This document shows, in pieces, positions 1 through 57,617 of a DNA stretch of 57,617 nt. This DNA comes from a virus. Its lineage: Duplodnaviria > Caudoviricetes. The stretch covers positions 1 to 57,617 of IMG/VR virus record IMGVR_UViG_3300046011_006126; one strand, given 5' to 3'. Below the pieces are notes generated by a model that had not been told where the DNA came from, did not search any database, and was given only the letters and a program-made list of their open reading frames with translations. Made by a program: the position numbers and the translations under genes. How positions within the stretch are numbered: the first letter of the stretch is position 1; each line of letters starts with the position of its first letter.

Positions 1-56
1 AGGAATACCTGCCAGAAGCACGGGCGGCAATTGCTAAGGCATTAGGAAGTTGGTGA
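1..56 (+). CDS. 3' end of a small hypothetical phage protein that starts at 57428 and crosses the contig junction
   Basis: Joining 57617 to 1 gives in-frame ...SNFEEYLPEARAAIAKALGSW* with TGA at 54-56, just before the ATG at 60. Confidence 0.75.
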   Translation, partial: EYLPEARAAIAKALGSW

Positions 57-59
57 TTT

Positions 60-449
60 ATGAGCATTGAAAGAGAGTTATTGAAATCTGTTTGTGATGT
101 ATTAGCAAGCGCACGACTTGGTAATATTGAAGATATTGAAGTTTTAAACTCTATTTATATCGAACTGGCAAAGCCTGAGCCTGAGCCTGTGGCGTGGCTA
201 TGGCAGTCTGACAACTACGCTACCACGTTTAGCCAAAGGATTTTCCAATACAAGCTAGAAGCCGATCAAATGATTATTAGGCACTCAGGTAAACTTTATC
301 CGCTTTACACATCACCACCAGCCCGCAAGTCGCTAAGTGATGATGAAATAGACAGCATAAAATTTTATCAAATTTCTAGTGATTTTGACGCCGCATTGCG
401 CAGATTTGCAAGAGCCATCGAAAAAGCCCACGGAATAGGTGAACAATGA
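60..449 (+). CDS. Hypothetical phage early protein (PVAW...PLYTSPP motif family)
   Basis: 129 aa ORF with EPVAW and YPLYTSPP motifs common in small prophage early proteins; ATGA-coupled to next gene. Confidence 0.75.
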   Translation: MSIERELLKSVCDVLASARLGNIEDIEVLNSIYIELAKPEPEPVAWLWQSDNYATTFSQRIFQYKLEADQMIIRHSGKLYPLYTSPPARKSLSDDEIDSIKFYQISSDFDAALRRFARAIEKAHGIGEQ

Positions 450-673
450 AAACAGTTGATGCGCTTTACCAGCAGTTTGGAACCAAGTTTGTAAATGTAG
501 TCGAGTATGCTCGTGCTTACTGTGGCTTGAATGACGAAAAAAACATTATCAGGCTTGCGAATGAAGGCAAGCTTGGTGTTAAGGCGTTTAAAGCATACGA
601 AGGGAACAAAGCCCCGATGTTGGTCGATATTGAACACGTTGCGGCTTTTTTGGATAGCAAATCCAAGGGTTAG
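446..673 (+). CDS. PrtN-family DNA-binding protein, probable excisionase/recombination directionality factor
   Basis: 75 aa, PrtN-like pattern (LYQQFG...ANEGKL...K APMLVDIEHVAAFLD); directly before attP and int. Confidence 0.65.
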   Translation: MKTVDALYQQFGTKFVNVVEYARAYCGLNDEKNIIRLANEGKLGVKAFKAYEGNKAPMLVDIEHVAAFLDSKSKG

Positions 674-678
674 ACCGC

Positions 679-801
679 CTATAGTACGCCTGGGCATGCT
701 TGAAAGCCCAGTAAGCATGGGTGGTCGATCCAATCCAGCATGGGCGCTACACAAAACCGCCTACTGATTTGATTAGGATTTATTAGGGTTTGTTCTGTCA
801 T
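679..801 (-). other. dusA (5' fragment): attP region carrying a replacement 5' end of host dusA (tRNA-dihydrouridine synthase A)
   Basis: Minus-strand ATG at 801 gives MTEQTLINPNQISRRFCVAPMLDWIDH...; RFxVAPMLDW is the conserved DusA N-terminus; similarity ends near 725 and a stop follows at 679-681; TATAAT at 823-818 upstream. Confidence 0.85.
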
Positions 802-864
802 TTTTTACTGTATTTAGATTATAGTGGTACGCCCTGAAGCCGCCCGACCTTTTTAGGCGTACCA
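682..864. promoter_or_regulatory. Putative integrase arm-type binding sites T(A/G)GTACGCC
   Basis: TAGTACGCC 682-690, TGGTACGCC 825-833 and its reverse complement GGCGTACCA 856-864 flank the dusA-like core. Confidence 0.55.
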
Positions 865-867
865 AAA

Positions 868-1872
868 ATGGCAACAATAACCAAAAGACCAAGAGCAAAC
901 GGAACAGTAGTTTACCGCGCTGAGATAGTTATAAAGAAAAGTGGCGTAATTGTTCATCGAGATAGCAAGACATTCGACAAAGCAAAGCTGGCCCGTGACT
1001 GGGCAGCAAGGCGAGAAATCGAATTACAAGAAAGCAGCGTATATCAAAAGAATGCTTTTTTACCACTGTCTAAAGTTATCGAAGAATACATCAAGCAATT
1101 TAAGCCACAAGGCAGATCAAAAGTATTTGACCTGAACAAGCTCCAAACACGCGACATTGCAAGGCTTGATGTAAACACACTAACAGCCAGGGACTTGATA
1201 AAGCATGTCAGAGAGCGAAATAAAGAGTGCCAGCCTCAGACAGCTAACAATGACCTGATCTGGATAGGCACTGTCATTAGAACCATGTCGGGAGTCATCA
1301 GCATCAATACCAACATGGGTATCTTTGACGCTGCCCGAGAAGTGCTGAGGCGCGAAGGATTGATCGCTAAGTCATCGAGTCGTGAAAGACTGCCGACTAA
1401 AGATGAATTGTGGAAACTATCACGCCACCTGCACGGGAAACCGGCATTTTCTGTGATGTGGTTTGCTTTGTACTCAGCCAGGAGAATATCGGAAATCACG
1501 CGCATTGATTGGGATGACATAGACCACAATAAGCGCACCTGCATCATTCGGGATTTGAAAGATCCACGAAAGAAAGGCGTTACAAAGAAATGCAAAATAC
1601 CGATTTCGGCTTACAAAGTGATTCTGCGCTACGGTAACAAGAAAGGCCGGATATTTCCCTATCATTCTAAAACCATCGGAAAGTATTTCACGGACGCTTG
1701 CAAGTTGCTAGGCATTAAAGACCTGCACTTCCACGACCTGCGACATGCCGCCACGACTCACCTATTTAGTAAGGGGTTGTCTATTCAGCAAGTGCAGCAG
1801 GTTACGCTGCACTCGACCTGGCAGACGCTACAGCGATACTGCAACCTAAACCCTGATGATTTGGACATATAA
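868..1872 (+). CDS. int: Tyrosine recombinase/integrase (dusA-associated, Rci-related type)
   Basis: SARRISE (catalytic R), FHDLRH, LHSTW..L.RY catalytic motifs; MATITKR...YRAEI N-terminus; adjacent to dusA fragment. Confidence 0.95.
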   Translation: MATITKRPRANGTVVYRAEIVIKKSGVIVHRDSKTFDKAKLARDWAARREIELQESSVYQKNAFLPLSKVIEEYIKQFKPQGRSKVFDLNKLQTRDIARLDVNTLTARDLIKHVRERNKECQPQTANNDLIWIGTVIRTMSGVISINTNMGIFDAAREVLRREGLIAKSSSRERLPTKDELWKLSRHLHGKPAFSVMWFALYSARRISEITRIDWDDIDHNKRTCIIRDLKDPRKKGVTKKCKIPISAYKVILRYGNKKGRIFPYHSKTIGKYFTDACKLLGIKDLHFHDLRHAATTHLFSKGLSIQQVQQVTLHSTWQTLQRYCNLNPDDLDI

Positions 1873-1884
1873 AAACCGGAATGA

Positions 1885-4800
1885 TTACTTAAACTCCCTC
1901 ATTTTCTTGTTGAACGCTTTCATTTCATCGGTGATTTCCTGGTTGACCTCTTTAACCAGCGACTTGGAAACGCCTTCTTGAATCATCATCAATCGCTTGT
2001 CTTTCAGTTTTCCAATTACTTTTTCAGCAACATTGCCTTCAATCATCATGTCCATGGCATTCGGATTTTGCTTTTCAAAGTCATCGATTGATTTGCCCTC
2101 TTTAATCCGGCCTTTAATTTCATTCTCAGCAATGTTTGATTTCAGCAAGTTCTCATAATACTGATCAGACTGCCCTGCTTGGCCGCGTGTGTTTCCATAC
2201 AATCTACCGGCTAACGGTATTTTGTAGGCTGGAAGCTCTTCATTGCTGAATGGCGATGCCAGTACCTCGGCTGTTTTGCTTACCTCACGACCGATACCGC
2301 CAGTCAATTGACCGATTACAAAGTCAATCTGATCAGGTGTTGGTGATAATGCGCCTGGTGCATAATCAGTGCCGCCCGTAGCTGCATTTGCAAACCATGC
2401 AGCACCTTTCCCCCACGGTGTCGCTGTTGCTTTGGAACGCTTAAATCCTGGTGATGGATCAAGGTTTGAAAAATCCTCTCGATAAATCTTTTTACCGGTC
2501 CAGTCTTTATTCTCCCAAAGCGATACAACAGGATCTAGGACTGTTGGCGTAAGCATCTGAGAAAAGCTGCTTGATGATCCCATGGGGTTAAATGCGTCAG
2601 CAATCACACCCGCCAAGCTTGCCATGCGTTTACCCATGTCCTTGCCGCCATCTGCTGCAACCTCGACCGCTATGCGGCCAATATTGGGCAGGAAATTGAA
2701 TCCTAATGGCATAGGGATAGTTAGATAGTCCTCGCCACTGATCGGGATAATAATGGAGCGTTCTTTAATGAACTCGGGTATTTTCTCCCAGTTATCGTCA
2801 TCGCCGCCGCCCATCATCGCCATACCAACCATGGCATTGATTGCGCCCAGCATAATGCCGCCCGTCATGATCTTTTTGCCGGCAGGACCGGATAAAGTTT
2901 CATTCATGCGCGTGGTGCCTTGCAAAGCAGCGTTGAAGAACGCATACAGTGCGCCAAGCTCTCTAGTCTGGCGACCTTTCCGGTTAAAGTTTACCGTCAG
3001 GTTTTTGGCCATTACCGCCGCACGCTCTTTGGTCATGCCATTATCACGGCCTGTTTTGTACGCGGCCAATCTAACAGAATTCTCCATGGCTTCGTTGTAA
3101 TCACTCAACCAATCGGTAATGGCATGAGCCGCTTTGCTGATTTTCCCGCGATCCAATGACTCAATCTCTTTCAGCAACTCTTTGCTTCTGTCCTCTGGAT
3201 TCAGGAACAAGTCACGGTAGCCGGTTGTTCCGCCAACAGTTTCAAATTCGTTATACAGTCTTGCCCACGGTCCAGATTTTGGCATTCTTCCGTTGTTTTT
3301 CAGAACCTCATTCAAGATAGTCATTGTATGCGCCATCACTTCAGACTGGTGTCCAGCCATGCGCGTAGTGCTTAGATTTAATGCGCCTGTTTGTACATCA
3401 CGCATCAAGTTGATAACGCCAAAGATAGGATTGTACTGAGTGTTGACCGATGCCAGCCAGCGCGTACCCTTGCCAATGAACGGAATGATGTAATGCAGGT
3501 CATCAACGTCCAGGTTTTTCATGGCTTGCGCCAGTCGTGCAGCACCAGGATTGTTCTCGTTAAAAACAATCGCGGTATCCTTGCCTGCAATTCTAAGCAT
3601 CAGCACGTTTGGCCGTTGCTTGAATAGTGGATCTACTGTAGTTCTTGCAAAACCATGCTTATCCAGCACCTTGATAGTGGGTACTTTGTCGGTTTTCCAA
3701 TAGTCTGGCAATGGGTTTTGCCGCGCCATCAGGTACAGCCGCTTCATGACGCTGTTTTTCTCGCCCCTAGTAAGTGCTGATTCGCGCTGCATGGCGATAT
3801 GTCCAAGGATATGCGTCACCTTGGCATTGCTACCTACACGACTACGGCTTGCATCACCCTTGGTGCTAAAGCCCTGGCCGATTGGGTGGCTATTGCTATC
3901 GGGGTGCGCTTCATCCCTGTGCAGCGGTATGTAGTGCTTGTATGAACTGCGCCATGCGTCGAGTGATTCTCTTGACTGCAATCCATATCGCTCCAATTCA
4001 TCCAATGTTTTGGTGGTGATGGCATCAACCTGGATAGCCAATGCTTCCATCTGTATCCGTTTGCCTGGTGACAGGTTATTGATAACCATGCTCGCTTCTG
4101 CGTCGGACATGCCAGACAACGATAGACGCTCTTGCTCGGTACCTTTGAAGGCTTGCGTACCTTGCCACTTCGCTTTCTCTTGCTGAGCGACTTCCAGCGC
4201 ATCATTCAGCGACTTGGTTGCGCTGCCGTTTTTACGCGCCAGGAGTAGCTTGCCTTGCAAATCGATAACAGCGTCTTTGGTGCGTTGCTGCTCTGTGTCT
4301 ATTTCATCCCTGCTTGGATTGCGCTTTGCCATTTCCGCATTGGCTTCCGGTGCGTGTCTGGCGTGCAGGAATCGTTCAAACTCTTCGATACTAATGTTGT
4401 TGTTGCGTAATCCAGCCAGCAAGGGCTTCAGTTCATCATTTAAAAAGTCTTTGGTACGCTTAGCCAATCTGCCGTGATAGCGGGTTTCGCCCTCATAAGC
4501 GTCATTCAAATCGCTGACTGTGCCGCCAATGTTTTTGATATGGTCGCGTAATCGTTTCAGGTCGATGTATTTATCCTGAAACTCGTAGATCAGTTTGTCG
4601 ATAGTTTCGGGGCTTGTCAGGTCTTGCAGCTTTGCGCGTAGGCTGCCGATAACTCCTGGTGTGTTACTTGTTAGGTTTCCGCGTGAAAGCCTAATATCTG
4701 GATTGCTAGGATTAAATTCGCCTGTGTTGCTAATCGCTGATTTTATATTTGTTGAGCTTATGACCGCATACTGTGTAGATCTCCAATTTCCTCCCCACCC

Positions 4801-7800
4801 AGGAACGGGTGAATCGTTCATGTTTTTAATTATGACTCCATCTTTTTTTTGCTTTGCTGCCTTTTCAACCAATGAGTATGGGGATTTCGACATAGGGATT
4901 TTGTCGTAACTGTTACCTTTAGCATCAAACTCTATTGCCGATTCAATCTTCAAATAAACAGGGTAAACTGTTTTTCCAGACTTCCAGTAGTCTCCGTCTT
5001 TTGCCTTTATCGGACCATTGTTTTGTCGTGGCGCAGCGGCCAGCGCCCAACCTGATGCAGTAGAAGGGTCATCTGTAAAGAAATGTGCTTTGCTTTTTCC
5101 TGCTCCAATAGTATGTCCTGCTGATTCAATGCCTGACTTAAATTCATAAAAATCAGCATTGGTGCCATGATAAACCACCAACGGCCTACCACTCTCATCC
5201 ACCACTTTAGAATCACCAAACCACCGCCAGAAGTTTTCAACGCCTTCGACGGTGGGGTGTATCGCTTGGCCGTTGCTGTTCAGCGTTGACCGCTCAACAC
5301 CGTCCACGGTAATCGTGGTCTGTCCTTCGGGTAATGGGGTTTGCGTGGTAGTTGGCATATTGCCGCGCGAAAGGAGCGAGTCTAGTCCACTTCTGGCCAA
5401 CCCATCGACGGTTTCAAGTTTTCGAAGTATTTTGGATTTCTCGCTTGGCGAGCTTGATGCAATGGACTTGAGGACAATAGCTCTACGCAGCGTGCTTTCG
5501 CCTGCGCGTATATTTCTTGCTGCTTCCGAAGCTGCGATACCGTCAAGCCAACTTCCTTCGCGAATTCTTCCGAAGTCTGAGGTGTAATGTCCAGTATTGA
5601 AGTCATATCGTGTACTCCTGATTGCAGGTACGTTTTTCTCTACTGTCGAGACTATGGTATCGATCAGATTAAGAATGTTTTGTTCGTAACTTTCGCCCCA
5701 TTGTAGCGGTTTAACACCTTTGCTGGTATCGCCTTTTGCTTGTTCTGGTGATGACCCTAGAAAATCAGTGCTTTTAAATTTTAGCGCAAGTGACAGCATT
5801 GCGTTTGTGCGACGCAGCACAGCATCAGCAGAAAGCCCTGATGGATCGCCAATAAATTGCTGGCCAGAGTTATGAGCATAATTGCCGACCGCTGCATAAA
5901 TGGCGCTGCCATATCCGCCTTGTTTTAAGTTGCTGACATCAATCCATATCTTACCGTTTTCCTCAAATACCCAAAACCTGCGGCCTGTTGGCGTATCAAA
6001 TACAGTTATCTTCTTGCCAGCGCCAAAGTTGTCGTAGGCATACGTTGCCTTTGGAAAAACCTCGCCCATGATCCCGAGCAAATCCTTCTTGCCGCTGACT
6101 GGGTGGCGAAAAACATCATCATCCTTGGTAATTTCATGAAGAACATTGAGTGTCGTTGCCTCTGTAGTCGATAGCCTGGTATCCCAGCTATCATCCCGGC
6201 TATTTGTTTTAACGTAATCCCTTGCCGCCTTAACCAACTCAGCCGCGTACAGTTGCGCCTTGGTTTCGTTGCTGGTCAGCATATCCGCCACGCGGCTAAA
6301 GCCATGAGAGCGGAACCAGTCAGCCATTTTTTGCACGATTCCGCGCCAGCCTTTCAATCCCGCCAACTCGTCGGCAGTCATGTCGGCCAATACTTCTTCA
6401 GTAGCTACCGCATCAGATACCGGGCTTTGCTTTTGGTATTGGGTGGCAAGCTTGCGAACCTTGGCATTATCCCGGTAAATCTTGTTCATTTCCCGATTCA
6501 AGCCATCGCCCAGCACGCCACGCAAACCAATATGCGTAAGCTCATGCTCTGCAAGCACAAACTCAGCACGGTCTATATTGGCTAAGTTATTGGCGAAAAG
6601 GTAAATCTCGCCATTATGCATCGCGCCTTCGACGGTTTCACTCGCGCCTTGCGCAGCGACAATATCTTGCAATGCTTTGGGTGCCTGGTCGATGCTTTCC
6701 AGCACGCGCACTGTGGGCAGTCCTTTGTACTCGCCAGCCACCTTATCAACCAACTTTTGCAGATTATTGACCGGTATGCCTTGCGATATGGTGGATTTAT
6801 TGCCCTTTGATAGAAATGAACCGGACCAAAGCGGGAATCCCATTTCTGCCGCGGCTGTGTCTCCTACAATGGCATCAAGCACGTTTATATCAATGCCCTT
6901 CAAAAACGCGCCGATATTCTGATATTGCGGCGACTTAACCTCTCCTGATGGATCGAAGATGATGGCCGATGCAGTATTTGATACGGATAATGCCCTGTAT
7001 ATAGCCTCCATCATGCCGGTGTTTTTAACTTTGGCCATTTGCTCGGGGCTGATAGCCACAAAGCCTACCGGATAGTTCTGGTTATCCAGCAAGACAATAC
7101 CTGTCTCACCATTGGCAACCTGGGCAGCAATTCTTTTCGCCTTGTCTGGATTTGTAATATCCATGCCGAGCTTTTCATCAGCAACAATCACCCTATCAAC
7201 CACGGGTATTTTCATCACAGGATCTAGTCTTGCGACCCTGCCAGAATCATAATCATCGCTTGATGGGTTTGGATTTTCGTAGGTGTAAAACCCTTTTGGC
7301 GTAGTGGCAAGAATGCCATTTACCTTGATGTTTGTACCGTCAAACGCTGCCTGTATTTTTTGGGTTATGTTCCTGTCTGCATTTGATAGATCAGGCTTGC
7401 CGCTTGGATGGTTATGCACCAGCCACAAATTAGCAGCGCCTTTGATCCTGAAGGCTTCCCCGGTGATTACGGCAGGGTAAACGCTTGCGCCATCAATCGT
7501 GCCTTTGAATGAGCCAACTACCGCCAGCGGCTTGTTGTCTTTGTCGGTTACGATTGCATAGAATCGCTCAACAGCACTAACACCTAAGTCAACAATTGCC
7601 GCCGCGGCATCCCTTGGCGTTTCAATTTTTTCGACACCAATCAGCTTTGTCGTTTCTGAAACAACAGCGGTGCGGGTTGAGAATCTGCCGATTGACTCGT
7701 CTTGTGTTCGTAGCTTTTTGGTGGCGACCACGTTCCGCTTGTTTGCGGGTTGCTGGTTAATCTCTCCTGTTTTCTCAGGTAAAGAATCACCGAACAAGTC

Positions 7801-10800
7801 TTTTTGGTATTCATTGCTATACCTCGCTTTAGGTGTCTCAACATCAACAGACTTTCCCCCAAGCAACTCTACTACAGGGCGTGAGTCAGTGAAACGCTTG
7901 AATGCTTCAATACTATCTATCGGCAAAAAGAATCGATCCTGAAACTGAATGCGCTCAACAAATCCGCCTTGGTTTTTGAAGATGGATTTATCAGCCTCAG
8001 AAAACCAGCCTTTTGGGATTACCTCTAGTCTAGGCTCATAATTGACCATTGCCTTTTTAATGGCGTACCCATTGCCCAATATAGCGGTTGCGCCTGCCTT
8101 GATCCTCGCAATGATTGCATCGGCAGATAGTTTGCTGACACCTGAATCAAGCCCCAGGTTTTTCAGTGTTTTTGCAGCGTCGTCACTATCTAAAAATCTA
8201 CCCAGCAATTGCTCGCCGTCATCCGTCATCATGCGATAGATGGTCGCTGACCCAACAACTCGATCCCAAATCGGCAAAATGACACCTACCAGCATACGGC
8301 CTTTGACAGTTCTTGTTTTTGGCGCTACCTCGACATTGCTTTCCCATAACGCCTTTGCTTCAGCGTCACTAAGCTTTTTGTACAAATCCATTTTTTGATA
8401 GCGGCCCTGGTGAGTCTTGTAATCCCAGCCACGTTCGATCACTTCCGCGTCGTCGATGTAAGACGCTGACCCGTCCACAATGCCATATATTGTGCCTCTG
8501 TGGGTGGTCTTACCTTCAGAGTCAATACGAGTGCCGCGGTTACGCATCATAAACACTTGGCCTTTACGCCTTCCTTGCAGCACTTCATAAAATCCGCTGA
8601 ATTCTTTTCTATCCTCAAGTTCTTGTTTCATGGCCTTAACATCAGACCATGATCTGTAATCAATATCATTGACCGCATCCACTTCGACGTAGCGGGTAAT
8701 GGTCCCGGTTTTTTTGTCGGTGTACGCCACATCATCACGGGTTTTTACAATGCTTTTTGCTGTGAGTGTTTTCATGCCGTCATCATAAAACCCTCTCTGT
8801 TTGGCATACTCAATGGCTTCAATCATGCGCTGCTCAAACGCATCAAACACTTTATTCTGAATGTCTGTTTTAAGTGACAGCATTCTGTTAAGGAACTGCG
8901 GGATTGTCGGAACTTTGTTGCGGGAGAACTGGCCAGTATCCTTGTCTTTTAAGTTAAGCCCCATTTGGCCGGTGGTTTCCTCAAAATCCAAGCCAGGAAT
9001 ACGGCCTGCCGCTAGATCCTGAAAGAAATTATCCAAGCCAGTGCTAGCATATTCACTTTCCAGGTTATCACTCGCGCCAAACATACCCTGGGTATTGGCA
9101 TCACGAGAGCCTTTGGTTAATGCGCCCAACTGATCCAGTCGTCTTGCTACTGTTGAGATAAAGCGTTTTTGCGCTTTCATGTTCAGCACTGGCAAGATGT
9201 AATGCGGTGGTTGTGCTTGATTGGTCCGGTGTGACCGGCCAAACCCTTGAACCGCTGAATCAGCACGCCAGCCAGCTTGTAAAATGTAATGGATGCGCTT
9301 GCGTCTGTTCTTTGCTGTGTTGTCGGCATGGAATGAAAACCCGGTACCGCCCGCGCCTGAGAATACCAAGATTTGTTTTTTATCATCCTGGAAGGCTTCA
9401 GCATCCTTTTCAGATGATGTTTTGCCTAATTTTTCCTCAACAACTTTTAAGTTGCCCTCTTTATCGCGTGTTTGCACAAAGCGTCGACCGCGGCCTGTAA
9501 CCTCTGCGACATTGGCCGAGCCAAAGGTATTGATAATTTCGTCCAGCGGGTTGCCTGGTACGCGAATCTGCTTCAATGTCTCGATCAATTTATCACGCAT
9601 AGCGACCGCTTCAGCATTGAATACCGGGTTGCCATTGGAGTCAGTAGCAGGCACCGATATGATATTGCCGTTGTCGTCAGTTCCTTCGATAAATTGCTGC
9701 ACAGGAAAACCGGTCCTGATGTAATCCATCAGCATTTCACGCGGCGTAAAATCCAAGTCCTCCAGCTCGATTTCGTTGGCTACCGCATCGGCTACCATAC
9801 GCTCTTGCGCTGCCTCATTGGTGTTGACCAATTGAATCAGTACCGCATTGCCGTCATTAAGCTGTTTGTTGATGCTCTCTAAAACAGAAGGCATCGACAT
9901 GGTAGTGATGATTTGCCCAAAGAACCGCAACTGAGCGCCCCAAAACCGCGACATGGTTGCGCCCTTGGCATCGCCATTGCTTCCTTGGTTGGTGGCTTCC
10001 AGCGCCTCAGTGATATTGTTTAAAACAATCTGCCAAGCCCCGGCCAGTTCGTTGTAAATATCTTCTTGCAGGTCCGTTAACTCATGCTCAAGCCGTTCAT
10101 AGGTAACACCGTCATACGACAGTGATCGAGCAATGTACATGCCCATGGCTTTCATATCCCGGCTAATCAACTCCATGGCAGCAATACCGCCCTGGCTCAT
10201 GTTGTTGATAAATGCCGATGGATTGGCAAATGGCGTGCCTTCACCCCATAGCCCCAGGCGATTAGCGTAAGTCAGGTTGCTGATTTCGGTAGCGCCGGTA
10301 GCTGACACATACACCACTCTCGCATTAGGTAAGGCGTTTTGCAGCTCAATACCCGCTAAAGCCTGCGCCGATGGCTTTTTGTTTCCCCGCTTGCCTTTCA
10401 TGGCAATAGCGTTGCCCATTGAGTGTGCTTCATCGAACGCAATCACACCGTCAAAGTCAGGACCAAGCCAATCAATAATTTGTTGCACTCGGGATTTGCC
10501 CGCCTCTTGACCAAGATCGGTGGCTTTCTTTTTCTCGCCGCCCCTTAGTGTGGTGTAAGGCACGAACAAGATCCCTTTATCGCGTTTCAATTCATCCTTG
10601 GCGCTGCCTGGTGCAAATATCAAAGCAGGATCGCCACCAACACCTTCAAAGTCTCGCTTGGCATCCTTCATCAATCCTTTATTGAAGGATACCCATATTG
10701 CTTTATCTCGGCCTTGTTGCAAGTTATCCAGGATAATGCCGGATATTTCCCGGCCCTTGCCGACCCCTGTGCCGTCCCCCACAAAAAAGCCTCGACGGAA

Positions 10801-13800
10801 TTTTTCACCTGGCAGCATTTCAGAGTGCGCCTGTCCAGCATAGACAACTGTTTCAAGCTGGGCAATCGATAGCTTGCCATCCTCTATGACGCTTTTTGGT
10901 AGCGATGGTCGATAAGTCGGTGCTGGTGGCTCAACCGCAGCCATGGCCGACGATTGGACTAGGTTTCCTGGGTGCGGCTTTGCGCCCGGTATGCTGAGTC
11001 GTTGCGGCTGGTAGTTTGAAAATATAGAATCAGTAAAATCAGCCTGATTGTTTACCGACTCTACGGTAACTGATCCCGTGCTGCTATTTCCCGTGCTATT
11101 TCCAGCAGTATCCAATTGGCTGCTTCCGCCAGGTTTTCCGGTAGCTGCCCCAGTGTCACTTTGTCCCCGTCCTCCGTTTCCGTCAGCAGGCTCATTGCCT
11201 TTTCCGGCTTGTGATTGAGTGCCGTTATTAGCAGCTCCGGCTGAGGTATCTCCCGGTAAACGTCCAGTTGGTTGCGTTCCGCCGCTATCCTGGCTAGTGC
11301 CATTATTGCGAGTTCCGTCTGCGGGTTGAATGTTTCCTTGTTGCGTCGAAGTATTATTGCTGCCTGCCGATTGACTGGCAGCTTGTTGAGTTGGGCGTGT
11401 TCGGTCATTTTTAATACCCTCTAAAAGTTTGGGTAACTCGGCCACGGATTCGACCTGACCCGTTAAGATAGGCTGCGTGGTAGCGCCTGTTTTATCAATC
11501 ACCAGGATTTGATTATCAAACGTGGTGCCGTATTTTGCGTACTCTTTTCCAGATATACCAATATTGGCGCGAACATTGTACTTTTTGCCAATGTTGGACC
11601 ACCATTTTTTAAACGCGGGCTTTCCGTCAGCCATACCGTTGCCAACAATCGCCACCAGTCGGCCACCATCCGGCAACCTGGCTAATGCTTGCTCCAAATG
11701 CTTAGCCCCATTCATGGTGTCACGCTGGCCTTTTATGCGGCCTGCTGTTGACGAAAATGGGGGATTCATCACGACAACAGTAGGTATAGCATCTTTGGGT
11801 AAAATGTTATTGAGCTGTTCGGCGTTTTCGTTAAATATCCTTGCGCCAGGAAATAAAGGTCTAAGCAACTCAATCCTACGCGCAGACAATTCATTCAAGA
11901 TCAGTTTTGCTCCTGCAATGTCGGCCCATACTGCCAGGTCGCCAGTGCCGGCTGATGGCTCCATCATGGTGTCTTGATCGGTAACATTCGCCACCCAGTT
12001 CGCCACAAAGGATAATGCTGGTGGCGTACTGAATTGCTGGAACTCGTCCATTTCCTCGTCACGCTTGGTTTGCGTGGGTAATGCCTGGATAAGATTATTC
12101 AACTCTTTGGCTTTGTTTGCTGCCCATCGTGCGTTTTGCTGTGACCAGTCAGCCTTTTCAGTATTCATAAGATACAGATTGACCGCGGCTTCCATAGCAT
12201 CGTAAGCGTCTTTTGCTGTGTACCTGCCTTGCGCCTGTGTTCCGCCGAACGCTTTATCCGCTGCATCCGTCAATTGCTTGCTGGTGAATCCCGCCTCACT
12301 AATCAGGATTTCAGCAAGCGCATCAGCCAGCTTTATGCGCGCACTTGTCGCTTCTTTTTCGGACAGTTCAGGTTTCTGGAAAGGGGATTCCTCCTTTCCA
12401 GACTTAGGCGTTGATTTTTCAAATAGCTCTTGTGCGTATTTTTCAGCCTTATCAACTGTGTTAAAGATTCGCATACCATCCATGGTAAGACCGCTATCGT
12501 TGTCTTTTATGGATACCGAGAACTCTCTGCCGCCGTTTATTCTGGCAATGTTGATTTCAAGATTATCTTCAGCTATTGGAATGGTTTTTATAACCTTTGA
12601 CGATGTGTGTTCTTCTTCAAACTTGGCGTTATCCTCCATTCTGCCAACTTGAGTAGCTGCCCATTTTGCCAGTTCAGCCGTACTAATATCCCATGGAAGC
12701 CAATTGTTTGTGCCTCGGTTTGCAGACTTGTCTTTAACCACTGGATTGCTTGCGTATCGCGCCATAATGGCCACGCCTTGCGGGTGTGACTTCCCACCAG
12801 CACTTACAGTTGAAACACCGACCTGAATATAAATAGCCGAATTTCCCTTTTGCATAGCTAAGTACACATCACCAGAACCCGCTGGACCGCCTTCATTTGC
12901 TACTACGGGTTTCTCGGCTTTGCCTTTCTTGTCGGTATAAGGACTAAAGCCATCCTTGGTCAGCAGGTCAGCGACTTGATTCAGATACTTTTTAGTGTTG
13001 TTCAAAAACTCCGTTTTGATCTTGCCGCCTTTGCCGTCGTCGCGTTCAGAGTCGTAACCGTCGATATGCTCAACACCCCAATCAGCCTTCAGCTTCAGGT
13101 TGCCCAGCGGGTCAAACTTTTGCTTTTCGACCTTGGGCGATTGGCCTATTACTGGCGCCGGAATGCTGGCAATGTAATCGTTAATTGCTTTAACTACTGC
13201 GTCAACAGTCTCCTTGTTATCGTGATACTGCTCGATGCTTTTTGCACGCCCATCAAACACCTTGAACCTTGCAACCTGCTTGCCTGTCTCGGTAGTAACC
13301 ATCATCCAGCCGGATTGTTTGCCATCGGTTACGACAAATTTCCGTGCGCTTGATTCTTCATTCTGGAAAGGGGATTTCTCCTTTCCAGAATCTTCAACCC
13401 TTTGCCACCTGGTATTTTTATATTGGCTGAAGTTGCCTATGGATATATCCATTTTTCCGGCATCATCCCTAGTTTTAAAGCCGATGGAATGCTCGGTAAC
13501 ATAACTGACTTCACGCGCTGGCTTGCCATCGAATGACCACATTTCACCATGATGAACGCCCCATCTGTCCGCCGCTTCTAGCTCGGCATGGCTGGTCATG
13601 TCCTTTTTATCCATGCCAGGATAAGCGCGCACAGACTCATAGAATGACCGCAGGTAAGGTCTAACGCCTTCGCCTAAGTCAGCAACCATGGCCTTGGTGT
13701 AATCAGCAAATGACTTAGCACCAGCCTCGATGTAAGCACCAGCCAGCACCATGCCATCTAATGCAAGCTCTGGATCAAAGCCGCTATTCAGCGTGCCTAG

Positions 13801-16800
13801 CTTGGCTTTTAAACGCTCACGAGCAGCCGCTACTTTATCAGCCGTAAATATCTTGTTGTCTTTGAATCGTTCGGCATCAAGCTCTGCCTGGTCAAATTCC
13901 CCGGTAGACTTGCCCGGTACTTCCTCGGTATTGCCGCCACCCTGGAGAATTTCAACTATTTGGTCGATCAACTCAGATACCGGCGTAAATTGCCCGTACA
14001 AATCACTTGATGCTTTTTCCAGCATCGGGATATAGCTAATGATGGTTTTTTTATTGCGCAACTCGTCAGCAACCGTTTCCAGTGTGCGAATGGCGTTACC
14101 TTCTTTTGTATTTCTATCAATGCGATTCTGATCGCGCACTTGCTTGGCAACCAGCGTCAATCTATCTGCCTGCTCCCTTTCCATATCACCATTGATATGC
14201 GTTCCTGGCGCATCTTTTGATACTGGTCGCTTTCCGCCAACTCCTTTGTCTGACAGCGCCTTCTCTCCGGCTATCATGCTTTTTCTTTCGCCTGGGCTGA
14301 CTTCTTTCCATTTTGATCCTGATAGGCGATGCACTACGGCCCGCATCCCACCAAGGTCACTGGCTTGAGCAATGGATTGTCGTTGACCGTAATCCATTGC
14401 ATCCCATTTCGCGCCGAATGCTTGATCGTTATTTGACTGAGATTCGGAATTTTCAGTCAGTTCCGCACCGTTCGTGGCTTGCGTGTTTGATGGTTGCTTG
14501 ATTGAATCAATGTAATCGATAACAGCCTTAGCAATATCAGCAGCATTGGCCCTTGATCCGTCCATGCCAAGCCTTGCTTTTGTCATGACATTTACGCCAT
14601 GACCAAATGCCATATCGAACGGACCCCATCCTTCCGATGTTATCCCGAATGTTGCAGCAAGTTTTACCCTGTCAGATTGTTTGGGTGCTTTTTTGCCTTC
14701 GCGCCATGCTTTATCAGCAAGGTTTTGCTGCTTGATTACCTCTTCTGCAATCGCCTGAGCAATGGATTCTTTTTTGGCAATCAGTATTTGTTCTTCTGAT
14801 TGCGCTGGAATGTCAGCAATATCCACCTGGCCGGCCATATCCGCATTATCCGAAAACAATGCTGGTGGCTCTTTCCCGTCACCTTTGCGCTTGGCATCTT
14901 TAGCCGCGGCAATATCAGCAATCGCTTGCTGAGTGTCTAATGCTTGCTGTTCTGCGTCAGAGTTGACAAATAGATCAGTTTCAACTGGCTTGCCTTTTGG
15001 CTTAGGTGCGCCAGGTATGGTTTCACCTGTCACCATTTTGACGTAAGCCGCCACCTTGTCAGCCATAGGCAGGTCTTTAAAGCCTGCCGCCGCCATGACA
15101 TTAGCAGCCTCGTAGAGTGCTTTTATTTTTCCGCGTGAAGTTAGGTCGTTGATAATGGCCTGCGGATTGGCTTTGAATTTATCAGCCGCCGCTTGGGCTT
15201 CTGCGCTTATTCCACCGCTGGCTTGCTTGCGTGTTTTATCGCTCTCTTCAGAGCCGCGTTCAATTTCTGGCTCCCCGTCCCGTCGTTGTTCAGCTTCAGC
15301 CTTCCCCGTCTTACCGCTTCCCTGAGTACCACTCCCTGCCTTTCCAGTGCGCTGAGCTTCTTCATCGCTTGGCGAAACTGCTCCCGCTTGGATTTCTGGC
15401 CCGAAGATGGCGTCGAGGTCTGTTTCTGTAATGCTTGTTCCTGTTGATCCATTGAATAATGCCTCTAAAAGTAAGTCTATGTCATCATCTTCCAAATCAG
15501 GCGCAAGGTTATCGGCCTCAATTATGGCTTGACGTTCAATTATGGCTTCTGGATCATCAGCCGGCGATGTTTCGTAATCACTGCCAGTGTCAACCGGTCT
15601 TTCATTGCTACCGATATTATCGATGTGATCCAGCATAGCAGATACAGAGCGTCTTTCCTTGGCTCCCATTGGCTCGCCGTTAATGGCTTTTTGCACAGCA
15701 GCGACGGTATCAACCGCATTTAAACGCGAGTCTTTTGGAATTTCTAAATACCAGTCTGCTTTTGGTATCCAGGTTGTTCGGCTTTTCTTTCCTGTTGAGT
15801 CAATTATTAGCCTGCCGCCCTCTTGCGCCCACCCTGCATTGTCGGCCATGGCTTTCAATGTATCAACATTCTCGCTCAGCCTGGTATCGTCAAACGGCTT
15901 TAAGCGTGACTGATTAGGTGTTTTAGCGGTTTTAGCGGGTTCTGTTTTTGCAACAATGCCATTACGTTCATCCCTTAATTTATCGGCTTCACGTTGCAAT
16001 GACGCTTGCACAGGTCCGGTTCTGGTTGGTAACTGTGCTTCAATTTCAGAGAGTCGGCTATCAATTCTGGCTACACGCTCACGCTCGACTGGCAAAAGGC
16101 GTGATAGGTTTTCTTTGCTCTCCGGCTGGCTTGGCGCGGATTCGTCTGGTATTTCAGATAGCCTTTTCCCAACAATCTGCCTAACAAGGTCTATCGGAAT
16201 AGAACCTTTGTTATTTGGAACAGATCCTTCGCCATTGCCAATAAAAACCTCATCCTCTACCCATGAATCGCGGCCATACTTTGATAGATCAATATCTTTA
16301 TTAAACAGAAACCTTCTCGTTTTTTGATTTGCGCCATCGCCTATAACGTAATCAAAAACGGTTCCTGCCGGTATAAAGTCTTTGCTTAATTTATTTTCTC
16401 CGGCAATAGGTTGGTCCTGGTGAATTCCACCATCGCCAGCAGTCGCTTGTTCTCCTGTAGGAGATATTGCACCTTGTTCGACAGATCCACGTTCTCCCGC
16501 AATAATTCCCTGACTATTCCCGGTCGCTGTTCCGCCAGTTTGAGTTTCATCTAATGTTCCTCTATCGATTGGATTACCGGGTTGATCAGTTTGTGCGGGT
16601 ACTGGTCCAGCATTTCCGCCAGTTCCTCCCGCATTAACTCCTGATATTCCTGGTTGATTGCTGCTTCCAGTTCCGACACTCGCTGTCTCAACAAGTGGAT
16701 TTCCTGAATCTGCTCGTTGATCAACTTCTGTGCTGCTTCCGGTGGGATTATTGGCATCGATGTTCTCCAGTGGTTTTTCATATCCATCGGGATCAAACAG

Positions 16801-18414
16801 TGAGCCGTCCTGAGTTTCAAAAGCGTTTTCCTCTTGATTAAACCGGACCGGCGTACCATCGCTTAATGTATGAGTTGGAACAAAGCTTACTTCTTGGGCG
16901 GGCGTTTGCCCGGTTTCTTGCAGGCCATTAGGCTCTCCTGTTGGGGCTAAAGGGCTTGATGCGGGATCTTGTTGTCCAGTTCCGCTAATTTCTGGCGAAA
17001 CAATGCCTTCTGCTGGTTGTACTCCGCCAGCTTGTTCAGTTTGTTGTTCTGGAAACTGGGCTTCAGTAGTCGCTTGATCATCGATAATTTGTTGCGCAAG
17101 GGTTGCATACTCGGTTTTTTCTTCGGGGGTTAAGTCTCGTTGCTCGGCTTGTATCTCGATTTCAGACAGTCGGCCAAAGATTTCATCCTGGCTGATTGGG
17201 CTTGTACCCGTAGCTGCTGCGGGTTGTGCTGCGGGCATAACTGGTGCAGCTTCGGGTGTAGCAAGGTCAATAGGTTGATCTTGCCCGGTGAATGGCTGTT
17301 GATTGACTTGTTCTGCTGATGGTTGTGGCGCTACATCTTTTGCCGGTGGTGTATTGATTGCACCACCTACGCCGCCCATAACAGCACCGCCCAGCGCACC
17401 CAGGCCAGCCGCATCAATGGCTTGCTTTCTGTTTTCGTCGCTGAATGGATCGTTACCTTTACCCCATTCTTCCGCCAGGGTTTGTCCGTACTCGGTTAAT
17501 CCCTCTGCGGGAGCCGCGCCAATGCCAGCAATACCACCCCTAGCCAGTCGTGAGCCTATATCCTTCTTGCCGGCCAGACCTTTAACCAGGCTGGATTTGC
17601 CAGTCAGAATATCCAAGCCAAGTTTGTCGCCTAAAAACTCCATGCTGCCAGCGGCTACGGTTGCACCAAAGGCCCGCGCCAAATCATCGCCGGTTAACTT
17701 TCTGCCCTCTGTGTCTGCTTTGTCGACCAGGCCGCCACCAATCTCGCCGCCTTCCATGCCAAACGCATTGGCACCGATGGCCGCAGTTGCTCCCATTCCA
17801 CCAATTCTTTCAGCGACATTTCTAACCGCCATTTGCTGAATCATGTCAGCAGTCAATTCGCCGCTGGCCACTTTTGCAGCCTCGATGCCTGCTAATTTGC
17901 TGGCTTCTGTAGCGACCATCTTTTCTGTTAATTGCTGAGCCGCTACTTTAGCGCCGGCTTTTGCTGCAACACTACCCAGGCCCGCAGTAGCCAGCATTTG
18001 TAAACCTTGCCCACCAGCATAGCCAATGCCGTAGCCCATCCAGTCGGCCAGTGCGCCTAAGTCGCCCTGCTTGGCTCTATCCCATGAATAGGTTAATGAG
18101 TCTGTTGGTTGGCTGTGTTCTTCAAGTGCTTTGCTTTCTGCGCGATAGTTTTCAAGGCCGTGCTTTTTAATGCCCGAGCTAATGCCGCCCTCGCCTAATA
18201 AGTTTTCGCCGGTCGCGCCTAATGCCGCCTCAACACCATAGGCCAGTTGTGGAAGTTGTCTAAAGGTATTTTTAAAGCCGCGAGTGATATTGCCATCTTC
18301 ATCCGGCTTTTTAGCGTCTGTCGATAGGCCGAAATCTGGATCGGTTGACAGGTATTCGTTGTCGCCGCTTGAATCTAATCCGAAGTTTGGATCAGTTGAT
18401 AAATAGTCTGACAT
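1885..18414 (-). CDS. Giant polyvalent (DarB-like) virion-injected protein, ~5509 aa
   Basis: Single ORF; probable start ATG 18414 after GGAG. Motifs: MTase QQFSTP/EPSAGTG/NPPF (~11.4-12.3 kb); Strawberry-notch helicase GDGTGVGKGRE, FDEAH, SATG, QGFGRSHRTNQ (~8.7-11.05 kb); JAB HNHPSG..S..D (~7.4 kb); HELTH peptidase (~6.54 kb); GNAT-like QGGYGSAIY (~5.9 kb); ART-like WFGDSKVVD..PLVVYHGT (~4.7-5.3 kb); LPD38-like C-terminus. Confidence 0.93.
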   Translation of the reverse strand: MSDYLSTDPNFGLDSSGDNEYLSTDPDFGLSTDAKKPDEDGNITRGFKNTFRQLPQLAYGVEAALGATGENLLGEGGISSGIKKHGLENYRAESKALEEHSQPTDSLTYSWDRAKQGDLGALADWMGYGIGYAGGQGLQMLATAGLGSVAAKAGAKVAAQQLTEKMVATEASKLAGIEAAKVASGELTADMIQQMAVRNVAERIGGMGATAAIGANAFGMEGGEIGGGLVDKADTEGRKLTGDDLARAFGATVAAGSMEFLGDKLGLDILTGKSSLVKGLAGKKDIGSRLARGGIAGIGAAPAEGLTEYGQTLAEEWGKGNDPFSDENRKQAIDAAGLGALGGAVMGGVGGAINTPPAKDVAPQPSAEQVNQQPFTGQDQPIDLATPEAAPVMPAAQPAAATGTSPISQDEIFGRLSEIEIQAEQRDLTPEEKTEYATLAQQIIDDQATTEAQFPEQQTEQAGGVQPAEGIVSPEISGTGQQDPASSPLAPTGEPNGLQETGQTPAQEVSFVPTHTLSDGTPVRFNQEENAFETQDGSLFDPDGYEKPLENIDANNPTGSSTEVDQRADSGNPLVETASVGTGSSNQPGISGVNAGGTGGNAGPVPAQTDQPGNPIDRGTLDETQTGGTATGNSQGIIAGERGSVEQGAISPTGEQATAGDGGIHQDQPIAGENKLSKDFIPAGTVFDYVIGDGANQKTRRFLFNKDIDLSKYGRDSWVEDEVFIGNGEGSVPNNKGSIPIDLVRQIVGKRLSEIPDESAPSQPESKENLSRLLPVERERVARIDSRLSEIEAQLPTRTGPVQASLQREADKLRDERNGIVAKTEPAKTAKTPNQSRLKPFDDTRLSENVDTLKAMADNAGWAQEGGRLIIDSTGKKSRTTWIPKADWYLEIPKDSRLNAVDTVAAVQKAINGEPMGAKERRSVSAMLDHIDNIGSNERPVDTGSDYETSPADDPEAIIERQAIIEADNLAPDLEDDDIDLLLEALFNGSTGTSITETDLDAIFGPEIQAGAVSPSDEEAQRTGKAGSGTQGSGKTGKAEAEQRRDGEPEIERGSEESDKTRKQASGGISAEAQAAADKFKANPQAIINDLTSRGKIKALYEAANVMAAAGFKDLPMADKVAAYVKMVTGETIPGAPKPKGKPVETDLFVNSDAEQQALDTQQAIADIAAAKDAKRKGDGKEPPALFSDNADMAGQVDIADIPAQSEEQILIAKKESIAQAIAEEVIKQQNLADKAWREGKKAPKQSDRVKLAATFGITSEGWGPFDMAFGHGVNVMTKARLGMDGSRANAADIAKAVIDYIDSIKQPSNTQATNGAELTENSESQSNNDQAFGAKWDAMDYGQRQSIAQASDLGGMRAVVHRLSGSKWKEVSPGERKSMIAGEKALSDKGVGGKRPVSKDAPGTHINGDMEREQADRLTLVAKQVRDQNRIDRNTKEGNAIRTLETVADELRNKKTIISYIPMLEKASSDLYGQFTPVSELIDQIVEILQGGGNTEEVPGKSTGEFDQAELDAERFKDNKIFTADKVAAARERLKAKLGTLNSGFDPELALDGMVLAGAYIEAGAKSFADYTKAMVADLGEGVRPYLRSFYESVRAYPGMDKKDMTSHAELEAADRWGVHHGEMWSFDGKPAREVSYVTEHSIGFKTRDDAGKMDISIGNFSQYKNTRWQRVEDSGKEKSPFQNEESSARKFVVTDGKQSGWMMVTTETGKQVARFKVFDGRAKSIEQYHDNKETVDAVVKAINDYIASIPAPVIGQSPKVEKQKFDPLGNLKLKADWGVEHIDGYDSERDDGKGGKIKTEFLNNTKKYLNQVADLLTKDGFSPYTDKKGKAEKPVVANEGGPAGSGDVYLAMQKGNSAIYIQVGVSTVSAGGKSHPQGVAIMARYASNPVVKDKSANRGTNNWLPWDISTAELAKWAATQVGRMEDNAKFEEEHTSSKVIKTIPIAEDNLEINIARINGGREFSVSIKDNDSGLTMDGMRIFNTVDKAEKYAQELFEKSTPKSGKEESPFQKPELSEKEATSARIKLADALAEILISEAGFTSKQLTDAADKAFGGTQAQGRYTAKDAYDAMEAAVNLYLMNTEKADWSQQNARWAANKAKELNNLIQALPTQTKRDEEMDEFQQFSTPPALSFVANWVANVTDQDTMMEPSAGTGDLAVWADIAGAKLILNELSARRIELLRPLFPGARIFNENAEQLNNILPKDAIPTVVVMNPPFSSTAGRIKGQRDTMNGAKHLEQALARLPDGGRLVAIVGNGMADGKPAFKKWWSNIGKKYNVRANIGISGKEYAKYGTTFDNQILVIDKTGATTQPILTGQVESVAELPKLLEGIKNDRTRPTQQAASQSAGSNNTSTQQGNIQPADGTRNNGTSQDSGGTQPTGRLPGDTSAGAANNGTQSQAGKGNEPADGNGGRGQSDTGAATGKPGGSSQLDTAGNSTGNSSTGSVTVESVNNQADFTDSIFSNYQPQRLSIPGAKPHPGNLVQSSAMAAVEPPAPTYRPSLPKSVIEDGKLSIAQLETVVYAGQAHSEMLPGEKFRRGFFVGDGTGVGKGREISGIILDNLQQGRDKAIWVSFNKGLMKDAKRDFEGVGGDPALIFAPGSAKDELKRDKGILFVPYTTLRGGEKKKATDLGQEAGKSRVQQIIDWLGPDFDGVIAFDEAHSMGNAIAMKGKRGNKKPSAQALAGIELQNALPNARVVYVSATGATEISNLTYANRLGLWGEGTPFANPSAFINNMSQGGIAAMELISRDMKAMGMYIARSLSYDGVTYERLEHELTDLQEDIYNELAGAWQIVLNNITEALEATNQGSNGDAKGATMSRFWGAQLRFFGQIITTMSMPSVLESINKQLNDGNAVLIQLVNTNEAAQERMVADAVANEIELEDLDFTPREMLMDYIRTGFPVQQFIEGTDDNGNIISVPATDSNGNPVFNAEAVAMRDKLIETLKQIRVPGNPLDEIINTFGSANVAEVTGRGRRFVQTRDKEGNLKVVEEKLGKTSSEKDAEAFQDDKKQILVFSGAGGTGFSFHADNTAKNRRKRIHYILQAGWRADSAVQGFGRSHRTNQAQPPHYILPVLNMKAQKRFISTVARRLDQLGALTKGSRDANTQGMFGASDNLESEYASTGLDNFFQDLAAGRIPGLDFEETTGQMGLNLKDKDTGQFSRNKVPTIPQFLNRMLSLKTDIQNKVFDAFEQRMIEAIEYAKQRGFYDDGMKTLTAKSIVKTRDDVAYTDKKTGTITRYVEVDAVNDIDYRSWSDVKAMKQELEDRKEFSGFYEVLQGRRKGQVFMMRNRGTRIDSEGKTTHRGTIYGIVDGSASYIDDAEVIERGWDYKTHQGRYQKMDLYKKLSDAEAKALWESNVEVAPKTRTVKGRMLVGVILPIWDRVVGSATIYRMMTDDGEQLLGRFLDSDDAAKTLKNLGLDSGVSKLSADAIIARIKAGATAILGNGYAIKKAMVNYEPRLEVIPKGWFSEADKSIFKNQGGFVERIQFQDRFFLPIDSIEAFKRFTDSRPVVELLGGKSVDVETPKARYSNEYQKDLFGDSLPEKTGEINQQPANKRNVVATKKLRTQDESIGRFSTRTAVVSETTKLIGVEKIETPRDAAAAIVDLGVSAVERFYAIVTDKDNKPLAVVGSFKGTIDGASVYPAVITGEAFRIKGAANLWLVHNHPSGKPDLSNADRNITQKIQAAFDGTNIKVNGILATTPKGFYTYENPNPSSDDYDSGRVARLDPVMKIPVVDRVIVADEKLGMDITNPDKAKRIAAQVANGETGIVLLDNQNYPVGFVAISPEQMAKVKNTGMMEAIYRALSVSNTASAIIFDPSGEVKSPQYQNIGAFLKGIDINVLDAIVGDTAAAEMGFPLWSGSFLSKGNKSTISQGIPVNNLQKLVDKVAGEYKGLPTVRVLESIDQAPKALQDIVAAQGASETVEGAMHNGEIYLFANNLANIDRAEFVLAEHELTHIGLRGVLGDGLNREMNKIYRDNAKVRKLATQYQKQSPVSDAVATEEVLADMTADELAGLKGWRGIVQKMADWFRSHGFSRVADMLTSNETKAQLYAAELVKAARDYVKTNSRDDSWDTRLSTTEATTLNVLHEITKDDDVFRHPVSGKKDLLGIMGEVFPKATYAYDNFGAGKKITVFDTPTGRRFWVFEENGKIWIDVSNLKQGGYGSAIYAAVGNYAHNSGQQFIGDPSGLSADAVLRRTNAMLSLALKFKSTDFLGSSPEQAKGDTSKGVKPLQWGESYEQNILNLIDTIVSTVEKNVPAIRSTRYDFNTGHYTSDFGRIREGSWLDGIAASEAARNIRAGESTLRRAIVLKSIASSSPSEKSKILRKLETVDGLARSGLDSLLSRGNMPTTTQTPLPEGQTTITVDGVERSTLNSNGQAIHPTVEGVENFWRWFGDSKVVDESGRPLVVYHGTNADFYEFKSGIESAGHTIGAGKSKAHFFTDDPSTASGWALAAAPRQNNGPIKAKDGDYWKSGKTVYPVYLKIESAIEFDAKGNSYDKIPMSKSPYSLVEKAAKQKKDGVIIKNMNDSPVPGWGGNWRSTQYAVISSTNIKSAISNTGEFNPSNPDIRLSRGNLTSNTPGVIGSLRAKLQDLTSPETIDKLIYEFQDKYIDLKRLRDHIKNIGGTVSDLNDAYEGETRYHGRLAKRTKDFLNDELKPLLAGLRNNNISIEEFERFLHARHAPEANAEMAKRNPSRDEIDTEQQRTKDAVIDLQGKLLLARKNGSATKSLNDALEVAQQEKAKWQGTQAFKGTEQERLSLSGMSDAEASMVINNLSPGKRIQMEALAIQVDAITTKTLDELERYGLQSRESLDAWRSSYKHYIPLHRDEAHPDSNSHPIGQGFSTKGDASRSRVGSNAKVTHILGHIAMQRESALTRGEKNSVMKRLYLMARQNPLPDYWKTDKVPTIKVLDKHGFARTTVDPLFKQRPNVLMLRIAGKDTAIVFNENNPGAARLAQAMKNLDVDDLHYIIPFIGKGTRWLASVNTQYNPIFGVINLMRDVQTGALNLSTTRMAGHQSEVMAHTMTILNEVLKNNGRMPKSGPWARLYNEFETVGGTTGYRDLFLNPEDRSKELLKEIESLDRGKISKAAHAITDWLSDYNEAMENSVRLAAYKTGRDNGMTKERAAVMAKNLTVNFNRKGRQTRELGALYAFFNAALQGTTRMNETLSGPAGKKIMTGGIMLGAINAMVGMAMMGGGDDDNWEKIPEFIKERSIIIPISGEDYLTIPMPLGFNFLPNIGRIAVEVAADGGKDMGKRMASLAGVIADAFNPMGSSSSFSQMLTPTVLDPVVSLWENKDWTGKKIYREDFSNLDPSPGFKRSKATATPWGKGAAWFANAATGGTDYAPGALSPTPDQIDFVIGQLTGGIGREVSKTAEVLASPFSNEELPAYKIPLAGRLYGNTRGQAGQSDQYYENLLKSNIAENEIKGRIKEGKSIDDFEKQNPNAMDMMIEGNVAEKVIGKLKDKRLMMIQEGVSKSLVKEVNQEITDEMKAFNKKMREFK
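5382..5606 (-). CDS. Overprinted +1-frame gene inside giant gene (74 aa, helical, HTH-like start)
   Basis: AGGAG-tacacgat-ATG; MTSILDITPQTSEEFAKEVGLTVSQLRKQQEIYAQAKARCVELL... Confidence 0.6.
   Translation of the reverse strand: MTSILDITPQTSEEFAKEVGLTVSQLRKQQEIYAQAKARCVELLSSSPLHQARQARNPKYFENLKPSMGWPEVD
7641..7814 (-). CDS. Possible overprinted +1-frame gene inside giant gene (57 aa)
   Basis: GAGGT-atagca-ATG; product MNTKKTCSVILYLRKQERL... is less protein-like than the other nested ORFs. Confidence 0.3.
   Translation of the reverse strand: MNTKKTCSVILYLRKQERLTSNPQTSGTWSPPKSYEHKTSQSADSQPAPLLFQKRQS
11061..11408 (-). CDS. Overprinted +1-frame gene inside giant gene (115 aa, globular-looking)
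   Basis: GAGGG-tattaaaa-ATG; amphipathic helical product, while the main frame here is G/S/T/Q/N low-complexity linker between MTase and helicase. Confidence 0.7.
   Translation of the reverse strand: MTEHAQLNKLPVNRQAAIILRRNKETFNPQTELAIMALARIAAERNQLDVYREIPQPELLITALNHKPEKAMSLLTETEDGDKVTLGQLPENLAEAANWILLEIAREIAARDQLP
12374..12402. repeat. Palindromic site, copy 1 (TCTGGAAAGG-N8-CCTTTCCAGA)
   Basis: ttctggaaagg ggattcct cctttccaga; encodes SGKEESPFQ in the giant protein. Confidence 0.85.
13361..13390. repeat. Palindromic site, copy 2 (TTCTGGAAAGG-N8-CCTTTCCAGAA)
   Basis: Perfect 11-bp arms, spacer ggatttct; direct repeat of 12374-12402; encodes SGKEKSPFQ. Confidence 0.85.
15207..15452 (-). CDS. 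Overprinted +1-frame gene inside giant gene (81 aa, basic helical)
   Basis: GAGG-cattattca-ATG; KREQFRQAMKKLSALERQGVVLREAVRRG...; main frame is G/S/E/K linker. Confidence 0.55.
   Translation of the reverse strand: MDQQEQALQKQTSTPSSGQKSKREQFRQAMKKLSALERQGVVLREAVRRGRLKLNNDGTGSQKLNAALKRAIKHASKPAVE
16386..16550 (-). CDS. Overprinted +1-frame gene inside giant gene (54 aa, coiled coil)
   Basis: GAGG-aacattag-ATG directly after the TAG of the 16551-16757 ORF; MKLKLAEQRPGIVRELLRENVDLSNKVQYLLQENKRLLAMVEFTRTNLLPEKIN. Confidence 0.6.
   Translation of the reverse strand: MKLKLAEQRPGIVRELLRENVDLSNKVQYLLQENKRLLAMVEFTRTNLLPEKIN
16551..16757 (-). CDS. Overprinted +1-frame gene inside giant gene (68 aa, coiled coil)
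   Basis: GGAG-aacatcg-ATG; MPIIPPEAAQKLINEQIQEIHLLRQRVSELEAAINQEYQELMREELAEMLDQY... Confidence 0.65.
   Translation of the reverse strand: MPIIPPEAAQKLINEQIQEIHLLRQRVSELEAAINQEYQELMREELAEMLDQYPHKLINPVIQSIEEH
16887..16928 (-). CDS. Overprinted +1-frame basic micropeptide MACKKPGKRPPKK
   Basis: AGGAG-agccta-ATG GCC TGC AAG AAA CCG GGC AAA CGC CCG CCC AAG AAG TAA. Confidence 0.45.
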   Translation of the reverse strand: MACKKPGKRPPKK

Positions 18415-18451
18415 ACAGGGCAATCTCCATAGGATATGCCCCGCATTTTCT

Positions 18452-18462
18452 GAGGATAGGCG
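18452..18462 (-). promoter_or_regulatory. Late promoter motif CGCC-TATCCT-C upstream of giant gene
   Basis: Same motif recurs at 31001, 32445 and 38971, each in an intergenic gap before a late gene. Confidence 0.65.
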
Positions 18463-18474
18463 ATTAACGCCAAT

Positions 18475-19581
18475 TTAATTACTATCTCGCTTCCAGCCTT
18501 TGCCATCCCATACAGCCGGCGTGCCATTGATTACCCGCTTTGTACCTGGCGGTAATTGAGATTGCTTGGTTTGGATAGCAGTCTGTGCAGGCTTGATAGC
18601 GCCGCCCATCGCTTCAGTAATCGATGCGTTGGGATTTGCGGCTAAAAACTTAATAAAGTTTTGGCGGTTTTCCGACACTTTGTCGGTATTGCGCCCCATA
18701 GGATCTACTGGATACAACTCATTAGCCATACCAATCTTCTGCTGGGTTGTGAGTTGTCCAACAGTTTCCAGTTCCTTGCGCGTCTTTTCGTTTTCAAGCT
18801 GGGCTTTTTCAAGCTCTGCTTGCGCCTTGGCGGTTTTGGTATCGTTACCACCATAGAACATCGACTGCGTTTGCAACACCTTGTTGTCAATACTGACCTG
18901 GTTGCCGTTTCTGGTTAATGGCATAGCCTTGTTGTCGTCGCTGTAACCAAATAACTGCGTCTTGCCGTTGACGTTTTGCGCGGTAATGCGCTTGTAATCC
19001 TGATCACCAAAACCACCGACCATGGTTTTAATATTATCTTTCTGGTCCGTAACGTCCACCATGCCGTTTTTGTCCGGTTCGGCTGTTGTCAGATAATGCC
19101 CAAACTTAGCCATAGCAATCGGGATTTGCTTCAGCTCTTGCGCTTGCTTATATTCCTCGTCTTGCCTTTGTTGATCAGCCGCTTGGCGTTCTGAAGCCGC
19201 TTGTGCGCGTGCATCCTGACGTTGATTTAACTCGTTGCTAATGCCTTGCTGCGCAAGCGTTGCGTCAAACCTGCGATTGTCCTGGTCAATTCTCTGTTGA
19301 GCTATGTCATTGGCTACGCCTTGCTGCGCTACAGTAGCGTCTATCTGCTGCTGATGAATATCGGCATTCATATTAGCCTGTCTGCCATGCTCAGCAAGCT
19401 GGCCTTTTTGTACCGCTAATGCGCCTGCTGTATGCTCTCTCGCTGAAGCAATAGCGTTAGCGCCTTGCAGCGCAATTTGATTTAACTTTCTTTCATTGTC
19501 AGCGTCTTTTTCATCCTGCGTTTCAGCAAGCTGATAATGTCTAAATTGCAGGGGTGTAAAATTTCCTAGTTGAATTGCCAT
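18475..19581 (-). CDS. Putative internal virion/DNA injection protein
   Basis: 368 aa Q/A-rich helical protein between the tail genes and the giant protein. Confidence 0.6.
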   Translation of the reverse strand: MAIQLGNFTPLQFRHYQLAETQDEKDADNERKLNQIALQGANAIASAREHTAGALAVQKGQLAEHGRQANMNADIHQQQIDATVAQQGVANDIAQQRIDQDNRRFDATLAQQGISNELNQRQDARAQAASERQAADQQRQDEEYKQAQELKQIPIAMAKFGHYLTTAEPDKNGMVDVTDQKDNIKTMVGGFGDQDYKRITAQNVNGKTQLFGYSDDNKAMPLTRNGNQVSIDNKVLQTQSMFYGGNDTKTAKAQAELEKAQLENEKTRKELETVGQLTTQQKIGMANELYPVDPMGRNTDKVSENRQNFIKFLAANPNASITEAMGGAIKPAQTAIQTKQSQLPPGTKRVINGTPAVWDGKGWKRDSN

Positions 19582-19584
19582 AAC

Positions 19585-20514
19585 TTACCCCGTCCATCCA
19601 AATCTTGCGTTTTTTATAAATTTGTCTCTTTTGGTTAGCTTCGCTTCTAGCTGCTGCTGAATGTCAGCATCTTGACGCGCATTCTCTTGCTGCTGTTGTC
19701 CAAGTTTCAAAGCCTCTGCCCTGCGGTTTTCTGCCAAGCTGAGCAAGTCTGAAACGCCAGCCGCCCTCGCTTGTCCAGCGCCAATCTTGGCATCCATGAT
19801 TGATTTGTTTGCATCAATCAAGCCGCCCCTGGCTTGCATGATTTGACCTTCCATAGCGCCCTTGTCAGCCAGCAATCCAGCATAAATACCCTGTCCTCTC
19901 TGCTTTGCTTGAACGTCCTGGTTGTACTGTGTTCTCCAATTACTGTAGGCTTTATTACCCGCATCGGACATAGCAGACGCAACGCCCAATGACGCTGCTC
20001 TTGATGCGCCCTTGTTGGCGTAAGGGTTCATGCCCTGGCTTTGCTGCTGCTGCTTTTGCTGCTCTCGCTGCTTTTCAAATGCAGCCATCACATTGCCTTG
20101 ATACTCTTCTCGGGTTCTGGTTGCGCTTGGATCGATATTAATGCCATCCATCATGGTTGGCTTAATCTCGTCCAGGGTTGTGCCATATTCCTTGATATAG
20201 CCCTGCATGTCCTCAATGTCGCCGGTCAATGCTTCCATAATGGGCTTGGCTGCGTCACCAAACTCGGTGGCGTATTGCTGGTATCCATCATAGATGCCCT
20301 GTAACTGACTCACATATTGCTGACTGGTTGCGTCGTGTCCAGCCATAATGGCATCAAAAGCGTCCGCCGCTTTTTTATCCTGAACTCCACTTTCGACATA
20401 GTTATAGTTATACGTGCCCCTGAAGTTTCCGCCAGAGTCGGAACTCATATACTTGTTGCGGGATTTCATTTGTGGCCCGCTACCAAAGCTAAAGTAATTG
20501 CTGTAGGTACCCAT
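19585..20514 (-). CDS. Putative internal virion/DNA injection protein
   Basis: ~309 aa from MGTYSNY after GGGGA; Q/A/G-rich helical composition; position in the injection cluster. Confidence 0.6.
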   Translation of the reverse strand: MGTYSNYFSFGSGPQMKSRNKYMSSDSGGNFRGTYNYNYVESGVQDKKAADAFDAIMAGHDATSQQYVSQLQGIYDGYQQYATEFGDAAKPIMEALTGDIEDMQGYIKEYGTTLDEIKPTMMDGINIDPSATRTREEYQGNVMAAFEKQREQQKQQQQSQGMNPYANKGASRAASLGVASAMSDAGNKAYSNWRTQYNQDVQAKQRGQGIYAGLLADKGAMEGQIMQARGGLIDANKSIMDAKIGAGQARAAGVSDLLSLAENRRAEALKLGQQQQENARQDADIQQQLEAKLTKRDKFIKNARFGWTG

Positions 20515-20516
20515 TT

Positions 20517-20738
20517 TTATTTCCCCTGCTCTTCGCAATCTGCATCGGTTGGCGAAAGCTTGCAGCGTATTCTCTTTAGCTCGCTTGCAATCACCGCCAA
20601 CTGATCAGCCATTTCATTGTTAATGGCAATCATGTTTAATCTGTAATTCAGCATTTCAAGGTACGCCAACTCTCTATCTGTAGTTGAGTATCCGAGGATA
20701 GGCGAAATAATCAAAGCTATGAAAATTATTAGCCTCAT
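20517..20738 (-). CDS. Small exported or membrane protein
   Basis: MRLIIFIALIISPILGYS hydrophobic N-terminus; ATGA overlap with tail gene stop. Confidence 0.6.
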   Translation of the reverse strand: MRLIIFIALIISPILGYSTTDRELAYLEMLNYRLNMIAINNEMADQLAVIASELKRIRCKLSPTDADCEEQGK

Positions 20739-23700
20739 GCGATAGCCATCCAATTCAGCGTGCCAGTTGAGTCAATGACAGTTGCCGATGATAAGGTTAA
20801 TGAGTAACTTATAAATGTGAACACGTTTTCTGGTGTGGTCACGTTTGCTGCTGGTTTCTGTGCGTAAATTCTGGCGTAAGACCCCGACGCAAACGCTCTT
20901 GCATCAGCATCTCCGTAACTACTAGGTGTGCTGACGCCGGGAATATAAGACCTAGCCTCAATTATTACTACGCTCTGTGTCTGAGAATAGGACGATGTGG
21001 TGTATGACATAACACTTGTTGCCGCTGGCACATTATTTACACCCGTTTCACCGGCAGAAGTTTGGCTATCTATTGTAACTGTTGTTCTTGGATCTCTTGT
21101 TCTAGCGTATGCTTGCCCACTGGTTCCTGTTTTCTTTAAATACCTTCCATAATTGATAGTCCACGCAACCCAATAAATTGTGAAACCAGCCGGAGGGCTA
21201 TATGCTGGGAATGTCGCCTGGACAGTAGCCGATTCAGGGTTGTTTCCTGGTGATAGAGTAGCCATTGCTGAATTTGACGCTAACGCAACATCAGCATAAC
21301 CACCTGGCAACTGCTCATAAGCTGGCGCGCCGCTTGCAAACGTACCACCTCTATCCGCCGACAAAAACTCAACATAAAAATCATAAGTACCGCTGGCTAT
21401 AGTTCCAGAGGTTAAGCTGGCTGTATAGGTATTGAAGTCGGCGCCAATATTTGTGGTTGTCCATGATGTAAACGTGAACGCACCCCCGCTACCCGCTGTG
21501 CGGTATGCAATCCTTGCGTCAACTTTGCGGTAATAGAAGTTTGGGCTTGTGCCCGTGCCTCGCTTTGATGAAAATGACAGATTAACATCTATTTTCGTTG
21601 TATTTGCATCGGTCGTGCGAGTTGCTGTTACATCAGTGTCACCTGATCCTGAATAGGCGTCATTTACAACAGATAACGGATTTGAACCGCTTAATACAAG
21701 CCTTGAAACAGCCTTAAATGATACCGATCCACCTCCGGTTATGGCCACGTTCTCGGCTCTTACTTGTAGTTTTTGGCTTTGACCTGAGTAAGTGGCGTTA
21801 TAAATAGGCGTATCATTTGGCGTTACGATGATATTCGGGATTGACGCATACCATTTTGACAGCGTTACAACAGAATCATTTGACACTGTTCCGCTCTCAA
21901 TCGTTTGCAGCGAATTACCTTGCTGATGCGCTGAACCGGTCCACTTCCAGAAATCAATTTTACCGTTCTTGATTAGCGTGTAATCATCGGCCAGTAAGCC
22001 AGCAGGCCCGGCGATAGTGATGGACTTGTCCGACAAATCAATTGAGAAGCTACTGTCTGCGCTCCTAATAACGCCCGCTGTTACCGTGCCAAGGTCGGCA
22101 GTAAATGAATTTAAATTAACCGCAAAAATCTTTGATGCACTGATGGTTCCTACCTGACTATCACCAATCGCCAAGGGTGTGGCCGATGTGCCATCAGCAC
22201 TTACTACGCCATTTAACAGATTCCAGTCGCCCAATATCCCGGCTTTTGATACTGCTCTCAGCCAGTAATAGTAGGCTGTGTTCACGCCATCCGGTATGTA
22301 GTCCACATACATCTTGACCTTGGTTGAACCTATGACGGTAGCTGTGGATCTATCATCCGTCGCAGCCCGGTAAATCTCAATGTGATCAATATTGCCAGCA
22401 CCAACACTGGGGAAATCAAACGTCACAAAGTTGTATAAAACGCCACCCGTCACGACTAGATTGTCGCAAGCGTTTGGTGGTGTTGTATCTACTGCGCCCG
22501 CTGACGCTTGTTTGGTGATGACAATCGGCTGAACCGCCTTAACAGTCTGCCCGTTGTACGTGCAAGTCAGTAAAACTCGGTTGTCGCCTTTATTTACATC
22601 ATAAGACGCCGCCAGTGTTGGCGTGAACGTGGCTGTTGTTGATGATCCAGACAGCAAACTATTTGATGCTGGAGCGCTCCAAGTGTAAGTATCAGGCGTG
22701 ACAATCGAGCCATCCTCATAAAGCTCTGCGCTAAATGCGGTAGGTGCCGGCAATGGATTTGCGCCGGTAGTGTCATAAACTGCGTTGGTTTTTCCGCCCG
22801 TAATGAACAGTAAATAGGCTGAAGCATCCTTGGTGTACAGCGTGGGCGATGACCACTCACCCGCGGCAATGGTATCGGTTGTGCCAATGTTGCTGGCTGT
22901 TGCTCGGGTTATCCAAAGATACTTACCGGATGATGAACTGGGTATTGATGCCGACCATCCACCCAATGTTCCCGTGATTGCTCCGGTGGCAAACGTGAAG
23001 GTTAAAGAACTGGCTACTGCGCTCGGTGCGGTATTGCTTGTCGTGCGCTGGTACAGAATGGCCGTGGCTACATTTAAACCTGGATTACCGGGATCGCCAT
23101 CAAGCCCTTGAATCAATGACCAGGAATAATCAGCAGGGTTTGTGCTTTCTGTTGCTGTTGGCTTATTGCTGGCAATGCCTAAATATTTTTGATTGGTCCA
23201 TGCGCCCGTTGTAAATCCCGTAGAGCCAGTTGCATCATTGGCGTAAGCAAACCAAGTGTAAGTTGTTGCTCCATCTGGACCTGGATCGCCTGGAACACCA
23301 TCGGTAGATAACGCTACAGGTGCTGACCATTCAGCCGCCGCTATGGAGTCTGTAGCATTGGCGCTCGATGCAGTTGCTGCTGTGACATACAGGGTATCAC
23401 CACCCGTAGCCGGTATTGCTTTGGTCCAGCCATTTGCCAAGGCATTCGTTGCTGGCGTTGTAATGGCCTTTGTTGCAAAGGTATAAACTACATCGCCCGG
23501 ATTACTGGTTAATGGCGTTGATGACCGTTGATAAGCGTAAATAATGGCGGTGTTTAAGCCATTCGTCCCGGCTTTACCAATTGCGTAGGCGCTGGTAGCG
23601 GTCCAAGTGATTGTTGTCGTTGCCGAGTTGTCAGTATCGCTATACACCACTGAGCAAGCATAAAGCGTCATGCCCGGTTCCGCGGTGCCTGGTACAAGCT

Positions 23701-25135
23701 GCCAGCCATTTGGCGTTGCAGGTAATCCGAAAGCTCCTGTGTTCCAAGTGTACTCAGAGGTTCCTACCGGAAATGAGGTAGGTGCATCAATAGACCACTG
23801 GTAAAGCTCAAGCACCGCAGTACGCCGGCCATCAGTGCCTTTGATTCGCGCCCAGGTATAGGCGCTAACTAAGTCGCTATCGGCTGGATTACCATCTGAA
23901 TAGGTGCCAATGTAATCGCCCGGAGTCTCGCCGCTGCTTGCGGTAAATGTTGCACCGCCATCGTTTGAATAGCGGATATGCAAATAGTTTGATGCGCCAG
24001 AACCGTCCAAGCCTGCAAACGCTAAAGGGCTTGCGCTGGTAGCATCCCAGGTTATCAGCGTTGTAGCAGAGCTGCCATTATCAGCATAGACCGTTCTCGC
24101 CATCCAAAGCGTCTGGCCTTGCACGATGGCCGGAGGCGTTAATGACCAACCATTAAGGTTAGATGGTGCTGCAAATGTAGCATCGCTCCAGGTGTAAAGT
24201 GATGTGCCAGACGGGAATGTAGTGGGCGCGGTAGCTGCCCACTTGTAAACGTCCATCCTTGCTGTGCGTGTGCCATTGACACCATCAGCGCCCGAAGTCG
24301 ATAACGGGCTTGCGGTGGTGGCGGTCCAGGTAATATTGCTGGTCGCTGTGCTATTGGTATCCGCATAGGTTGTACGAGCAATCCAAAGTGTTTTGCCTGT
24401 TTCCGGTGCTGGGGGCGTTAAGGTCCATCCGTTCGTAATAGCAGGAGCATCGAATTGACCATTTGACCAGTAGTAAAGTGATGTACCGCTGGGGAATGTA
24501 GTCGGTGCGCCGACCGATAACTTGTACATATCGAGGATAGCGGTACGCGTGCCATTGACCCCGCTTGAACCATCAGCGCCATTTGCGCCAACTTTGGTAA
24601 TGGCTATTGGCTCGGTGGCTCTTATTGAGTAACCGCCATAACTTACCACCAGCACTACAGCATTATTGCCTTTAGCCTGGTTAAATGTGCCGGCAACGGT
24701 CGGTGTAAATGTTGAGCCACTACCGGTGCCGGATAACATGCTATTGGCTGGATCAGACACAGCCCAGCTATACGTTGTTGGTGTAACTTCAATGCCATCT
24801 TCATAGAGCGTGGCACTAAATGCAGCCATAGCCGGCAAAGGATTAGCGCCGTTTGCATCAAAAATAATCGATGTTCTGCCGCCGATAATATCAAGCACGT
24901 AGCTTTTACCATTAACGCCATTAATGCCAGGTTCGCCAGGTGCGCCGTTCTGTCCTTGCGTGATGCCGGTTACAGCATTGGCAACAGCGGCTTCAAGTTG
25001 CGCCTGGTCTACGCCATTAGATGTGGCCGGATTGGCCTGGAGATAATCCAGATTAGTTTTAACCGCACTAAGCACGGTCCATAACGCAGGATCAACATTT
25101 CCGGGAATACTGGGAATACTGGGCAGCTCGGCCAT
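20735..25135 (-). CDS. Modular tail fibre / host-specificity protein
   Basis: 1466 aa, T/S/A/G-rich; repeated beta-rich modules, short G-X-X-G collagen-like linkers, FN3-like segment (IDHIEIYRA...YYYWLRAVS). Confidence 0.85.
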   Translation of the reverse strand: MAELPSIPSIPGNVDPALWTVLSAVKTNLDYLQANPATSNGVDQAQLEAAVANAVTGITQGQNGAPGEPGINGVNGKSYVLDIIGGRTSIIFDANGANPLPAMAAFSATLYEDGIEVTPTTYSWAVSDPANSMLSGTGSGSTFTPTVAGTFNQAKGNNAVVLVVSYGGYSIRATEPIAITKVGANGADGSSGVNGTRTAILDMYKLSVGAPTTFPSGTSLYYWSNGQFDAPAITNGWTLTPPAPETGKTLWIARTTYADTNSTATSNITWTATTASPLSTSGADGVNGTRTARMDVYKWAATAPTTFPSGTSLYTWSDATFAAPSNLNGWSLTPPAIVQGQTLWMARTVYADNGSSATTLITWDATSASPLAFAGLDGSGASNYLHIRYSNDGGATFTASSGETPGDYIGTYSDGNPADSDLVSAYTWARIKGTDGRRTAVLELYQWSIDAPTSFPVGTSEYTWNTGAFGLPATPNGWQLVPGTAEPGMTLYACSVVYSDTDNSATTTITWTATSAYAIGKAGTNGLNTAIIYAYQRSSTPLTSNPGDVVYTFATKAITTPATNALANGWTKAIPATGGDTLYVTAATASSANATDSIAAAEWSAPVALSTDGVPGDPGPDGATTYTWFAYANDATGSTGFTTGAWTNQKYLGIASNKPTATESTNPADYSWSLIQGLDGDPGNPGLNVATAILYQRTTSNTAPSAVASSLTFTFATGAITGTLGGWSASIPSSSSGKYLWITRATASNIGTTDTIAAGEWSSPTLYTKDASAYLLFITGGKTNAVYDTTGANPLPAPTAFSAELYEDGSIVTPDTYTWSAPASNSLLSGSSTTATFTPTLAASYDVNKGDNRVLLTCTYNGQTVKAVQPIVITKQASAGAVDTTPPNACDNLVVTGGVLYNFVTFDFPSVGAGNIDHIEIYRAATDDRSTATVIGSTKVKMYVDYIPDGVNTAYYYWLRAVSKAGILGDWNLLNGVVSADGTSATPLAIGDSQVGTISASKIFAVNLNSFTADLGTVTAGVIRSADSSFSIDLSDKSITIAGPAGLLADDYTLIKNGKIDFWKWTGSAHQQGNSLQTIESGTVSNDSVVTLSKWYASIPNIIVTPNDTPIYNATYSGQSQKLQVRAENVAITGGGSVSFKAVSRLVLSGSNPLSVVNDAYSGSGDTDVTATRTTDANTTKIDVNLSFSSKRGTGTSPNFYYRKVDARIAYRTAGSGGAFTFTSWTTTNIGADFNTYTASLTSGTIASGTYDFYVEFLSADRGGTFASGAPAYEQLPGGYADVALASNSAMATLSPGNNPESATVQATFPAYSPPAGFTIYWVAWTINYGRYLKKTGTSGQAYARTRDPRTTVTIDSQTSAGETGVNNVPAATSVMSYTTSSYSQTQSVVIIEARSYIPGVSTPSSYGDADARAFASGSYARIYAQKPAANVTTPENVFTFISYSLTLSSATVIDSTGTLNWMAIA

Positions 25136-26847
25136 TATGAAAACTCGCTCATGCTGGAAGCCATAAACACGCCATTGACATAGGAATCGCCACTGATACG
25201 CGCCGAAAACTTGCGCCCACGCTTGGCAGGCAACCTAAATGGCTCGTCGGATGACACCACCTTGGTAAAATTCAATGTTTCATCGATGTACAATTCAAAC
25301 GTTACCGGATAACGCTCACACCATACCCGTGCTGCCGCAAACGATGCTGGGTAACTAATGTAAGGTTTTGTCATCCAGGCTTGCGTTAGATTAGTCGATC
25401 CCTCATTCCACTCGTATAGATTGTTTGCTCCTGACTCATTACGGACCAGATACAGCTTTCCAGATACCTTGTCACTAAAGGCAGCATCACACCAAACGTC
25501 AGTAAATGAGATTGTGCTGCGCTTTGGATCAAGGATAAAGCCGCCCTTGGCCGGGAATCGCTCGTCGGTGGATGCTACCAGCGTGCCAGTAGATCCAGAG
25601 TCATAAAAGGCAAAGTATTTATCACGGTAAAAGTACGCATGAATCGAAGCTGGGTTAAGCATCTGATACACACGCTCGGAGATAATGCCCTTTGAAATCA
25701 TGGCAGCGGTGCCATTGGTCAAGAACACAATGCCATCCCGAGAGGCGTACATAGCGCCAGATCCCATATCAACCATGGACCGGCCAGAGATATTGGATTG
25801 AATCGCGCCCAGCTTGTTGAAGCTCATGTAAGCAGGCGAATTGCCAATGGCCACAACAGGATGGCCCTCGGTCGAGATAAACAGCATATTACCGATAGCA
25901 GCCAAGCCGACAATGGGGAAATCCATCGGCTTCATGTAGTCCACTGGCCATGCGTGAGACTGGTACGGCTCTGATAAGTACAGGTTGTTGCCGACATATC
26001 CCGCCAACATGCCATTGGCCATGGCTACCAATCCGCGCAAATCATCGGGAGGCGGATCGTAAAGCGTAGTTTCAATAGGCGTACCAAAGGCGTTGCTAGT
26101 GATGCTTACCGATGTTTGTGGCAATGTCACTTCAGTTAGGTAGTTGAATGTTCCGCCAGTTCCGGCCACATAAATGCGAGCCTTAGTGATATTGTAAGCG
26201 CCCGTTGGTGCCGACAAGCTGCCTCCATTAATCTTGGTCAGGACAACATACTCGTCATCATTGGTGTAAACAATGTTTGAAGGTGCTGATGGCGGACCCT
26301 CGCGGCCTTCCTCTGTGACATAGGTATAAACGTAGGTCCGTGCAACGCGATTGCCTGTAGCATCGCTCACTGTGCCAGCAATCTGCCAACTTGCGCGAAC
26401 GCTATTAGCCGGTGATGCCTTGGTTGCTTTTGTGGCAACTAATGTGTGATTGTCGTCCGGCGCGGGTATGCCAAGATAATAGGACACTTCAGGGTAATTT
26501 GTGCCGCCACCCGATACGGCCAGGTTTTTATCTGTGTATCGCGGCTTATCGGTGCCAGTGAAAGCGACTTCCCAGTCGGCATTGCTTTCCTTTTGCATGG
26601 GTGCAACATCAACATTCTCTTCACCCCAGGCCAGCCAGCGTGAATTGTTGAGTAAGAACAGGTTTTTTAATATACCTGTTTTGCTATTCCATACCGGCGA
26701 TACGCCGACTTGGTTCAATCCCTTCCATGTATCAAGACTGCCTTTGTCGGTGAAAACATTGGTTGCCTCAATTGAAAATTGTTCTGGCAGCAATGGCGGT
26801 GATATATCCGCGTTCATGCCAACAAACGAGGTAAAGGCTAATTTCAC
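25135..26847 (-). CDS. Tail tubular/nozzle (stabilization) protein
   Basis: 570 aa beta-rich; RTYVYTYVT..EGPPS and SEPY..HAWP motifs typical of podophage nozzle proteins. Confidence 0.75.
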   Translation of the reverse strand: MKLAFTSFVGMNADISPPLLPEQFSIEATNVFTDKGSLDTWKGLNQVGVSPVWNSKTGILKNLFLLNNSRWLAWGEENVDVAPMQKESNADWEVAFTGTDKPRYTDKNLAVSGGGTNYPEVSYYLGIPAPDDNHTLVATKATKASPANSVRASWQIAGTVSDATGNRVARTYVYTYVTEEGREGPPSAPSNIVYTNDDEYVVLTKINGGSLSAPTGAYNITKARIYVAGTGGTFNYLTEVTLPQTSVSITSNAFGTPIETTLYDPPPDDLRGLVAMANGMLAGYVGNNLYLSEPYQSHAWPVDYMKPMDFPIVGLAAIGNMLFISTEGHPVVAIGNSPAYMSFNKLGAIQSNISGRSMVDMGSGAMYASRDGIVFLTNGTAAMISKGIISERVYQMLNPASIHAYFYRDKYFAFYDSGSTGTLVASTDERFPAKGGFILDPKRSTISFTDVWCDAAFSDKVSGKLYLVRNESGANNLYEWNEGSTNLTQAWMTKPYISYPASFAAARVWCERYPVTFELYIDETLNFTKVVSSDEPFRLPAKRGRKFSARISGDSYVNGVFMASSMSEFS

Positions 26848-27314
26848 GACTCGACCCCTGTAAAAATCACGTAATCATTGGGTGATCCCGCAGCATTGGC
26901 CGCGACGGTCCTTTTAATCCACAAGTGATAAAACTCCCCTGGTGCCAACAAGCCCAGCGACAATGGAGCGTATGAGAATAACGGCTTTGTAAACACCAGC
27001 GCCCCGGTAGGTGCTGTCACTTGATCGGTGATGACCTGCTCAGTGGTTGAGTTCTTGCCGGTCAATCCTTTGGCAATAAAGACATTTGCAGCAGATACCA
27101 CGCTCGACATGTAAATACCGGCATTGGCTATGGATGAAGCCCCGGTATTCTTGATGCAGACACACGCATAGTGCGTGATGCCGGCAATAGCCTCAGCCCC
27201 TAGCACATTGGGCAGTAATAGACCTTGTGTTTCAGCCAGTGCCAGCGTGCTTATCTGCCCGCCTAATACGCCTGCACCCGAACCGCCGCCCGTGTGGAAT
27301 AGTACCAGCGACAT
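26844..27314 (-). CDS. Virion structural protein
   Basis: 156 aa beta-rich ORF in tail operon (YACVCIKN, LWIKRTV). Confidence 0.65.
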   Translation of the reverse strand: MSLVLFHTGGGSGAGVLGGQISTLALAETQGLLLPNVLGAEAIAGITHYACVCIKNTGASSIANAGIYMSSVVSAANVFIAKGLTGKNSTTEQVITDQVTAPTGALVFTKPLFSYAPLSLGLLAPGEFYHLWIKRTVAANAAGSPNDYVIFTGVES

Positions 27315-28175
27315 TTAAACAAACCTTGGACGAGAGCGAGGCATAACGCCTTGCATGTCCTTGTATAGTGCTTTGTCTATGCCTGTTTCAAAAACAGCCT
27401 TGTGATAGGCGGCAAGCTCAGGGTTAGACCATTCTTTTTTGAGTGGCTTAACTGCCAAGCGATAAATTGCGCCTGACGCAATCACTTCCGCATAGGTTTG
27501 GAATATAAAGTTTTCAACGCCCGTTGAATTTAATCGATCGGGCTTTAATGCGGCCACCAGCTTTAGCGCATAGCCTTTGTCTGGTGCCGGGAATAGCCTG
27601 ATTGTGAAGTCATTTACCTGAGCGTAAGCGACAGGTGTGCCGGTAATGCTGGATAGCGTCGAAGATCCACCAGAGCCGGAGTCATTTGAATAAAGTGCTT
27701 CGCCGTTTATGTCGAACAATGGATCGCCATTGCTATCGACTAATTGGCCGGATGCGTTTTGAATTAATGAAAATGAACCGGAGTCAGTTGCATAAAGTGG
27801 CTCACCATTGGAGTCAACCAGCGGGCTTCCGCTTGAATCAACCAATTGACCGCTAGGCAACTGCGTTACAGCACCACCTTGCAAAATCATGATGCCGCCA
27901 GGTATCCTGGCTGTATTGACAGACCGCAATGGCGTTACGCTACCCGGCAAGTAAATATGCCAAATGCGCTCGATCAATCCGCCGAGTGCTGGCGTGTAAT
28001 CACTTACCATATTTTCTGTGGTCAGGATTGACGGACCTTCCGTGCGCCATACTTTTGAACGCTCACAGAACTCAGAGGCTGAGTGTCTTAGCGCATCCTT
28101 GACGGACAACCAAGGGCAACCAGGCAAATCCGGCATGGTTAAAGACTGAAAGGCTTCCCATGTGACAACACTCAT
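27315..28175 (-). CDS. Head-tail adaptor protein with internal repeat insertion
   Basis: PDLPGCP...A.EFCERS.VW N-terminus and EVIASGAI.RL...W.NP C-terminus; LVDSxG repeats in the middle. Confidence 0.7.
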   Translation of the reverse strand: MSVVTWEAFQSLTMPDLPGCPWLSVKDALRHSASEFCERSKVWRTEGPSILTTENMVSDYTPALGGLIERIWHIYLPGSVTPLRSVNTARIPGGIMILQGGAVTQLPSGQLVDSSGSPLVDSNGEPLYATDSGSFSLIQNASGQLVDSNGDPLFDINGEALYSNDSGSGGSSTLSSITGTPVAYAQVNDFTIRLFPAPDKGYALKLVAALKPDRLNSTGVENFIFQTYAEVIASGAIYRLAVKPLKKEWSNPELAAYHKAVFETGIDKALYKDMQGVMPRSRPRFV

Positions 28176-28856
28176 TTACGCAACTCCCGGTTGTGACGCA
28201 CCGTCGCCAGACGTTTTAACGCCTAATGAATCCTTGAATGCTTGGTAATACAGTGTTGCCAGGTTTGCACTACCCTGTACCTCAGTGTCCTTCATGAATG
28301 CACGATACATGACGTAATCCAGTAGCATGTTGGCATAAGTATCAACCAGCCTGATAACTTCAGTTGTTGCGCTATTCTGTAGCTGCTCAAGCGTTAAGGC
28401 GTGAGGCAAAGGCACGGAGTTGTAGATAACTTCCAGTCGCGCAGAACTCAATGCAGGCGGATACACCATAAACGACAAGGGCAAACGAGGATCGTAGATA
28501 TAGTTTTCAATATCAATCGATGCTGGATCAGTTGGCCAGCTTGGTCGCTGCTCGTTCATCGTATTACGATCAACCAGGCTAATCGCTTGCTTTGCAGACA
28601 AAGTAGCCGTATTGCGAACGACCTCAATCAGCTTTGTAGCGTTACTGAATGAGTCTGTTAAATTTTGGCGCACGCCAGCAGCGCACTCAAACTCCCCAAC
28701 ATCGGAACTGGCGTCAGGTCGTATGTTAATAATTTCGCGGTATGCCGCATTCAACCATCTTTGAAGCTCGGTTAAAGGCCAACGAGTGCCACCCTGATCA
28801 GTCAGCAGGGTTTGTGCGTCGCTTAGCAGATCAACAACTTTGATGGTTGATGGCAT
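28176..28856 (-). CDS. Phage adaptor protein (DUF6682-like)
   Basis: RWP..EL..WLN...PDA, F.VYPP, LLDYVMYRAF.KD motifs; downstream of capsid genes. Confidence 0.75.
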   Translation of the reverse strand: MPSTIKVVDLLSDAQTLLTDQGGTRWPLTELQRWLNAAYREIINIRPDASSDVGEFECAAGVRQNLTDSFSNATKLIEVVRNTATLSAKQAISLVDRNTMNEQRPSWPTDPASIDIENYIYDPRLPLSFMVYPPALSSARLEVIYNSVPLPHALTLEQLQNSATTEVIRLVDTYANMLLDYVMYRAFMKDTEVQGSANLATLYYQAFKDSLGVKTSGDGASQPGVA

Positions 28857-28858
28857 AA

Positions 28859-29182
28859 TTATTTAGCTTTTGGTCTAAATCTTTTGGGTTGTGTGTTTGC
28901 TTCCAGCGGTGCCGCGTCAAGGCTTGCTTCATCCTCGCTTTCAAGCTCTTCACTGTCCTCTTCCGTTGGCTCACTCATTAAGTCAGCCGCCGCCGCGAAA
29001 TCATCATCAGATTCGGGGTAAAAGTTGCCGGTTGAAAGCAATGCTTTTGCATGATCTTCGTTATCGACTTCTGCGGTTAGATCGCCGCTTGCTTCATCTA
29101 GCTCAAATGAATACGACACATTCCCAAACTGAGCAACGACAGTGCCGTCCAGTGTAGGGATAATGGTTGTTGCTAGTTTCAT
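28859..29182 (-). CDS. Acidic hypothetical virion-associated protein
   Basis: Start MKLATT after GGAG; acidic C-terminal tract. Confidence 0.7.
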   Translation of the reverse strand: MKLATTIIPTLDGTVVAQFGNVSYSFELDEASGDLTAEVDNEDHAKALLSTGNFYPESDDDFAAAADLMSEPTEEDSEELESEDEASLDAAPLEANTQPKRFRPKAK

Positions 29183-29192
29183 AGACTTCTCC

Positions 29193-29220
29193 AAGAAAAA
29201 GGCGGCAGTTACGCCGCCTT
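29193..29220 (-). terminator. Rho-independent terminator after capsid/decoration genes
   Basis: AAGGCGGCG-TAA-CTGCCGCCTT hairpin followed by T-tract on minus strand. Confidence 0.75.
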
Positions 29221-29233
29221 AGTGGTTGAGCGG

Positions 29234-29737
29234 TTACGCGGCTTGATACGTCACAGTAATGCCGATTTCGCCAGAGCCAGCGCCCGTACCCGTTAAGTCG
29301 ATACAAATGTCACGGTCATAGCTAACAGGCTGCACTTTTAATGCGTTGCGACTGTAAAAAACCGCCGCCCCTGCATTTTGCCCAACTGTTGCGCCCGCCA
29401 CCCAAGCGCCACCACCGTCACGCGCATGAGTAGATAGCACGCTATCTGCCGCTGTCCCTGGCGATGCTGAACCATCGGCTGCTTGGTCTTTTAAATTACC
29501 AACACCGACCGAGTACGCCAAGGTGGTGCCGGAGTCCAAATCAGCCGCATCGATAACGATGCCACCAACGGGAACGTAACCCGCAGGGAGAATACCGATC
29601 ACACCAAAGTCATTGGCGTTATCAATATCAATGCCAGCCAAATTAAGCGTAAATCTAACCGCTGTAAGGCAAGCATCTGCGGGGGTTGGGACCGGCTTAC
29701 GACCAGTCAAATAGTCATTTGTTACTGAAAAAGGCAT
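29234..29737 (-). CDS. Capsid decoration/structural protein
   Basis: 167 aa directly after major capsid; LPAG..P and DLDSG..L..SVG pattern. Confidence 0.7.
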   Translation of the reverse strand: MPFSVTNDYLTGRKPVPTPADACLTAVRFTLNLAGIDIDNANDFGVIGILPAGYVPVGGIVIDAADLDSGTTLAYSVGVGNLKDQAADGSASPGTAADSVLSTHARDGGGAWVAGATVGQNAGAAVFYSRNALKVQPVSYDRDICIDLTGTGAGSGEIGITVTYQAA

Positions 29738-29749
29738 TTCATAATCCCC

Positions 29750-30877
29750 TTATAGTTTGGTGCGTGAAGTCGCGGTATCCAGCGCAAACACACCAAAGTC
29801 TTGGTTGGTGCCTTCGACGTTGTATGTTGCTTTCTTGATACCGAAAATTGAAGAGGTAGAGATAACTACCTTGTCGCCGTTGTCGCGAGACTCTTCGTAC
29901 CAATCAAAACGCATGTTGGTGCCTGGTGAGCCAAACGCAATAACGCCCGCTTGAGCGCCCATAAACAGCGCACGAGCGCCCCAAACGTTGTTAGCTGCGC
30001 CCATGCTGTTGAATCTCACCACGTTACGATGGGAGTGCAACACTACGCCGCGGTACATACCCAGGCCACCCTTAAAGATTGGCGAGTTATTACCCACATT
30101 GGTAGCTGCGGCTTTTTGAATATCAAGCCATTGGCCAGTGTCGGTCGATGTGCGAATGTCATCTTCTTGGAAGGTGGACATTACACAGACATAGGTTTCT
30201 TCACCGTTGAATTTGCAAGGTTGCAAAACAGGTACACCCGTAGCACCACCGCCTTGAGAGTCGGCTTGGCTTTTTGCTCGGTCAATCAAGCCCAAGCTCA
30301 TTCTGTCAGCCGCTTGGTTTTGAATGTTGCCAAACGCAGTAGCCGCACCACCGTACAAAACGTGGTTTGCATCAGGAGTGGTCAGTGCATTGTTTGCACG
30401 GCCCGCGTAGTTCAGCGGAAGAATGTAGTTTGGATTGATGCCGCGATTACCTGACAGGTAAATAAACAGCAATTCATCAAACAAGCGACCCCACCAACTA
30501 GACTGCTGGCGTTTTGCGGTTTCGCGCAGATTGTGCAAAGTACGCTTGCGCGTCATTTTGCCACCGGTATTAACGCCGGCTCTCGCCTGGTCAATATACA
30601 CGGTGTCCGTGTAGAACTTTTGCGCTTCCTCTTTGCCTTCCAGAATGTCCTCACCCTCAACAGGAGCCATTTTCAGCTCTGCCAACAAGTCGTAGGAAAT
30701 CATTTCACCGGCATCAGATTCCAGATCGGTAAGGATCTGGATGGGCATTTCAGAGTCTTGACCCTTGCCCATGAAGCGTTGATTGAAATAAGACTTTTGG
30801 CTGGTGTCTACCGCCAAAAGGCCAGACCAACGTTTTACGGCCTTAGCATCGTTAAGGCCGACAATTGTACGTGCCAT
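29750..30877 (-). CDS. Major capsid protein, N4-gp56/DUF4043 family
   Basis: AVKRWS, LESDAG..ISYDL, LEGKEE, IDQ.R..V..GG.M..KRT.H.LR, W.DIQKAA, ARALF.GAQA motifs. Confidence 0.93.
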   Translation of the reverse strand: MARTIVGLNDAKAVKRWSGLLAVDTSQKSYFNQRFMGKGQDSEMPIQILTDLESDAGEMISYDLLAELKMAPVEGEDILEGKEEAQKFYTDTVYIDQARAGVNTGGKMTRKRTLHNLRETAKRQQSSWWGRLFDELLFIYLSGNRGINPNYILPLNYAGRANNALTTPDANHVLYGGAATAFGNIQNQAADRMSLGLIDRAKSQADSQGGGATGVPVLQPCKFNGEETYVCVMSTFQEDDIRTSTDTGQWLDIQKAAATNVGNNSPIFKGGLGMYRGVVLHSHRNVVRFNSMGAANNVWGARALFMGAQAGVIAFGSPGTNMRFDWYEESRDNGDKVVISTSSIFGIKKATYNVEGTNQDFGVFALDTATSRTKL

Positions 30878-31000
30878 TTTAGTACCTCATAAAGTTGTTA
30901 ACTTCGGAGGCACTCTTGCGCGTCCAATCAAACGTGTTGAGTTCTTATGAACCGGAACACCTGCAAACGGACCATTCCATTTACATAGCCTAAATGGTGC

Positions 31001-31011
31001 GAGGTTAGTCG
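31001..31011 (-). promoter_or_regulatory. Late promoter motif CGAC-TAACCT-C upstream of major capsid
   Basis: Recurrent motif in late intergenic gaps. Confidence 0.65.
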
Positions 31012-31018
31012 CTACAGA

Positions 31019-31375
31019 TCAATTTTTGATTAACCTTTGTTTCAGCTCGTAACCCATTAACGGCCACATCTTTTGCACCGCATTACTGCGAGCAATCTTT
31101 CTGCCGATTTCTGCATCAAAGTTTTCAGGGGAGGCACAAGCTGACTCGCCGGTTACTGTGAAGCCATTACGAAGAACCAGCACGCAGAAAGTCAGTAGAT
31201 CAACTGCGGTTGATGTTGCTTGCCAAGCTGGGCCACCTTGATACACATGAACAAGCGCATCACCAGCAGTGAAGTAGTGTTCTTCTTTAATATTCGCCTC
31301 AATATCAGCGGGCGTTACACGCGGAGCTGTTAAGCCTTTTTCGATGATTTCTTGTTCAATTTCACTATCACTCAT
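31019..31375 (-). CDS. Gp49-family protein (Phage_gp49_66)
   Basis: APRVTP, LTFCVLVLRNGFTVTGESACASPENFDAEIGRKIA..NA...WPLMGY.LK signature. Confidence 0.9.
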   Translation of the reverse strand: MSDSEIEQEIIEKGLTAPRVTPADIEANIKEEHYFTAGDALVHVYQGGPAWQATSTAVDLLTFCVLVLRNGFTVTGESACASPENFDAEIGRKIARSNAVQKMWPLMGYELKQRLIKN

Positions 31376-31538
31376 GGGTTGATTCCTGCTTTGTTAGTTT
31401 TATTTCGGTTTCCTTTGGTGCGGAAAACCTGAGTCTGGCAAGCTTGCCCGATTTATGAACCAGCTCGATCTTCATTTTTTCCGCGCCAATGGTGATGACT
31501 TCACCAGGCTTTATGTCTAAAGTCAGTGTTGTATCCAT
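31368..31538 (-). CDS. CsrA-fold small protein (56 aa, below ORF-track cutoff)
   Basis: MDTTLTLDIKPGEVITIGAEKMKIELVHKSGKLARLRFSAPKETEIKLTKQESTHE follows the CsrA pattern L....GE...IG....V....G...R....APKE; TAATG-coupled to scaffold. Confidence 0.7.
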   Translation of the reverse strand: MDTTLTLDIKPGEVITIGAEKMKIELVHKSGKLARLRFSAPKETEIKLTKQESTHE

Positions 31539-32407
31539 TATTGTCTTAAATAGGCTTCGCGGTCCGATGGTGACATTTTGGCTAAAGCTGCTTCAAGGTC
31601 TAAGCCATCGAGCCTGTCTAATGATGCAAACTTGTTTGAAAACTCTTCCGTATCGCTGCCGCCCGGTACATGCGCCAGGGTTCTAGGCAAATCATCAATC
31701 GGAGGCTTGCGATTTTGCTTGGTGGTTTTGGTGCTTGGTACTGAGTCTTGAACACCATGCAGCGCCTTAACCATGCCATGCGCTTGATCCAAAAACCAGC
31801 GCATAGGCTTGGTTTCGTTTTCAGGTCTGCTTGCAAGGGTTTTAACAAACAAATCTAAATCAGCCTGTTTTGCTGCGTCTGTTTTGTAGTTAATACCGCC
31901 CGCTTTGGCAACGTCATTTGTGAAACTTAAAACAGTATCAGTCCACGCTTGAGCCGCTGTTTGCTCGCTCATTTCGCTGGAGATTTCCGCCTTGATGATT
32001 GCTCTGTCAAGTAGCTTTTCACGTTCGCTTAATGACTCGCGCTGATCTTCATACTGATCAAAATCAATATCACCGTTTTTGTAGGCTGTCAGCAGTTCTT
32101 GCCGTTCGGCTTTTAACGCATCGACCTGGTCCTTGAAGTCGTCAGGCAACTTGGATTCAAATGCAGGCTGTTTTGCGCTGGGCTTTTCTTCTGCGGGGCT
32201 TTCGATTGGCTCGTCACCAACCGCGGGATCTGTTTCGGTATTTTCTGTCTGAGCTTCCTGCTCAATGTCGTCGTCATCATCTTCATCAATGTCGTCAGCT
32301 TCTTCCGCTTGACGCATTGTGATCAGTTCTTCGGGAGAAGGATCGTCGTTGATTGCGTCGATTTCTTCTTGTGTGAGGGTTGAGTAGTCTTGTTCTTCGG
32401 CACTCAT
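31538..32407 (-). CDS. Capsid scaffolding protein
   Basis: 289 aa, acidic N-terminus, coiled coil, upstream of major capsid. Confidence 0.75.
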   Translation of the reverse strand: MSAEEQDYSTLTQEEIDAINDDPSPEELITMRQAEEADDIDEDDDDDIEQEAQTENTETDPAVGDEPIESPAEEKPSAKQPAFESKLPDDFKDQVDALKAERQELLTAYKNGDIDFDQYEDQRESLSEREKLLDRAIIKAEISSEMSEQTAAQAWTDTVLSFTNDVAKAGGINYKTDAAKQADLDLFVKTLASRPENETKPMRWFLDQAHGMVKALHGVQDSVPSTKTTKQNRKPPIDDLPRTLAHVPGGSDTEEFSNKFASLDRLDGLDLEAALAKMSPSDREAYLRQ

Positions 32408-32444
32408 GCGCTTTACCTATGAGATTGTAAAGCGCCTATGGTGT

Positions 32445-32455
32445 GAGGTTAGTCG
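32445..32455 (-). promoter_or_regulatory. Late promoter motif CGAC-TAACCT-C upstream of scaffold
   Basis: Recurrent motif in late intergenic gaps. Confidence 0.65.
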
Positions 32456-32466
32456 GTTGAAGTCTT

Positions 32467-32925
32467 TTAATTTGTCGCGTAATAGTCACCCGTAAGCAAC
32501 TGCTTTGCTACTCGCTTTGCCCTGGCTGGGGTTTGCTTTGCCCACTGGCTATCGAGTGCTGCATCATGCGCCTTTAACCAGTCGCATTTTAATAAGTATT
32601 CCCGCATCTTTTTGAAGCCCAAAAAGCCATCAATACCCATCTGGAAAGCCATATTAATACACGCATCACGCCGAGCAGGGGTTAATAAGCTCATGCCATG
32701 CCATGCTGCGTGGAGTTGTTCGGATGTGCGGCATAGGTCATCAAACAGGATCGCCTCCGCCTGGTCCTTTGTTATTTCTAGCGGTATTTGATTTCCTTCA
32801 AAGTGCGGCCTTGCGTCTAATGAATGTCCAAACCCTATAGTGAGTTTTCCTGCCGTACAGTGATACGCTTTTAAGCGCAGCCCTTCTTCCTGCTTCACTT
32901 GCTCTATCAACTCGTCGCTAATCAT
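32467..32925 (-). CDS. Endolysin, T4-like phage lysozyme (GH24)
   Basis: EEGLRLKAY.C.AGKLTIGFGH, INMAFQMG, S.WAKQTP.RAKRV; probable start MISDEL. Confidence 0.92.
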   Translation of the reverse strand: MISDELIEQVKQEEGLRLKAYHCTAGKLTIGFGHSLDARPHFEGNQIPLEITKDQAEAILFDDLCRTSEQLHAAWHGMSLLTPARRDACINMAFQMGIDGFLGFKKMREYLLKCDWLKAHDAALDSQWAKQTPARAKRVAKQLLTGDYYATN

Positions 32926-33052
32926 TTTTAACGCCTTTTGTGGATGATTAAGGTCATCCACTCGATTGAACTGTTTTTAAAAAACTCGCTTACCCCGAGC
33001 CAGCTAAAACAGCTAAATTCAACCGAGCGGTGATTAATACTTAATTTGGCGT

Positions 33053-33442
33053 TTAGGCTGGTGATTGCTCAACCAACTTAACACCCAGCTTGGTTAGAAT
33101 GCCGAGAATTTCCATTTGCTGATAATTTGGAACAGACGGATCGAACTCAATATCAATCGATACCAGGCCATTTGAAAAGTCACCACTAGACGAGTCTGTC
33201 ACCGTAATATTGCCGTTCAATGCTGCTGCGGGATTATACAGGCCGACAATATCGCCGGAGGCACGCTTATCCGCGACATGCGCTGTAAACGCTGCTTGGA
33301 TAGCATCCAGCAAGGACGCTTGCTCGATATTGCTGACTTCCTCACTAAAGCTAAGCTTCAGCGACAGCAAGGGAATGCCGGCCAACACGGTGATGAAACT
33401 GATCAGTAAAAAGTTTGCTGCATTGAATACAGATTTTGCCAT
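33053..33442 (-). CDS. Hypothetical protein in lysis region
   Basis: Start MAKSVF after GGAG; hydrophobic N-terminal segment. Confidence 0.7.
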   Translation of the reverse strand: MAKSVFNAANFLLISFITVLAGIPLLSLKLSFSEEVSNIEQASLLDAIQAAFTAHVADKRASGDIVGLYNPAAALNGNITVTDSSSGDFSNGLVSIDIEFDPSVPNYQQMEILGILTKLGVKLVEQSPA

Positions 33443-33503
33443 GATTAAAAACTCCAAAAATTAGCACCACTTGAAAGGTATTTGCCCGGTGCAATAGGCA
33501 AAA

Positions 33504-33734
33504 TCAATTAACCGATTTGATGTTGAACCATAAGCGAATAGACCGCGGCGAAACCCGTAAGGCAGATAAGCAAAATGAAGAATAAGATGGCCGTCGCTGC
33601 CGCTTTAGCTGCACGTTCAACTTCTCGATTATTTCTTTTTGCGCGTCGATAAACTCTAACAGACATGCTCTCTCCGTTTTGTAAACACTCAGTTTTGCGA
33701 TTAAATCTTTGTTGACTTCATTTAAGTCACGCAT
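33504..33734 (-). CDS. Coiled-coil ORF, possibly the 3' half of a disrupted TM + coiled-coil lysis gene
   Basis: MRDLNEVNKDLIAKL...QKEIIEKLNVQLK; no SD; in frame with the upstream TM ORF if a 5-bp duplication is removed. Confidence 0.4.
   Translation of the reverse strand: MRDLNEVNKDLIAKLSVYKTERACLLEFIDAQKEIIEKLNVQLKRQRRPSYSSFCLSALRVSPRSIRLWFNIKSVN
33508..33666 (-). CDS. Small basic single-pass membrane protein (52 aa)
   Basis: GGAG-agagc-ATG; MSVRVYRRAKRNNREVERAAKAAATAILFFILLICLTGFAAVYSLMVQHQIG. Confidence 0.6.
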   Translation of the reverse strand: MSVRVYRRAKRNNREVERAAKAAATAILFFILLICLTGFAAVYSLMVQHQIG

Positions 33735-33739
33735 CGGGG

Positions 33740-33889
33740 TTATGTTATTTGCGTAATTAAATAATGAATGTAGACAGCGCCAGCCCAGCCAATGAACAGA
33801 ACACCCATGGCAACCATCAGCTTCCATCTATCCGTCCTGTCTGACGCTCTTCTGCCCACATGACGGCGCTCGTTTATGCAGCGACTCAT
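33740..33889 (-). CDS. Small basic single-pass membrane protein (49 aa)
   Basis: ATGA-coupled to holin; R-rich N-terminus then WKLMVAMGVLFIGWAGAVYIHYLI. Confidence 0.65.
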   Translation of the reverse strand: MSRCINERRHVGRRASDRTDRWKLMVAMGVLFIGWAGAVYIHYLITQIT

Positions 33890-34248
33890 TTCAGCGCCTC
33901 GTCTGTCATTTTGTCGATCACTCGCTTGGGGACCACTTTTAAGGCTTGGATGGTTTCCTCTGCAAAGCAGGCAAAAAAACCCGCAAGCACAATCGCCGGA
34001 TGGCTTGGGATGGTCATCCAGGCTGCGACACTTACCATCATGAACGAGATCCCGGTTGCCATAAATAGAAACCGCATCCATCGCCTAAAGCACACAGAAT
34101 GAGAGCTGCCGCACTGATCCTCAAAAGCTGTTCGCGTAAAGCTGGCCACAAACGCAATGATTAAAGCCCCGCAATACGGGCCAGAAATAAACGTCCCGAC
34201 TAAGCCAGCGCTGATAGCCAGTATGGATTCAGTTACTGGTGATGCCAT
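33886..34248 (-). CDS. Putative holin
   Basis: 120 aa with 3-4 hydrophobic segments and charged C-terminus, upstream of endolysin. Confidence 0.7.
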   Translation of the reverse strand: MASPVTESILAISAGLVGTFISGPYCGALIIAFVASFTRTAFEDQCGSSHSVCFRRWMRFLFMATGISFMMVSVAAWMTIPSHPAIVLAGFFACFAEETIQALKVVPKRVIDKMTDEALK

Positions 34249-34285
34249 GCTGTAAATCCCTGCATTTAAGCGTCTATATCCGACA

Positions 34286-34462
34286 TTACTTACGGTCAGG
34301 TATAGTGAATTTCATGTAGCTACTGACACCAGCACCAAGCAACAGCAGCGTTTCAATAGCTCGTGAGTCAGCACCGTTGATGATTAAGCCCAGTCCGATG
34401 ATAAAAATTACCAGCCCAACAGCTCCGCGTCTTGTGCTTGCTTCGCTCCAATTGATGTTCAT
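34286..34462 (-). CDS. Second holin-like 2-TM protein (58 aa)
   Basis: MNINWSEASTRRGAVGLVIFIIGLGLIINGADSRAIETLLLLGAGVSSYMKFTIPDRK; W.E.ST.RG start typical of small holin-like proteins. Confidence 0.65.
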   Translation of the reverse strand: MNINWSEASTRRGAVGLVIFIIGLGLIINGADSRAIETLLLLGAGVSSYMKFTIPDRK

Positions 34463-34465
34463 GGC

Positions 34466-36265
34466 TTACCCTGCGTTAATGGCTAATAATTCAGAATATA
34501 TGGCATTAGCTATTGCTAAGGCTCCCGCTTCATTAACATGTAAAAAATTTGGCGATTCGCCGGATACCTGATAAATCGGATTTATCACATATCGGTTAGT
34601 AGGGTCGGCTAACAGATTTGATATTTTCAGAAGCGTAATACCATTACTAACACAATAGTTTTCTAACCACGTGTTGTACTGTTCCCACATTAGTAATTTC
34701 ACTGGATTGGTATTGAATGTGATGTACGGTGCAACATCGAGCACAATTAAATGACAGCCAGCAGCTAATGATTTTTCAATGCGTGATATTTGCGCCGTCT
34801 TTAAATTAGCTAATGTAACTGAGGTATTAATGTCATTTACCCCACCTTGCAAAATAACGCAATCATAGTAATCAGCAGCTAAACCAGCAGCAAAAGCAGG
34901 TTCTAACACTCCGTGAATTGTTGCGCCGCTTACTCCAACTGACCTAACCACAATCTCACCCAAATTGTTGAGTAAGTTTGGAAAATCGGCATTGTCATTA
35001 CTGTATGAATCACCCTGAACCAATACATAATTGACTCTGTTTGGTTGGATAGTAGTAACTGCGCCAGTAGCTTGAACTACAATATTAGCAGCACCAACAC
35101 TGTTATTCGGCGCATTCCAAATAACTCTATCTCTTGGGGTATAGTCAGAGAACCTAGTTGGGTTGTCTGTTATATCCTCAAGCATTGGCGCTCGTAGTGT
35201 AATGTTACCAGCCGCAGTTAATGCCCCGTTGTTCCCTAATCCAAATCGAATTAACCGCCCGGCTGTTGTCACTGTCGGAGTGAAAATAATAACGTACCGG
35301 CCTGATGTAGCGGGCGATAGCGTCACTGTGCCCGTTGCTGTGCCAGTGTAGTTAATGATATCAGCAGGTAAAGGAGTGCCGCTGTTGACTGTTATGTTTA
35401 TCGATAATGCGTATGTTCTGCCAACAACAAGATGATCGGCAGCTCTTGAAAAAAACGCTCTGCCACCAATCGGTACGTCTAGCGTTACGGTATCATCAGT
35501 AAATGTTGTCGTCGAAAATGTACGTGTTGCCCCACCACTTAAAAACGGAGCCGACCAATCACCGTTCCAAGTTGACGCGGCATTTGCTACGCCGAAAGCT
35601 GACTGTGAAAGTGATATTCTGTTAGTTAGACGGGGCAAATAATCTTTTCCATTTGTCGGGTACAGAACAGAACCACCCGAACCGCCGCCAGCCCCACCAC
35701 TAGCCGAAATCGTCACCCCATCAGACCAATACAGCACCCCATCAATCCAAACCGGACCAGGATTACCAGCAGCACCGCCAGCGGTTGTAAATGCGGCCAT
35801 ATCAACAAACGATTTGTAGCTATGCGTTTGCGCGGCTAGTCTTAACTGTGCTGCGCTGACTGTTTTTTGTACTGTTTCGGTGCCTGTTACGATGACAGGG
35901 TCAGTTTGGGCAGCGGGCAATGCGCTTGCATCAGCCTTTAACGCAAGACTTGCTGTTGTTGCTGAAGCATCAGCTTTCAGCGCCAGACTTGCTGTGACCG
36001 CTGAAGCATCGGCCTTTAGTGCCAAACTTGCCGTAGTTGCGGCAGCATCGGCTTTTAAATCCAGTGCGGCCTGAGTTTCTGCTGTAATTCCAGTACCCGT
36101 GCCGCCAGACGCTCCGTGTGTATCAACGGCCAGCTTGAGCTGTGCTGCGCTGACAGACTTTTGCGCAGTTGATGTACCAGCAATCACTTCAGCATTAGTC
36201 ATGTCTAACGCTACTTCATTGAGTAGCGCATTAATTTCAGTCGTGCTTTTATTAATAGTTCCCAT
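34466..36265 (-). CDS. Tailspike/fibre with C-terminal SGNH/GDSL hydrolase domain
   Basis: GDSY (block I), GVSGAT (II), QGGVND (III), LHVNEAG (V); N-terminal L(A/D)LKAD repeats typical of fibre stalks. Confidence 0.8.
   Translation of the reverse strand: MGTINKSTTEINALLNEVALDMTNAEVIAGTSTAQKSVSAAQLKLAVDTHGASGGTGTGITAETQAALDLKADAAATTASLALKADASAVTASLALKADASATTASLALKADASALPAAQTDPVIVTGTETVQKTVSAAQLRLAAQTHSYKSFVDMAAFTTAGGAAGNPGPVWIDGVLYWSDGVTISASGGAGGGSGGSVLYPTNGKDYLPRLTNRISLSQSAFGVANAASTWNGDWSAPFLSGGATRTFSTTTFTDDTVTLDVPIGGRAFFSRAADHLVVGRTYALSINITVNSGTPLPADIINYTGTATGTVTLSPATSGRYVIIFTPTVTTAGRLIRFGLGNNGALTAAGNITLRAPMLEDITDNPTRFSDYTPRDRVIWNAPNNSVGAANIVVQATGAVTTIQPNRVNYVLVQGDSYSNDNADFPNLLNNLGEIVVRSVGVSGATIHGVLEPAFAAGLAADYYDCVILQGGVNDINTSVTLANLKTAQISRIEKSLAAGCHLIVLDVAPYITFNTNPVKLLMWEQYNTWLENYCVSNGITLLKISNLLADPTNRYVINPIYQVSGESPNFLHVNEAGALAIANAIYSELLAINAG
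35925..36068 (-). repeat. 39-nt (13 aa) tandem repeat x~4 encoding L(A/D)LKADA...TAS
   Basis: LDLKADAAATTAS LALKADASAVTAS LALKADASATTAS LALKADASA. Confidence 0.85.
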
Positions 36266-36267
36266 GA

Positions 36268-38520
36268 CTATTCCTGTTTAGATGTAGATGATTCGGTTGA
36301 TTTGGTCTTTTCGCGCAAGGCTTCCAGCTTTTCATCGCTTTCTTTTTGCAGTTCAGCAATTCTCAGCTTGGTATCAGAGTCGATACGGGCAATTTCCAGC
36401 TTGGTATCGGCATCAGACTTGATTTGCATGGTCCTGTTGGCCATTTCCATCTGTAGCTTATTGAGCTGCACTGTCAGTTGCTCGATCTGTTCGGACGCTT
36501 GACGCTTAATGTCCATAACCGCGGCATCGTTTCCGCCCGCAAGCTTGGCTTGTGCGCTGGCTTGCAGGTCGGCTATCTTGGCGCGTTGCTCTTCAAGTGC
36601 TAATACAGCCTGTTCACGCTGCATTTGCATTGCTTCAGCTTGCTGTGCTTTCTGTTCTTGCATCGCTTGCTGTTCTTCGGGCGATGGTTTCTTGTCTGGA
36701 TCAACATCGCCGGTCATTTTGCGGATAGCATCGGCAATGTCGGTATGGTTTGGCAGGTCCGAAAAGTCCATCGCCAGGGTAAACAGTCGTAATCCCACTT
36801 CAGGGGGCAGCTTTTGAACCAATTGCTGCAATGAATCGAACATGACCTGGCGCAACGATCCCGCGTAATCCGCTTCGCTTACTACAAAATCAGACTGTGA
36901 CGCTGTAATGTCGTTGATGTAGCGCACCGTGCCATCCGGTTGCAGCTCAGGCTGATTGATACGCACCCATTCCAATCGGTTTTTAGCACCCGACAGCCGG
37001 ATAACCTTCTCTTCTGTGTAAAACTGCTCTGCCAGGGATAGCTGTTTCTCGCCGCTTATCTGTGTAGCCAGTCGGAGATTATCAAATGGTTCTGTAGTTG
37101 ATACGCCACCTTGGTTTTGTCTGGCTTCAATGGCCGCGCCCGATATGGCGTTGGTTTGCCTGCCCAGGTTTTCGTTATTAATGCCAGTGACTTTTTGAAT
37201 GGTCTGCGCGTCAAGCGTCATCATGTTGATTTGGCCGGTCGCTGCGTCGGTATCGCGCCTCAGCTCCAGCTCGTAGCCTTTCTTCTTGATGATCACACCA
37301 TCAGGACGGTCAGCCTCGTCGCGCACAGTCTCAATATCATCCGTCGCGCCTTGCTCCATGATGATTTGATTGGTGTTCAACATGAACAGCGCCTTGGACG
37401 CTCGCTTGTTGAGATCCATCTGAATGTCTCTAACGCGCCGAATAGCACCATAAGGCAAACGGTCACGACCTCTGCGATAGCACCATACGGGGGTTAAACT
37501 GAATCGATTATGTCTGTAGGCGCTCTCAGAGCTTGATAGCAAGTGACCTTCTGTAAAGACTGCCACATGTACCCGTAAGGCCATGCGCTCGACAACATCT
37601 TCACCTTGGACGGAATTAAGCAGGATATTGTCGCCTTTGCTGATAAATGAGCCTTTCATTGGACCAGAACGCACGATACGGACCATTTTCGGCTTGCGAT
37701 ACTGGCACTCAAACAGCTTAACTCGATTGCGCTTTGTGTCTGACATTAGGCCGGCTTGGCCAAACGATCCCACAATGCCGGTACCGCTGCCTCGCTCGTT
37801 GAGTCGGTCGCCTAAGTACCACTCGTCATCAGACTGCATCACGCCATACTTTTGGTCGCGTGCTGCGGCATGAATCTTTTCTTTGTGATCAGGATACATT
37901 GCAACGGCAATATCCTCGTCAACCCAACGCCAGCGGAAAACATAACGGCCATCTGACAGATCCAGCTCATAACCTGCCGAATCATGCAGCACATTGCGCC
38001 AATCTTCGTACTTTGAATACAGTACGTCCTCGGTAGGATCATCCCTTGCGCCATCGTCAACCCAGCCAACACCCACTTTCACCGCATCAGCAAACGCTCT
38101 GCTGCGTGCGTTTTGACTGCGGTTAATGTCGCTGACATACTTGAGTACCTTAGTCTTGACATCAGCCAGGTCCACATCGTCCTCGGTCCGTGGCAATACC
38201 TTCCAGTCAACCGCGGTCCTGCGTTCGGTACCGATAAGCCAGTCGATCATGGGCGCTATTTCGTTGTACACCAACGGCATTTGACCGCGCTCATTCAAGA
38301 TGGCTGCGTCTGTGGGGTCCCACTGCTCGTTGTCATAAAACAAAGCATCCATCGACATTTCCATGCGATTGGTGCTTTGCAGGTCTTTTTCGTAGTAGTA
38401 CCAGCTTAGTAGCTGCTTTAGCTCTTCCCGTGACTCGTCCGACTCCATGGGGTCTGCGGGATCATTTGCTGTTGATGCCTCATAATCTTGGTCAAACCAG
38501 GGGTCTTTTTGACTAGGCAT
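36268..38520 (-). CDS. Portal protein (P22-like)
   Basis: FYD.EQW...L.ERGQ.PLV.N.I.P.IDW.IG.E, SG.AI.ARQ.QG motifs, long C-terminal coiled coil; probable ATG at 38520. Confidence 0.9.
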   Translation of the reverse strand: MPSQKDPWFDQDYEASTANDPADPMESDESREELKQLLSWYYYEKDLQSTNRMEMSMDALFYDNEQWDPTDAAILNERGQMPLVYNEIAPMIDWLIGTERRTAVDWKVLPRTEDDVDLADVKTKVLKYVSDINRSQNARSRAFADAVKVGVGWVDDGARDDPTEDVLYSKYEDWRNVLHDSAGYELDLSDGRYVFRWRWVDEDIAVAMYPDHKEKIHAAARDQKYGVMQSDDEWYLGDRLNERGSGTGIVGSFGQAGLMSDTKRNRVKLFECQYRKPKMVRIVRSGPMKGSFISKGDNILLNSVQGEDVVERMALRVHVAVFTEGHLLSSSESAYRHNRFSLTPVWCYRRGRDRLPYGAIRRVRDIQMDLNKRASKALFMLNTNQIIMEQGATDDIETVRDEADRPDGVIIKKKGYELELRRDTDAATGQINMMTLDAQTIQKVTGINNENLGRQTNAISGAAIEARQNQGGVSTTEPFDNLRLATQISGEKQLSLAEQFYTEEKVIRLSGAKNRLEWVRINQPELQPDGTVRYINDITASQSDFVVSEADYAGSLRQVMFDSLQQLVQKLPPEVGLRLFTLAMDFSDLPNHTDIADAIRKMTGDVDPDKKPSPEEQQAMQEQKAQQAEAMQMQREQAVLALEEQRAKIADLQASAQAKLAGGNDAAVMDIKRQASEQIEQLTVQLNKLQMEMANRTMQIKSDADTKLEIARIDSDTKLRIAELQKESDEKLEALREKTKSTESSTSKQE

Positions 38521-38932
38521 ATAAAACGCCCTGCTTATCGACTTTAATGTCGGTTTCACTGACGATTTCGCCATTGGCTCTTAGCGCCACCTTTCCAAAG
38601 CTGGTCTTGTACTGCTCAGCTTCCGGCCCGGTGGGCATTTCGATCAGGTCTGGCAAGCCTTCAATGATGATCGATGCAATCTTTACCCAATTATTAGGAA
38701 CCGGTCGCATGCCCAAAACATCTGCGGCGACGATACTTTGGGCTTTTAGGTAATCGTCATCGTCATATTTATACGCAGCCGATTCTTGCAAGATGTACCA
38801 CGGAGCGTTCTGACGGTAAGCAGGCAGCAAGACCATGGCACGCTGATCGTTTACCCATGTGTACACAATGAGTAAGCCATCAATTTCTCGATACTTGTGA
38901 GCCTTGCTTATGTCTAGGTTAATTCCGGCCAT
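38513..38932 (-). CDS. Hypothetical protein between terminase and portal
   Basis: 139 aa ORF following late promoter motif. Confidence 0.75.
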   Translation of the reverse strand: MAGINLDISKAHKYREIDGLLIVYTWVNDQRAMVLLPAYRQNAPWYILQESAAYKYDDDDYLKAQSIVAADVLGMRPVPNNWVKIASIIIEGLPDLIEMPTGPEAEQYKTSFGKVALRANGEIVSETDIKVDKQGVLYA

Positions 38933-38970
38933 GTAATCGCAACTATAATTATGAATTGCGATTAGCCTAT

Positions 38971-38981
38971 GAGGTTAGGCG
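38971..38981 (-). promoter_or_regulatory. Late promoter motif CGCC-TAACCT-C upstream of portal operon
   Basis: Recurrent motif; sits just after the terL terminator. Confidence 0.65.
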
Positions 38982-38989
38982 ATAGATAC

Positions 38990-39014
38990 AAAAAAGCCGG
39001 AGTTACCCGGCTTT
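38990..39014 (-). terminator. Rho-independent terminator after terL
   Basis: AAAGCCGG-GTAACT-CCGGCTTT followed by T-tract on minus strand. Confidence 0.8.
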
Positions 39015-39053
39015 GTTGGTTTTGGTGGTGGCATGTTCCAAATTGGAACGTAC

Positions 39054-40628
39054 CTACCTGGCCATTCCAGATCCAGTTCGCTTTAGTCGTGCCTGTCCAC
39101 TATTGCCGGCTAAATTAATCCCAGCCTCTACTGTTTGCGCCCATTGTCTGAAAGCATCGGCACCGTGCGCATTATCATCACTGACTTCTTGGTCACTCCA
39201 ACAGCCTAGCGTTTTATTCCATCGCTTTCTGTAGTTCTCCAACCGCTTAATGCCTTGACTACAGCCATCCTCGTCAAACCAGGCTTGTGCCAGGTGCATG
39301 CGGGTCTGCTCGATGCCGGCCTGTAAGTTGGTAATCCTTGGTACCACTACAAAAGTATGACCAGGCAATAACGCTTCCAGCATTTCTTTGATGCTTTTAT
39401 TGGTGTCCGGTGTTTCGCCAATGCGCTTATGATCGGATTCGTGCGGTATGTAGTGAGTGCCATACGTGTAACCACGCTCAACAGCCATCCTTTGCAAGTA
39501 ATTAGTGTAATGAATCAAATCCTCCAGGCTGCTCTCGTAGTAATTCAGAAATCGATGCTGCATCGTGGCGTACTGATGAAACCATATCGATGTCATATCG
39601 CCGCGGCCAATATCCCAAAACGTGTTGATTGGTACAGGTACTCTCGGAATGCCGCGGATAATCCTGCCGCTGGTCCTGACTTTGGCCATCTGTTCGGAAT
39701 ACCAGCACCCATCAGTAGACACTTGAAACGCTTCTGCCGGGTAACTTGGGTACTCTTGCCACATCTTTGTGGGATCGCCCGAGTAATCCGCTTCCCGCGT
39801 GGCGACATACCAGGCTTTCTTTTCAGGCGATAGCGTGCGGCCTATCTTGTTTTCAACGTCTGCAAAATACTTCCGATCCGACTCTGTGAGCAAAACATGC
39901 TTTGGATCAAGCTCGTAACCCGATTCCTCCCACCATGGAAAAAAATGGAATCGATAATCGCGCTGCGTCAGATTGGTTTTTGCCTCGTCCATCTTCATGG
40001 ACCGCTGAGTAATCTTGTAATACTCACCATCCTGGCCTTCAGCAGTTGATTCGATGATGATGATGCCGGTTTTGGGTACCGCTGGAATGGAGCCGGTAAC
40101 AACCTCGACCGCTTTATCGGGATACTTTGCGCTGATTTTGCCAAACTCTGAGATATGCAGCCGGTGTATCGTGCCAGATCGCATTGAAGTGGCAACCCTG
40201 ATCGATGCGCCGTTATGCGCAAACTCAAGCTCTGATGCGTTTGCCCTGGCCAGTGGAAACTTGGCCTTTAAAAAGTCAGGTAAATTGTTGTATGCAAACT
40301 GGACCTTGCCGCGGAAAATCTTTTCTGCCGCTTCCTTGTCTTGAGCAATGATGCCGCATTGAATGGGTGATTTGCTGAACAGCGCGGTATCTAGCCACAG
40401 GATTGCAACTAATGTGGTGAATCCAAGTTGCCTAGCTTTCAGTATGTTGTTGCGATACCAGATGCGTTTAAGTAGCTTACGCTGCGCACGGTTGGGGATG
40501 AAATCAACCACAAGCCCTTCGTCGTCGTCATCATCGCCCTTGGTAATAATCTTGTAGATGACGCCCGATGCGATGCGCCACATGGGATCGCTGAGCTTTT
40601 CTAGTATCTCGTCTTCAGTCAGGGTCAT
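39054..40628 (-). CDS. terL: Terminase large subunit
   Basis: LKARQLGFTT Walker A, LHISEFG Walker B, IESTAEG motif III, WDIG..D..SIW nuclease, H.ADAFR. Confidence 0.96.
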   Translation of the reverse strand: MTLTEDEILEKLSDPMWRIASGVIYKIITKGDDDDDEGLVVDFIPNRAQRKLLKRIWYRNNILKARQLGFTTLVAILWLDTALFSKSPIQCGIIAQDKEAAEKIFRGKVQFAYNNLPDFLKAKFPLARANASELEFAHNGASIRVATSMRSGTIHRLHISEFGKISAKYPDKAVEVVTGSIPAVPKTGIIIIESTAEGQDGEYYKITQRSMKMDEAKTNLTQRDYRFHFFPWWEESGYELDPKHVLLTESDRKYFADVENKIGRTLSPEKKAWYVATREADYSGDPTKMWQEYPSYPAEAFQVSTDGCWYSEQMAKVRTSGRIIRGIPRVPVPINTFWDIGRGDMTSIWFHQYATMQHRFLNYYESSLEDLIHYTNYLQRMAVERGYTYGTHYIPHESDHKRIGETPDTNKSIKEMLEALLPGHTFVVVPRITNLQAGIEQTRMHLAQAWFDEDGCSQGIKRLENYRKRWNKTLGCWSDQEVSDDNAHGADAFRQWAQTVEAGINLAGNSGQARLKRTGSGMAR

Positions 40629-41148
40629 GAGTCACGCCGACTACCTTGCCTGTCACTCGCTCCAGAAACGCATCTTTGCTTGTGTCGTCGGCCTGGTCCT
40701 TGCCTTTGTTTGCCGCCAGTAGATTGAACGCTGGAATAGCGGCTTTATTACCAACGTCCGTGAGCCTTGCAATATTCAAAAGATCCTCTGCATCTGGATT
40801 ATCATCATCTAGCAATTGCGCCTGTTGGTTGGCAATGCCTGCTAGACGGTGAAATGTCATCGCACCATATCTAGCCCCATGCCCGACATGATTACTGATA
40901 GAAAGCAATGTACCTGCTAAATCAAGTGCGTCAATTTGTTGCGCTTTTGTTGCGGCACGTAAATTTTGCTCAACGCTAACTATTTGATTTGCTAACTCCT
41001 TTACGACCTTATTGTGTTGCGAAAATCTGCGCGTTATCTGGCTACGATGAATTTTAAAATCCTTTGCAATGGAGTTTGCTGATTCGCCAGCATCCAGCCT
41101 TTCCTTAATCTTGCTCCATTGCTTACTTGTCAGCTTTTCACTAGCCAT
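40615..41148 (-). CDS. terS: Terminase small subunit
   Basis: N-terminal HTH (GESANSIAKDFKIHRSQI), directly upstream of terL. Confidence 0.7.
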   Translation of the reverse strand: MASEKLTSKQWSKIKERLDAGESANSIAKDFKIHRSQITRRFSQHNKVVKELANQIVSVEQNLRAATKAQQIDALDLAGTLLSISNHVGHGARYGAMTFHRLAGIANQQAQLLDDDNPDAEDLLNIARLTDVGNKAAIPAFNLLAANKGKDQADDTSKDAFLERVTGKVVGVTHDPD

Positions 41149-41470
41149 TTTTAGAACCCTTAGCCAGTCTGTAGATAAGATACAGCGGCGACCTTTTGTC
41201 CAGCCCGGACACCGCTTCTATTTTCCCCTCGGTTTTCAGATAAAACAGGGACCAATCAATAAGCTTTGGATTGCAATCATCCAGCTTATTGACCAGTTCT
41301 GATCGCGTGACCGAGCGTGGATCTGCATCGGTTATGATGGCGAGAACCTTTGTTGTGCAACTGCCTTCTTTGATTTCGCCCTTATGATAGTTTCGCTCAG
41401 GTCTGCGGCGACTGTATCCCCTGCCGCGACTGCCCTCTATACGCTTCATAAACAGCAAAATATCTTTCAT
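41141..41470 (-). CDS. Winged-helix-like DNA-binding protein (candidate late regulator)
   Basis: TRSELVNKL...IDWSLFYLKTEGKIE..LYLIYRL pattern. Confidence 0.55.
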   Translation of the reverse strand: MKDILLFMKRIEGSRGRGYSRRRPERNYHKGEIKEGSCTTKVLAIITDADPRSVTRSELVNKLDDCNPKLIDWSLFYLKTEGKIEAVSGLDKRSPLYLIYRLAKGSKNG

Positions 41471-41661
41471 TTTCCGTCCGACTCAAGCTCTAACAGTTTG
41501 ATTGCGTCATAAATGGCTTTTGATAGCTCATGCCACGATGCCGCCGTATGTATGCCGCTTTTTAACGTTATTTCTGCCGTTACTTCATCACTCGCTCTGA
41601 CGATAGCTGCACATTCAAACATATCATCTTCAATACAGACTTCAGTTACATAGCTCTTCAC
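41467..41661 (-). CDS. Hypothetical protein
   Basis: 64 aa, coupled by 4-nt overlaps on both sides. Confidence 0.6.
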   Translation of the reverse strand: MKSYVTEVCIEDDMFECAAIVRASDEVTAEITLKSGIHTAASWHELSKAIYDAIKLLELESDGK

Positions 41662-42119
41662 TTGATAATCTTCCCCTGACTGTCGTAAATAAATATGCCA
41701 ACACCCGCTTCAACAAACATCTTTGCCGATACCTCCTGGCTTTCAAACCATTCGCTATTTGTGGTGGATGGGTCCATTAGTGGCGCATAAACTCGCTTGA
41801 TACCTGATTGGATTATTAATCCAGCGCACGATGAGCATGGAAATCGCTCTGTAATAATGATGCTTGCGCCCTTTAATCGTGCGCCGGTCCTTGCTGCCTG
41901 GGCGATAGCATTGGCCTCTGCATGAACAACAAACAATAACTTTATTCCTCTGTTTGTTAGTCTATGCTCAGCATCCATTACGCCACGCGGGAAACCATTC
42001 CAGCCCGATGACAACAGGTTTCCATCGTCATCTATTATCAGTGCTGCAAGTTTAACGGCTGGGTCTTTTGATAACTCAGCCATTGCCCGTGCTACCGGAA
42101 GAAATTTAAGCAAATCCAT
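41658..42119 (-). CDS. dCMP deaminase
   Basis: SKDP, GWNGFPRG, HAEANAI, PCSSC zinc motifs. Confidence 0.92.
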   Translation of the reverse strand: MDLLKFLPVARAMAELSKDPAVKLAALIIDDDGNLLSSGWNGFPRGVMDAEHRLTNRGIKLLFVVHAEANAIAQAARTGARLKGASIIITERFPCSSCAGLIIQSGIKRVYAPLMDPSTTNSEWFESQEVSAKMFVEAGVGIFIYDSQGKIIK

Positions 42120-42472
42120 TACTGCTTATCTGCTCTTGCCTGTGCAGCTTTGTCGCTATATGTCGCGCCATATCTAACACTCAGTTTTGCGATATTGTGA
42201 GCAAGCACTTCTTCACGAGTAACGCCAACACCTTGGCGCAAGCCTTCCATGTAAAATTCTAGGTCGCCCAGTTCTTCTATGACATTTTCACGATCTAGTG
42301 GCTTGTTGTAGATGGCCGCTTTCTTAACAGCATCCAGCAACTCCCCTGCCTCACCAGCAACGCCCACAGCCATGTGTAAGTTATGCGCCATTTCAGGAGA
42401 AAGTGATTCGACTATTGCAGTTCCAGGTTTAGCCAGTGCTGCCACCATATCTGCATGATTTACGTGTTTCAT
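42119..42472 (-). CDS. MazG-like NTP pyrophosphohydrolase
   Basis: GEAGELLDAVKK, EELGDL.FY, NI.KL..RY. Confidence 0.92.
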   Translation of the reverse strand: MKHVNHADMVAALAKPGTAIVESLSPEMAHNLHMAVGVAGEAGELLDAVKKAAIYNKPLDRENVIEELGDLEFYMEGLRQGVGVTREEVLAHNIAKLSVRYGATYSDKAAQARADKQ

Positions 42473-42858
42473 TATTTACCCTTCCCGTTTAGTTGATTTA
42501 CTACTAACTGTGCATAACCAGCGATATCAACCCAGCTATCATCATAATTAGGATCGCCATTAAGGATTCGACCTATCTTGTGAGCTATCATTTCAAGTGC
42601 TTCCTTGTGTGATGAGGATAAATCGTTCCAGTTACCATCATTCATAGCTGATTTTATGTTTTGCGTTATTCTTGCGTGACCATCAAACGGCCCGTAGCGA
42701 TTACCACGTTCTTTCAAGATTGCTTCAATACCGCTTGCCTGATTCATTGCCTTGGCATGGTCTTTAACCATAATTTCTTCTAATTCGTCTTGTGTTCTAT
42801 ACATGTAATCTCTCAATTGTTTTGGAAGTGACCAAAGATTAATCAGCCCGAATTGCAT
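42472..42858 (-). CDS. DUF6378-like protein
   Basis: L.ERG.RYG, KIGRI.NGD...DSW.DIAGYA.L. Confidence 0.85.
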   Translation of the reverse strand: MQFGLINLWSLPKQLRDYMYRTQDELEEIMVKDHAKAMNQASGIEAILKERGNRYGPFDGHARITQNIKSAMNDGNWNDLSSSHKEALEMIAHKIGRILNGDPNYDDSWVDIAGYAQLVVNQLNGKGK

Positions 42859-43048
42859 ACTGTTCCCATGCTGCCGCCCTTGCCTCCTCGTTTGTCATAC
42901 CATCGCTATAATTACGCCCGCAAACCATAATAAAAGCCTCTTCCTGCACATCATCAGGCATTGGTAGCCCATTTGCTTTGCATTGGTTGCGTAGGTACTG
43001 AATATCTACTGCACTGGGTTCCAAGTAACTCACCAGTACACCCTGCAT
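42839..43048 (-). CDS. Hypothetical protein
   Basis: 69 aa in tightly packed operon. Confidence 0.55.
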   Translation of the reverse strand: MQGVLVSYLEPSAVDIQYLRNQCKANGLPMPDDVQEEAFIMVCGRNYSDGMTNEEARAAAWEQYAIRAD

Positions 43049-43221
43049 GTAAGTTTTGAACCGTCGATGAATTGATATTCAGCAGCGCCAATGCTTTGAC
43101 TGTTTGAATATAAACTTAGTAAAACGGTTCTTTTTAAATAATACTTTTCACAAAACATCAATCTTGCATGAGATAACGGCTTCGTACTTCTTTTAATCTG
43201 TTCTGCTACTGTCACAAACAC
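43030..43221 (-). CDS. Hypothetical protein
   Basis: 63 aa, GAGG upstream, tightly packed. Confidence 0.55.
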   Translation of the reverse strand: MFVTVAEQIKRSTKPLSHARLMFCEKYYLKRTVLLSLYSNSQSIGAAEYQFIDGSKLTCRVYW

Positions 43222-43364
43222 CCCTCTAATATCTTATCTATACGTTTATCAACAGCCTTACAGCCCTTTACAAGCTGACCAGCCACCCAAGCCACACCCA
43301 TCACCAGCATAATGAACAGTGCAGCTATAAATGCGGTTGTTGTGAATGTGTAGCCTTGTGTCAT
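43212..43364 (-). CDS. Small single-TM protein (50 aa)
   Basis: MTQGYTFTTTAFIAALFIMLVMGVAWVAGQLVKGCKAVDKRIDKILEGCL fills the gap exactly. Confidence 0.6.
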   Translation of the reverse strand: MTQGYTFTTTAFIAALFIMLVMGVAWVAGQLVKGCKAVDKRIDKILEGCL

Positions 43365-43367
43365 GGA

Positions 43368-43541
43368 TCACTCGCTATAAGATTGTGGCGAGTTATTGGT
43401 TCGCCCTTGTTTAGTTTCGTAACGAGTGCTTGGCACTACTCGAACCTCTTTCATGTTTACCTTCGCATTGCCGTGGATACACACATTTTCGGTTTCGCTG
43501 ACTCTGCCGCAATAGGGGCATTTGTATTGTGTTTTGGTCAT
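43368..43541 (-). CDS. Small zinc-ribbon protein
   Basis: YKCPYCG...C.H; ATGA-coupled to upstream gene. Confidence 0.55.
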   Translation of the reverse strand: MTKTQYKCPYCGRVSETENVCIHGNAKVNMKEVRVVPSTRYETKQGRTNNSPQSYSE

Positions 43542-43996
43542 GCGTTTAATCCCTCTCCATGCTCTTTGTGCCAATTCCTATGACACTGATCGCACAACCA
43601 TCTAACATTCAACTCCATACTGTAATCATCATGATGACCATGTATTCTGCAATTTGATTTTCCGCACGATTGACAGTTTTGAGGCTTAATTAGCTTTCCG
43701 CTTCTTACTGCATTATTTACAGAATTTACAGCAGTTCTTTTTACTGGGTTTCTTTGCGTCCAAGCAATCTTTGCCCTGTTGTGTGACAAGTGTCCAGATT
43801 CTGTTTTGCTATAAATATTTCTAGCCTCTACCCTATGCGGAAGATTTGCGCGGCCTCTTTCATACTCCCTGTAATAGTCAGCTCTTGCTACCCTATTTGC
43901 TCTAACGTCCTTGCAAGTACATTCCTTGCACTTTTTGCAACCACGATAAAATTCACTCTCAGGTTTTTCGATTTCACATTTTCGGCAAATCATCAC
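43538..43996 (-). CDS. Zinc-binding HNH-like endonuclease
   Basis: CRKC..EK...EFY, CKEC, CQSCG...HGHHDDY....VRWLC..CH..WH. Confidence 0.75.
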   Translation of the reverse strand: MMICRKCEIEKPESEFYRGCKKCKECTCKDVRANRVARADYYREYERGRANLPHRVEARNIYSKTESGHLSHNRAKIAWTQRNPVKRTAVNSVNNAVRSGKLIKPQNCQSCGKSNCRIHGHHDDYSMELNVRWLCDQCHRNWHKEHGEGLNA

Positions 43997-44003
43997 TAAT
44001 TAC

Positions 44004-44441
44004 TCAGAAAGGTATCGTGTCATCGAAGTCTGGATAGGTGTCTGGCGCTGTGCCGGATGCTTGTGGCGCTGCTGCTTGACCGCCCTGGTATGCGCCAGGA
44101 TCGCCGCCTGTTGCGCTGCGAGTGTCCAGCATGTGCAACTGCTCACCAATAATCCCGGTGCTGTACATATCAACACCGTCTTTTTGATACTTGTTAGTTT
44201 TAATCCGCCCTTCGATATACACCTGACTGCCTTTTTTCAGATAGTCGCCGCAGACTTTGGCAATCGCACCGAAGAACGTTACCCGGTGAAACTCAACATC
44301 TTCTTGTTTCTGCCCTGACTTATCTTTCCATCTGCGATTTGTAGCAACACTCATAGTTGCTATTGGGTCGCCTGACGGCATATAACGAATTTCCGGTTCC
44401 GCACATAGCCGACCTATTAACAAGACCTTATTTAGCGACAT
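44004..44441 (-). CDS. ssb: Single-stranded DNA-binding protein
   Basis: [26 protein letters not shown], acidic tail ending DDTIPF. Confidence 0.97.
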
Positions 44442-44916
44442 TTCTTCTCCTTATTCCTGCGTTAATTGCAATGTATCCAGCGTGCTGCTTAACAATATTG
44501 AAGTCTTTTGCAATGACCTCATAAGCCTCGCCATTAGCTGCTCGCTGTACTATTAATTTTTTATCAATTTCAGATAGCTTTGTTATTGGAAGTCTGAAAC
44601 CTTTGGCTTGCCTGTCTTTCAATACTGCGTCCTGCATGTTTTCAAGCCTTGTTCCTGCAAACAAATGACGAGGATTGCAGCAAGTCCTGTTATCGCATTC
44701 ATGGCAAACATCTAGCCCTTCCGGAATTTCCCCGTTAAAAGCCGAGAATGCCAATCTATGCACATACCAACTCTTTCTAAATGCAGTCGTTCTGCAATAT
44801 CCGTTTTCTCTTGGATTTCCAGGCCAGTTCCAGCACCCGGTTTTCAGATCAATAACAACCCTGGCCACCAATCTGGTTTTTATTTCCGATTTTTGGCTAT
44901 CTGTAAGCACTGACAC
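44428..44916 (-). CDS. HNH homing endonuclease
   Basis: [30 protein letters not shown]. Confidence 0.9.
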
Positions 44917-44926
44917 TCCCCTTGGG

Positions 44927-45325
44927 TTAAACTTCTTTAATGCGTATGCCGTGGAACCACAGCATCATTTTTCGCTTGTTGATGTAATCCCGAGTCTTTA
45001 CCCCTTTTGAATCCTCAACAACCTCTTTGCCATCGATCTTGTAGACAAAATCAGCAATGTATTTCAGCGGCAGCTCAGCAACCTTCCCGTCAATTCTCTG
45101 TGTCGGGATCAGCACGTAAGGCACTTGCAGCCTCAAATCTGTTATTTCACCCTTGCCCAAGCGCCAGCGCAGATACAGGTACCGGTCATACTCACGCTTG
45201 CTATCAAACTTGATGCCATCAACGACCGTCTTGACGTTGTGGTATTTGTTCTTTTTCTCTGTTTCTGGATCTTTTAGCTTTACTGGCTTCATTAACGCCA
45301 ACCTCTTGCCTTGCGCCGTCTGCAT
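44927..45325 (-). CDS. DUF1064 PD-(D/E)xK nuclease
   Basis: [33 protein letters not shown]. Confidence 0.9.
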
Positions 45326-45480
45326 TTCGATTTATATTTTTCTCGCACGTTAATGTAGGGCTTCAAATCGCCGGCATCACGATAGCTTTCAATAATCATT
45401 GGTTCGCTTGTGGCTTGACTTACGCCAACGCCAGATAGCGCCAGGAGTGCCGCAAACGATAACCGCCTAACTGTTCTCAT
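45292..45480 (-). CDS. Hypothetical protein
   Basis: 62 aa, hydrophobic N-terminus, basic C-terminus, coupled. Confidence 0.55.
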   Translation of the reverse strand: MRTVRRLSFAALLALSGVGVSQATSEPMIIESYRDAGDLKPYINVREKYKSKCRRRKARGWR

Positions 45481-45761
45481 AACTTAGCCACTCGCTTAAA
45501 AACCTCGCCAACGGTCCAATTCAGCATCTTCATTTCGCCAGTCTTGTAGATCCGCAGCATGGTTTTATCGCCATGCACGCCTTTGTCACCTCGATGACAT
45601 GGCACGCACAACGGTATAACGCTGAAATCGCCGGCCCTCATTGCTGCGCCCTGTTCCTCTCTGGCGTGATGCAACTCAACGCCAGCCGCATCGCCGCAGC
45701 ACGCACAGGGCAGAGTTGCAACGATGTTCATGTAAGCCTGCTCGGCTTTGGTTTTGCTCAT
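45477..45761 (-). CDS. Ref/DUF968-like zinc-binding nuclease
   Basis: LPCACCG, ELHH, VIPLC..CHRG..GVHG; probable start MSKTK. Confidence 0.8.
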   Translation of the reverse strand: MSKTKAEQAYMNIVATLPCACCGDAAGVELHHAREEQGAAMRAGDFSVIPLCVPCHRGDKGVHGDKTMLRIYKTGEMKMLNWTVGEVFKRVAKL

Positions 45762-46516
45762 GGCTCGTAACACTCGCATATCATTTCTGGCACGAGTGCA
45801 AACTCATCTTCAAACAATTCTTCGTTATTGATAATGTCTGCCCACCTGGCATTGATAGCCAAACCTTTAAGTTTTGTTAAGTTTGCGTTAGCCTCCATCG
45901 CCAATGCTCGCTGCATTAGCTCAGGATAATTTTTATTCAACTGCCTAATTTCTGTAGGCCTGCTCATTGGGCAGAAAAAACATGCTGATTTTCCAGGCAA
46001 ACACAATCCAGCGTTTTTGATTATTTCAATGCACATTTTGCGAGTGATGCCCCACTCAGCAAGTGGGTATTGATAATTGTATTTTTTATCTTCTCTCAGC
46101 TTTGATTTTGCAATTCTGTGTGTTTCAGTTGCGTCATAACCAATAAACTTTGTTAGCTTTCCTCCAGCCTTCCAAATAGCTTTAGCCTCTGGCAAATTGT
46201 TAAAATATTTATCCTGCGGCTGAATCTTGTATTTTTGGCTGCATGTTTTAAAGCCGTATGCGATGGATGGCAGCATTGACATTCTCAAGCAATTTTCTTC
46301 CAGCGTTTCACCGTTACCGGCTTTTTTTACAGTAACAATTTCAGGCAATCCATTTTCAATGCACCATTTTGAAAATGTTTTAACGTACTGGTATGTATGT
46401 GGCTTTTCTCCGCCAGTATCTGCAAACAAAATATGATCTATTTTCACGCCACGTTTGGCGCATTCAATAATCATGGCTGTTGAATCGGTTCCGCCACCGT
46501 ATGCGACTATATTCAC
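45758..46516 (-). CDS. PAPS reductase-like PP-loop protein
   Basis: AYGGGTDSTA PP-loop, FADTG.E, C....K..P, IGYD..E..R, YPL.EWG, KSAC.FCP. Confidence 0.85.
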   Translation of the reverse strand: MNIVAYGGGTDSTAMIIECAKRGVKIDHILFADTGGEKPHTYQYVKTFSKWCIENGLPEIVTVKKAGNGETLEENCLRMSMLPSIAYGFKTCSQKYKIQPQDKYFNNLPEAKAIWKAGGKLTKFIGYDATETHRIAKSKLREDKKYNYQYPLAEWGITRKMCIEIIKNAGLCLPGKSACFFCPMSRPTEIRQLNKNYPELMQRALAMEANANLTKLKGLAINARWADIINNEELFEDEFALVPEMICECYEP

Positions 46517-46549
46517 ATCACCCCCTTTTGATTTGGCTCGGCTTTGGTC

Positions 46550-46696
46550 TTACCCACGCAAGCAATACATTGACAAAAACAACCAAGTGAAGCGCCAACC
46601 TTTAATGCACTCGCCGCAATCGCAGCTCGTTGATCTAATCCAAGGAAATATTCTCCACTCGCATATGTGCATAAATTCAATTCTAAAAATCTTCAT
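46550..46696 (-). CDS. Possible small Cys/Trp-rich protein (48 aa)
   Basis: ATGA-coupled to antirepressor stop; MKIFRIEFMHICEW...CDCGECIKGWRF. Confidence 0.4.
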   Translation of the reverse strand: MKIFRIEFMHICEWRIFPWIRSTSCDCGECIKGWRFTWLFLSMYCLRG

Positions 46697-47388
46697 GCCG
46701 CATCACCCATGTCACGATCAAGCCACGCCAAATAGCGTGCTGATAGCCAAACTTTGCCGCGTGGCGTGACTCTTAGCGTGTAGCGATATTTGCCGCCATG
46801 CTCAACATCGGTAGGCTTCCAGGTAAAGAATCCGCGGTTGACGTATTGCTGATACGGCTCACGGCTTTCCATGATGATTCCCTGGTCGCGCATCCATTGG
46901 TAAAACTGTCTTTCACCTAGATCGATAATGTCGACCGACTTAACAAACTCACGGACCAGGATTTCCCCAGCTTTAATGCTGGCCTCATTGCTGGCTATAA
47001 TTAAGCTGTCTTTTTCAATGAGTCGCTTGTTTTGATCTTCAATGACAAGTGCCTGCTCGTAGGCCAGTTTTAGAGCTTCAGAGTATGACGTTGGAATTGC
47101 CGGTTTAATTTTGGTTTCAAGCTCCTGCCAACGATCCACCAGTCGAGCTGTGAACTCTGGTGACAACTGAGCAACCACAACATAACTATCCCGCTTGCTT
47201 AACAGGTAGACTCTGATTACCACGCCATTGGAGGATTTAGGCCCGTCCCCCACTGGGGGTTGGGATATAACGCCTCTTTCTACAAGTCTTTCAATGGATT
47301 GTTTAACTTTGTCATGCCTCGATTCAACCAACTCGGCTATCTCCAAGCTGGACATTGTTATGTTTTCAATTTTTATTAAATCACTCAT
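46693..47388 (-). CDS. Antirepressor, Rha-like N-terminus plus KilAC/ANT C-terminus
   Basis: TMSSLEIAEL...HD.V..SIERL, VAQLSPEFTA.LVDRW.ELE, P.SY.EAL, GER.F..W.R..G, VTP.G..WL. Confidence 0.9.
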   Translation of the reverse strand: MSDLIKIENITMSSLEIAELVESRHDKVKQSIERLVERGVISQPPVGDGPKSSNGVVIRVYLLSKRDSYVVVAQLSPEFTARLVDRWQELETKIKPAIPTSYSEALKLAYEQALVIEDQNKRLIEKDSLIIASNEASIKAGEILVREFVKSVDIIDLGERQFYQWMRDQGIIMESREPYQQYVNRGFFTWKPTDVEHGGKYRYTLRVTPRGKVWLSARYLAWLDRDMGDAA

Positions 47389-47849
47389 ACAAACCTCAAA
47401 ATTTGCTCAACTTGATAATCAATGTCATCCCTTGTGTATTTGCCGCCTAATATCTTTGCCAGGGCAACGTCGATTAAACGGTTGTACAAAACCTTGAAAT
47501 GTTCTTCATCCATTCTTGCAAATGACCAAGACATAGCTTTAAGCACAAGCGATCCGTCATACTTAAACGTGACTGTGTAGTACCCAGCCAAGATGGTCAT
47601 GTCCTCGCGTAGCCTCTCCATGTCTCGTGTAACCGGCTGGCCCCTGTGTTCGATGGTCGGTGTCTCCCATGCGTCGAAAACCACTTTCAACAGTGCAAAA
47701 GCTTTACGATGGAACATTGGGTTTCTTGGTCTACTGAAAACGGCTTTGTATTCTCCATTTGGCGATAACCCCTCAAACAACTCAGCATTGGCCGCGTCAA
47801 CCGGAGCAATGGTGTTGTAGAGTTTTCTCACCATGATTTCAGTTGCCAT
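47385..47849 (-). CDS. DUF1367/NinB-like protein
   Basis: RPRNP.FHRK.FALL, LR....ILAGYY, S.SFA.MDE..F..LY. Confidence 0.85.
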   Translation of the reverse strand: MATEIMVRKLYNTIAPVDAANAELFEGLSPNGEYKAVFSRPRNPMFHRKAFALLKVVFDAWETPTIEHRGQPVTRDMERLREDMTILAGYYTVTFKYDGSLVLKAMSWSFARMDEEHFKVLYNRLIDVALAKILGGKYTRDDIDYQVEQILRFV

Positions 47850-48136
47850 TACCGATACCCACCAGGCAACTGCCGCAATTTCCCATCGTAAAACTTACGT
47901 GCCGGCGTAGGTTCGCCTTGGTTAATCACTGTTTCGCCATTGATTTCGACCTTGATTGCCGCAGGTTTGCCGAATACAGCGTTAAAGTCAGTCATGAACT
48001 TTGCCAATACTGGATCGGTGCTTTGGATTTTTTCCCAGGCTGCTTTGCGTTGGTCTGCTGCCGCCTGTTTATCAGACGCTGAACGCTCCAAGCCCTTCTT
48101 GGCTAGTGCTTCGGCTCGTTGATCTAAATCAATCAT
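47849..48136 (-). CDS. Hypothetical protein
   Basis: Probable start MIDLDQR after GAGG, overlapping dnaB stop. Confidence 0.7.
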   Translation of the reverse strand: MIDLDQRAEALAKKGLERSASDKQAAADQRKAAWEKIQSTDPVLAKFMTDFNAVFGKPAAIKVEINGETVINQGEPTPARKFYDGKLRQLPGGYR

Positions 48137-49397
48137 CGTTACCTCTGGCAATATTTGCCCAGCGCATGGTTTTCCTGTCAAAGTGACACTGAACAATGCA
48201 CATGCTTTCACCGTGACGGTTTTTTTCGATAATGATTTCTGCCGGAGCCAGTTCATCATCCTTGTCTCGATACAGCATTAGGATTTGGTCGGCTTCTTGC
48301 TCAATAATCCCTGAGTCACGTAAATCAGACATAACCGGCCTGCGATTTGCTGCATCACGATTTAACTGAGCCAAGACCATCACTGGAATGTTTAACGTTC
48401 TGGCTATGTTTTTCATGGTTGTAACAACTTCACCAACATCAAGATTTTGATTTCCAATGCTCTTAACTGACTTAATCCGAGTCAGATAATCAATCACAAC
48501 AAAATCAATGCCACCGTCTATCATCCATGCCTTGCATTGCATCATCACATCGGCAGATGTAATTGCTGGCTTGTCATAAATTCGAACATTCAAAGCGGCT
48601 AGTCTGCTGGTGGTTGCTGTAAGCCTTGACCAATCAAGCTCATCAAGGTCAGCGTCACGCAGCTTGTGTCCTGCTATATCACTCTCTAATGCGGTCAATC
48701 TAAGCATTACTTGTGACGCTGACATTTCAGACGACACAAACCCAACACGCTTACCGGCCTTGGCAATGTTCAAAAGAACCGATGCGGCATAACTGGTTTT
48801 ACCAACACCAGGACGAGCGCCAACAACAACCATGTCTGACGGATGCAGCCCGCCTAAAACTTTGTCTACATCAATGATTCCGGTTTTAATACCGATTCCA
48901 CCCGTGTCTCTCGCATCAAAAGTAACCTCAAGTCGATCAAAGAAATCCCCCATCGCTTCATTGATGGTAAATGAATGTTTCTTTGTGGCTATTTCTGATG
49001 TTTCTAATACCGACTGCATTAATTCGCTGATAACCTCAGAAACCTCGTCACCTTCGTTCAACTTGATCATTGACGAGTGCAGCACATGGTTTAGCTGAGT
49101 TGATCGCCAGTTATCCCTGAGCTTATTGACGTAATGAGCAAGATTCTCAGTTGCCGCGAATGTTTGCGTATGGATCGCGACAAGTTCACTTAGAGCTGTT
49201 TTGCTGTTTAGCTGTTCAGATAGTGAAAAAGCATCAATCTCAATACCCTTTGCTGAAAGCTGCTTGATAGCCGCAACAGCTCCAGCCCATTTGTGAAAGT
49301 GGCGCTCATCAAGTTCAAACTTTGAAACCACATCAGGATTTCTTAATAAAATCCCAATGACCGCTTCCTCAAGGTGGATTAACTCAGCCACGGCCAA
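48129..49397 (-). CDS. dnaB: Replicative DNA helicase (DnaB family)
   Basis: GARPGVGKT Walker A, SSEMS, VIDYL, LAQLNR, SDLRDSG.IEQEAD, KNRHG. Confidence 0.96.
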   Translation of the reverse strand: MAVAELIHLEEAVIGILLRNPDVVSKFELDERHFHKWAGAVAAIKQLSAKGIEIDAFSLSEQLNSKTALSELVAIHTQTFAATENLAHYVNKLRDNWRSTQLNHVLHSSMIKLNEGDEVSEVISELMQSVLETSEIATKKHSFTINEAMGDFFDRLEVTFDARDTGGIGIKTGIIDVDKVLGGLHPSDMVVVGARPGVGKTSYAASVLLNIAKAGKRVGFVSSEMSASQVMLRLTALESDIAGHKLRDADLDELDWSRLTATTSRLAALNVRIYDKPAITSADVMMQCKAWMIDGGIDFVVIDYLTRIKSVKSIGNQNLDVGEVVTTMKNIARTLNIPVMVLAQLNRDAANRRPVMSDLRDSGIIEQEADQILMLYRDKDDELAPAEIIIEKNRHGESMCIVQCHFDRKTMRWANIARGNDD

Positions 49398-49743
49398 TTA
49401 CCTTGTAACCTTTAGGTGCAATCCTGTCACCAACCTGCTTGGCGTAGCTCAAGAACAATGGCAGGCTTGGCGGAAACTCTGAGCCGGATGCGTTCATCAA
49501 CCGAATAGCACCCTCGATTTGAAGCGGGTCAATATTCGCCAACTCTCTAGCCCACTCAAACTTGGCCATTTTGATCATCCCCGCTGATGTAAAACTCTCC
49601 ATCCAAAGCCGTGGGTAAATCACCGCCATTCGAGCAAAGAGCATGTCTGCCTGTTCCAGTGCCTGCTTGGTAGGCGTTGAAACCTGCAATACCTCCGAAT
49701 AATTCTGCTTCGAGGTTTCCAAGTCGTTGTTGTTTGTTTGCAT
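49384..49743 (-). CDS. Lambda P-like replication protein / helicase loader
   Basis: LF..MA.IYP..W, EW...L, QI..AI, FPPSLP.F pattern; AGGA SD before ATG 49743; overlaps initiator 3' end. Confidence 0.65.
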   Translation of the reverse strand: MQTNNNDLETSKQNYSEVLQVSTPTKQALEQADMLFARMAVIYPRLWMESFTSAGMIKMAKFEWARELANIDPLQIEGAIRLMNASGSEFPPSLPLFLSYAKQVGDRIAPKGYKVIGRG

Positions 49744-50503
49744 AGCCGTTTGTCCTTGCGGTATTATTCCCACCGTTGTGTTTAGAAATGCCCTGGTTTT
49801 GACTTGTCCGGTCGCCAGGGCTTTTTTGTGTTCGCATGTCTATCTCATCCTGCCAACGTTTGCCGTTTAGGTAAGTTGCTGGGTATGGAATGAACTTCCC
49901 GCCATCCTTTGCCCAATCAAAATCCTGAGTCTTGGCCAGAACAACAGCGTCGATAATCGTTTGCTGTAGTTGCTCGTCAGGATTTAGCTTGTTCCATGCC
50001 TTGAATGCGTCCTCCTTGCTTTTTCGTTTTGGGTAGATAGCCCAAAATTTATCGAATCCGTTTTCTGTTTCAGATGCTGGCGTTTTTGCGTTTTTGCGCA
50101 ATAAGGTTTTTATAGGTTCTATTACTGGTTCTAAAGTTACTGGTTTGGGTGAATCTCTTTCACTACCCCCTAGTGAATCTCTTTCACTACCTAGTGAATC
50201 TCTTTCACTACCTAGTGAATCTCTTTCACTACCTTTTGAAAGATTTAGCCAATATTTATTGACGCAATTCATTCCGTTTTCACGCTTAATTCTGGATACA
50301 GAAACAAGCCCTAAAGCCTCTAATTTTGAAATTTGATTAATGACCGACCGCTTTTCCATTCCGCATTCCTTGGCAAGCAAATCAAGCGAAGGATGACACT
50401 CACCTGTTTCGTGATTTGTCCTATTCGCCATCATTAACAATACGATTTTCTGCATAGCGGGCAGTCTTTGTTCTGTTGCCCATGTCATGGCTTGAAAGCT
50501 CAT
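49556..50503 (-). CDS. Replication initiator (O-like; N-terminal HTH_36)
   Basis: MS..AM.WA, K.VLL.MA, C.PS...LA.EC, F..FW..YPK, FIPYPATYLN..RW.DE; internal iterons. Confidence 0.9.
   Translation of the reverse strand: MSFQAMTWATEQRLPAMQKIVLLMMANRTNHETGECHPSLDLLAKECGMEKRSVINQISKLEALGLVSVSRIKRENGMNCVNKYWLNLSKGSERDSLGSERDSLGSERDSLGGSERDSPKPVTLEPVIEPIKTLLRKNAKTPASETENGFDKFWAIYPKRKSKEDAFKAWNKLNPDEQLQQTIIDAVVLAKTQDFDWAKDGGKFIPYPATYLNGKRWQDEIDMRTQKSPGDRTSQNQGISKHNGGNNTARTNGYANKQQRLGNLEAELFGGIAGFNAYQAGTGTGRHALCSNGGDLPTALDGEFYISGDDQNGQV
50149..50233. repeat. Replication origin iterons, 4 x GTGAATCTCTTTCACTACC
   Basis: Copies start at 50149, 50173, 50194, 50215; each holds the dyad GTGAA-N5-TTCAC; encode GSERDS(L/P); AT-rich tract adjacent. 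Confidence 0.9.
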
Positions 50504-50670
50504 TTTTGATTTCTTTGTTCGGTTCGGATCAACCCGATAAATTCGTCTATTAGCTCAACGGCTATTGCAATGTTTTGCTCAACTCCTGATCCGTATTCGA
50601 CCTGAGTTATTAATAAATAACCGTCATCAATTACTATTTCTGTTTTATCTTGATGTTTTAATACAGCCAT
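50500..50670 (-). CDS. Hypothetical protein
   Basis: AGGAG SD before MAVLKHQ; ATGA-coupled to initiator. Confidence 0.7.
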   Translation of the reverse strand: MAVLKHQDKTEIVIDDGYLLITQVEYGSGVEQNIAIAVELIDEFIGLIRTEQRNQK

Positions 50671-50799
50671 CGTCACTCCTCGCAATAACCTCGAAAAATA
50701 AGGATGAGCAGCAACCAGCCGAGGTACTGGCTTTCGGGTGCGCGTCCTAGCTGCTCAAATCGTTTAACCCTGTCTGTGCGGTAGCGCACATAAACCGGG

Positions 50800-51003
50800 T
50801 CAAGTTTTTTGAGAATCCTGACCTGTATAAGCGCCTGGTATTCTCGTAATTTGTAGCTGTGCCGATACCCCATAAAGCTCACGCTCAATGAGGTATCTCA
50901 AAAACTCAGACCGAGTGGAGAACCCAAGGTGTCTAGCAGCCAGCAAAAAATCATCATGTGTTTGTTCGCTAACCTTAGCCTTCAGCTCGCAGTCGGCGCT
51001 CAT
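50800..51003 (-). CDS. Ribbon-helix-helix regulator in the cII position
   Basis: ELKAKVSE...F...A..LG..TRSEFLR.LIE; ATGA-coupled to cro. Confidence 0.7.
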   Translation of the reverse strand: MSADCELKAKVSEQTHDDFLLAARHLGFSTRSEFLRYLIERELYGVSAQLQITRIPGAYTGQDSQKT

Positions 51004-51188
51004 TGGTAAAACTCAGTGATTACTTGCTGAAACGGTACGCCGCCCAACTCAGCAATTTTTTTGCAATACTTAGGACTAGGTATTGCGTGGCCATTAACCC
51101 AGTCGCATACAGTTGGCTGAGATACACCAATCTCTTTTGCTAATTGCTTTTGGCTTTTGCCTTTGTAGAGTTTTTTTAAAGTCTTCAT
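51000..51188 (-). CDS. cro: Cro-like HTH repressor
   Basis: SQKQLAKEIGVSQPTVCDWVNG..P; divergent from cI. Confidence 0.9.
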   Translation of the reverse strand: MKTLKKLYKGKSQKQLAKEIGVSQPTVCDWVNGHAIPSPKYCKKIAELGGVPFQQVITEFYQ

Positions 51189-51196
51189 GGTTAATT

Positions 51197-51238
51197 ATTA
51201 TAGGGGTTTCTGATATGCGTGCAATAGGTATTTATGAT
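51197..51238 (-). promoter_or_regulatory. PR-like promoter with two operators
   Basis: TTGCAC (51224-51219), 16 nt, TATAAT (51202-51197); operators ATAGG-N4-TMTGAT at 51200-51214 and 51224-51238. Confidence 0.8.
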
Positions 51239-51262
51239 TTTTACTTGCGCGACAATTGCCCA

Positions 51263-51688
51263 ATGAAATATCCTGAATTTTCAAACAGACTAAAGCAGCT
51301 CATAAAAGATAAGAAAGGCGACTTGTCACAACTTGAGGTCGCTAAATGGCTTGGCGTGTCACAACCAACTATCAATAGTTGGCTTCAAGGTGAAGCTATG
51401 CCTGGAATGCCAAAATCAATCGAATGCTGCAATAAACTTGACTGTTGTGTTGAGTATTTCTTGACAGGGAAGGGACCTAAACGATTTGTTGTTGATCTTA
51501 CAGACGACAAACATTTAAGAATTCTTCAGGCTTTGAAGTCTGCAAAAGCCGCCATTGAGTACGATGGGAGTGAAGAAGCCAAGAAAAACGAGGATGCGCT
51601 TTATAGGTTCGCTATTGATAGGGTTTTTGATGGGAATCTTACTGATAGCCAATTGAAGGCATTTTTATCAGTTCTTGTAAGTAAATAA
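51263..51688 (+). CDS. cI: CI-like XRE repressor lacking an S24 peptidase domain
   Basis: FSNRLKQL...SQLEVAKWLGVSQPTINSW.QG..MP...L....EYFLTG; probable ATG 51263. Confidence 0.88.
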   Translation: MKYPEFSNRLKQLIKDKKGDLSQLEVAKWLGVSQPTINSWLQGEAMPGMPKSIECCNKLDCCVEYFLTGKGPKRFVVDLTDDKHLRILQALKSAKAAIEYDGSEEAKKNEDALYRFAIDRVFDGNLTDSQLKAFLSVLVSK

Positions 51689-51761
51689 TTACGCACTTTT
51701 GTTCATAAGAGCTTAAAAATATGACGTTGTATAATTGCCACGGTTTAATAGTGGGTACAGA

Positions 51762-51854
51762 ATGGATAACATACCGATAGATCAGGAAATATTTGAGGAA
51801 GTATTAAGAGAAATAAAAAGACTTAAAGAAAAAAACGACAAGCCCTCGGAGTAG
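51762..51854 (+). CDS. Possible 30 aa peptide downstream of cI
   Basis: MDNIPIDQEIFEEVLREIKRLKEKNDKPSE; TATAAT at 51730-51735 upstream; ends in terminator. Confidence 0.45.
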   Translation: MDNIPIDQEIFEEVLREIKRLKEKNDKPSE

Positions 51855-51866
51855 GGCTTTTTTTTT
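51840..51866 (+). terminator. Rho-independent terminator of the cI transcript
   Basis: AAGCCCT-CGGAGT-AGGGCTT followed by T-tract. Confidence 0.85.
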
Positions 51867-51875
51867 GTTAAAATA

Positions 51876-51917
51876 ATCAGAATTACCTATTGACAAAAAA
51901 TCAGAAGACCCTATCAT
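51876..51917 (+). promoter_or_regulatory. PL-like promoter with two operators
   Basis: TTGACA 51890-51895, 16 nt, TATCAT 51912-51917; operators ATCAGA-N4-CCTAT at 51876-51890 and 51900-51914. Confidence 0.82.
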
Positions 51918-51952
51918 AACAACCAACTAAACAAACAACACCAAGAAACGAA

Positions 51953-52240
51953 ATGGGCGCTGTTTATAAAATAACTTTTCCTGATGGCTTGAGCTACATA
52001 GGCTCAACAAAGCATTCAATCAAAAGAAGAATGAGTGAACACAAAGCCGACTGCGTAGCAACCTTTAACAAATCAAGACCGATACATAGCGCAATTGATA
52101 AGTTTGGAATTGATTTATCAATGTTTGAAATTTTGTTTAGTAGTGATGAAATTGAATTGCTTAGAAAAACAGAAATTGAATTTATGCGACAACACAACAC
52201 ATTGATTCCAAATGGACTTAATGTAATTAGTTATCGATAA
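51953..52240 (+). CDS. GIY-YIG nuclease family protein
   Basis: AVYKI...SYIGST..R...H, E...I/M, PNGLN. Confidence 0.85.
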   Translation: MGAVYKITFPDGLSYIGSTKHSIKRRMSEHKADCVATFNKSRPIHSAIDKFGIDLSMFEILFSSDEIELLRKTEIEFMRQHNTLIPNGLNVISYR

Positions 52241-52280
52241 CCCAACAAAACGCGCTCGTTTTGTGATGTAGCCTCAACTT

Positions 52281-52306
52281 AACCCCGGTTAGTCCGGGGT
52301 CTTTTT
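52281..52306 (+). terminator. Rho-independent terminator (tL1-like)
   Basis: ACCCCGG-TTAGT-CCGGGGT then CTTTTT. Confidence 0.7.
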
Positions 52307-52490
52307 GAATTCGGCAGAAATGCCAAATACTCCAGACTGCTCTAGGCATCTGGTTTTAGCTCTTTGAAGTGGTAACAAATGACCGGCCTAGCGGTATCTA
52401 GGCAACTCGCAACTGTGGAAAAGTGGCGATTAACCCTTCTGCCTTAAAACAGGAGGCTCATAAAAATGACAGCCCGGAAAGACGGGCAAC

Positions 52491-52708
52491 TTGAGTTTTG
52501 AAGTGATTGGTGAATGCGTAGGCGATACGCAAAGAAGTGCCTAATTGACAGGGTGAAGTTGGAGGAATGGCTTGGTGTAGCTTTGCAAGCGTAAATCATC
52601 GGCAATATGGTCACTACAAAGGCTATGGGCATAATAAAGGGAGCAAAACCTTTATACATAGACGTCATGCCGGGATCGCATCCGGCCACCAATCACTTGA
52701 AAGCTCGA
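52491..52708 (+). ncRNA. Structured tRNA-like/cloverleaf ncRNA with kissing loops
   Basis: AAGTGATTGGTG (52501-52512) pairs perfectly with CACCAATCACTT (52687-52698) and the stem extends further; first hairpin TGCGTA-GGCGA-TACGCA, last hairpin GCCGG-GATCGCAT-CCGGC; loops complementary (GCGA/TCGC). Confidence 0.7.
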
Positions 52709-52782
52709 ATAATCGACTGGCAAGGGGTCGGACTCAAACCAGCTCGGGCTTTCTTTATCAATTATAAATCGGAGGCTACTAC

Positions 52783-53079
52783 ATGACTCTCGCACAAATC
52801 GCGGCAGAACGCCGCAAAGAACTGGAAAAAACCGGCAAATTGCCGCACGACAAACGCTTTGATGATCGCGTAAAGCGTGAGTCTCACAACTGCATAATCC
52901 TATTGGCGTTGCTTACTGCTGGCGTTTATGTCCTTAGCATTGACGCTTATTACCGTTTCAATTATGCGCCCGCTCAATCTGGAGAAATCAGGGCAAAGTC
53001 GGAAATGTCCAAGGCCGAAATAAAGGAACTGAACATAGCCAAAGCACCAGCGGAGAAGCGTCATGTATTGCCACGTTAG
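52783..53079 (+). CDS. Hypothetical single-TM early protein
   Basis: GGAGG SD; CIILLALLTAGVYVLSI segment. Confidence 0.75.
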   Translation: MTLAQIAAERRKELEKTGKLPHDKRFDDRVKRESHNCIILLALLTAGVYVLSIDAYYRFNYAPAQSGEIRAKSEMSKAEIKELNIAKAPAEKRHVLPR

Positions 53080-53365
53080 TCGCCAATGCGACGACCACGC
53101 GCATGGTGAGCATGTAGCCGACCGTTTTCATGATGCGCTGAATAAGCGCATTGCTGAACTAACTGCGGAAGGTGCTGAGTTTGATCCTTTTGACTTAGAA
53201 AACATAAACGAGGCGTTAGGGTCTTTAACGCTTTGTCAGAGGCTTATTCAGCGCGAAGCCTACAAGTTTTATCCTGAAAAGGTAGGGATACTGCAAACCA
53301 ACTGGATTAATCAATATTGGACGCTTCAAGCAGAAAACAAAGCAATCGAGGAGTTCTCAAAATGA
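53063..53365 (+). CDS. Hypothetical protein
   Basis: 100 aa, GGAG SD, coupled to recT. Confidence 0.75.
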   Translation: MYCHVSRQCDDHAHGEHVADRFHDALNKRIAELTAEGAEFDPFDLENINEALGSLTLCQRLIQREAYKFYPEKVGILQTNWINQYWTLQAENKAIEEFSK

Positions 53366-54366
53366 GCGCACAACTACAAAACGCACCGCCAAGAAAATTT
53401 AGCATGGCAATACAAGGCGATGGTTACAAAAAACTAATTGCCAACACGCTGAGCGATCCAAAGCGTTCGGAACGCTTTATTGCCGCGGTATCGTCTGCGG
53501 TAGCCACAAACCCAGCGTTGCAAGAGTGTGACGCAGGAACGATATTGTCATCGGCATTACTGGGTGAGTCGCTGCAATTGGCGCACTCGCCTCAGCTTGG
53601 CCATTACTACATGGTGCCTTACGAGGACCGCAAGAATAACCGCAAGGTTGCACAGTTCCAGCTTGGTTACAAAGGTTATGTGCAACTGGCTACACGGTCA
53701 GGATTCTATAAAAAACTGAACGTATTGGCGATTAAAGCCGGTGAATTGGTCAGTTTCAATCCTCTTGAAGAAGAGATTGAAATCAATCTGATTGAGGATG
53801 AAGCCGAGCGTGAAGCCGCTGAAACCGTAGGTTATTACGCCATGTTTGAGTACATGAACGGCTTTCGCAAGGCTATGTACTGGTCCTACGCAAAAATGCT
53901 GAGTCATGCCGACAAATACAGCAAAGCATTTAACAAGGAAATGTACAAAAAGCTTATTGCCGGTGAAATACCAGAAAAAGAGCAATGGAAGTATTCGTCG
54001 TTTTGGTACAAATCGTTCGATGACATGGCCTACAAAACCATGCTGCGTAACCTGATCAGTCGTTGGGGTGTTATGTCGGTAGAAATGACTGAAGCCTACT
54101 CAAAAGACCACTCAACCATTAACGAAGATGGCACGTACAGCTACATAGATAACGCCGACAGCGCCACGGTAGTAAACGACGAGCCAGAACAAGCACCATC
54201 GCTTCCAGAATTGAGTGATGAAGATTTCAAAGCCAAGCAGCAGCCTTGGTATGACGCAATAACCAGTGGGAAAAAAACGTCCACACAAATTATCACCATG
54301 CTGAAGTCAAAGTACACGCTGACTGAAGAGCAAGAAAACACTATTAACGACTGGAGCGAGCAGTAA
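53362..54366 (+). CDS. recT: RecT-family ssDNA annealing recombinase
   Basis: L..C...TI, LG.YY.VPY, AQFQLGYKG.VQLA.RSG, W...FD.MA.KT.LR; start ATG 53362 after GAGGAG. Confidence 0.92.
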   Translation: MSAQLQNAPPRKFSMAIQGDGYKKLIANTLSDPKRSERFIAAVSSAVATNPALQECDAGTILSSALLGESLQLAHSPQLGHYYMVPYEDRKNNRKVAQFQLGYKGYVQLATRSGFYKKLNVLAIKAGELVSFNPLEEEIEINLIEDEAEREAAETVGYYAMFEYMNGFRKAMYWSYAKMLSHADKYSKAFNKEMYKKLIAGEIPEKEQWKYSSFWYKSFDDMAYKTMLRNLISRWGVMSVEMTEAYSKDHSTINEDGTYSYIDNADSATVVNDEPEQAPSLPELSDEDFKAKQQPWYDAITSGKKTSTQIITMLKSKYTLTEEQENTINDWSEQ

Positions 54367-56156
54367 TGGAACGCATAACACACGATTTGCAGCAAGGCAC
54401 ACCAGAATGGCATCAATTCCGCGCACAGCATCACGGAGCCAGTGAAGCATCGGCCATGTTGGGATTATCGCCTTATAAGGGGCGCACAGAACTGTTGCGG
54501 GAAAAGAAAACCGGCATAACGCAAGACGTTGACGCTGCAACACAGCGCATATTTGACCGTGGGCATGAGATTGAGTCACTTGCGCGGCCAATGGCAGAAG
54601 CATTGATCGTTGAAGATTTATTCCCTGTCACTATGTCATACGGAAATCTATCAGCATCTTGCGACGGTTTAACGTTTGATGAAACGATTGCTTGGGAGTG
54701 CAAAAGCTCAAACAAGGCCGATTTTGAAATTGTACAAAACGGCGGATTACCCGAAAAGCACTGGCCACAATGCCAGCAAGTGATGCTGGTTACTGGCGCT
54801 GATAGGTTGTTATTCACTATCAGCGATGGTACAGAGGAAGGTACAGCTCATACATGGGTTAATGCCGACGCAGAATTGCAGCAGCGCATTATCGACGGAT
54901 GGCAGCAATTCAGTCGTGATCTTGAAACCTTCGAGCCAGAACCGGAAGTTATAAAAGCTCAAGCAACGCTGGTTGATGACTTACTGTTGCCTTCCATTGT
55001 TGTTACCGGGCAAATCGCTGTTGAATCAAATCTTGAATTGTTCGGTGAAGTTCTGCATGACTTTATTGGTCGCATCAACGTCAAGCCCCAAACCGATGAA
55101 GATTTTGTAAACATCGGCAAGGCTATCAAGTCTCTTGAAAAGGCTGAGGAATGGCTGGATAAGCAAGAGGAAGGTGTTATCTCAAAGTTTGACCAGCTCA
55201 ATCAAACCATTGCACTTAAAAACACCCTGAAAGAATTGGCGCGTGAAAATCGGTTAATGCTGCAAAAGATCGACAAAGCAGAGAAGGAAAACCGTAAGGC
55301 GCAAATTGTGGCAGCGGCCCGGAATGATTTGTTTGAGCATCAACAGCGCATTCAAAGCGAGTTGCCGGTAACTTTTACTCATCAGGCTGTTAATTTTGCC
55401 GATGCAATCAAAGGCAAAAAAACAATCTCATCCATGCAGGATGCAGTCAACACCATGTTGGCCAATGCCAAGATTGAAGCTGATGCACTGGCGCGTGACC
55501 TGCGAGAAAAGCATGTCTGGTACATCGAAAACGCTGGCGAGTATTCATTCCTGTTTAGCGACTTGTCTGCACTGATTTACAAAGACAGCGACTCTTTCCA
55601 GGCTGTTTGCCGTAATCGCATCATGACACACCAAGAGCAGGAAAAAGCTAAAGCAGAAGCGGCAGAAAAAGCCCAGGCTGAACGCGAAAAGCGCATTGCG
55701 GCCGAGGCAGCAGAAAAAGCAGCCAAGGCCGAACGTGAACGCATAGCCGCGGAGCAGGCTGCAAACAAAATGGCCGAGGAGCAAGCAAAATCCGATCAAG
55801 CCTACCGTGAAAAGTTGGAGCTATTAAACCAAGAGGAGTTAGAACGTGCAGCGCAGAAAGCTAACCCGGAAAAAGCGCATATTGAAGTTGCTAAAAATAC
55901 ACCTATTGAACAAGTGCCCGTATTTAACCAAGAAATTCAGGACCAAAGTAAAGCTATCGAAATCATACCGGGCGTAGTGGTTGACAAAGTAATTGAAGGC
56001 TTTAAGCCAGCCCAGCAATCCCCAGGAGTAACGTACTTGCCTAACAGGGATCAGATTATCGGCGCAATTGCCGCCAAATTTTCCCTCACCAAAGATGAAG
56101 CGTTGCAAGCCATTGCAAAGGCTTTTTATGTTCATGAAGAATCTGAGGTGGCGTAA
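54366..56156 (+). CDS. YqaJ/lambda-exonuclease family protein with long coiled-coil tail
   Basis: QGTPEW..FR....GASEA, RGH..E..AR, LSASCDG, WECK, Q.Q.QM.V. Confidence 0.92.
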   Translation: MERITHDLQQGTPEWHQFRAQHHGASEASAMLGLSPYKGRTELLREKKTGITQDVDAATQRIFDRGHEIESLARPMAEALIVEDLFPVTMSYGNLSASCDGLTFDETIAWECKSSNKADFEIVQNGGLPEKHWPQCQQVMLVTGADRLLFTISDGTEEGTAHTWVNADAELQQRIIDGWQQFSRDLETFEPEPEVIKAQATLVDDLLLPSIVVTGQIAVESNLELFGEVLHDFIGRINVKPQTDEDFVNIGKAIKSLEKAEEWLDKQEEGVISKFDQLNQTIALKNTLKELARENRLMLQKIDKAEKENRKAQIVAAARNDLFEHQQRIQSELPVTFTHQAVNFADAIKGKKTISSMQDAVNTMLANAKIEADALARDLREKHVWYIENAGEYSFLFSDLSALIYKDSDSFQAVCRNRIMTHQEQEKAKAEAAEKAQAEREKRIAAEAAEKAAKAERERIAAEQAANKMAEEQAKSDQAYREKLELLNQEELERAAQKANPEKAHIEVAKNTPIEQVPVFNQEIQDQSKAIEIIPGVVVDKVIEGFKPAQQSPGVTYLPNRDQIIGAIAAKFSLTKDEALQAIAKAFYVHEESEVA

Positions 56157-56527
56157 TGGCAACGCATACACCAGGTCCTTGGTTTGTGCATTATTGCGAC
56201 GATGAGGAAAGCATGTGCATGACCGCTATTACCAATAAAAACTTTGGACTAGGAAATACAAAGCAATTTGATGATGAGTCAGCAAAGCACACAGTTGCGA
56301 TTGTTTTCCATCAGTGCTGGCCGTGTGTTGGCGCTGAAATGAATGACGAAGAAAACGCCCGACTTATCGCCGCCGCGCCAGAATTGCTTTCAGCACTGGA
56401 AGAGCTTGAAAAGTATTTTGTGGGCAAATACACAAGCTACAAAGGGACCGATACGGAATGGGATTCTGCAAAATTTAACGCCGAGAAAACCGCCTCAGCA
56501 CTGATCAAAAAGCTCAAAGGAGATTAA
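56156..56527 (+). CDS. Hypothetical phage protein (HTPGPW...NARLIAAAPELL family)
   Basis: Signature motifs. Confidence 0.8.
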   Translation: MATHTPGPWFVHYCDDEESMCMTAITNKNFGLGNTKQFDDESAKHTVAIVFHQCWPCVGAEMNDEENARLIAAAPELLSALEELEKYFVGKYTSYKGTDTEWDSAKFNAEKTASALIKKLKGD

Positions 56528-56529
56528 TC

Positions 56530-57447
56530 ATGAAATTAATCAAAAACGCCATCATTTATAACGCTCAATTGCCAGTATCAGCGGCTCTTGAAGATCACTT
56601 AAAAGAGTTCGTCTTTAATGCGCCCATGTCGCAAGAGGCTTATTCGGCAGGATTTGAGCCTATGTTCACTGATCGTCTTGTCGAAACCTTTGCGGGTGGC
56701 TTTGCTTTCAAGCTGCGCTATGACGAAAAGATTATCCCAGCATCCGTGACCACTGAAATGGCCAATGCTCGCATTGCTGAAGTAGAAGAGCGTGAAGGGC
56801 GAAGATTGCCAGGAAAAGAACGCGCACGTATCCGTGATGAAGTGTTTTTTGAATTGCTGCCACGCGCCCTGGTGCAAACCAAGCGCATTACTTGCTTTTA
56901 CCGTCCAGAAAATAACCTGTTGATAGTGCCGACTACCAGCAAAAAGTTGGCCGACATTGTGACTTCACGACTGATTAAAGCAGTTGGATCGATCAAAGCA
57001 ACCACGATCTATATCAGCGACATTAAGTGCGGTCTGACAGCAAAGCTACGTGACTACATTGAGGATAACCAAGAGTCGTTTGCTGACTTCACTGTCGGCG
57101 GCAAGGTCAAGCTCAAGAACGAGGAAACCAAAAAGACAGCACAGTTTAAGCTGGATGAAATCACCGAAGCCAGGGACGGCATTATTGAATCAATCAAATC
57201 CGGCGCAAATGTTGTTGAGTTGGAACTATGCACCGATGATTCATGGTTCAGGATCGATGAAAAATTCACGCTAAAAGGCGTTGAGCTTATGTCCGACTCG
57301 GAAGAGGTCAATTTTGACAGTGAGCTAGATCACTTTCAGCATGAGGCATCCGTGCAAGTGCTGTTCGTTGCTGATGTGGTCAACAAGCTTTGCAAGCTGT
57401 TTGAATACAAAGAGCCAGCGCAAGACGATGCACAAGAAGCAGCATAG
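56530..57447 (+). CDS. rdgC: Recombination-associated protein RdgC
   Basis: IKNAIIY, GF, EKIIPASV, E..EGR.L..KE...I.DEV..ELLPRAL. Confidence 0.9.
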   Translation: MKLIKNAIIYNAQLPVSAALEDHLKEFVFNAPMSQEAYSAGFEPMFTDRLVETFAGGFAFKLRYDEKIIPASVTTEMANARIAEVEEREGRRLPGKERARIRDEVFFELLPRALVQTKRITCFYRPENNLLIVPTTSKKLADIVTSRLIKAVGSIKATTIYISDIKCGLTAKLRDYIEDNQESFADFTVGGKVKLKNEETKKTAQFKLDEITEARDGIIESIKSGANVVELELCTDDSWFRIDEKFTLKGVELMSDSEEVNFDSELDHFQHEASVQVLFVADVVNKLCKLFEYKEPAQDDAQEAA

Positions 57448-57617
57448 CCCAATACATGGCCTGCGTGATGTAGGCCAGTTCAAGCTGTACGAGAAACGCA
57501 CCAATGGCAAGGTTGAGATATTTGTCAGTAATCAAGTATCTCAATGCAAATTGATTAGGGTAAAGATAACTCGTGAATGTGCAAACAAGATTGCATCGTT
57601 ACCAAAGTCAAATTTTG
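57428..57617 (+). CDS. 5' part of a hypothetical 81 aa protein continuing at position 1
   Basis: ATG 57428 open to the window end (190 nt) and in frame with 1-56. Confidence 0.65.
   Translation, partial: MHKKQHSPIHGLRDVGQFKLYEKRTNGKVEIFVSNQVSQCKLIRVKITRECANKIASLPKSNF

What the first reader, a model, noticed from the sequence alone, without database searches (positions are those of the whole stretch)
5382..17108. A hidden set of overprinted small genes inside the giant polyvalent gene
Seen: same-strand ORFs start at 16928, 16757, 16550, 15452, 11408, 7814 and 5606, with a weaker one at 17108. All are in the same +1 frame (start mod 3 = 2; main frame = 0). Seven have a GGAG/GAGG/AGGAG SD 6-9 nt upstream. 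Several translate to amphipathic helical or coiled-coil proteins exactly where the main frame turns into G/S/T/Q/P low-complexity linker, which is the signature expected when the alternative frame is under selection. Two are translationally coupled (TAG-ATG). Inference: the 'disordered linkers' of this protein are dual-coding. The nested products could be inhibitors or chaperones that keep the MTase, helicase, GNAT-like and ART-like domains quiet in the producing cell, or packaging aids. I am not aware of this arrangement having been described for polyvalent proteins. Caveat: NAT-GNN codon pairs and Glu/Gly codons create chance ATGs and SD-like words.
Basis: partly seen in the sequence, partly recalled or inferred. 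Interest (0 to 1): 0.92.

Follow-up and report, generated by a model that had tools for sequence, protein, structure and literature searches.

The report
Hidden genes inside a giant phage gene
A 5,512-residue phage "polyvalent" gene carries at least two, probably three, small conserved genes written in a second reading frame of the same strand, so part of what looks like floppy linker is really a by-product of hidden coding.

Summary
The eight +1-frame ATGs exist in the 5512-aa DarB-like polyvalent gene (minus strand, 1885-18423), and seven have an SD word 6-9 nt upstream. The number and length of +1 ORFs match synonymous-codon shuffles. The SD+ATG+ORF>=50 aa subset does not: 7 seen against 1.69 expected.

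Three ORFs have comparative support.
- **OrfX (11408-11061, 115 aa):** lies in the methylase-helicase linker and is nested in all 44 homologous loci that carry it. Substitution periodicity switches to the +1 frame exactly over it. A profile finds 66 unannotated protein clusters, and AF2 gives pLDDT 92.5 with no known fold or family.
- **OrfZ (5606-5382, 74 aa):** overlaps the end of LPD37. Start, stop and a +1 motif are kept in genomes of 39-65% GC.
- **OrfY (15452-15207, 81 aa):** supported by one homologue and three polymorphisms.

The others fare less well.
- 16757 and 16550 have only intrinsic support.
- 17108 and 7814 have data against them.
- 16928 is only 13 aa.

The proposed functions remain untested. 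The arrangement is a new variant of phage overlapping genes, each tied to one domain module.

The parts
1885..18423 (-). Giant polyvalent (DarB-like) gene, 5512 aa. This is the main frame that hosts the nested ORFs.
   Evidence: A single open frame. Pfam finds AAA_34 plus Helicase_C_4 (Strawberry-notch-type helicase), RadC JAB, LPD37, ART-PolyVal and LPD38. DNA and protein hits fall on 'DarB-like antirestriction' genes of Bcep22-like, Ralstonia and Erwinia phages.
11061..11408 (-). OrfX: a 115-aa +1-frame gene inside the methylase-helicase linker (main-frame aa 2339-2454).
   Evidence: ATG, SD and stop are kept in 8 of 8 sequences and 32 of 32 metagenome loci. Main-frame 3rd-position variability falls from about 0.55 to 0.16-0.22 only here. 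A profile finds 66 clusters. AF2 gives pLDDT 92.5.
11418..11421 (-). GAGG Shine-Dalgarno word of OrfX, 9 nt before the ATG. It is embedded in the main-frame codons Leu-Glu-Gly of the conserved LLEGI(K/R)N(D/E) motif.
   Evidence: Upstream strings. Thirty of 32 metagenome loci carry GGAG or GAGG at this place; the other two carry GAAGG.
5382..5606 (-). OrfZ: a 74-aa +1-frame gene over the C-terminal part of LPD37 (main-frame aa 4273-4347). AGGAG lies at 5615-5619.
   Evidence: Four database proteins are all 74 aa and 73-91% identical. A +1 ORF of 71-75 codons (96 in one) runs from the RYDF motif in 9 of 9 sequences of GC 39-65%. P(open) under synonymous resampling is 0.002-0.13. 3rd-position variability dips at aa 4312-4348.
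15207..15452 (-). OrfY: an 81-aa, basic (pI 11) +1-frame ORF in the linker after the aa 761-990 domain. GAGG lies at 15462-15465.
   Evidence: Against homologue G303, +1 identity is 19/42 and main-frame identity 11/42; BLOSUM62 sums are 94 and 34. Blastp gives 51.6 against 35.8 bits. All 3 polymorphisms avoid the main-frame 3rd position. It has the lowest synonymous-codon-usage window of the gene.
16551..16757 (-). 68-aa +1 ORF with GGAG 7 nt upstream; unresolved candidate.
   Evidence: No homologue found. Intrinsic signals only: +1 codon-usage z 2.9 and helical-moment z 2.9 against synonymous resampling; a low synonymous-usage window.
16386..16550 (-). 54-aa +1 ORF whose ATG abuts the TAG of the previous ORF, with GAGG 8 nt upstream; unresolved candidate.
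   Evidence: Helical-moment z 3.3 but codon-usage z 0.5. In one related lake-water contig, 16116-16547 is replaced by 36 nt (single low-depth contig).
16947..17108 (-). 53-aa +1 ORF without an SD; probably not under +1 selection.
   Evidence: The two polymorphisms inside it are synonymous in the main frame and radical in +1 (M>T, P>H). The +1 codon-usage z of 3.9 is the only point in its favour.
16887..16928 (-). 13-aa +1 ORF with AGGAG; too short to assess.
7641..7814 (-). 57-aa +1 ORF with GAGG; no support.
   Evidence: In eight aligned sequences all three codon positions vary here (0.39-0.64), with no +1 pattern. No similar alternative-frame ORF exists in the homologues. Helical-moment z is -1.9.

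Best explanation
**What it is.** The giant DarB-like polyvalent gene contains genuine same-strand overlapping genes in its +1 frame, each physically tied to one domain module.

**Shown.**
- OrfX (115 aa) is a conserved, acidic, confidently folding small protein. It is encoded in the +1 frame of the linker between the DNA-methylase and the Strawberry-notch-type helicase. It travels with that dyad in phages, prophages and a conjugative-type plasmid.
- OrfZ (74 aa) overlaps the C-terminal end of the LPD37 domain. It travels with LPD37 in very different architectures.
- OrfY (81 aa, basic) probably does the same for the aa 761-990 domain.

**Inferred: how they are expressed.** They are translated from the giant mRNA by internal initiation. 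The SD words sit inside conserved main-frame codons: Leu-Glu-Gly as CTN-GAG-GGN for X, and Pro-Glu as CCG-GAG for Z in relatives.

**Inferred: why the linker looks as it does.** For X, the main frame only has to stay open. Its G/S/T/N/Q/D-rich 'disordered linker' is largely the read-out of a helical E/A/L/Q-rich protein one base out of register.

**Inferred, weakest step: why they are nested.** Nesting keeps a small partner protein (regulator, chaperone or antidote of the adjoining domain) linked to its module when polyvalent genes are reshuffled.

**The other five ORFs.** They are not established. 16757 and 16550 are open candidates. 17108, 7814 and 16928 are most likely by-products of composition.
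For: **OrfX**
- *Start, stop and SD:* The ATG, an SD 9 nt upstream and a stop 112-130 codons later are kept in 8 of 8 sequences of GC 43-69%.
- *Other loci:* The ORF is also present in a Methylomonas plasmid protein of 3236 aa next to tra genes, in 32 of 32 metagenome loci, in 3 of 3 further viral contigs and in 1 more genome. It always lies in +1 of a giant ORF and was never found standing alone.
- *Frame conservation:* +1 peptide identity is 53% against 39% for the main frame over the same bases.
- *Substitution pattern:* Main-frame codon-position variability is 0.43/0.30/0.22 in the overlap, against 0.14/0.09/0.54 and 0.19/0.10/0.54 in the flanks.
- *Specificity of the signal:* In scans of 1700 codons (8 sequences) and of whole genes (15 distinct sequences), this is the only stretch where the 3rd position is the least variable.
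- *Open frame in homologues:* The six Methylococcaceae-type homologues have 17-21 L/I/V/M codons in the overlap. Their +1 frame stays open in only 0.06-7% of synonymous shuffles.
- *Family and fold:* A profile search finds 66 clusters at E<=1e-3, mostly 105-135 aa. They sit on short contigs and are named at most 'hypothetical protein'. AF2 with 53 sequences gives pLDDT 92.5 and pTM 0.83.

**OrfZ**
- Four database proteins are all 74 aa.
- In 9 of 9 sequences the +1 frame runs 71-75 codons (96 in L071) from the RYDF motif. In L072 it reaches the locus end with no stop seen.
- The start is ATG at -2 or +1 in all 6 sequences other than the Erwinia phages (the window and 5 loci), and GTG at -2 after GGAG in the 3 Erwinia phages.
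- P(open) is 0.002-0.13 in 8 of 8.
- A +1 motif, SSxPL(Y/H)QA...(D/N)PxYW, is conserved.
- Main-frame 3rd-position variability drops to 0.47-0.54, with the 1st position at 0.58-0.65, at aa 4312-4348.

**OrfY:**

**Excess of SD-linked ORFs:** 7 against 1.69 in the giant gene; 0 against 1.04 in 14 other genes.
Against: - There is no evidence of translation. No Ribo-seq or proteomics was available, and no promoter-like site above chance lies upstream of X.
- In the window alone, OrfX's open frame is unremarkable: P(open) is 0.24-0.35 with only 5 L/I/V/M codons.
- For OrfZ, the main frame is more conserved than +1 (0.37 against 0.30; 19 of 21 pairs). Part of its +1 conservation is therefore a by-product, and the first half of Z shows no 3rd-position suppression.
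- OrfY rests on one clear homologue. A second locus (L063) has a +1 ORF at the same site but only weak similarity. No relative was found in the protein database or in 401 further genomes.
- Alphaproteobacterial plasmid versions of the methylase-helicase dyad (L012, L013) lack X, so the dyad can work without it.
- No function is shown. No family or fold match was found.
- The overall number and length of +1 ORFs are as expected by chance.
Confidence: 0.8

Rival explanations
1. All the +1 ORFs are by-products of composition. A +1 stop needs a main-frame NTA or NTG codon (Leu, Ile, Val or Met) followed by A or G. Linkers poor in these residues are therefore automatically open. NAT-G and Gly/Glu codons then make chance ATGs and SD words.
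For: - The count and length of +1 ORFs equal the synonymous shuffles.
- The window's X region has 5 L/I/V/M codons in 117 and stays open in 24-35% of shuffles.
- 7814, 9404, 10880 and 11669 show no alternative-frame constraint.
- The 17108 polymorphisms follow the main frame.
- Four residual SD-linked ORFs against 1.69 expected is not significant (P=0.09).
Against: - For X: conserved start and stop in 44 homologous loci, reversed codon-position variability, open frames in homologues with 17-21 L/I/V/M codons, a 66-cluster family and a confident fold.
- For Z: open frames in 39-41% GC genomes at P=0.002-0.003.
- SD-linked ORFs number 7 against 1.69 expected.
- As an account of the five unconfirmed ORFs only, this rival is more likely than not.
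Confidence: 0.03
2. The +1 ORFs are real coding sequence but are reached by ribosomal frameshifting from the main frame, or feed back into it. They would then make truncated or hybrid forms of the giant protein rather than separate small proteins.
For: - Two database proteins (P0003, P0010) start as OrfX (residues 1-86 and 1-88) and continue in the helicase frame.
- In L068 the LPD37 frame runs on into the OrfZ frame as one 372-aa open frame.
Against: - A +1-frame stop lies 1 to 30 codons upstream of X's ATG in 32 of 32 metagenome loci. It lies 1 codon upstream in six of them.
- ATG and SD are conserved at fixed spacing.
- X is conserved to its own C-terminal helix and stop.
- The chimeras are 2 of 66 clusters, on metagenome contigs, and may be assembly errors.
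- No slippery site was looked for.
Confidence: 0.07
3. The conservation over the linker is a nucleotide-level constraint, such as an RNA structure, a recombination site for module shuffling or a regulatory element, and not a second protein.
For: - Module boundaries do lie next to the ORFs. Homology to other polyvalent genes starts or stops near 5382.
- A strain variant replaces 16116-16547.
Against: - The suppressed variability has a three-base period in register with +1: positions 0.30/0.22/0.43.
- Start and stop codons are conserved.
- Sequences as low as 25% identical keep a common helix pattern. They give a pLDDT 92.5 model only when aligned, against 51.5 with 8 sequences.
- RNA folding of the region was not tested.
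Confidence: 0.03
4. One reading: all seven or eight SD-led ORFs are functional nested genes.
For: - There is an excess of SD-linked ORFs.
- The four lowest synonymous-codon-usage windows of the gene fall on Y, 16757/16550, Z and X.
- Helical-moment z is 2.9 and 3.3 for 16757 and 16550, against about 0 for seven ORFs without an SD.
Against: - 16928 is 13 aa.
- 7814 shows no constraint.
- The 17108 polymorphisms follow the main frame.
- No relatives of the 16757 product were found.
- 16550 is missing from one related contig (weak).
Confidence: 0.05

Closest known systems
Rz/Rz1 of phage lambda and other embedded phage genes (recalled, no call)
   Same: A small gene with its own start lies wholly inside a larger gene of the same strand, in the +1 frame, in a phage.
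   Different: Rz and Rz1 are two subunits of one lysis complex. Here the host gene is a 5512-aa polyvalent protein that holds several nested ORFs. Each sits at a domain boundary or in a linker and is co-inherited with one module across phages and plasmids. No function is known.
Overprinted (overlapping) genes of viruses, as reviewed in PMC8227390 and PMC6195259 (search listing and abstract starts only)
   Same: Two proteins come from one stretch of DNA. One frame is ordered and conserved, the other compositionally odd and disordered. Synonymous change is suppressed in the overlapped frame.
   Different: In X the ordered, better-conserved product is the small unannotated one, and the disordered product is a tether inside an annotated giant protein. 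Which frame is older was not determined.
Polyvalent proteins (Iyer et al. 2017, PMC5512222; passages read by term search) and DarB-like antirestriction proteins of Bcep22-like phages (PMC9144972; passages)
   Same: The host gene has the methylase-helicase dyad, LPD domains, an ART domain and a JAB peptidase, and it sits in a phage morphogenesis region. The paper names a Methylomonas polyvalent protein with a Strawberry-notch-like ATPase.
   Different: Neither text mentions nested or overlapping ORFs. In PMC5512222, 'overlap' and 'linker' occur 0 times. GenBank and RefSeq records of relatives annotate only the giant CDS.
Immunity cassettes of polymorphic toxin systems and small acidic secretion chaperones such as VirE1 (analogy; recalled, apart from the polymorphic-toxin comparison in a passage of PMC5512222)
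   Same: A small partner gene is kept physically next to the module it serves. The OrfX family is small and acidic (median pI 4.7).
   Different: The partners here are nested out of frame rather than adjacent. No binding or protective activity is shown.

Membership tests
Polyvalent / DarB-like giant protein (host gene) | Many unrelated effector domains in one polypeptide, including a DNA methylase-helicase dyad and LPD domains | tested here: met
   AAA_34 (E 1e-100), Helicase_C_4, RadC, LPD37, ART-PolyVal and LPD38. The domain before the helicase has the consensus ...VIVMNPPFS.... Reading NPPF as the adenine-methylase motif is recalled, not tested.
Polyvalent / DarB-like giant protein (host gene) | Encoded by a phage or conjugative element | tested here: met
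   The window is a 57.6-kb virus record with a P22-like portal, capsid and integrase. A homologue lies beside traI, traF and traD on a plasmid.
Same-strand overlapping protein-coding gene | Start and stop of the alternative-frame ORF conserved across diverged homologues | tested here: met
   - X: 8 of 8, 32 of 32. L057 and L058 lack the canonical ATG.
- Z: 9 of 9 keep the +1 frame open for 71-96 codons, with a start codon within 2 codons of the same place. L072 runs to the locus end without a stop seen.
- Y: 1 clear homologue only.
- 16757, 16550 and 17108: no homologues.
Same-strand overlapping protein-coding gene | Suppressed synonymous change in the host frame, with three-base periodicity in register with the alternative frame | tested here: met
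   - X.
- Z: only over its second half.
- Y: one pair plus 3 polymorphisms.
- 7814, 9404, 10880, 11669: not met.
Same-strand overlapping protein-coding gene | Product detected (ribosome profiling, peptides) | not testable with these tools
   Only metagenome contigs were available.
Any described protein family or fold (for OrfX, OrfY, OrfZ) | Significant match to Pfam, PHROGs, NCBIfam, PDB sequences or PDB/BFVD folds | tested here: not met
   - Pfam, PHROGs and NCBIfam: nothing below E 0.01.
- Of 53 OrfX family members, 1 has a hit, at E 0.007.
- PDB profile: best E 0.075.
- Foldseek: best E 2.2 against PDB and 0.55 against BFVD.
- Folds were tested for X only.
Programmed ribosomal frameshift product | Alternative frame open from the shift site, with no independent start needed | tested here: not met
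   A +1 stop lies 1-30 codons before X's conserved ATG in 32 of 32 loci. A slippery site and stimulator were not searched for.

The most novel reading that the evidence does not exclude
Polyvalent-protein modules commonly carry their own hidden partner gene in the +1 frame. On this reading, many 'disordered linkers' of these giant proteins are overprinting read-outs rather than designed tethers. The lineage-specific 16757 and 16550 ORFs are further members. Each small protein is a module-specific antidote or chaperone, made in the producer cell and left behind when the giant protein is packaged or transferred. Nesting keeps it linked to its module through domain shuffling.
Probability: 0.2. 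Interest if true: 0.9.

Novelty: new variant of a known kind. Interest (0 to 1): 0.8.

Why it matters
- **Annotation.** Polyvalent proteins are annotated as single giant genes. Their low-complexity stretches are read as linkers between effector domains.
- **A hidden family.** Here a conserved protein family is hidden in one such linker of the widespread methylase-helicase dyad. It has 66 clusters, a confident model and no match to any family or fold library searched. A second hidden gene lies inside a Pfam-defined LPD domain.
- **Consequences.** These findings bear on how such genes should be annotated and on what a 'linker' in them means. They also give concrete, mutable targets: main-frame-synonymous knock-outs of X or Z can test how these anti-restriction or establishment proteins are controlled.
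- **Evolution.** Nesting suggests a simple reason for the arrangement: linkage of a partner to its module during domain shuffling.

Tried and rejected
- **Co-fold of OrfX.** OrfX was co-folded with the methylase domain and the helicase N-part. The result was no verdict (score 0.31, mark 0.32), which is not evidence either way.
- **Fold and family searches for X.** Foldseek against PDB and BFVD gave nothing. So did the PDB sequence profile, and Pfam, PHROGs and NCBIfam. The ESM Atlas returned only unnamed viral clusters at 0.87-0.90, which is a lead at most.
- **X in phages.** tblastn of OrfX and of the 311-aa methylase-linker-helicase stretch against 50,697 phage records gave no match. X could therefore not be tested in cultured Bcep22-like phages.
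- **Paralogues of X in the window.** None were found.
- **Homologues of the N-terminal region (aa 300-1400).**
  - None in viral contigs or plasmids.
  - Two partial matches in 401 Methylococcales genomes.
  - None in 401 genomes of the phylum sample.
  - No database relatives of the 15452 and 16757 products.
- **DNA for the four close OrfZ relatives.** Not found in viral contigs.
- **P0020 in viral contigs.** No locus was found.
- **Promoter and terminator scan around X.** Nothing above chance.
- **Read laying.** It gave only 36 differences from low-depth contigs. No differences were listed inside 16757 or 16550, so there is no test there. The 432-nt replacement rests on one contig with a 52-nt side.
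- **Literature.** I considered that the giant ORF might be two genes; 40+ homologues keep the main frame open. I found no paper on nested genes in polyvalent proteins, using these searches: 'polyvalent protein' + 'overlapping gene'; 'DarB' + 'antirestriction' + 'overlapping'; 'strawberry notch' + 'methyltransferase' + 'conjugative' + 'overlapping reading frame'; and 'overprinting' + 'overlapping genes' + 'bacteriophage' + 'intrinsic disorder'. Supplements were not consulted.
Full report
**Context**

The window is a complete 57,617-base virus record. It carries an integrase, a P22-like portal, a capsid gene and a DnaB helicase. On the minus strand, 1885..18423 is one open frame of 5512 codons.

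Pfam finds a Strawberry-notch-type helicase (AAA_34 plus Helicase_C_4), a RadC-like JAB domain, LPD37, ART-PolyVal and LPD38. DNA and protein searches hit the 'DarB-like antirestriction' giants of Bcep22-like, Ralstonia and Erwinia phages. The host gene is therefore a polyvalent protein in the sense of PMC5512222 (passages read).

**The observation**

All eight ATGs exist and all are in frame +1. Seven have GGAG, GAGG or AGGAG ending 6-9 nt upstream. The TAG of the 16757 ORF abuts the ATG at 16550. Lengths are 53, 13, 68, 54, 81, 115, 57 and 74 aa, so 16928 is trivial. 5606 and 7814 do not lie in G/S/T/Q/P linkers.

**Chance**

A +1 stop needs a main-frame NTA or NTG codon followed by A or G. 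This follows from the genetic code. Stretches poor in Leu, Ile, Val and Met are therefore open in +1 automatically.

In 1000 synonymous-codon shuffles, the number and length of +1 ORFs are as observed:
- ATG-ORFs >=50 aa: 14 seen against 9.9+-2.3.
- Open stretches >=50 codons: 22 against 20.7+-2.9.

ORFs >=50 aa that also have an SD word and an ATG are in excess:
- 7 seen against 1.69+-1.29; 2 of 1000 shuffles reach 7.
- A second run of 600 shuffles gave P=0.0017.
- The 14 other long genes of the window have 0 against 1.04 expected.

**OrfX (11408..11061)**

*Homologues.* Homologues of the methylase-helicase part were found in Methylococcaceae genomes and one 69%-GC viral contig.
- In all 8 sequences the +1 frame has an ATG after a conserved SD and a stop 112-130 codons on.
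- The +1 peptides are 53% identical on average, against 39% for the main frame over the same bases.

*Substitution pattern.* Main-frame codon-position variability is 0.43/0.30/0.22 in the overlap, against 0.14/0.09/0.54 and 0.19/0.10/0.54 in the flanks.
- A sliding scan over 1700 codons shows the reversal only at aa 2340-2455.
- A scan of 15 distinct full-length homologous genes also shows it only there. The 3rd position falls to 0.08-0.17, against 0.52 overall.

*Open frame.* The homologues have 17-21 L/I/V/M codons in the overlap, and their +1 frame stays open in only 0.06-7% of synonymous shuffles. In the window itself (5 such codons) it stays open in 24-35%, so the window alone could not have decided.

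*Distribution.*
- Present in a 3236-aa protein beside tra genes on a Methylomonas plasmid.
- Absent from two alphaproteobacterial plasmid versions with a shorter linker.
- Nested in 32 of 32 metagenome loci, three more viral contigs (two of them lack the canonical ATG) and one further genome.
- Two of 401 genomes of a phylum-wide sample have it, one of which is the genome already known.

*Family and fold.*
- A profile search of 1.84 billion proteins finds 66 clusters, mostly 105-135 aa. They sit on short contigs and are named at most 'hypothetical protein'. No nested CDS is annotated in the plasmid record.
- AF2 gives pLDDT 51.5 with 8 sequences and 92.5 (pTM 0.83) with 53.
- No fold or family match was found. 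The family is acidic, with median pI 4.7.

**OrfZ (5606..5382)**

- Its product has four database relatives, all 74 aa and 73-91% identical.
- LPD37 homologues with DNA came from five Methylococcales genomes and three Erwinia phages, at 29-41% main-frame identity and GC 39-65%.
- All keep the +1 frame open for 71-75 codons (96 in one) from the RYDF motif. In L072 the frame reaches the locus end with no stop seen.
- The start is ATG at -2 or +1, or GTG at -2 after GGAG in the Erwinia phages.
- Synonymous resampling keeps the frame open in 0.2-13% of trials in each of 8 sequences.
- A +1 motif is conserved.
- The main-frame 3rd position loses its excess variability at aa 4312-4348 (0.47-0.54, with the 1st position at 0.58-0.65).

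Against it, the main frame is the better conserved (0.37 against 0.30; 19 of 21 pairs). Both frames are therefore constrained, and the first half of Z shows no suppression. In L068 the LPD37 frame continues into the Z frame.

**OrfY (15452..15207)**

- One homologue (G303) has a +1 ORF at the same place. Identity is 19/42 in +1 against 11/42 in the main frame. BLOSUM62 sums are 94, 34 and 16 for +1, main and +2. Variability by +1 codon position is 0.40/0.33/0.57.
- A viral contig (L063) has a +1 ORF there with only weak similarity.
- Three polymorphisms in a related lake-water contig all avoid the main-frame 3rd position. They are conservative in +1 (S>A, Q>K, E>D) and change the main frame (I>S, P>Q, T>S). 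Outside the ORFs, 24 of 31 differences are at the 3rd position.

**The rest**

- **7814, 9404, 10880 and 11669:** no alternative-frame constraint.
- **17108:** its two polymorphisms are synonymous in the main frame and radical in +1.
- **16757 and 16550:** no homologues.

Intrinsic tests favour 16757 and 16550 weakly:
- The four lowest synonymous-codon-usage windows of the whole gene fall on Y, 16757/16550, Z and X.
- Their +1 products have helical-moment z of 2.9 and 3.3 against synonymous resampling. Seven +1 ORFs without an SD give -1.0 to 0.2.
- With X, Y and Z removed, 4 SD-linked ORFs against 1.69 expected gives P=0.09.

**Mechanism**

*Shown.* X and Z are conserved coding frames nested in +1, each co-inherited with one domain module in different architectures and kinds of element.

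*Inferred: expression.* They are translated by internal initiation. The SD is embedded in conserved main-frame codons. A +1 stop lies just upstream of X's ATG in 32 of 32 loci, which speaks against frameshifting. No promoter signal was found.

*Inferred: the linker.* Its composition is the out-of-register read-out of X. The first base of a +1 codon is the second base of a main-frame codon. G- and C-initial codons (Glu, Ala, Asp, Leu, Gln, Arg) therefore give Gly, Arg, Ser, Pro, Thr and Ala in the main frame.

*Speculative.* The products may be module-specific partners. The one co-fold gave no verdict.

**Novelty**

Nested +1 genes are known in phages (Rz/Rz1, recalled). I found no report of them in polyvalent proteins (searches; passages). 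Relatives' records annotate only the giant CDS.

Noticed in passing
L068 (G125:C1:468235-471975): The frame encoding the N-terminal three-quarters of LPD37 continues into the OrfZ frame as one 372-aa open frame. This is either a frameshifted copy or a natural variant in which Z is the C-terminus.
   Followed up: partly
Database proteins P0003 (186 aa) and P0010 (456 aa): Both begin as OrfX (residues 1-86 and 1-88) and continue in the helicase main frame. They may be assembly indels or real frame-joined forms.
   Followed up: no
window 16116-16547: In one contig of run X13, these 432 nt are replaced by 36 other letters (in frame). One edge lies at the 16757 stop / 16550 ATG. The evidence is a single contig at depth 3.4 with a 52-nt shorter side.
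   Followed up: no
window 15462-15472 and 11418-11428: The same 11-mer, ACTTTTAGAGG, lies 20 nt upstream of both the OrfY and OrfX ATGs. It encodes Leu-Leu-Glu at the end of two different domains (LLEALFNG and LLEGIKND).
   Followed up: no
window 1885-18423, whole gene: +1-frame stops are fewer than in synonymous shuffles (243 against 281+-8), and +2-frame stops are more (460 against 435+-13). The three nested ORFs do not explain this.
   Followed up: no
window 13473-13533 (aa 1631-1651): This is another low synonymous-codon-usage window (z about -2.5), with no long +1 ORF claimed there.
   Followed up: no
L012 and L013 (Agrobacterium and Pseudosulfitobacter plasmids): The methylase-helicase dyad has a shorter linker and no OrfX. 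X is therefore confined to one branch of the dyad family.
   Followed up: partly
whole window: Eight lake-water metagenome runs hold 94-100% of the sampled words. The nearest relatives of the dyad are in Methylococcaceae genomes, so the host is probably a methanotroph (inference).
   Followed up: no

Follow-up and report, generated by a model that had tools for sequence, protein, structure and literature searches.

A 74-codon reading frame in the +1 frame of a giant polyvalent-protein gene is, in its best overall explanation, probably a genuine overprinted gene lying over the coding region for the C-terminal third of LPD37, and we hold this reading with good confidence. It was found in a 57,617-nt stretch of viral DNA, referred to at its full length as the window, in which all features described below are on the minus strand. 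Judged from comparisons among homologues, both frames of the same DNA are under purifying selection in every lineage examined, and conservation seen in about 80 homologous loci gives strong support to the proposal of an earlier note that a real gene is nested here and has a ribosome-binding site of its own. The overprinted gene family is new; neither an annotation nor a description of it appears to exist.

Position and signals of the nested frame

The host gene (1885..18423, minus strand) extends over 16.5 kb, comprising 5512 codons counted from TTG, and is the last gene of a late structural operon. Methylase, Sno-type helicase, RadC, LPD37, ART-PolyVal and LPD38 domains were recognized in its product. 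Polyvalent proteins are described in the text of Iyer et al. 2017 (PMC5512222) as large multi-domain effectors thought to be delivered with DNA by phages and conjugative elements, and the same text places their ART and GNAT domains among the domains of conflict systems. LPD37 (PF18853) was assigned to giant-protein residues 4094-4323 (5455..6144, minus strand) with a Pfam E-value of 5.1e-63 and a score of 213.3 bits (gathering cut-off 27), covering profile positions 2-241 of 243. ART-PolyVal (PF18760) was predicted at residues 4409-4570 (4714..5199, minus strand), downstream of the nested frame, with an E-value of 4.5e-15 and a score of 57.1 bits (gathering cut-off 31.2). The main frame of LPD37 was modelled as folded by AlphaFold2 (AF2), with pLDDT of about 90 over query residues 10-240. 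That model had no Foldseek match in the PDB at E <= 0.001, the best being a YopJ-type acetyltransferase (E 0.011, TM 0.13), and the LPD37 profile had no match in a search against the PDB. The region that had been called GNAT-like is thus Pfam LPD37, for which neither Pfam nor Foldseek gave a GNAT match.

The nested frame occupies 5382..5606 on the minus strand, stop codon included, with its ATG at 5606-5604 and its stop at 5384-5382. It overlaps giant-protein residues 4273-4347, that is, the last 51 residues of LPD37 and the next 24, and ART-PolyVal starts 62 residues downstream of it. It had been placed between two domains; the frame actually lies within the last third of LPD37, a part modelled as folded. 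A Shine-Dalgarno-like (SD) AGGAG is present at 5615..5619 (minus strand) with an 8-nt spacer to the ATG, exactly as the earlier note had described. This combination is rarer than the frame itself, as AGGAG followed by ATG at a spacing of 5-10 nt occurs in two cases in the 16.5-kb gene, the second of which leads into a 13-codon frame, and AGGAG precedes only 2 of 40 longest-ORF starts in the window. The length of the nested ORF is unremarkable within the window, where it ranks sixth of 6 same-frame ORFs of at least 74 aa, and 5.02 +/- 1.58 such ORFs are expected according to 500 synonymous-codon shuffles. A contig from an RNA library spans 5068-5622, and its coverage shows neither transcription nor translation. 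Since the length of the nested ORF alone fits chance in this window, the proof beyond chance is comparative.

Conservation of the nested frame among LPD37 homologues

Homologues were obtained by a locus scan with a 10-row alignment; a single-protein query returned ART matches only, and a 4-row alignment returned only PEp14. The main set consisted of 54 distinct LPD37 homologues with a median pairwise identity of 34% and an identity of approximately 27-45% to the LPD37 segment of the window. They formed 43 clusters at 60% identity, each of which contributed one representative to the cluster count. Excluded from the 54 were 17 exact duplicates, one locus cut by a contig end (L073), and seven loci whose alignment covered the stretch poorly (L034, L042, L046, L058, L068, L071 and L077), while another locus cut by a contig end (L035) contributed no residues there and did not enter any count. 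Five of the seven poorly covered rows had a match to the nested-peptide profile in the +1 frame; of the other two, L058 is cut and matched weakly, and the main gene of L046 carries a frameshift. A replication set, drawn from bacterial genomes and MAGs and comprising 28 loci, had no part in building the nested profile. At the DNA level, the search for relatives gave a single 96-nt match among phages and none among plasmids, and an exact 23-mer from the region was absent from the viral contigs searched.

The earlier note had pointed to a frame broken in homologues as evidence against the gene, and the frame stays open. Over giant-protein residues 4275-4334, the 54 homologues contained 1 stop codon in the +1 frame, compared to 96.6 expected from exact synonymous-choice expectations. 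After reduction to 43 clusters, the count was 1 against 80.1 expected (Poisson P 1.4e-33). The expectation was well calibrated in the flanks, where all 12 upstream and 6 downstream bins had observed/expected ratios of 0.69-1.43, and stops in the +2 frame over the nested stretch of the same homologues were at or above expectation. In all 54, at least 47 open +1 codons precede and at least 23 follow a conserved proline of the nested frame. In comparison, an adjacent +1 ORF of 77 aa (5007-5240) is not kept, its two bins holding 19 and 16 homologue stops. Taken from the aligned sequences, the alternative frame is free of stops beyond what host sequence and codon usage would predict.

Where the nested frame opens, start signals are enriched. 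In 37 of the 54 homologues, an ATG falls between -5 and +2 codons relative to where the window's nested frame starts, compared to 24.7 expected, and none of 20,000 simulations reached 37. An SD core accompanies 17 of these 37 nested ATGs, whereas among internal ATGs taken as controls the figure is 365 of 3248 (11%; Fisher 1.6e-7), and 53 of the 54 homologues have an ATG upstream of the conserved core. The position of the start varies, the first ATG within the open frame coinciding with the window's position in 18 homologues, preceding it by three codons in 14, and lying at other places in the remainder. Ahead of the window's start position, the open +1 stretch measures 1-65 codons, depending on the homologue, and in 12 of the 54 the last upstream +1 stop is only 1-5 codons before that position. 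In Erwinia phage Pavtok, the open stretch of 90 codons has no ATG, only TTG. By these comparisons, a putative start codon and ribosome-binding site of its own are conserved at variable position, and the frame has a conserved start region (ATG and SD core) together with a conserved end.

The main frame is the better conserved of the two; the ratio of +1 to main-frame identity reaches 0.83 in the core and lies at 0.44-0.59 in control stretches. Fixed third positions occur in the main frame at residues 4314, 4317, 4320, 4322, 4329, 4332, 4333 and 4336. At residue 4320 the third base is C in 52 of 54 homologues while the amino acid varies (S/T/A), which keeps the CCN proline codon of the nested frame, and residues 4332 (xTA in 38 of 53) and 4333 (YTG in 46 of 54, then G) keep a nested Tyr-Trp. 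Conversely, nested third positions wobble (CCN for proline, TAY for tyrosine) and nested first and second positions are fixed. Closer relatives presented the same picture, since 7 database proteins at 73-91% identity all keep the 74-aa ORF. Among the variants listed from four runs of close relatives, 21 more being outside the count, 30 of 32 outside the ORF were synonymous in the main frame, compared to 3 of 8 inside it, and 4 of those 8 changed the main frame yet were silent in the nested one (Fisher 0.0015). Host-frame synonymous variability is thus reduced in a pattern that follows the nested codons. Loose ends at 5415 and 5623 in the run-contig comparison were read as diverged homologous sequence and not as junctions, and the uncovered parts likewise.

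The profile matched the +1 frame in 26 of the 28 replication loci. Of the two misses, L102 is without that part of the domain, and L110 has a +1 frame open for about 150 codons with no profile match. Matches in the +1 frame were also obtained in other loci outside the training set, namely the Erwinia phages, L034, L036, L042, L068, L071 and L077. The nested gene and LPD37 recur as a module in many polyvalent-protein architectures, and the carrier loci are phage and prophage-like, from assemblies labelled Proteobacteria, Verrucomicrobiota and Saccharibacteria (at least three phyla). Because the mobile module recurs across architectures and labelled phyla, conservation of the nested gene is deep and not lineage-restricted. 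In the database records of Erwinia phages PEp14, Pavtok and Stean, the giant CDS is the sole annotation covering the nested stretch. No description of the nested gene was found in the open-access literature searched, and the words 'overlapping' and 'frameshift' are absent from the article text of Iyer et al. 2017 (PMC5512222).

Alternative explanations and the nested product

A chance ORF in a long gene, merely preceded by AGGAG, would agree with the ordinary length of the frame and with a product that had no match in Pfam, PHROG, NCBIfam or PADLOC. This explanation is refuted by the stop depletion between calibrated flanks, the frozen synonymous sites and the replication in independent loci, as the loci compared are too divergent to have kept a frame open by near-identity; enriched starts and the loss of the neighbouring 77-aa ORF speak against it as well, leaving it next to no probability. 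Synonymous constraint alone cannot separate coding from non-coding overlap, and an RNA structure, an internal promoter or a packaging signal could in principle freeze the same sites. The signal is frame-specific, however, with +1 stops absent and +2 stops normal or in excess. Additionally, the wobble of nested third positions, the enrichment of ATG, the variants of close relatives that are silent in the nested frame, and nested peptides that form a family recognized in the right frame at new loci all argue for coding, so that constraint at the nucleic-acid level is very improbable.

Phages use frameshifts to make two products, and programmed +1 (or -2) frameshifting or transcriptional slippage would here yield a shortened polyvalent protein in which the nested peptide follows LPD37 as the C-terminus and ART and LPD38 are missing. 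The unfixed start position, the absence of ATG from Pavtok and the variable upstream extent of the open frame would fit such a trans-frame product. On the other hand, ATG and SD cores are enriched where the frame opens, and the density of +1 stops is normal in the upstream bins. Because an upstream stop lies so close before the start position in 12 homologues, little room is left for a shared shift site, and we consider this alternative quite unlikely. The sequence comparisons argue, with high confidence, that the nested ORF is a real translated gene. Its protein would be made by internal initiation on the late mRNA shared with the giant virion effector.

The product in the window has a mass of 8.4 kDa and a pI of 6.6. 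Its conserved core, residues 35-64 (5415..5504, minus strand), carries the motif R-[CL]-x-E-x-x-S-S-x-P-[LF]-[HY]-x-x-R-A...P-x-Y-[WF]-x-x-[LF]. Conservation is weak overall, with a mean column identity of 18%, a single near-invariant residue (the proline) and an N-terminal half that varies freely. AF2 with a 50-row alignment gave three helices at a mean pLDDT of 79.5, without an out-of-frame control, and 87-96 over residues 21-60, a level that is uncalibrated for short helices. No hydrophobic segment was present in 50 members (19-residue window maximum 1.05, threshold 1.6), and a lipobox-like string occurred in 2 of the 50. The pI ranges from 4.6 to 10.6 across the family, a spread that leaves no shared charge feature to suggest a ligand. 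Over the 50 members, no Pfam family matched more than one (best E 0.0065); a sequence search of the PDB gave no match, a look-up in the ESM Atlas gave no usable one, and the best Foldseek hits of the model had E of about 10 in the PDB and 3.7 in BFVD. From these properties, the product would be a soluble, helical, cytoplasmic protein of roughly 60-120 aa.

In conflict systems, toxic domains often have small partners, and a real gene that is genetically inseparable from an effector protein could be such a partner. The earlier note had accordingly suggested an HTH antitoxin acting against the toxin domain, ART (or GNAT), that lies next to it in this giant protein. Its HTH-like segment (residues 13-28) falls in the unconserved N-terminal part and had no significant fold or family match, the sole Pfam hint being E 0.056 in 1 of 50 members; the best Foldseek matches were the insignificant ones given above, and the pI is not consistently basic. 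No type II antitoxin DNA-binding fold or family (HTH, RHH, AbrB, Phd) was found in the nested protein. Co-occurrence with one domain, which had also been suggested as a check, did hold, for LPD37 and not for ART. As five LPD37 proteins without an ART-PolyVal match carry the nested ORF, it tracks LPD37, and the profile matched none of the 4 ART-only loci. With LPD37 showing no relationship to GNAT, an HTH antitoxin against ART or GNAT is improbable, and a candidate antitoxin role, if true, would have LPD37 as its partner rather than ART.

We believe that the function of the nested gene is most likely tied to LPD37, since the two are physically inseparable and co-inherited wherever the domain has been shuffled. 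That the nested protein is a partner of LPD37 is a tentative reading at slightly less than even probability. In the producing cell, it could hold LPD37 inactive, in an immunity- or antitoxin-like manner, or aid folding or packaging like a chaperone. That it is an inhibitor, one form of partner, is rather unlikely, and so is the proposal that LPD37, with which it shares its coding sequence, has in the nested protein a dedicated chaperone or a dedicated inhibitor of the immunity or antitoxin type. It may also have an independent accessory role. Complex prediction for LPD37 (segment residues 1-250) with the nested protein scored 0.00 in two runs without controls, and is neutral on binding.

Significance and comparison with known systems

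Gene callers forbid overlaps of this kind, and the hidden gene, being conserved across phage and prophage-like loci, means that polyvalent-protein genes with LPD37 encode more than is annotated. To our knowledge, most LPD domains of polyvalent proteins have no known role, and the hidden gene provides a concrete handle on the function of LPD37. It is also, for double-stranded DNA phages, an unusually clean and statistically overwhelming instance of deep dual coding, and the scan of observed against expected stops can be extended to all polyvalent-protein domains. If the nested protein is such an inhibitor or chaperone, LPD37 would be an active and potentially self-harmful effector, and the two would be joined in an indivisible unit of effector domain and keeper that the shuffling of polyvalent-protein domains could not separate, an architecture of effector-immunity linkage not described before.

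The arrangement resembles Rz1 of phage lambda, a secreted lipoprotein whose host gene, Rz, encodes its membrane partner. Both are small +1-frame genes with a start of their own, fully enclosed by a larger late phage gene of the same strand, and in both cases the two products would come from one mRNA. Unlike Rz1, the nested family has a lipobox-like string in very few members and no hydrophobic segment, which does not fit a spanin, and unlike Rz, its host sequence encodes one domain within a giant virion effector, with which a partner relation is only a candidate. Type II antitoxins and the immunity genes of polymorphic toxins are likewise small proteins tightly linked to an effector gene through domain shuffling; the nested gene differs in being embedded rather than adjacent, and in having no match to an antitoxin DNA-binding fold or family.

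The overprinted viral accessory genes treated by Pavesi 2021 (PMC8227390) share with the nested gene a second frame over an older structured coding region, a short and younger-looking product with a poorly conserved, probably disordered part, and synonymous constraint in the host frame. In contrast to those genes, the nested gene resides in a mobile domain module, and its conservation is deep. Its host gene belongs with the DarB-like and LPD37 polyvalent proteins (Iyer et al. 2017, PMC5512222), exemplified by those of Erwinia phages PEp14, Pavtok and Stean, with which it shares the methylase-helicase dyad, RadC, LPD37, ART-PolyVal and LPD38.

The nested frame within a polyvalent-protein gene

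The nested gene is a 74-codon ORF on the minus strand (5382-5606) with an ATG at 5606 and an AGGAG (5619-5615, minus strand) 8 bases ahead of it, both of which are present in the sequence as the earlier note had claimed. A single 16.5-kb ORF (1885-18423, minus strand; 5512 codons), hereafter the giant gene, encloses it in the +1 frame. Pfam identifies the product of the giant gene as a phage polyvalent protein containing a Sno-type helicase (AAA_34 and Helicase_C_4), RadC, LPD37 (giant residues 4094-4323, window 5455-6144, minus strand; E 5e-63), ART-PolyVal (residues 4409-4570; E 4.5e-15) and, at the C-terminus, LPD38. PHROGs matches in the giant gene were to DarB-like antirestriction protein and DNA methylase. 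The nested ORF spans giant residues 4273-4347, taking in the final 51 residues matched by Pfam LPD37 and the 24 after them, and 62 residues separate it from the start of ART-PolyVal downstream. The region upstream had been described as GNAT-like; Pfam reads it as LPD37, and no relation to GNAT was found. The AlphaFold2 model of LPD37 is confident (pLDDT ~90 across roughly 230 residues), and the PDB offers neither a significant neighbour nor a sequence relative. Polar residues D, S, N, R, Q and R are invariant in the LPD37 alignment, a hint that the domain may be an enzyme of an unassigned fold.

The giant gene is the last of a late operon with terminase, portal, major head protein, internal virion protein and a tail-fibre-like gene. 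Just beyond its end, on the opposite strand, lies a tyrosine-integrase-like gene (868-1872, plus strand; PHROG integrase, E 5e-37), suggesting that the phage is temperate or that the record includes one end of a prophage. As called, the giant ORF begins at a TTG (region 18412-18423, minus strand) immediately adjoining GGAGA; the ATG three codons downstream (18414-18412), which has GGAGA 10 nt upstream, is the likelier start.

Conservation of the +1 frame and of its start

No close DNA-level relatives were obtainable as loci. At the protein level, the window's LPD37 segment had 471 relatives among giant proteins, and those covering most of it were ~27-45% identical to it. Among them are proteins of the Erwinia phages PEp14, Pavtok and Stean, in whose records the giant CDS is the sole annotation across the nested stretch. 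With an alignment of the window's segment and nine of the matches, LPD37 loci were gathered from three collections (50 from metagenome contigs, 24 from viral contigs and 28 from bacterial genomes or MAGs). Each was placed on an LPD37 profile, and the region aligned with the nested ORF was extracted. We kept 54 distinct sequences including the window; 17 exact duplicates, 1 cut locus and 7 loci with poor cover were dropped.

Judged on the window alone, the nested ORF would be called a chance ORF. In its +1 frame, the giant gene has 6 ORFs that reach 74 aa, among which the nested ORF ranks sixth, and 18 that reach 50 aa, and 500 synonymous-codon shuffles of the gene gave 5.02 +/- 1.58 and 14.2 +/- 2.6, respectively. 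Since the shuffles yield similar counts, ORF length is uninformative by itself, and the lack of any Pfam, PHROG, NCBIfam or PADLOC family match to the product also fits a chance ORF. The start signal is rarer than such a length: AGGAG occurs 13 times in the giant gene and only twice 5-10 nt before an ATG, the second pair opening just 13 codons. At 40 longest-ORF starts in the window, a 4-nt SD core of any kind is present in 10 cases and AGGAG in 2. This reading is contradicted by the depletion of +1 stops across the 54 homologous sequences. Expected stops were calculated for each adjacent-codon pair, given its two encoded residues and the codon usage of the locus concerned, and summed along the alignment. 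The expectation is well calibrated, because observed/expected ratios were 0.69-1.43 across 12 upstream and 6 downstream bins. Over giant residues 4275-4334 there was 1 stop against 96.6 expected. Stops return in the bin right after residue 4334 (42 observed, 36.3 expected), and the +2 frame over the same stretch showed no depletion except in a single bin (0.50). Reducing the set to one sequence for each of 43 clusters at 60% identity (median pairwise identity 34%) gave 1 stop against 80.1 expected (Poisson P 1.4e-33). In all 54 sequences the +1 frame is open for at least 47 codons ahead of a conserved proline and for at least 23 beyond it. Another +1 ORF, of 77 codons over the ART-PolyVal start (5007-5240, minus strand), is not kept open, the homologous sequences having 19 and 16 +1 stops in the two bins there; it is a chance ORF, useful as an internal control.

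A conserved open frame could also yield a trans-frame product through frameshifting, which the start region makes the less likely reading. The window's nested ATG derives from a conserved main-frame Tyr-Asp (TAT GAC), and the open stretch has its first ATG at the window's position in 18 of 54 sequences and three codons upstream in 14. An ATG within -5 to +2 codons of the window's nested start was found in 37 of 54, compared to 24.7 expected from synonymous resampling; 0 of 20,000 simulations reached 37. An SD core (AGGA, GGAG, GAGG or AAGG, 5-17 nt upstream) precedes 17 of these 37 ATGs, compared to 365 of 3248 other internal ATGs in the same genes (Fisher 1.6e-7). Within the open stretch, 53 of 54 sequences have an ATG ahead of the conserved C-terminal core (nested residues 35-64), and Pavtok has TTG only. 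This enrichment favours independent internal initiation over frameshifting. A 555-nt freshwater metatranscriptome contig corresponds to window 5068-5622, matches the window exactly across the nested gene and stops a short way upstream of the SD; a contig end does not mark where a transcript ends, and the contig may derive from carried-over DNA.

Dual coding and the nested product

Within the overlap core, third codon positions of the main frame are frozen. C is the last base of the codon for residue 4320 (S/T/A) in 52 of 54 sequences, giving nested CCN, a proline; residue 4332 (L/I/V) is spelled xTA in 38 of 53 and residue 4333 (L) YTG in 46 of 54, followed by G, which jointly give nested TAY-TGG, Tyr-Trp. 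The third positions of nested codons wobble in the core, and the ratio of +1-translation to main-frame mean pairwise identity is 0.83 there, compared to 0.44-0.59 in control stretches. The main frame keeps its usual pattern in the overlap, with the second codon position most conserved, and is modelled within a folded domain (AlphaFold2 pLDDT ~90 to segment residue 240), so this is true dual coding and not a mis-called frame. The nested ORF is an out-of-frame, dual-coding gene that is conserved, as are its start region and its end. Close-relative variants were taken from contigs of four lake or freshwater metagenome runs (40 listed of 61). Among the variants listed, 30 of 32 outside the nested ORF were main-frame-synonymous, compared to 3 of 8 inside, where 4 of 8 alter a main-frame residue yet leave the nested protein unchanged (Fisher 0.0015). 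In one 2136-nt metagenome contig (L046), the main LPD37 frame breaks within the overlap and the sequence carries on in the other frame; the cause is an error of assembly or a frameshift within the giant gene.

Members of the nested family are 62-118 aa long (median 84), with pI from 4.6 to 10.6 and no hydrophobic segment. Conservation is concentrated in the C-terminal core and the N-terminal half is free to vary; the HTH-like segment proposed earlier falls in this variable half and gave no significant fold or family match. AlphaFold2 with the alignment modelled helices at residues 12-19, 23-44 and 48-56 (mean pLDDT 79.5; 87-96 over residues 21-60). Foldseek returned nothing significant for this model (best, lambda cII in the PDB, E ~10, and a BFVD entry, E 3.7), a profile search of the family against PDB sequences had no match, and Pfam scans of 50 members found no family in more than one.

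Distribution of the nested gene and its possible role

A profile built from 50 nested peptides matched the +1 frame in the three Erwinia phages (E ~1e-17) and in six further loci (L034, L036, L042, L068, L071 and L077), all outside its building set, and a six-frame scan of the window gave a single match site. Of the bacterial loci, 26 of 28 had a +1-frame match (E 1e-24 to 5e-9); by their titles, the 28 cover several Proteobacteria classes, Verrucomicrobiota and one Saccharibacteria MAG. One unmatched bacterial locus, L102, is without that part of LPD37. In a Burkholderiales MAG contig (L110), the giant frame ends soon past LPD37 and the +1 frame is open for ~150 codons with a diverged nested motif; the nested gene may be extended or the locus decaying. 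Three metagenome contigs (L013, L014, L025) have a nested frame of 99-108 aa with an extra C-terminal tail that shows a common pattern (...FSL..L.KMS..EIV...), and so make up a sub-family with an added segment. Public protein sets contain seven called copies of 74 aa, 73-91% identical to the window's product, some labelled 'hypothetical protein' and on contigs of up to 18.6 kb, and seven more distant called proteins of 72-92 aa.

The earlier note had placed the candidate antitoxin just before the ART-like domain, and co-occurrence does not bear out a tie to ART. With loci linked to stored giant proteins by exact peptide match, the nested gene was present in five (P0008, P0015, P0013, P0040 and P0043; P0013 on an 11.7-kb, possibly cut contig) whose precomputed Pfam lists are without ART-PolyVal, and the profile matched 0 of 4 loci sharing ART alone. 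Because these five proteins carry it, the nested gene travels with LPD37, which is physically obligatory, and not with ART.

The text of Iyer et al. 2017 (PMC5512222) contains neither 'overlapping' nor 'frameshift', and we found no description of the nested gene in openly accessible articles on polyvalent proteins, LPD37, DarB and phage overlapping genes. We propose that ribosomes would initiate internally on the late mRNA and translate the nested gene into a small, probably soluble helical protein, whose function may be tied to LPD37 as an inhibitor or chaperone in the producing cell. This last role, the weakest part of the proposal, draws on analogy with conflict systems and on the fact that the two coding sequences cannot be separated. 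Embedded +1 genes are already known in phages, for example Rz1 in Rz.
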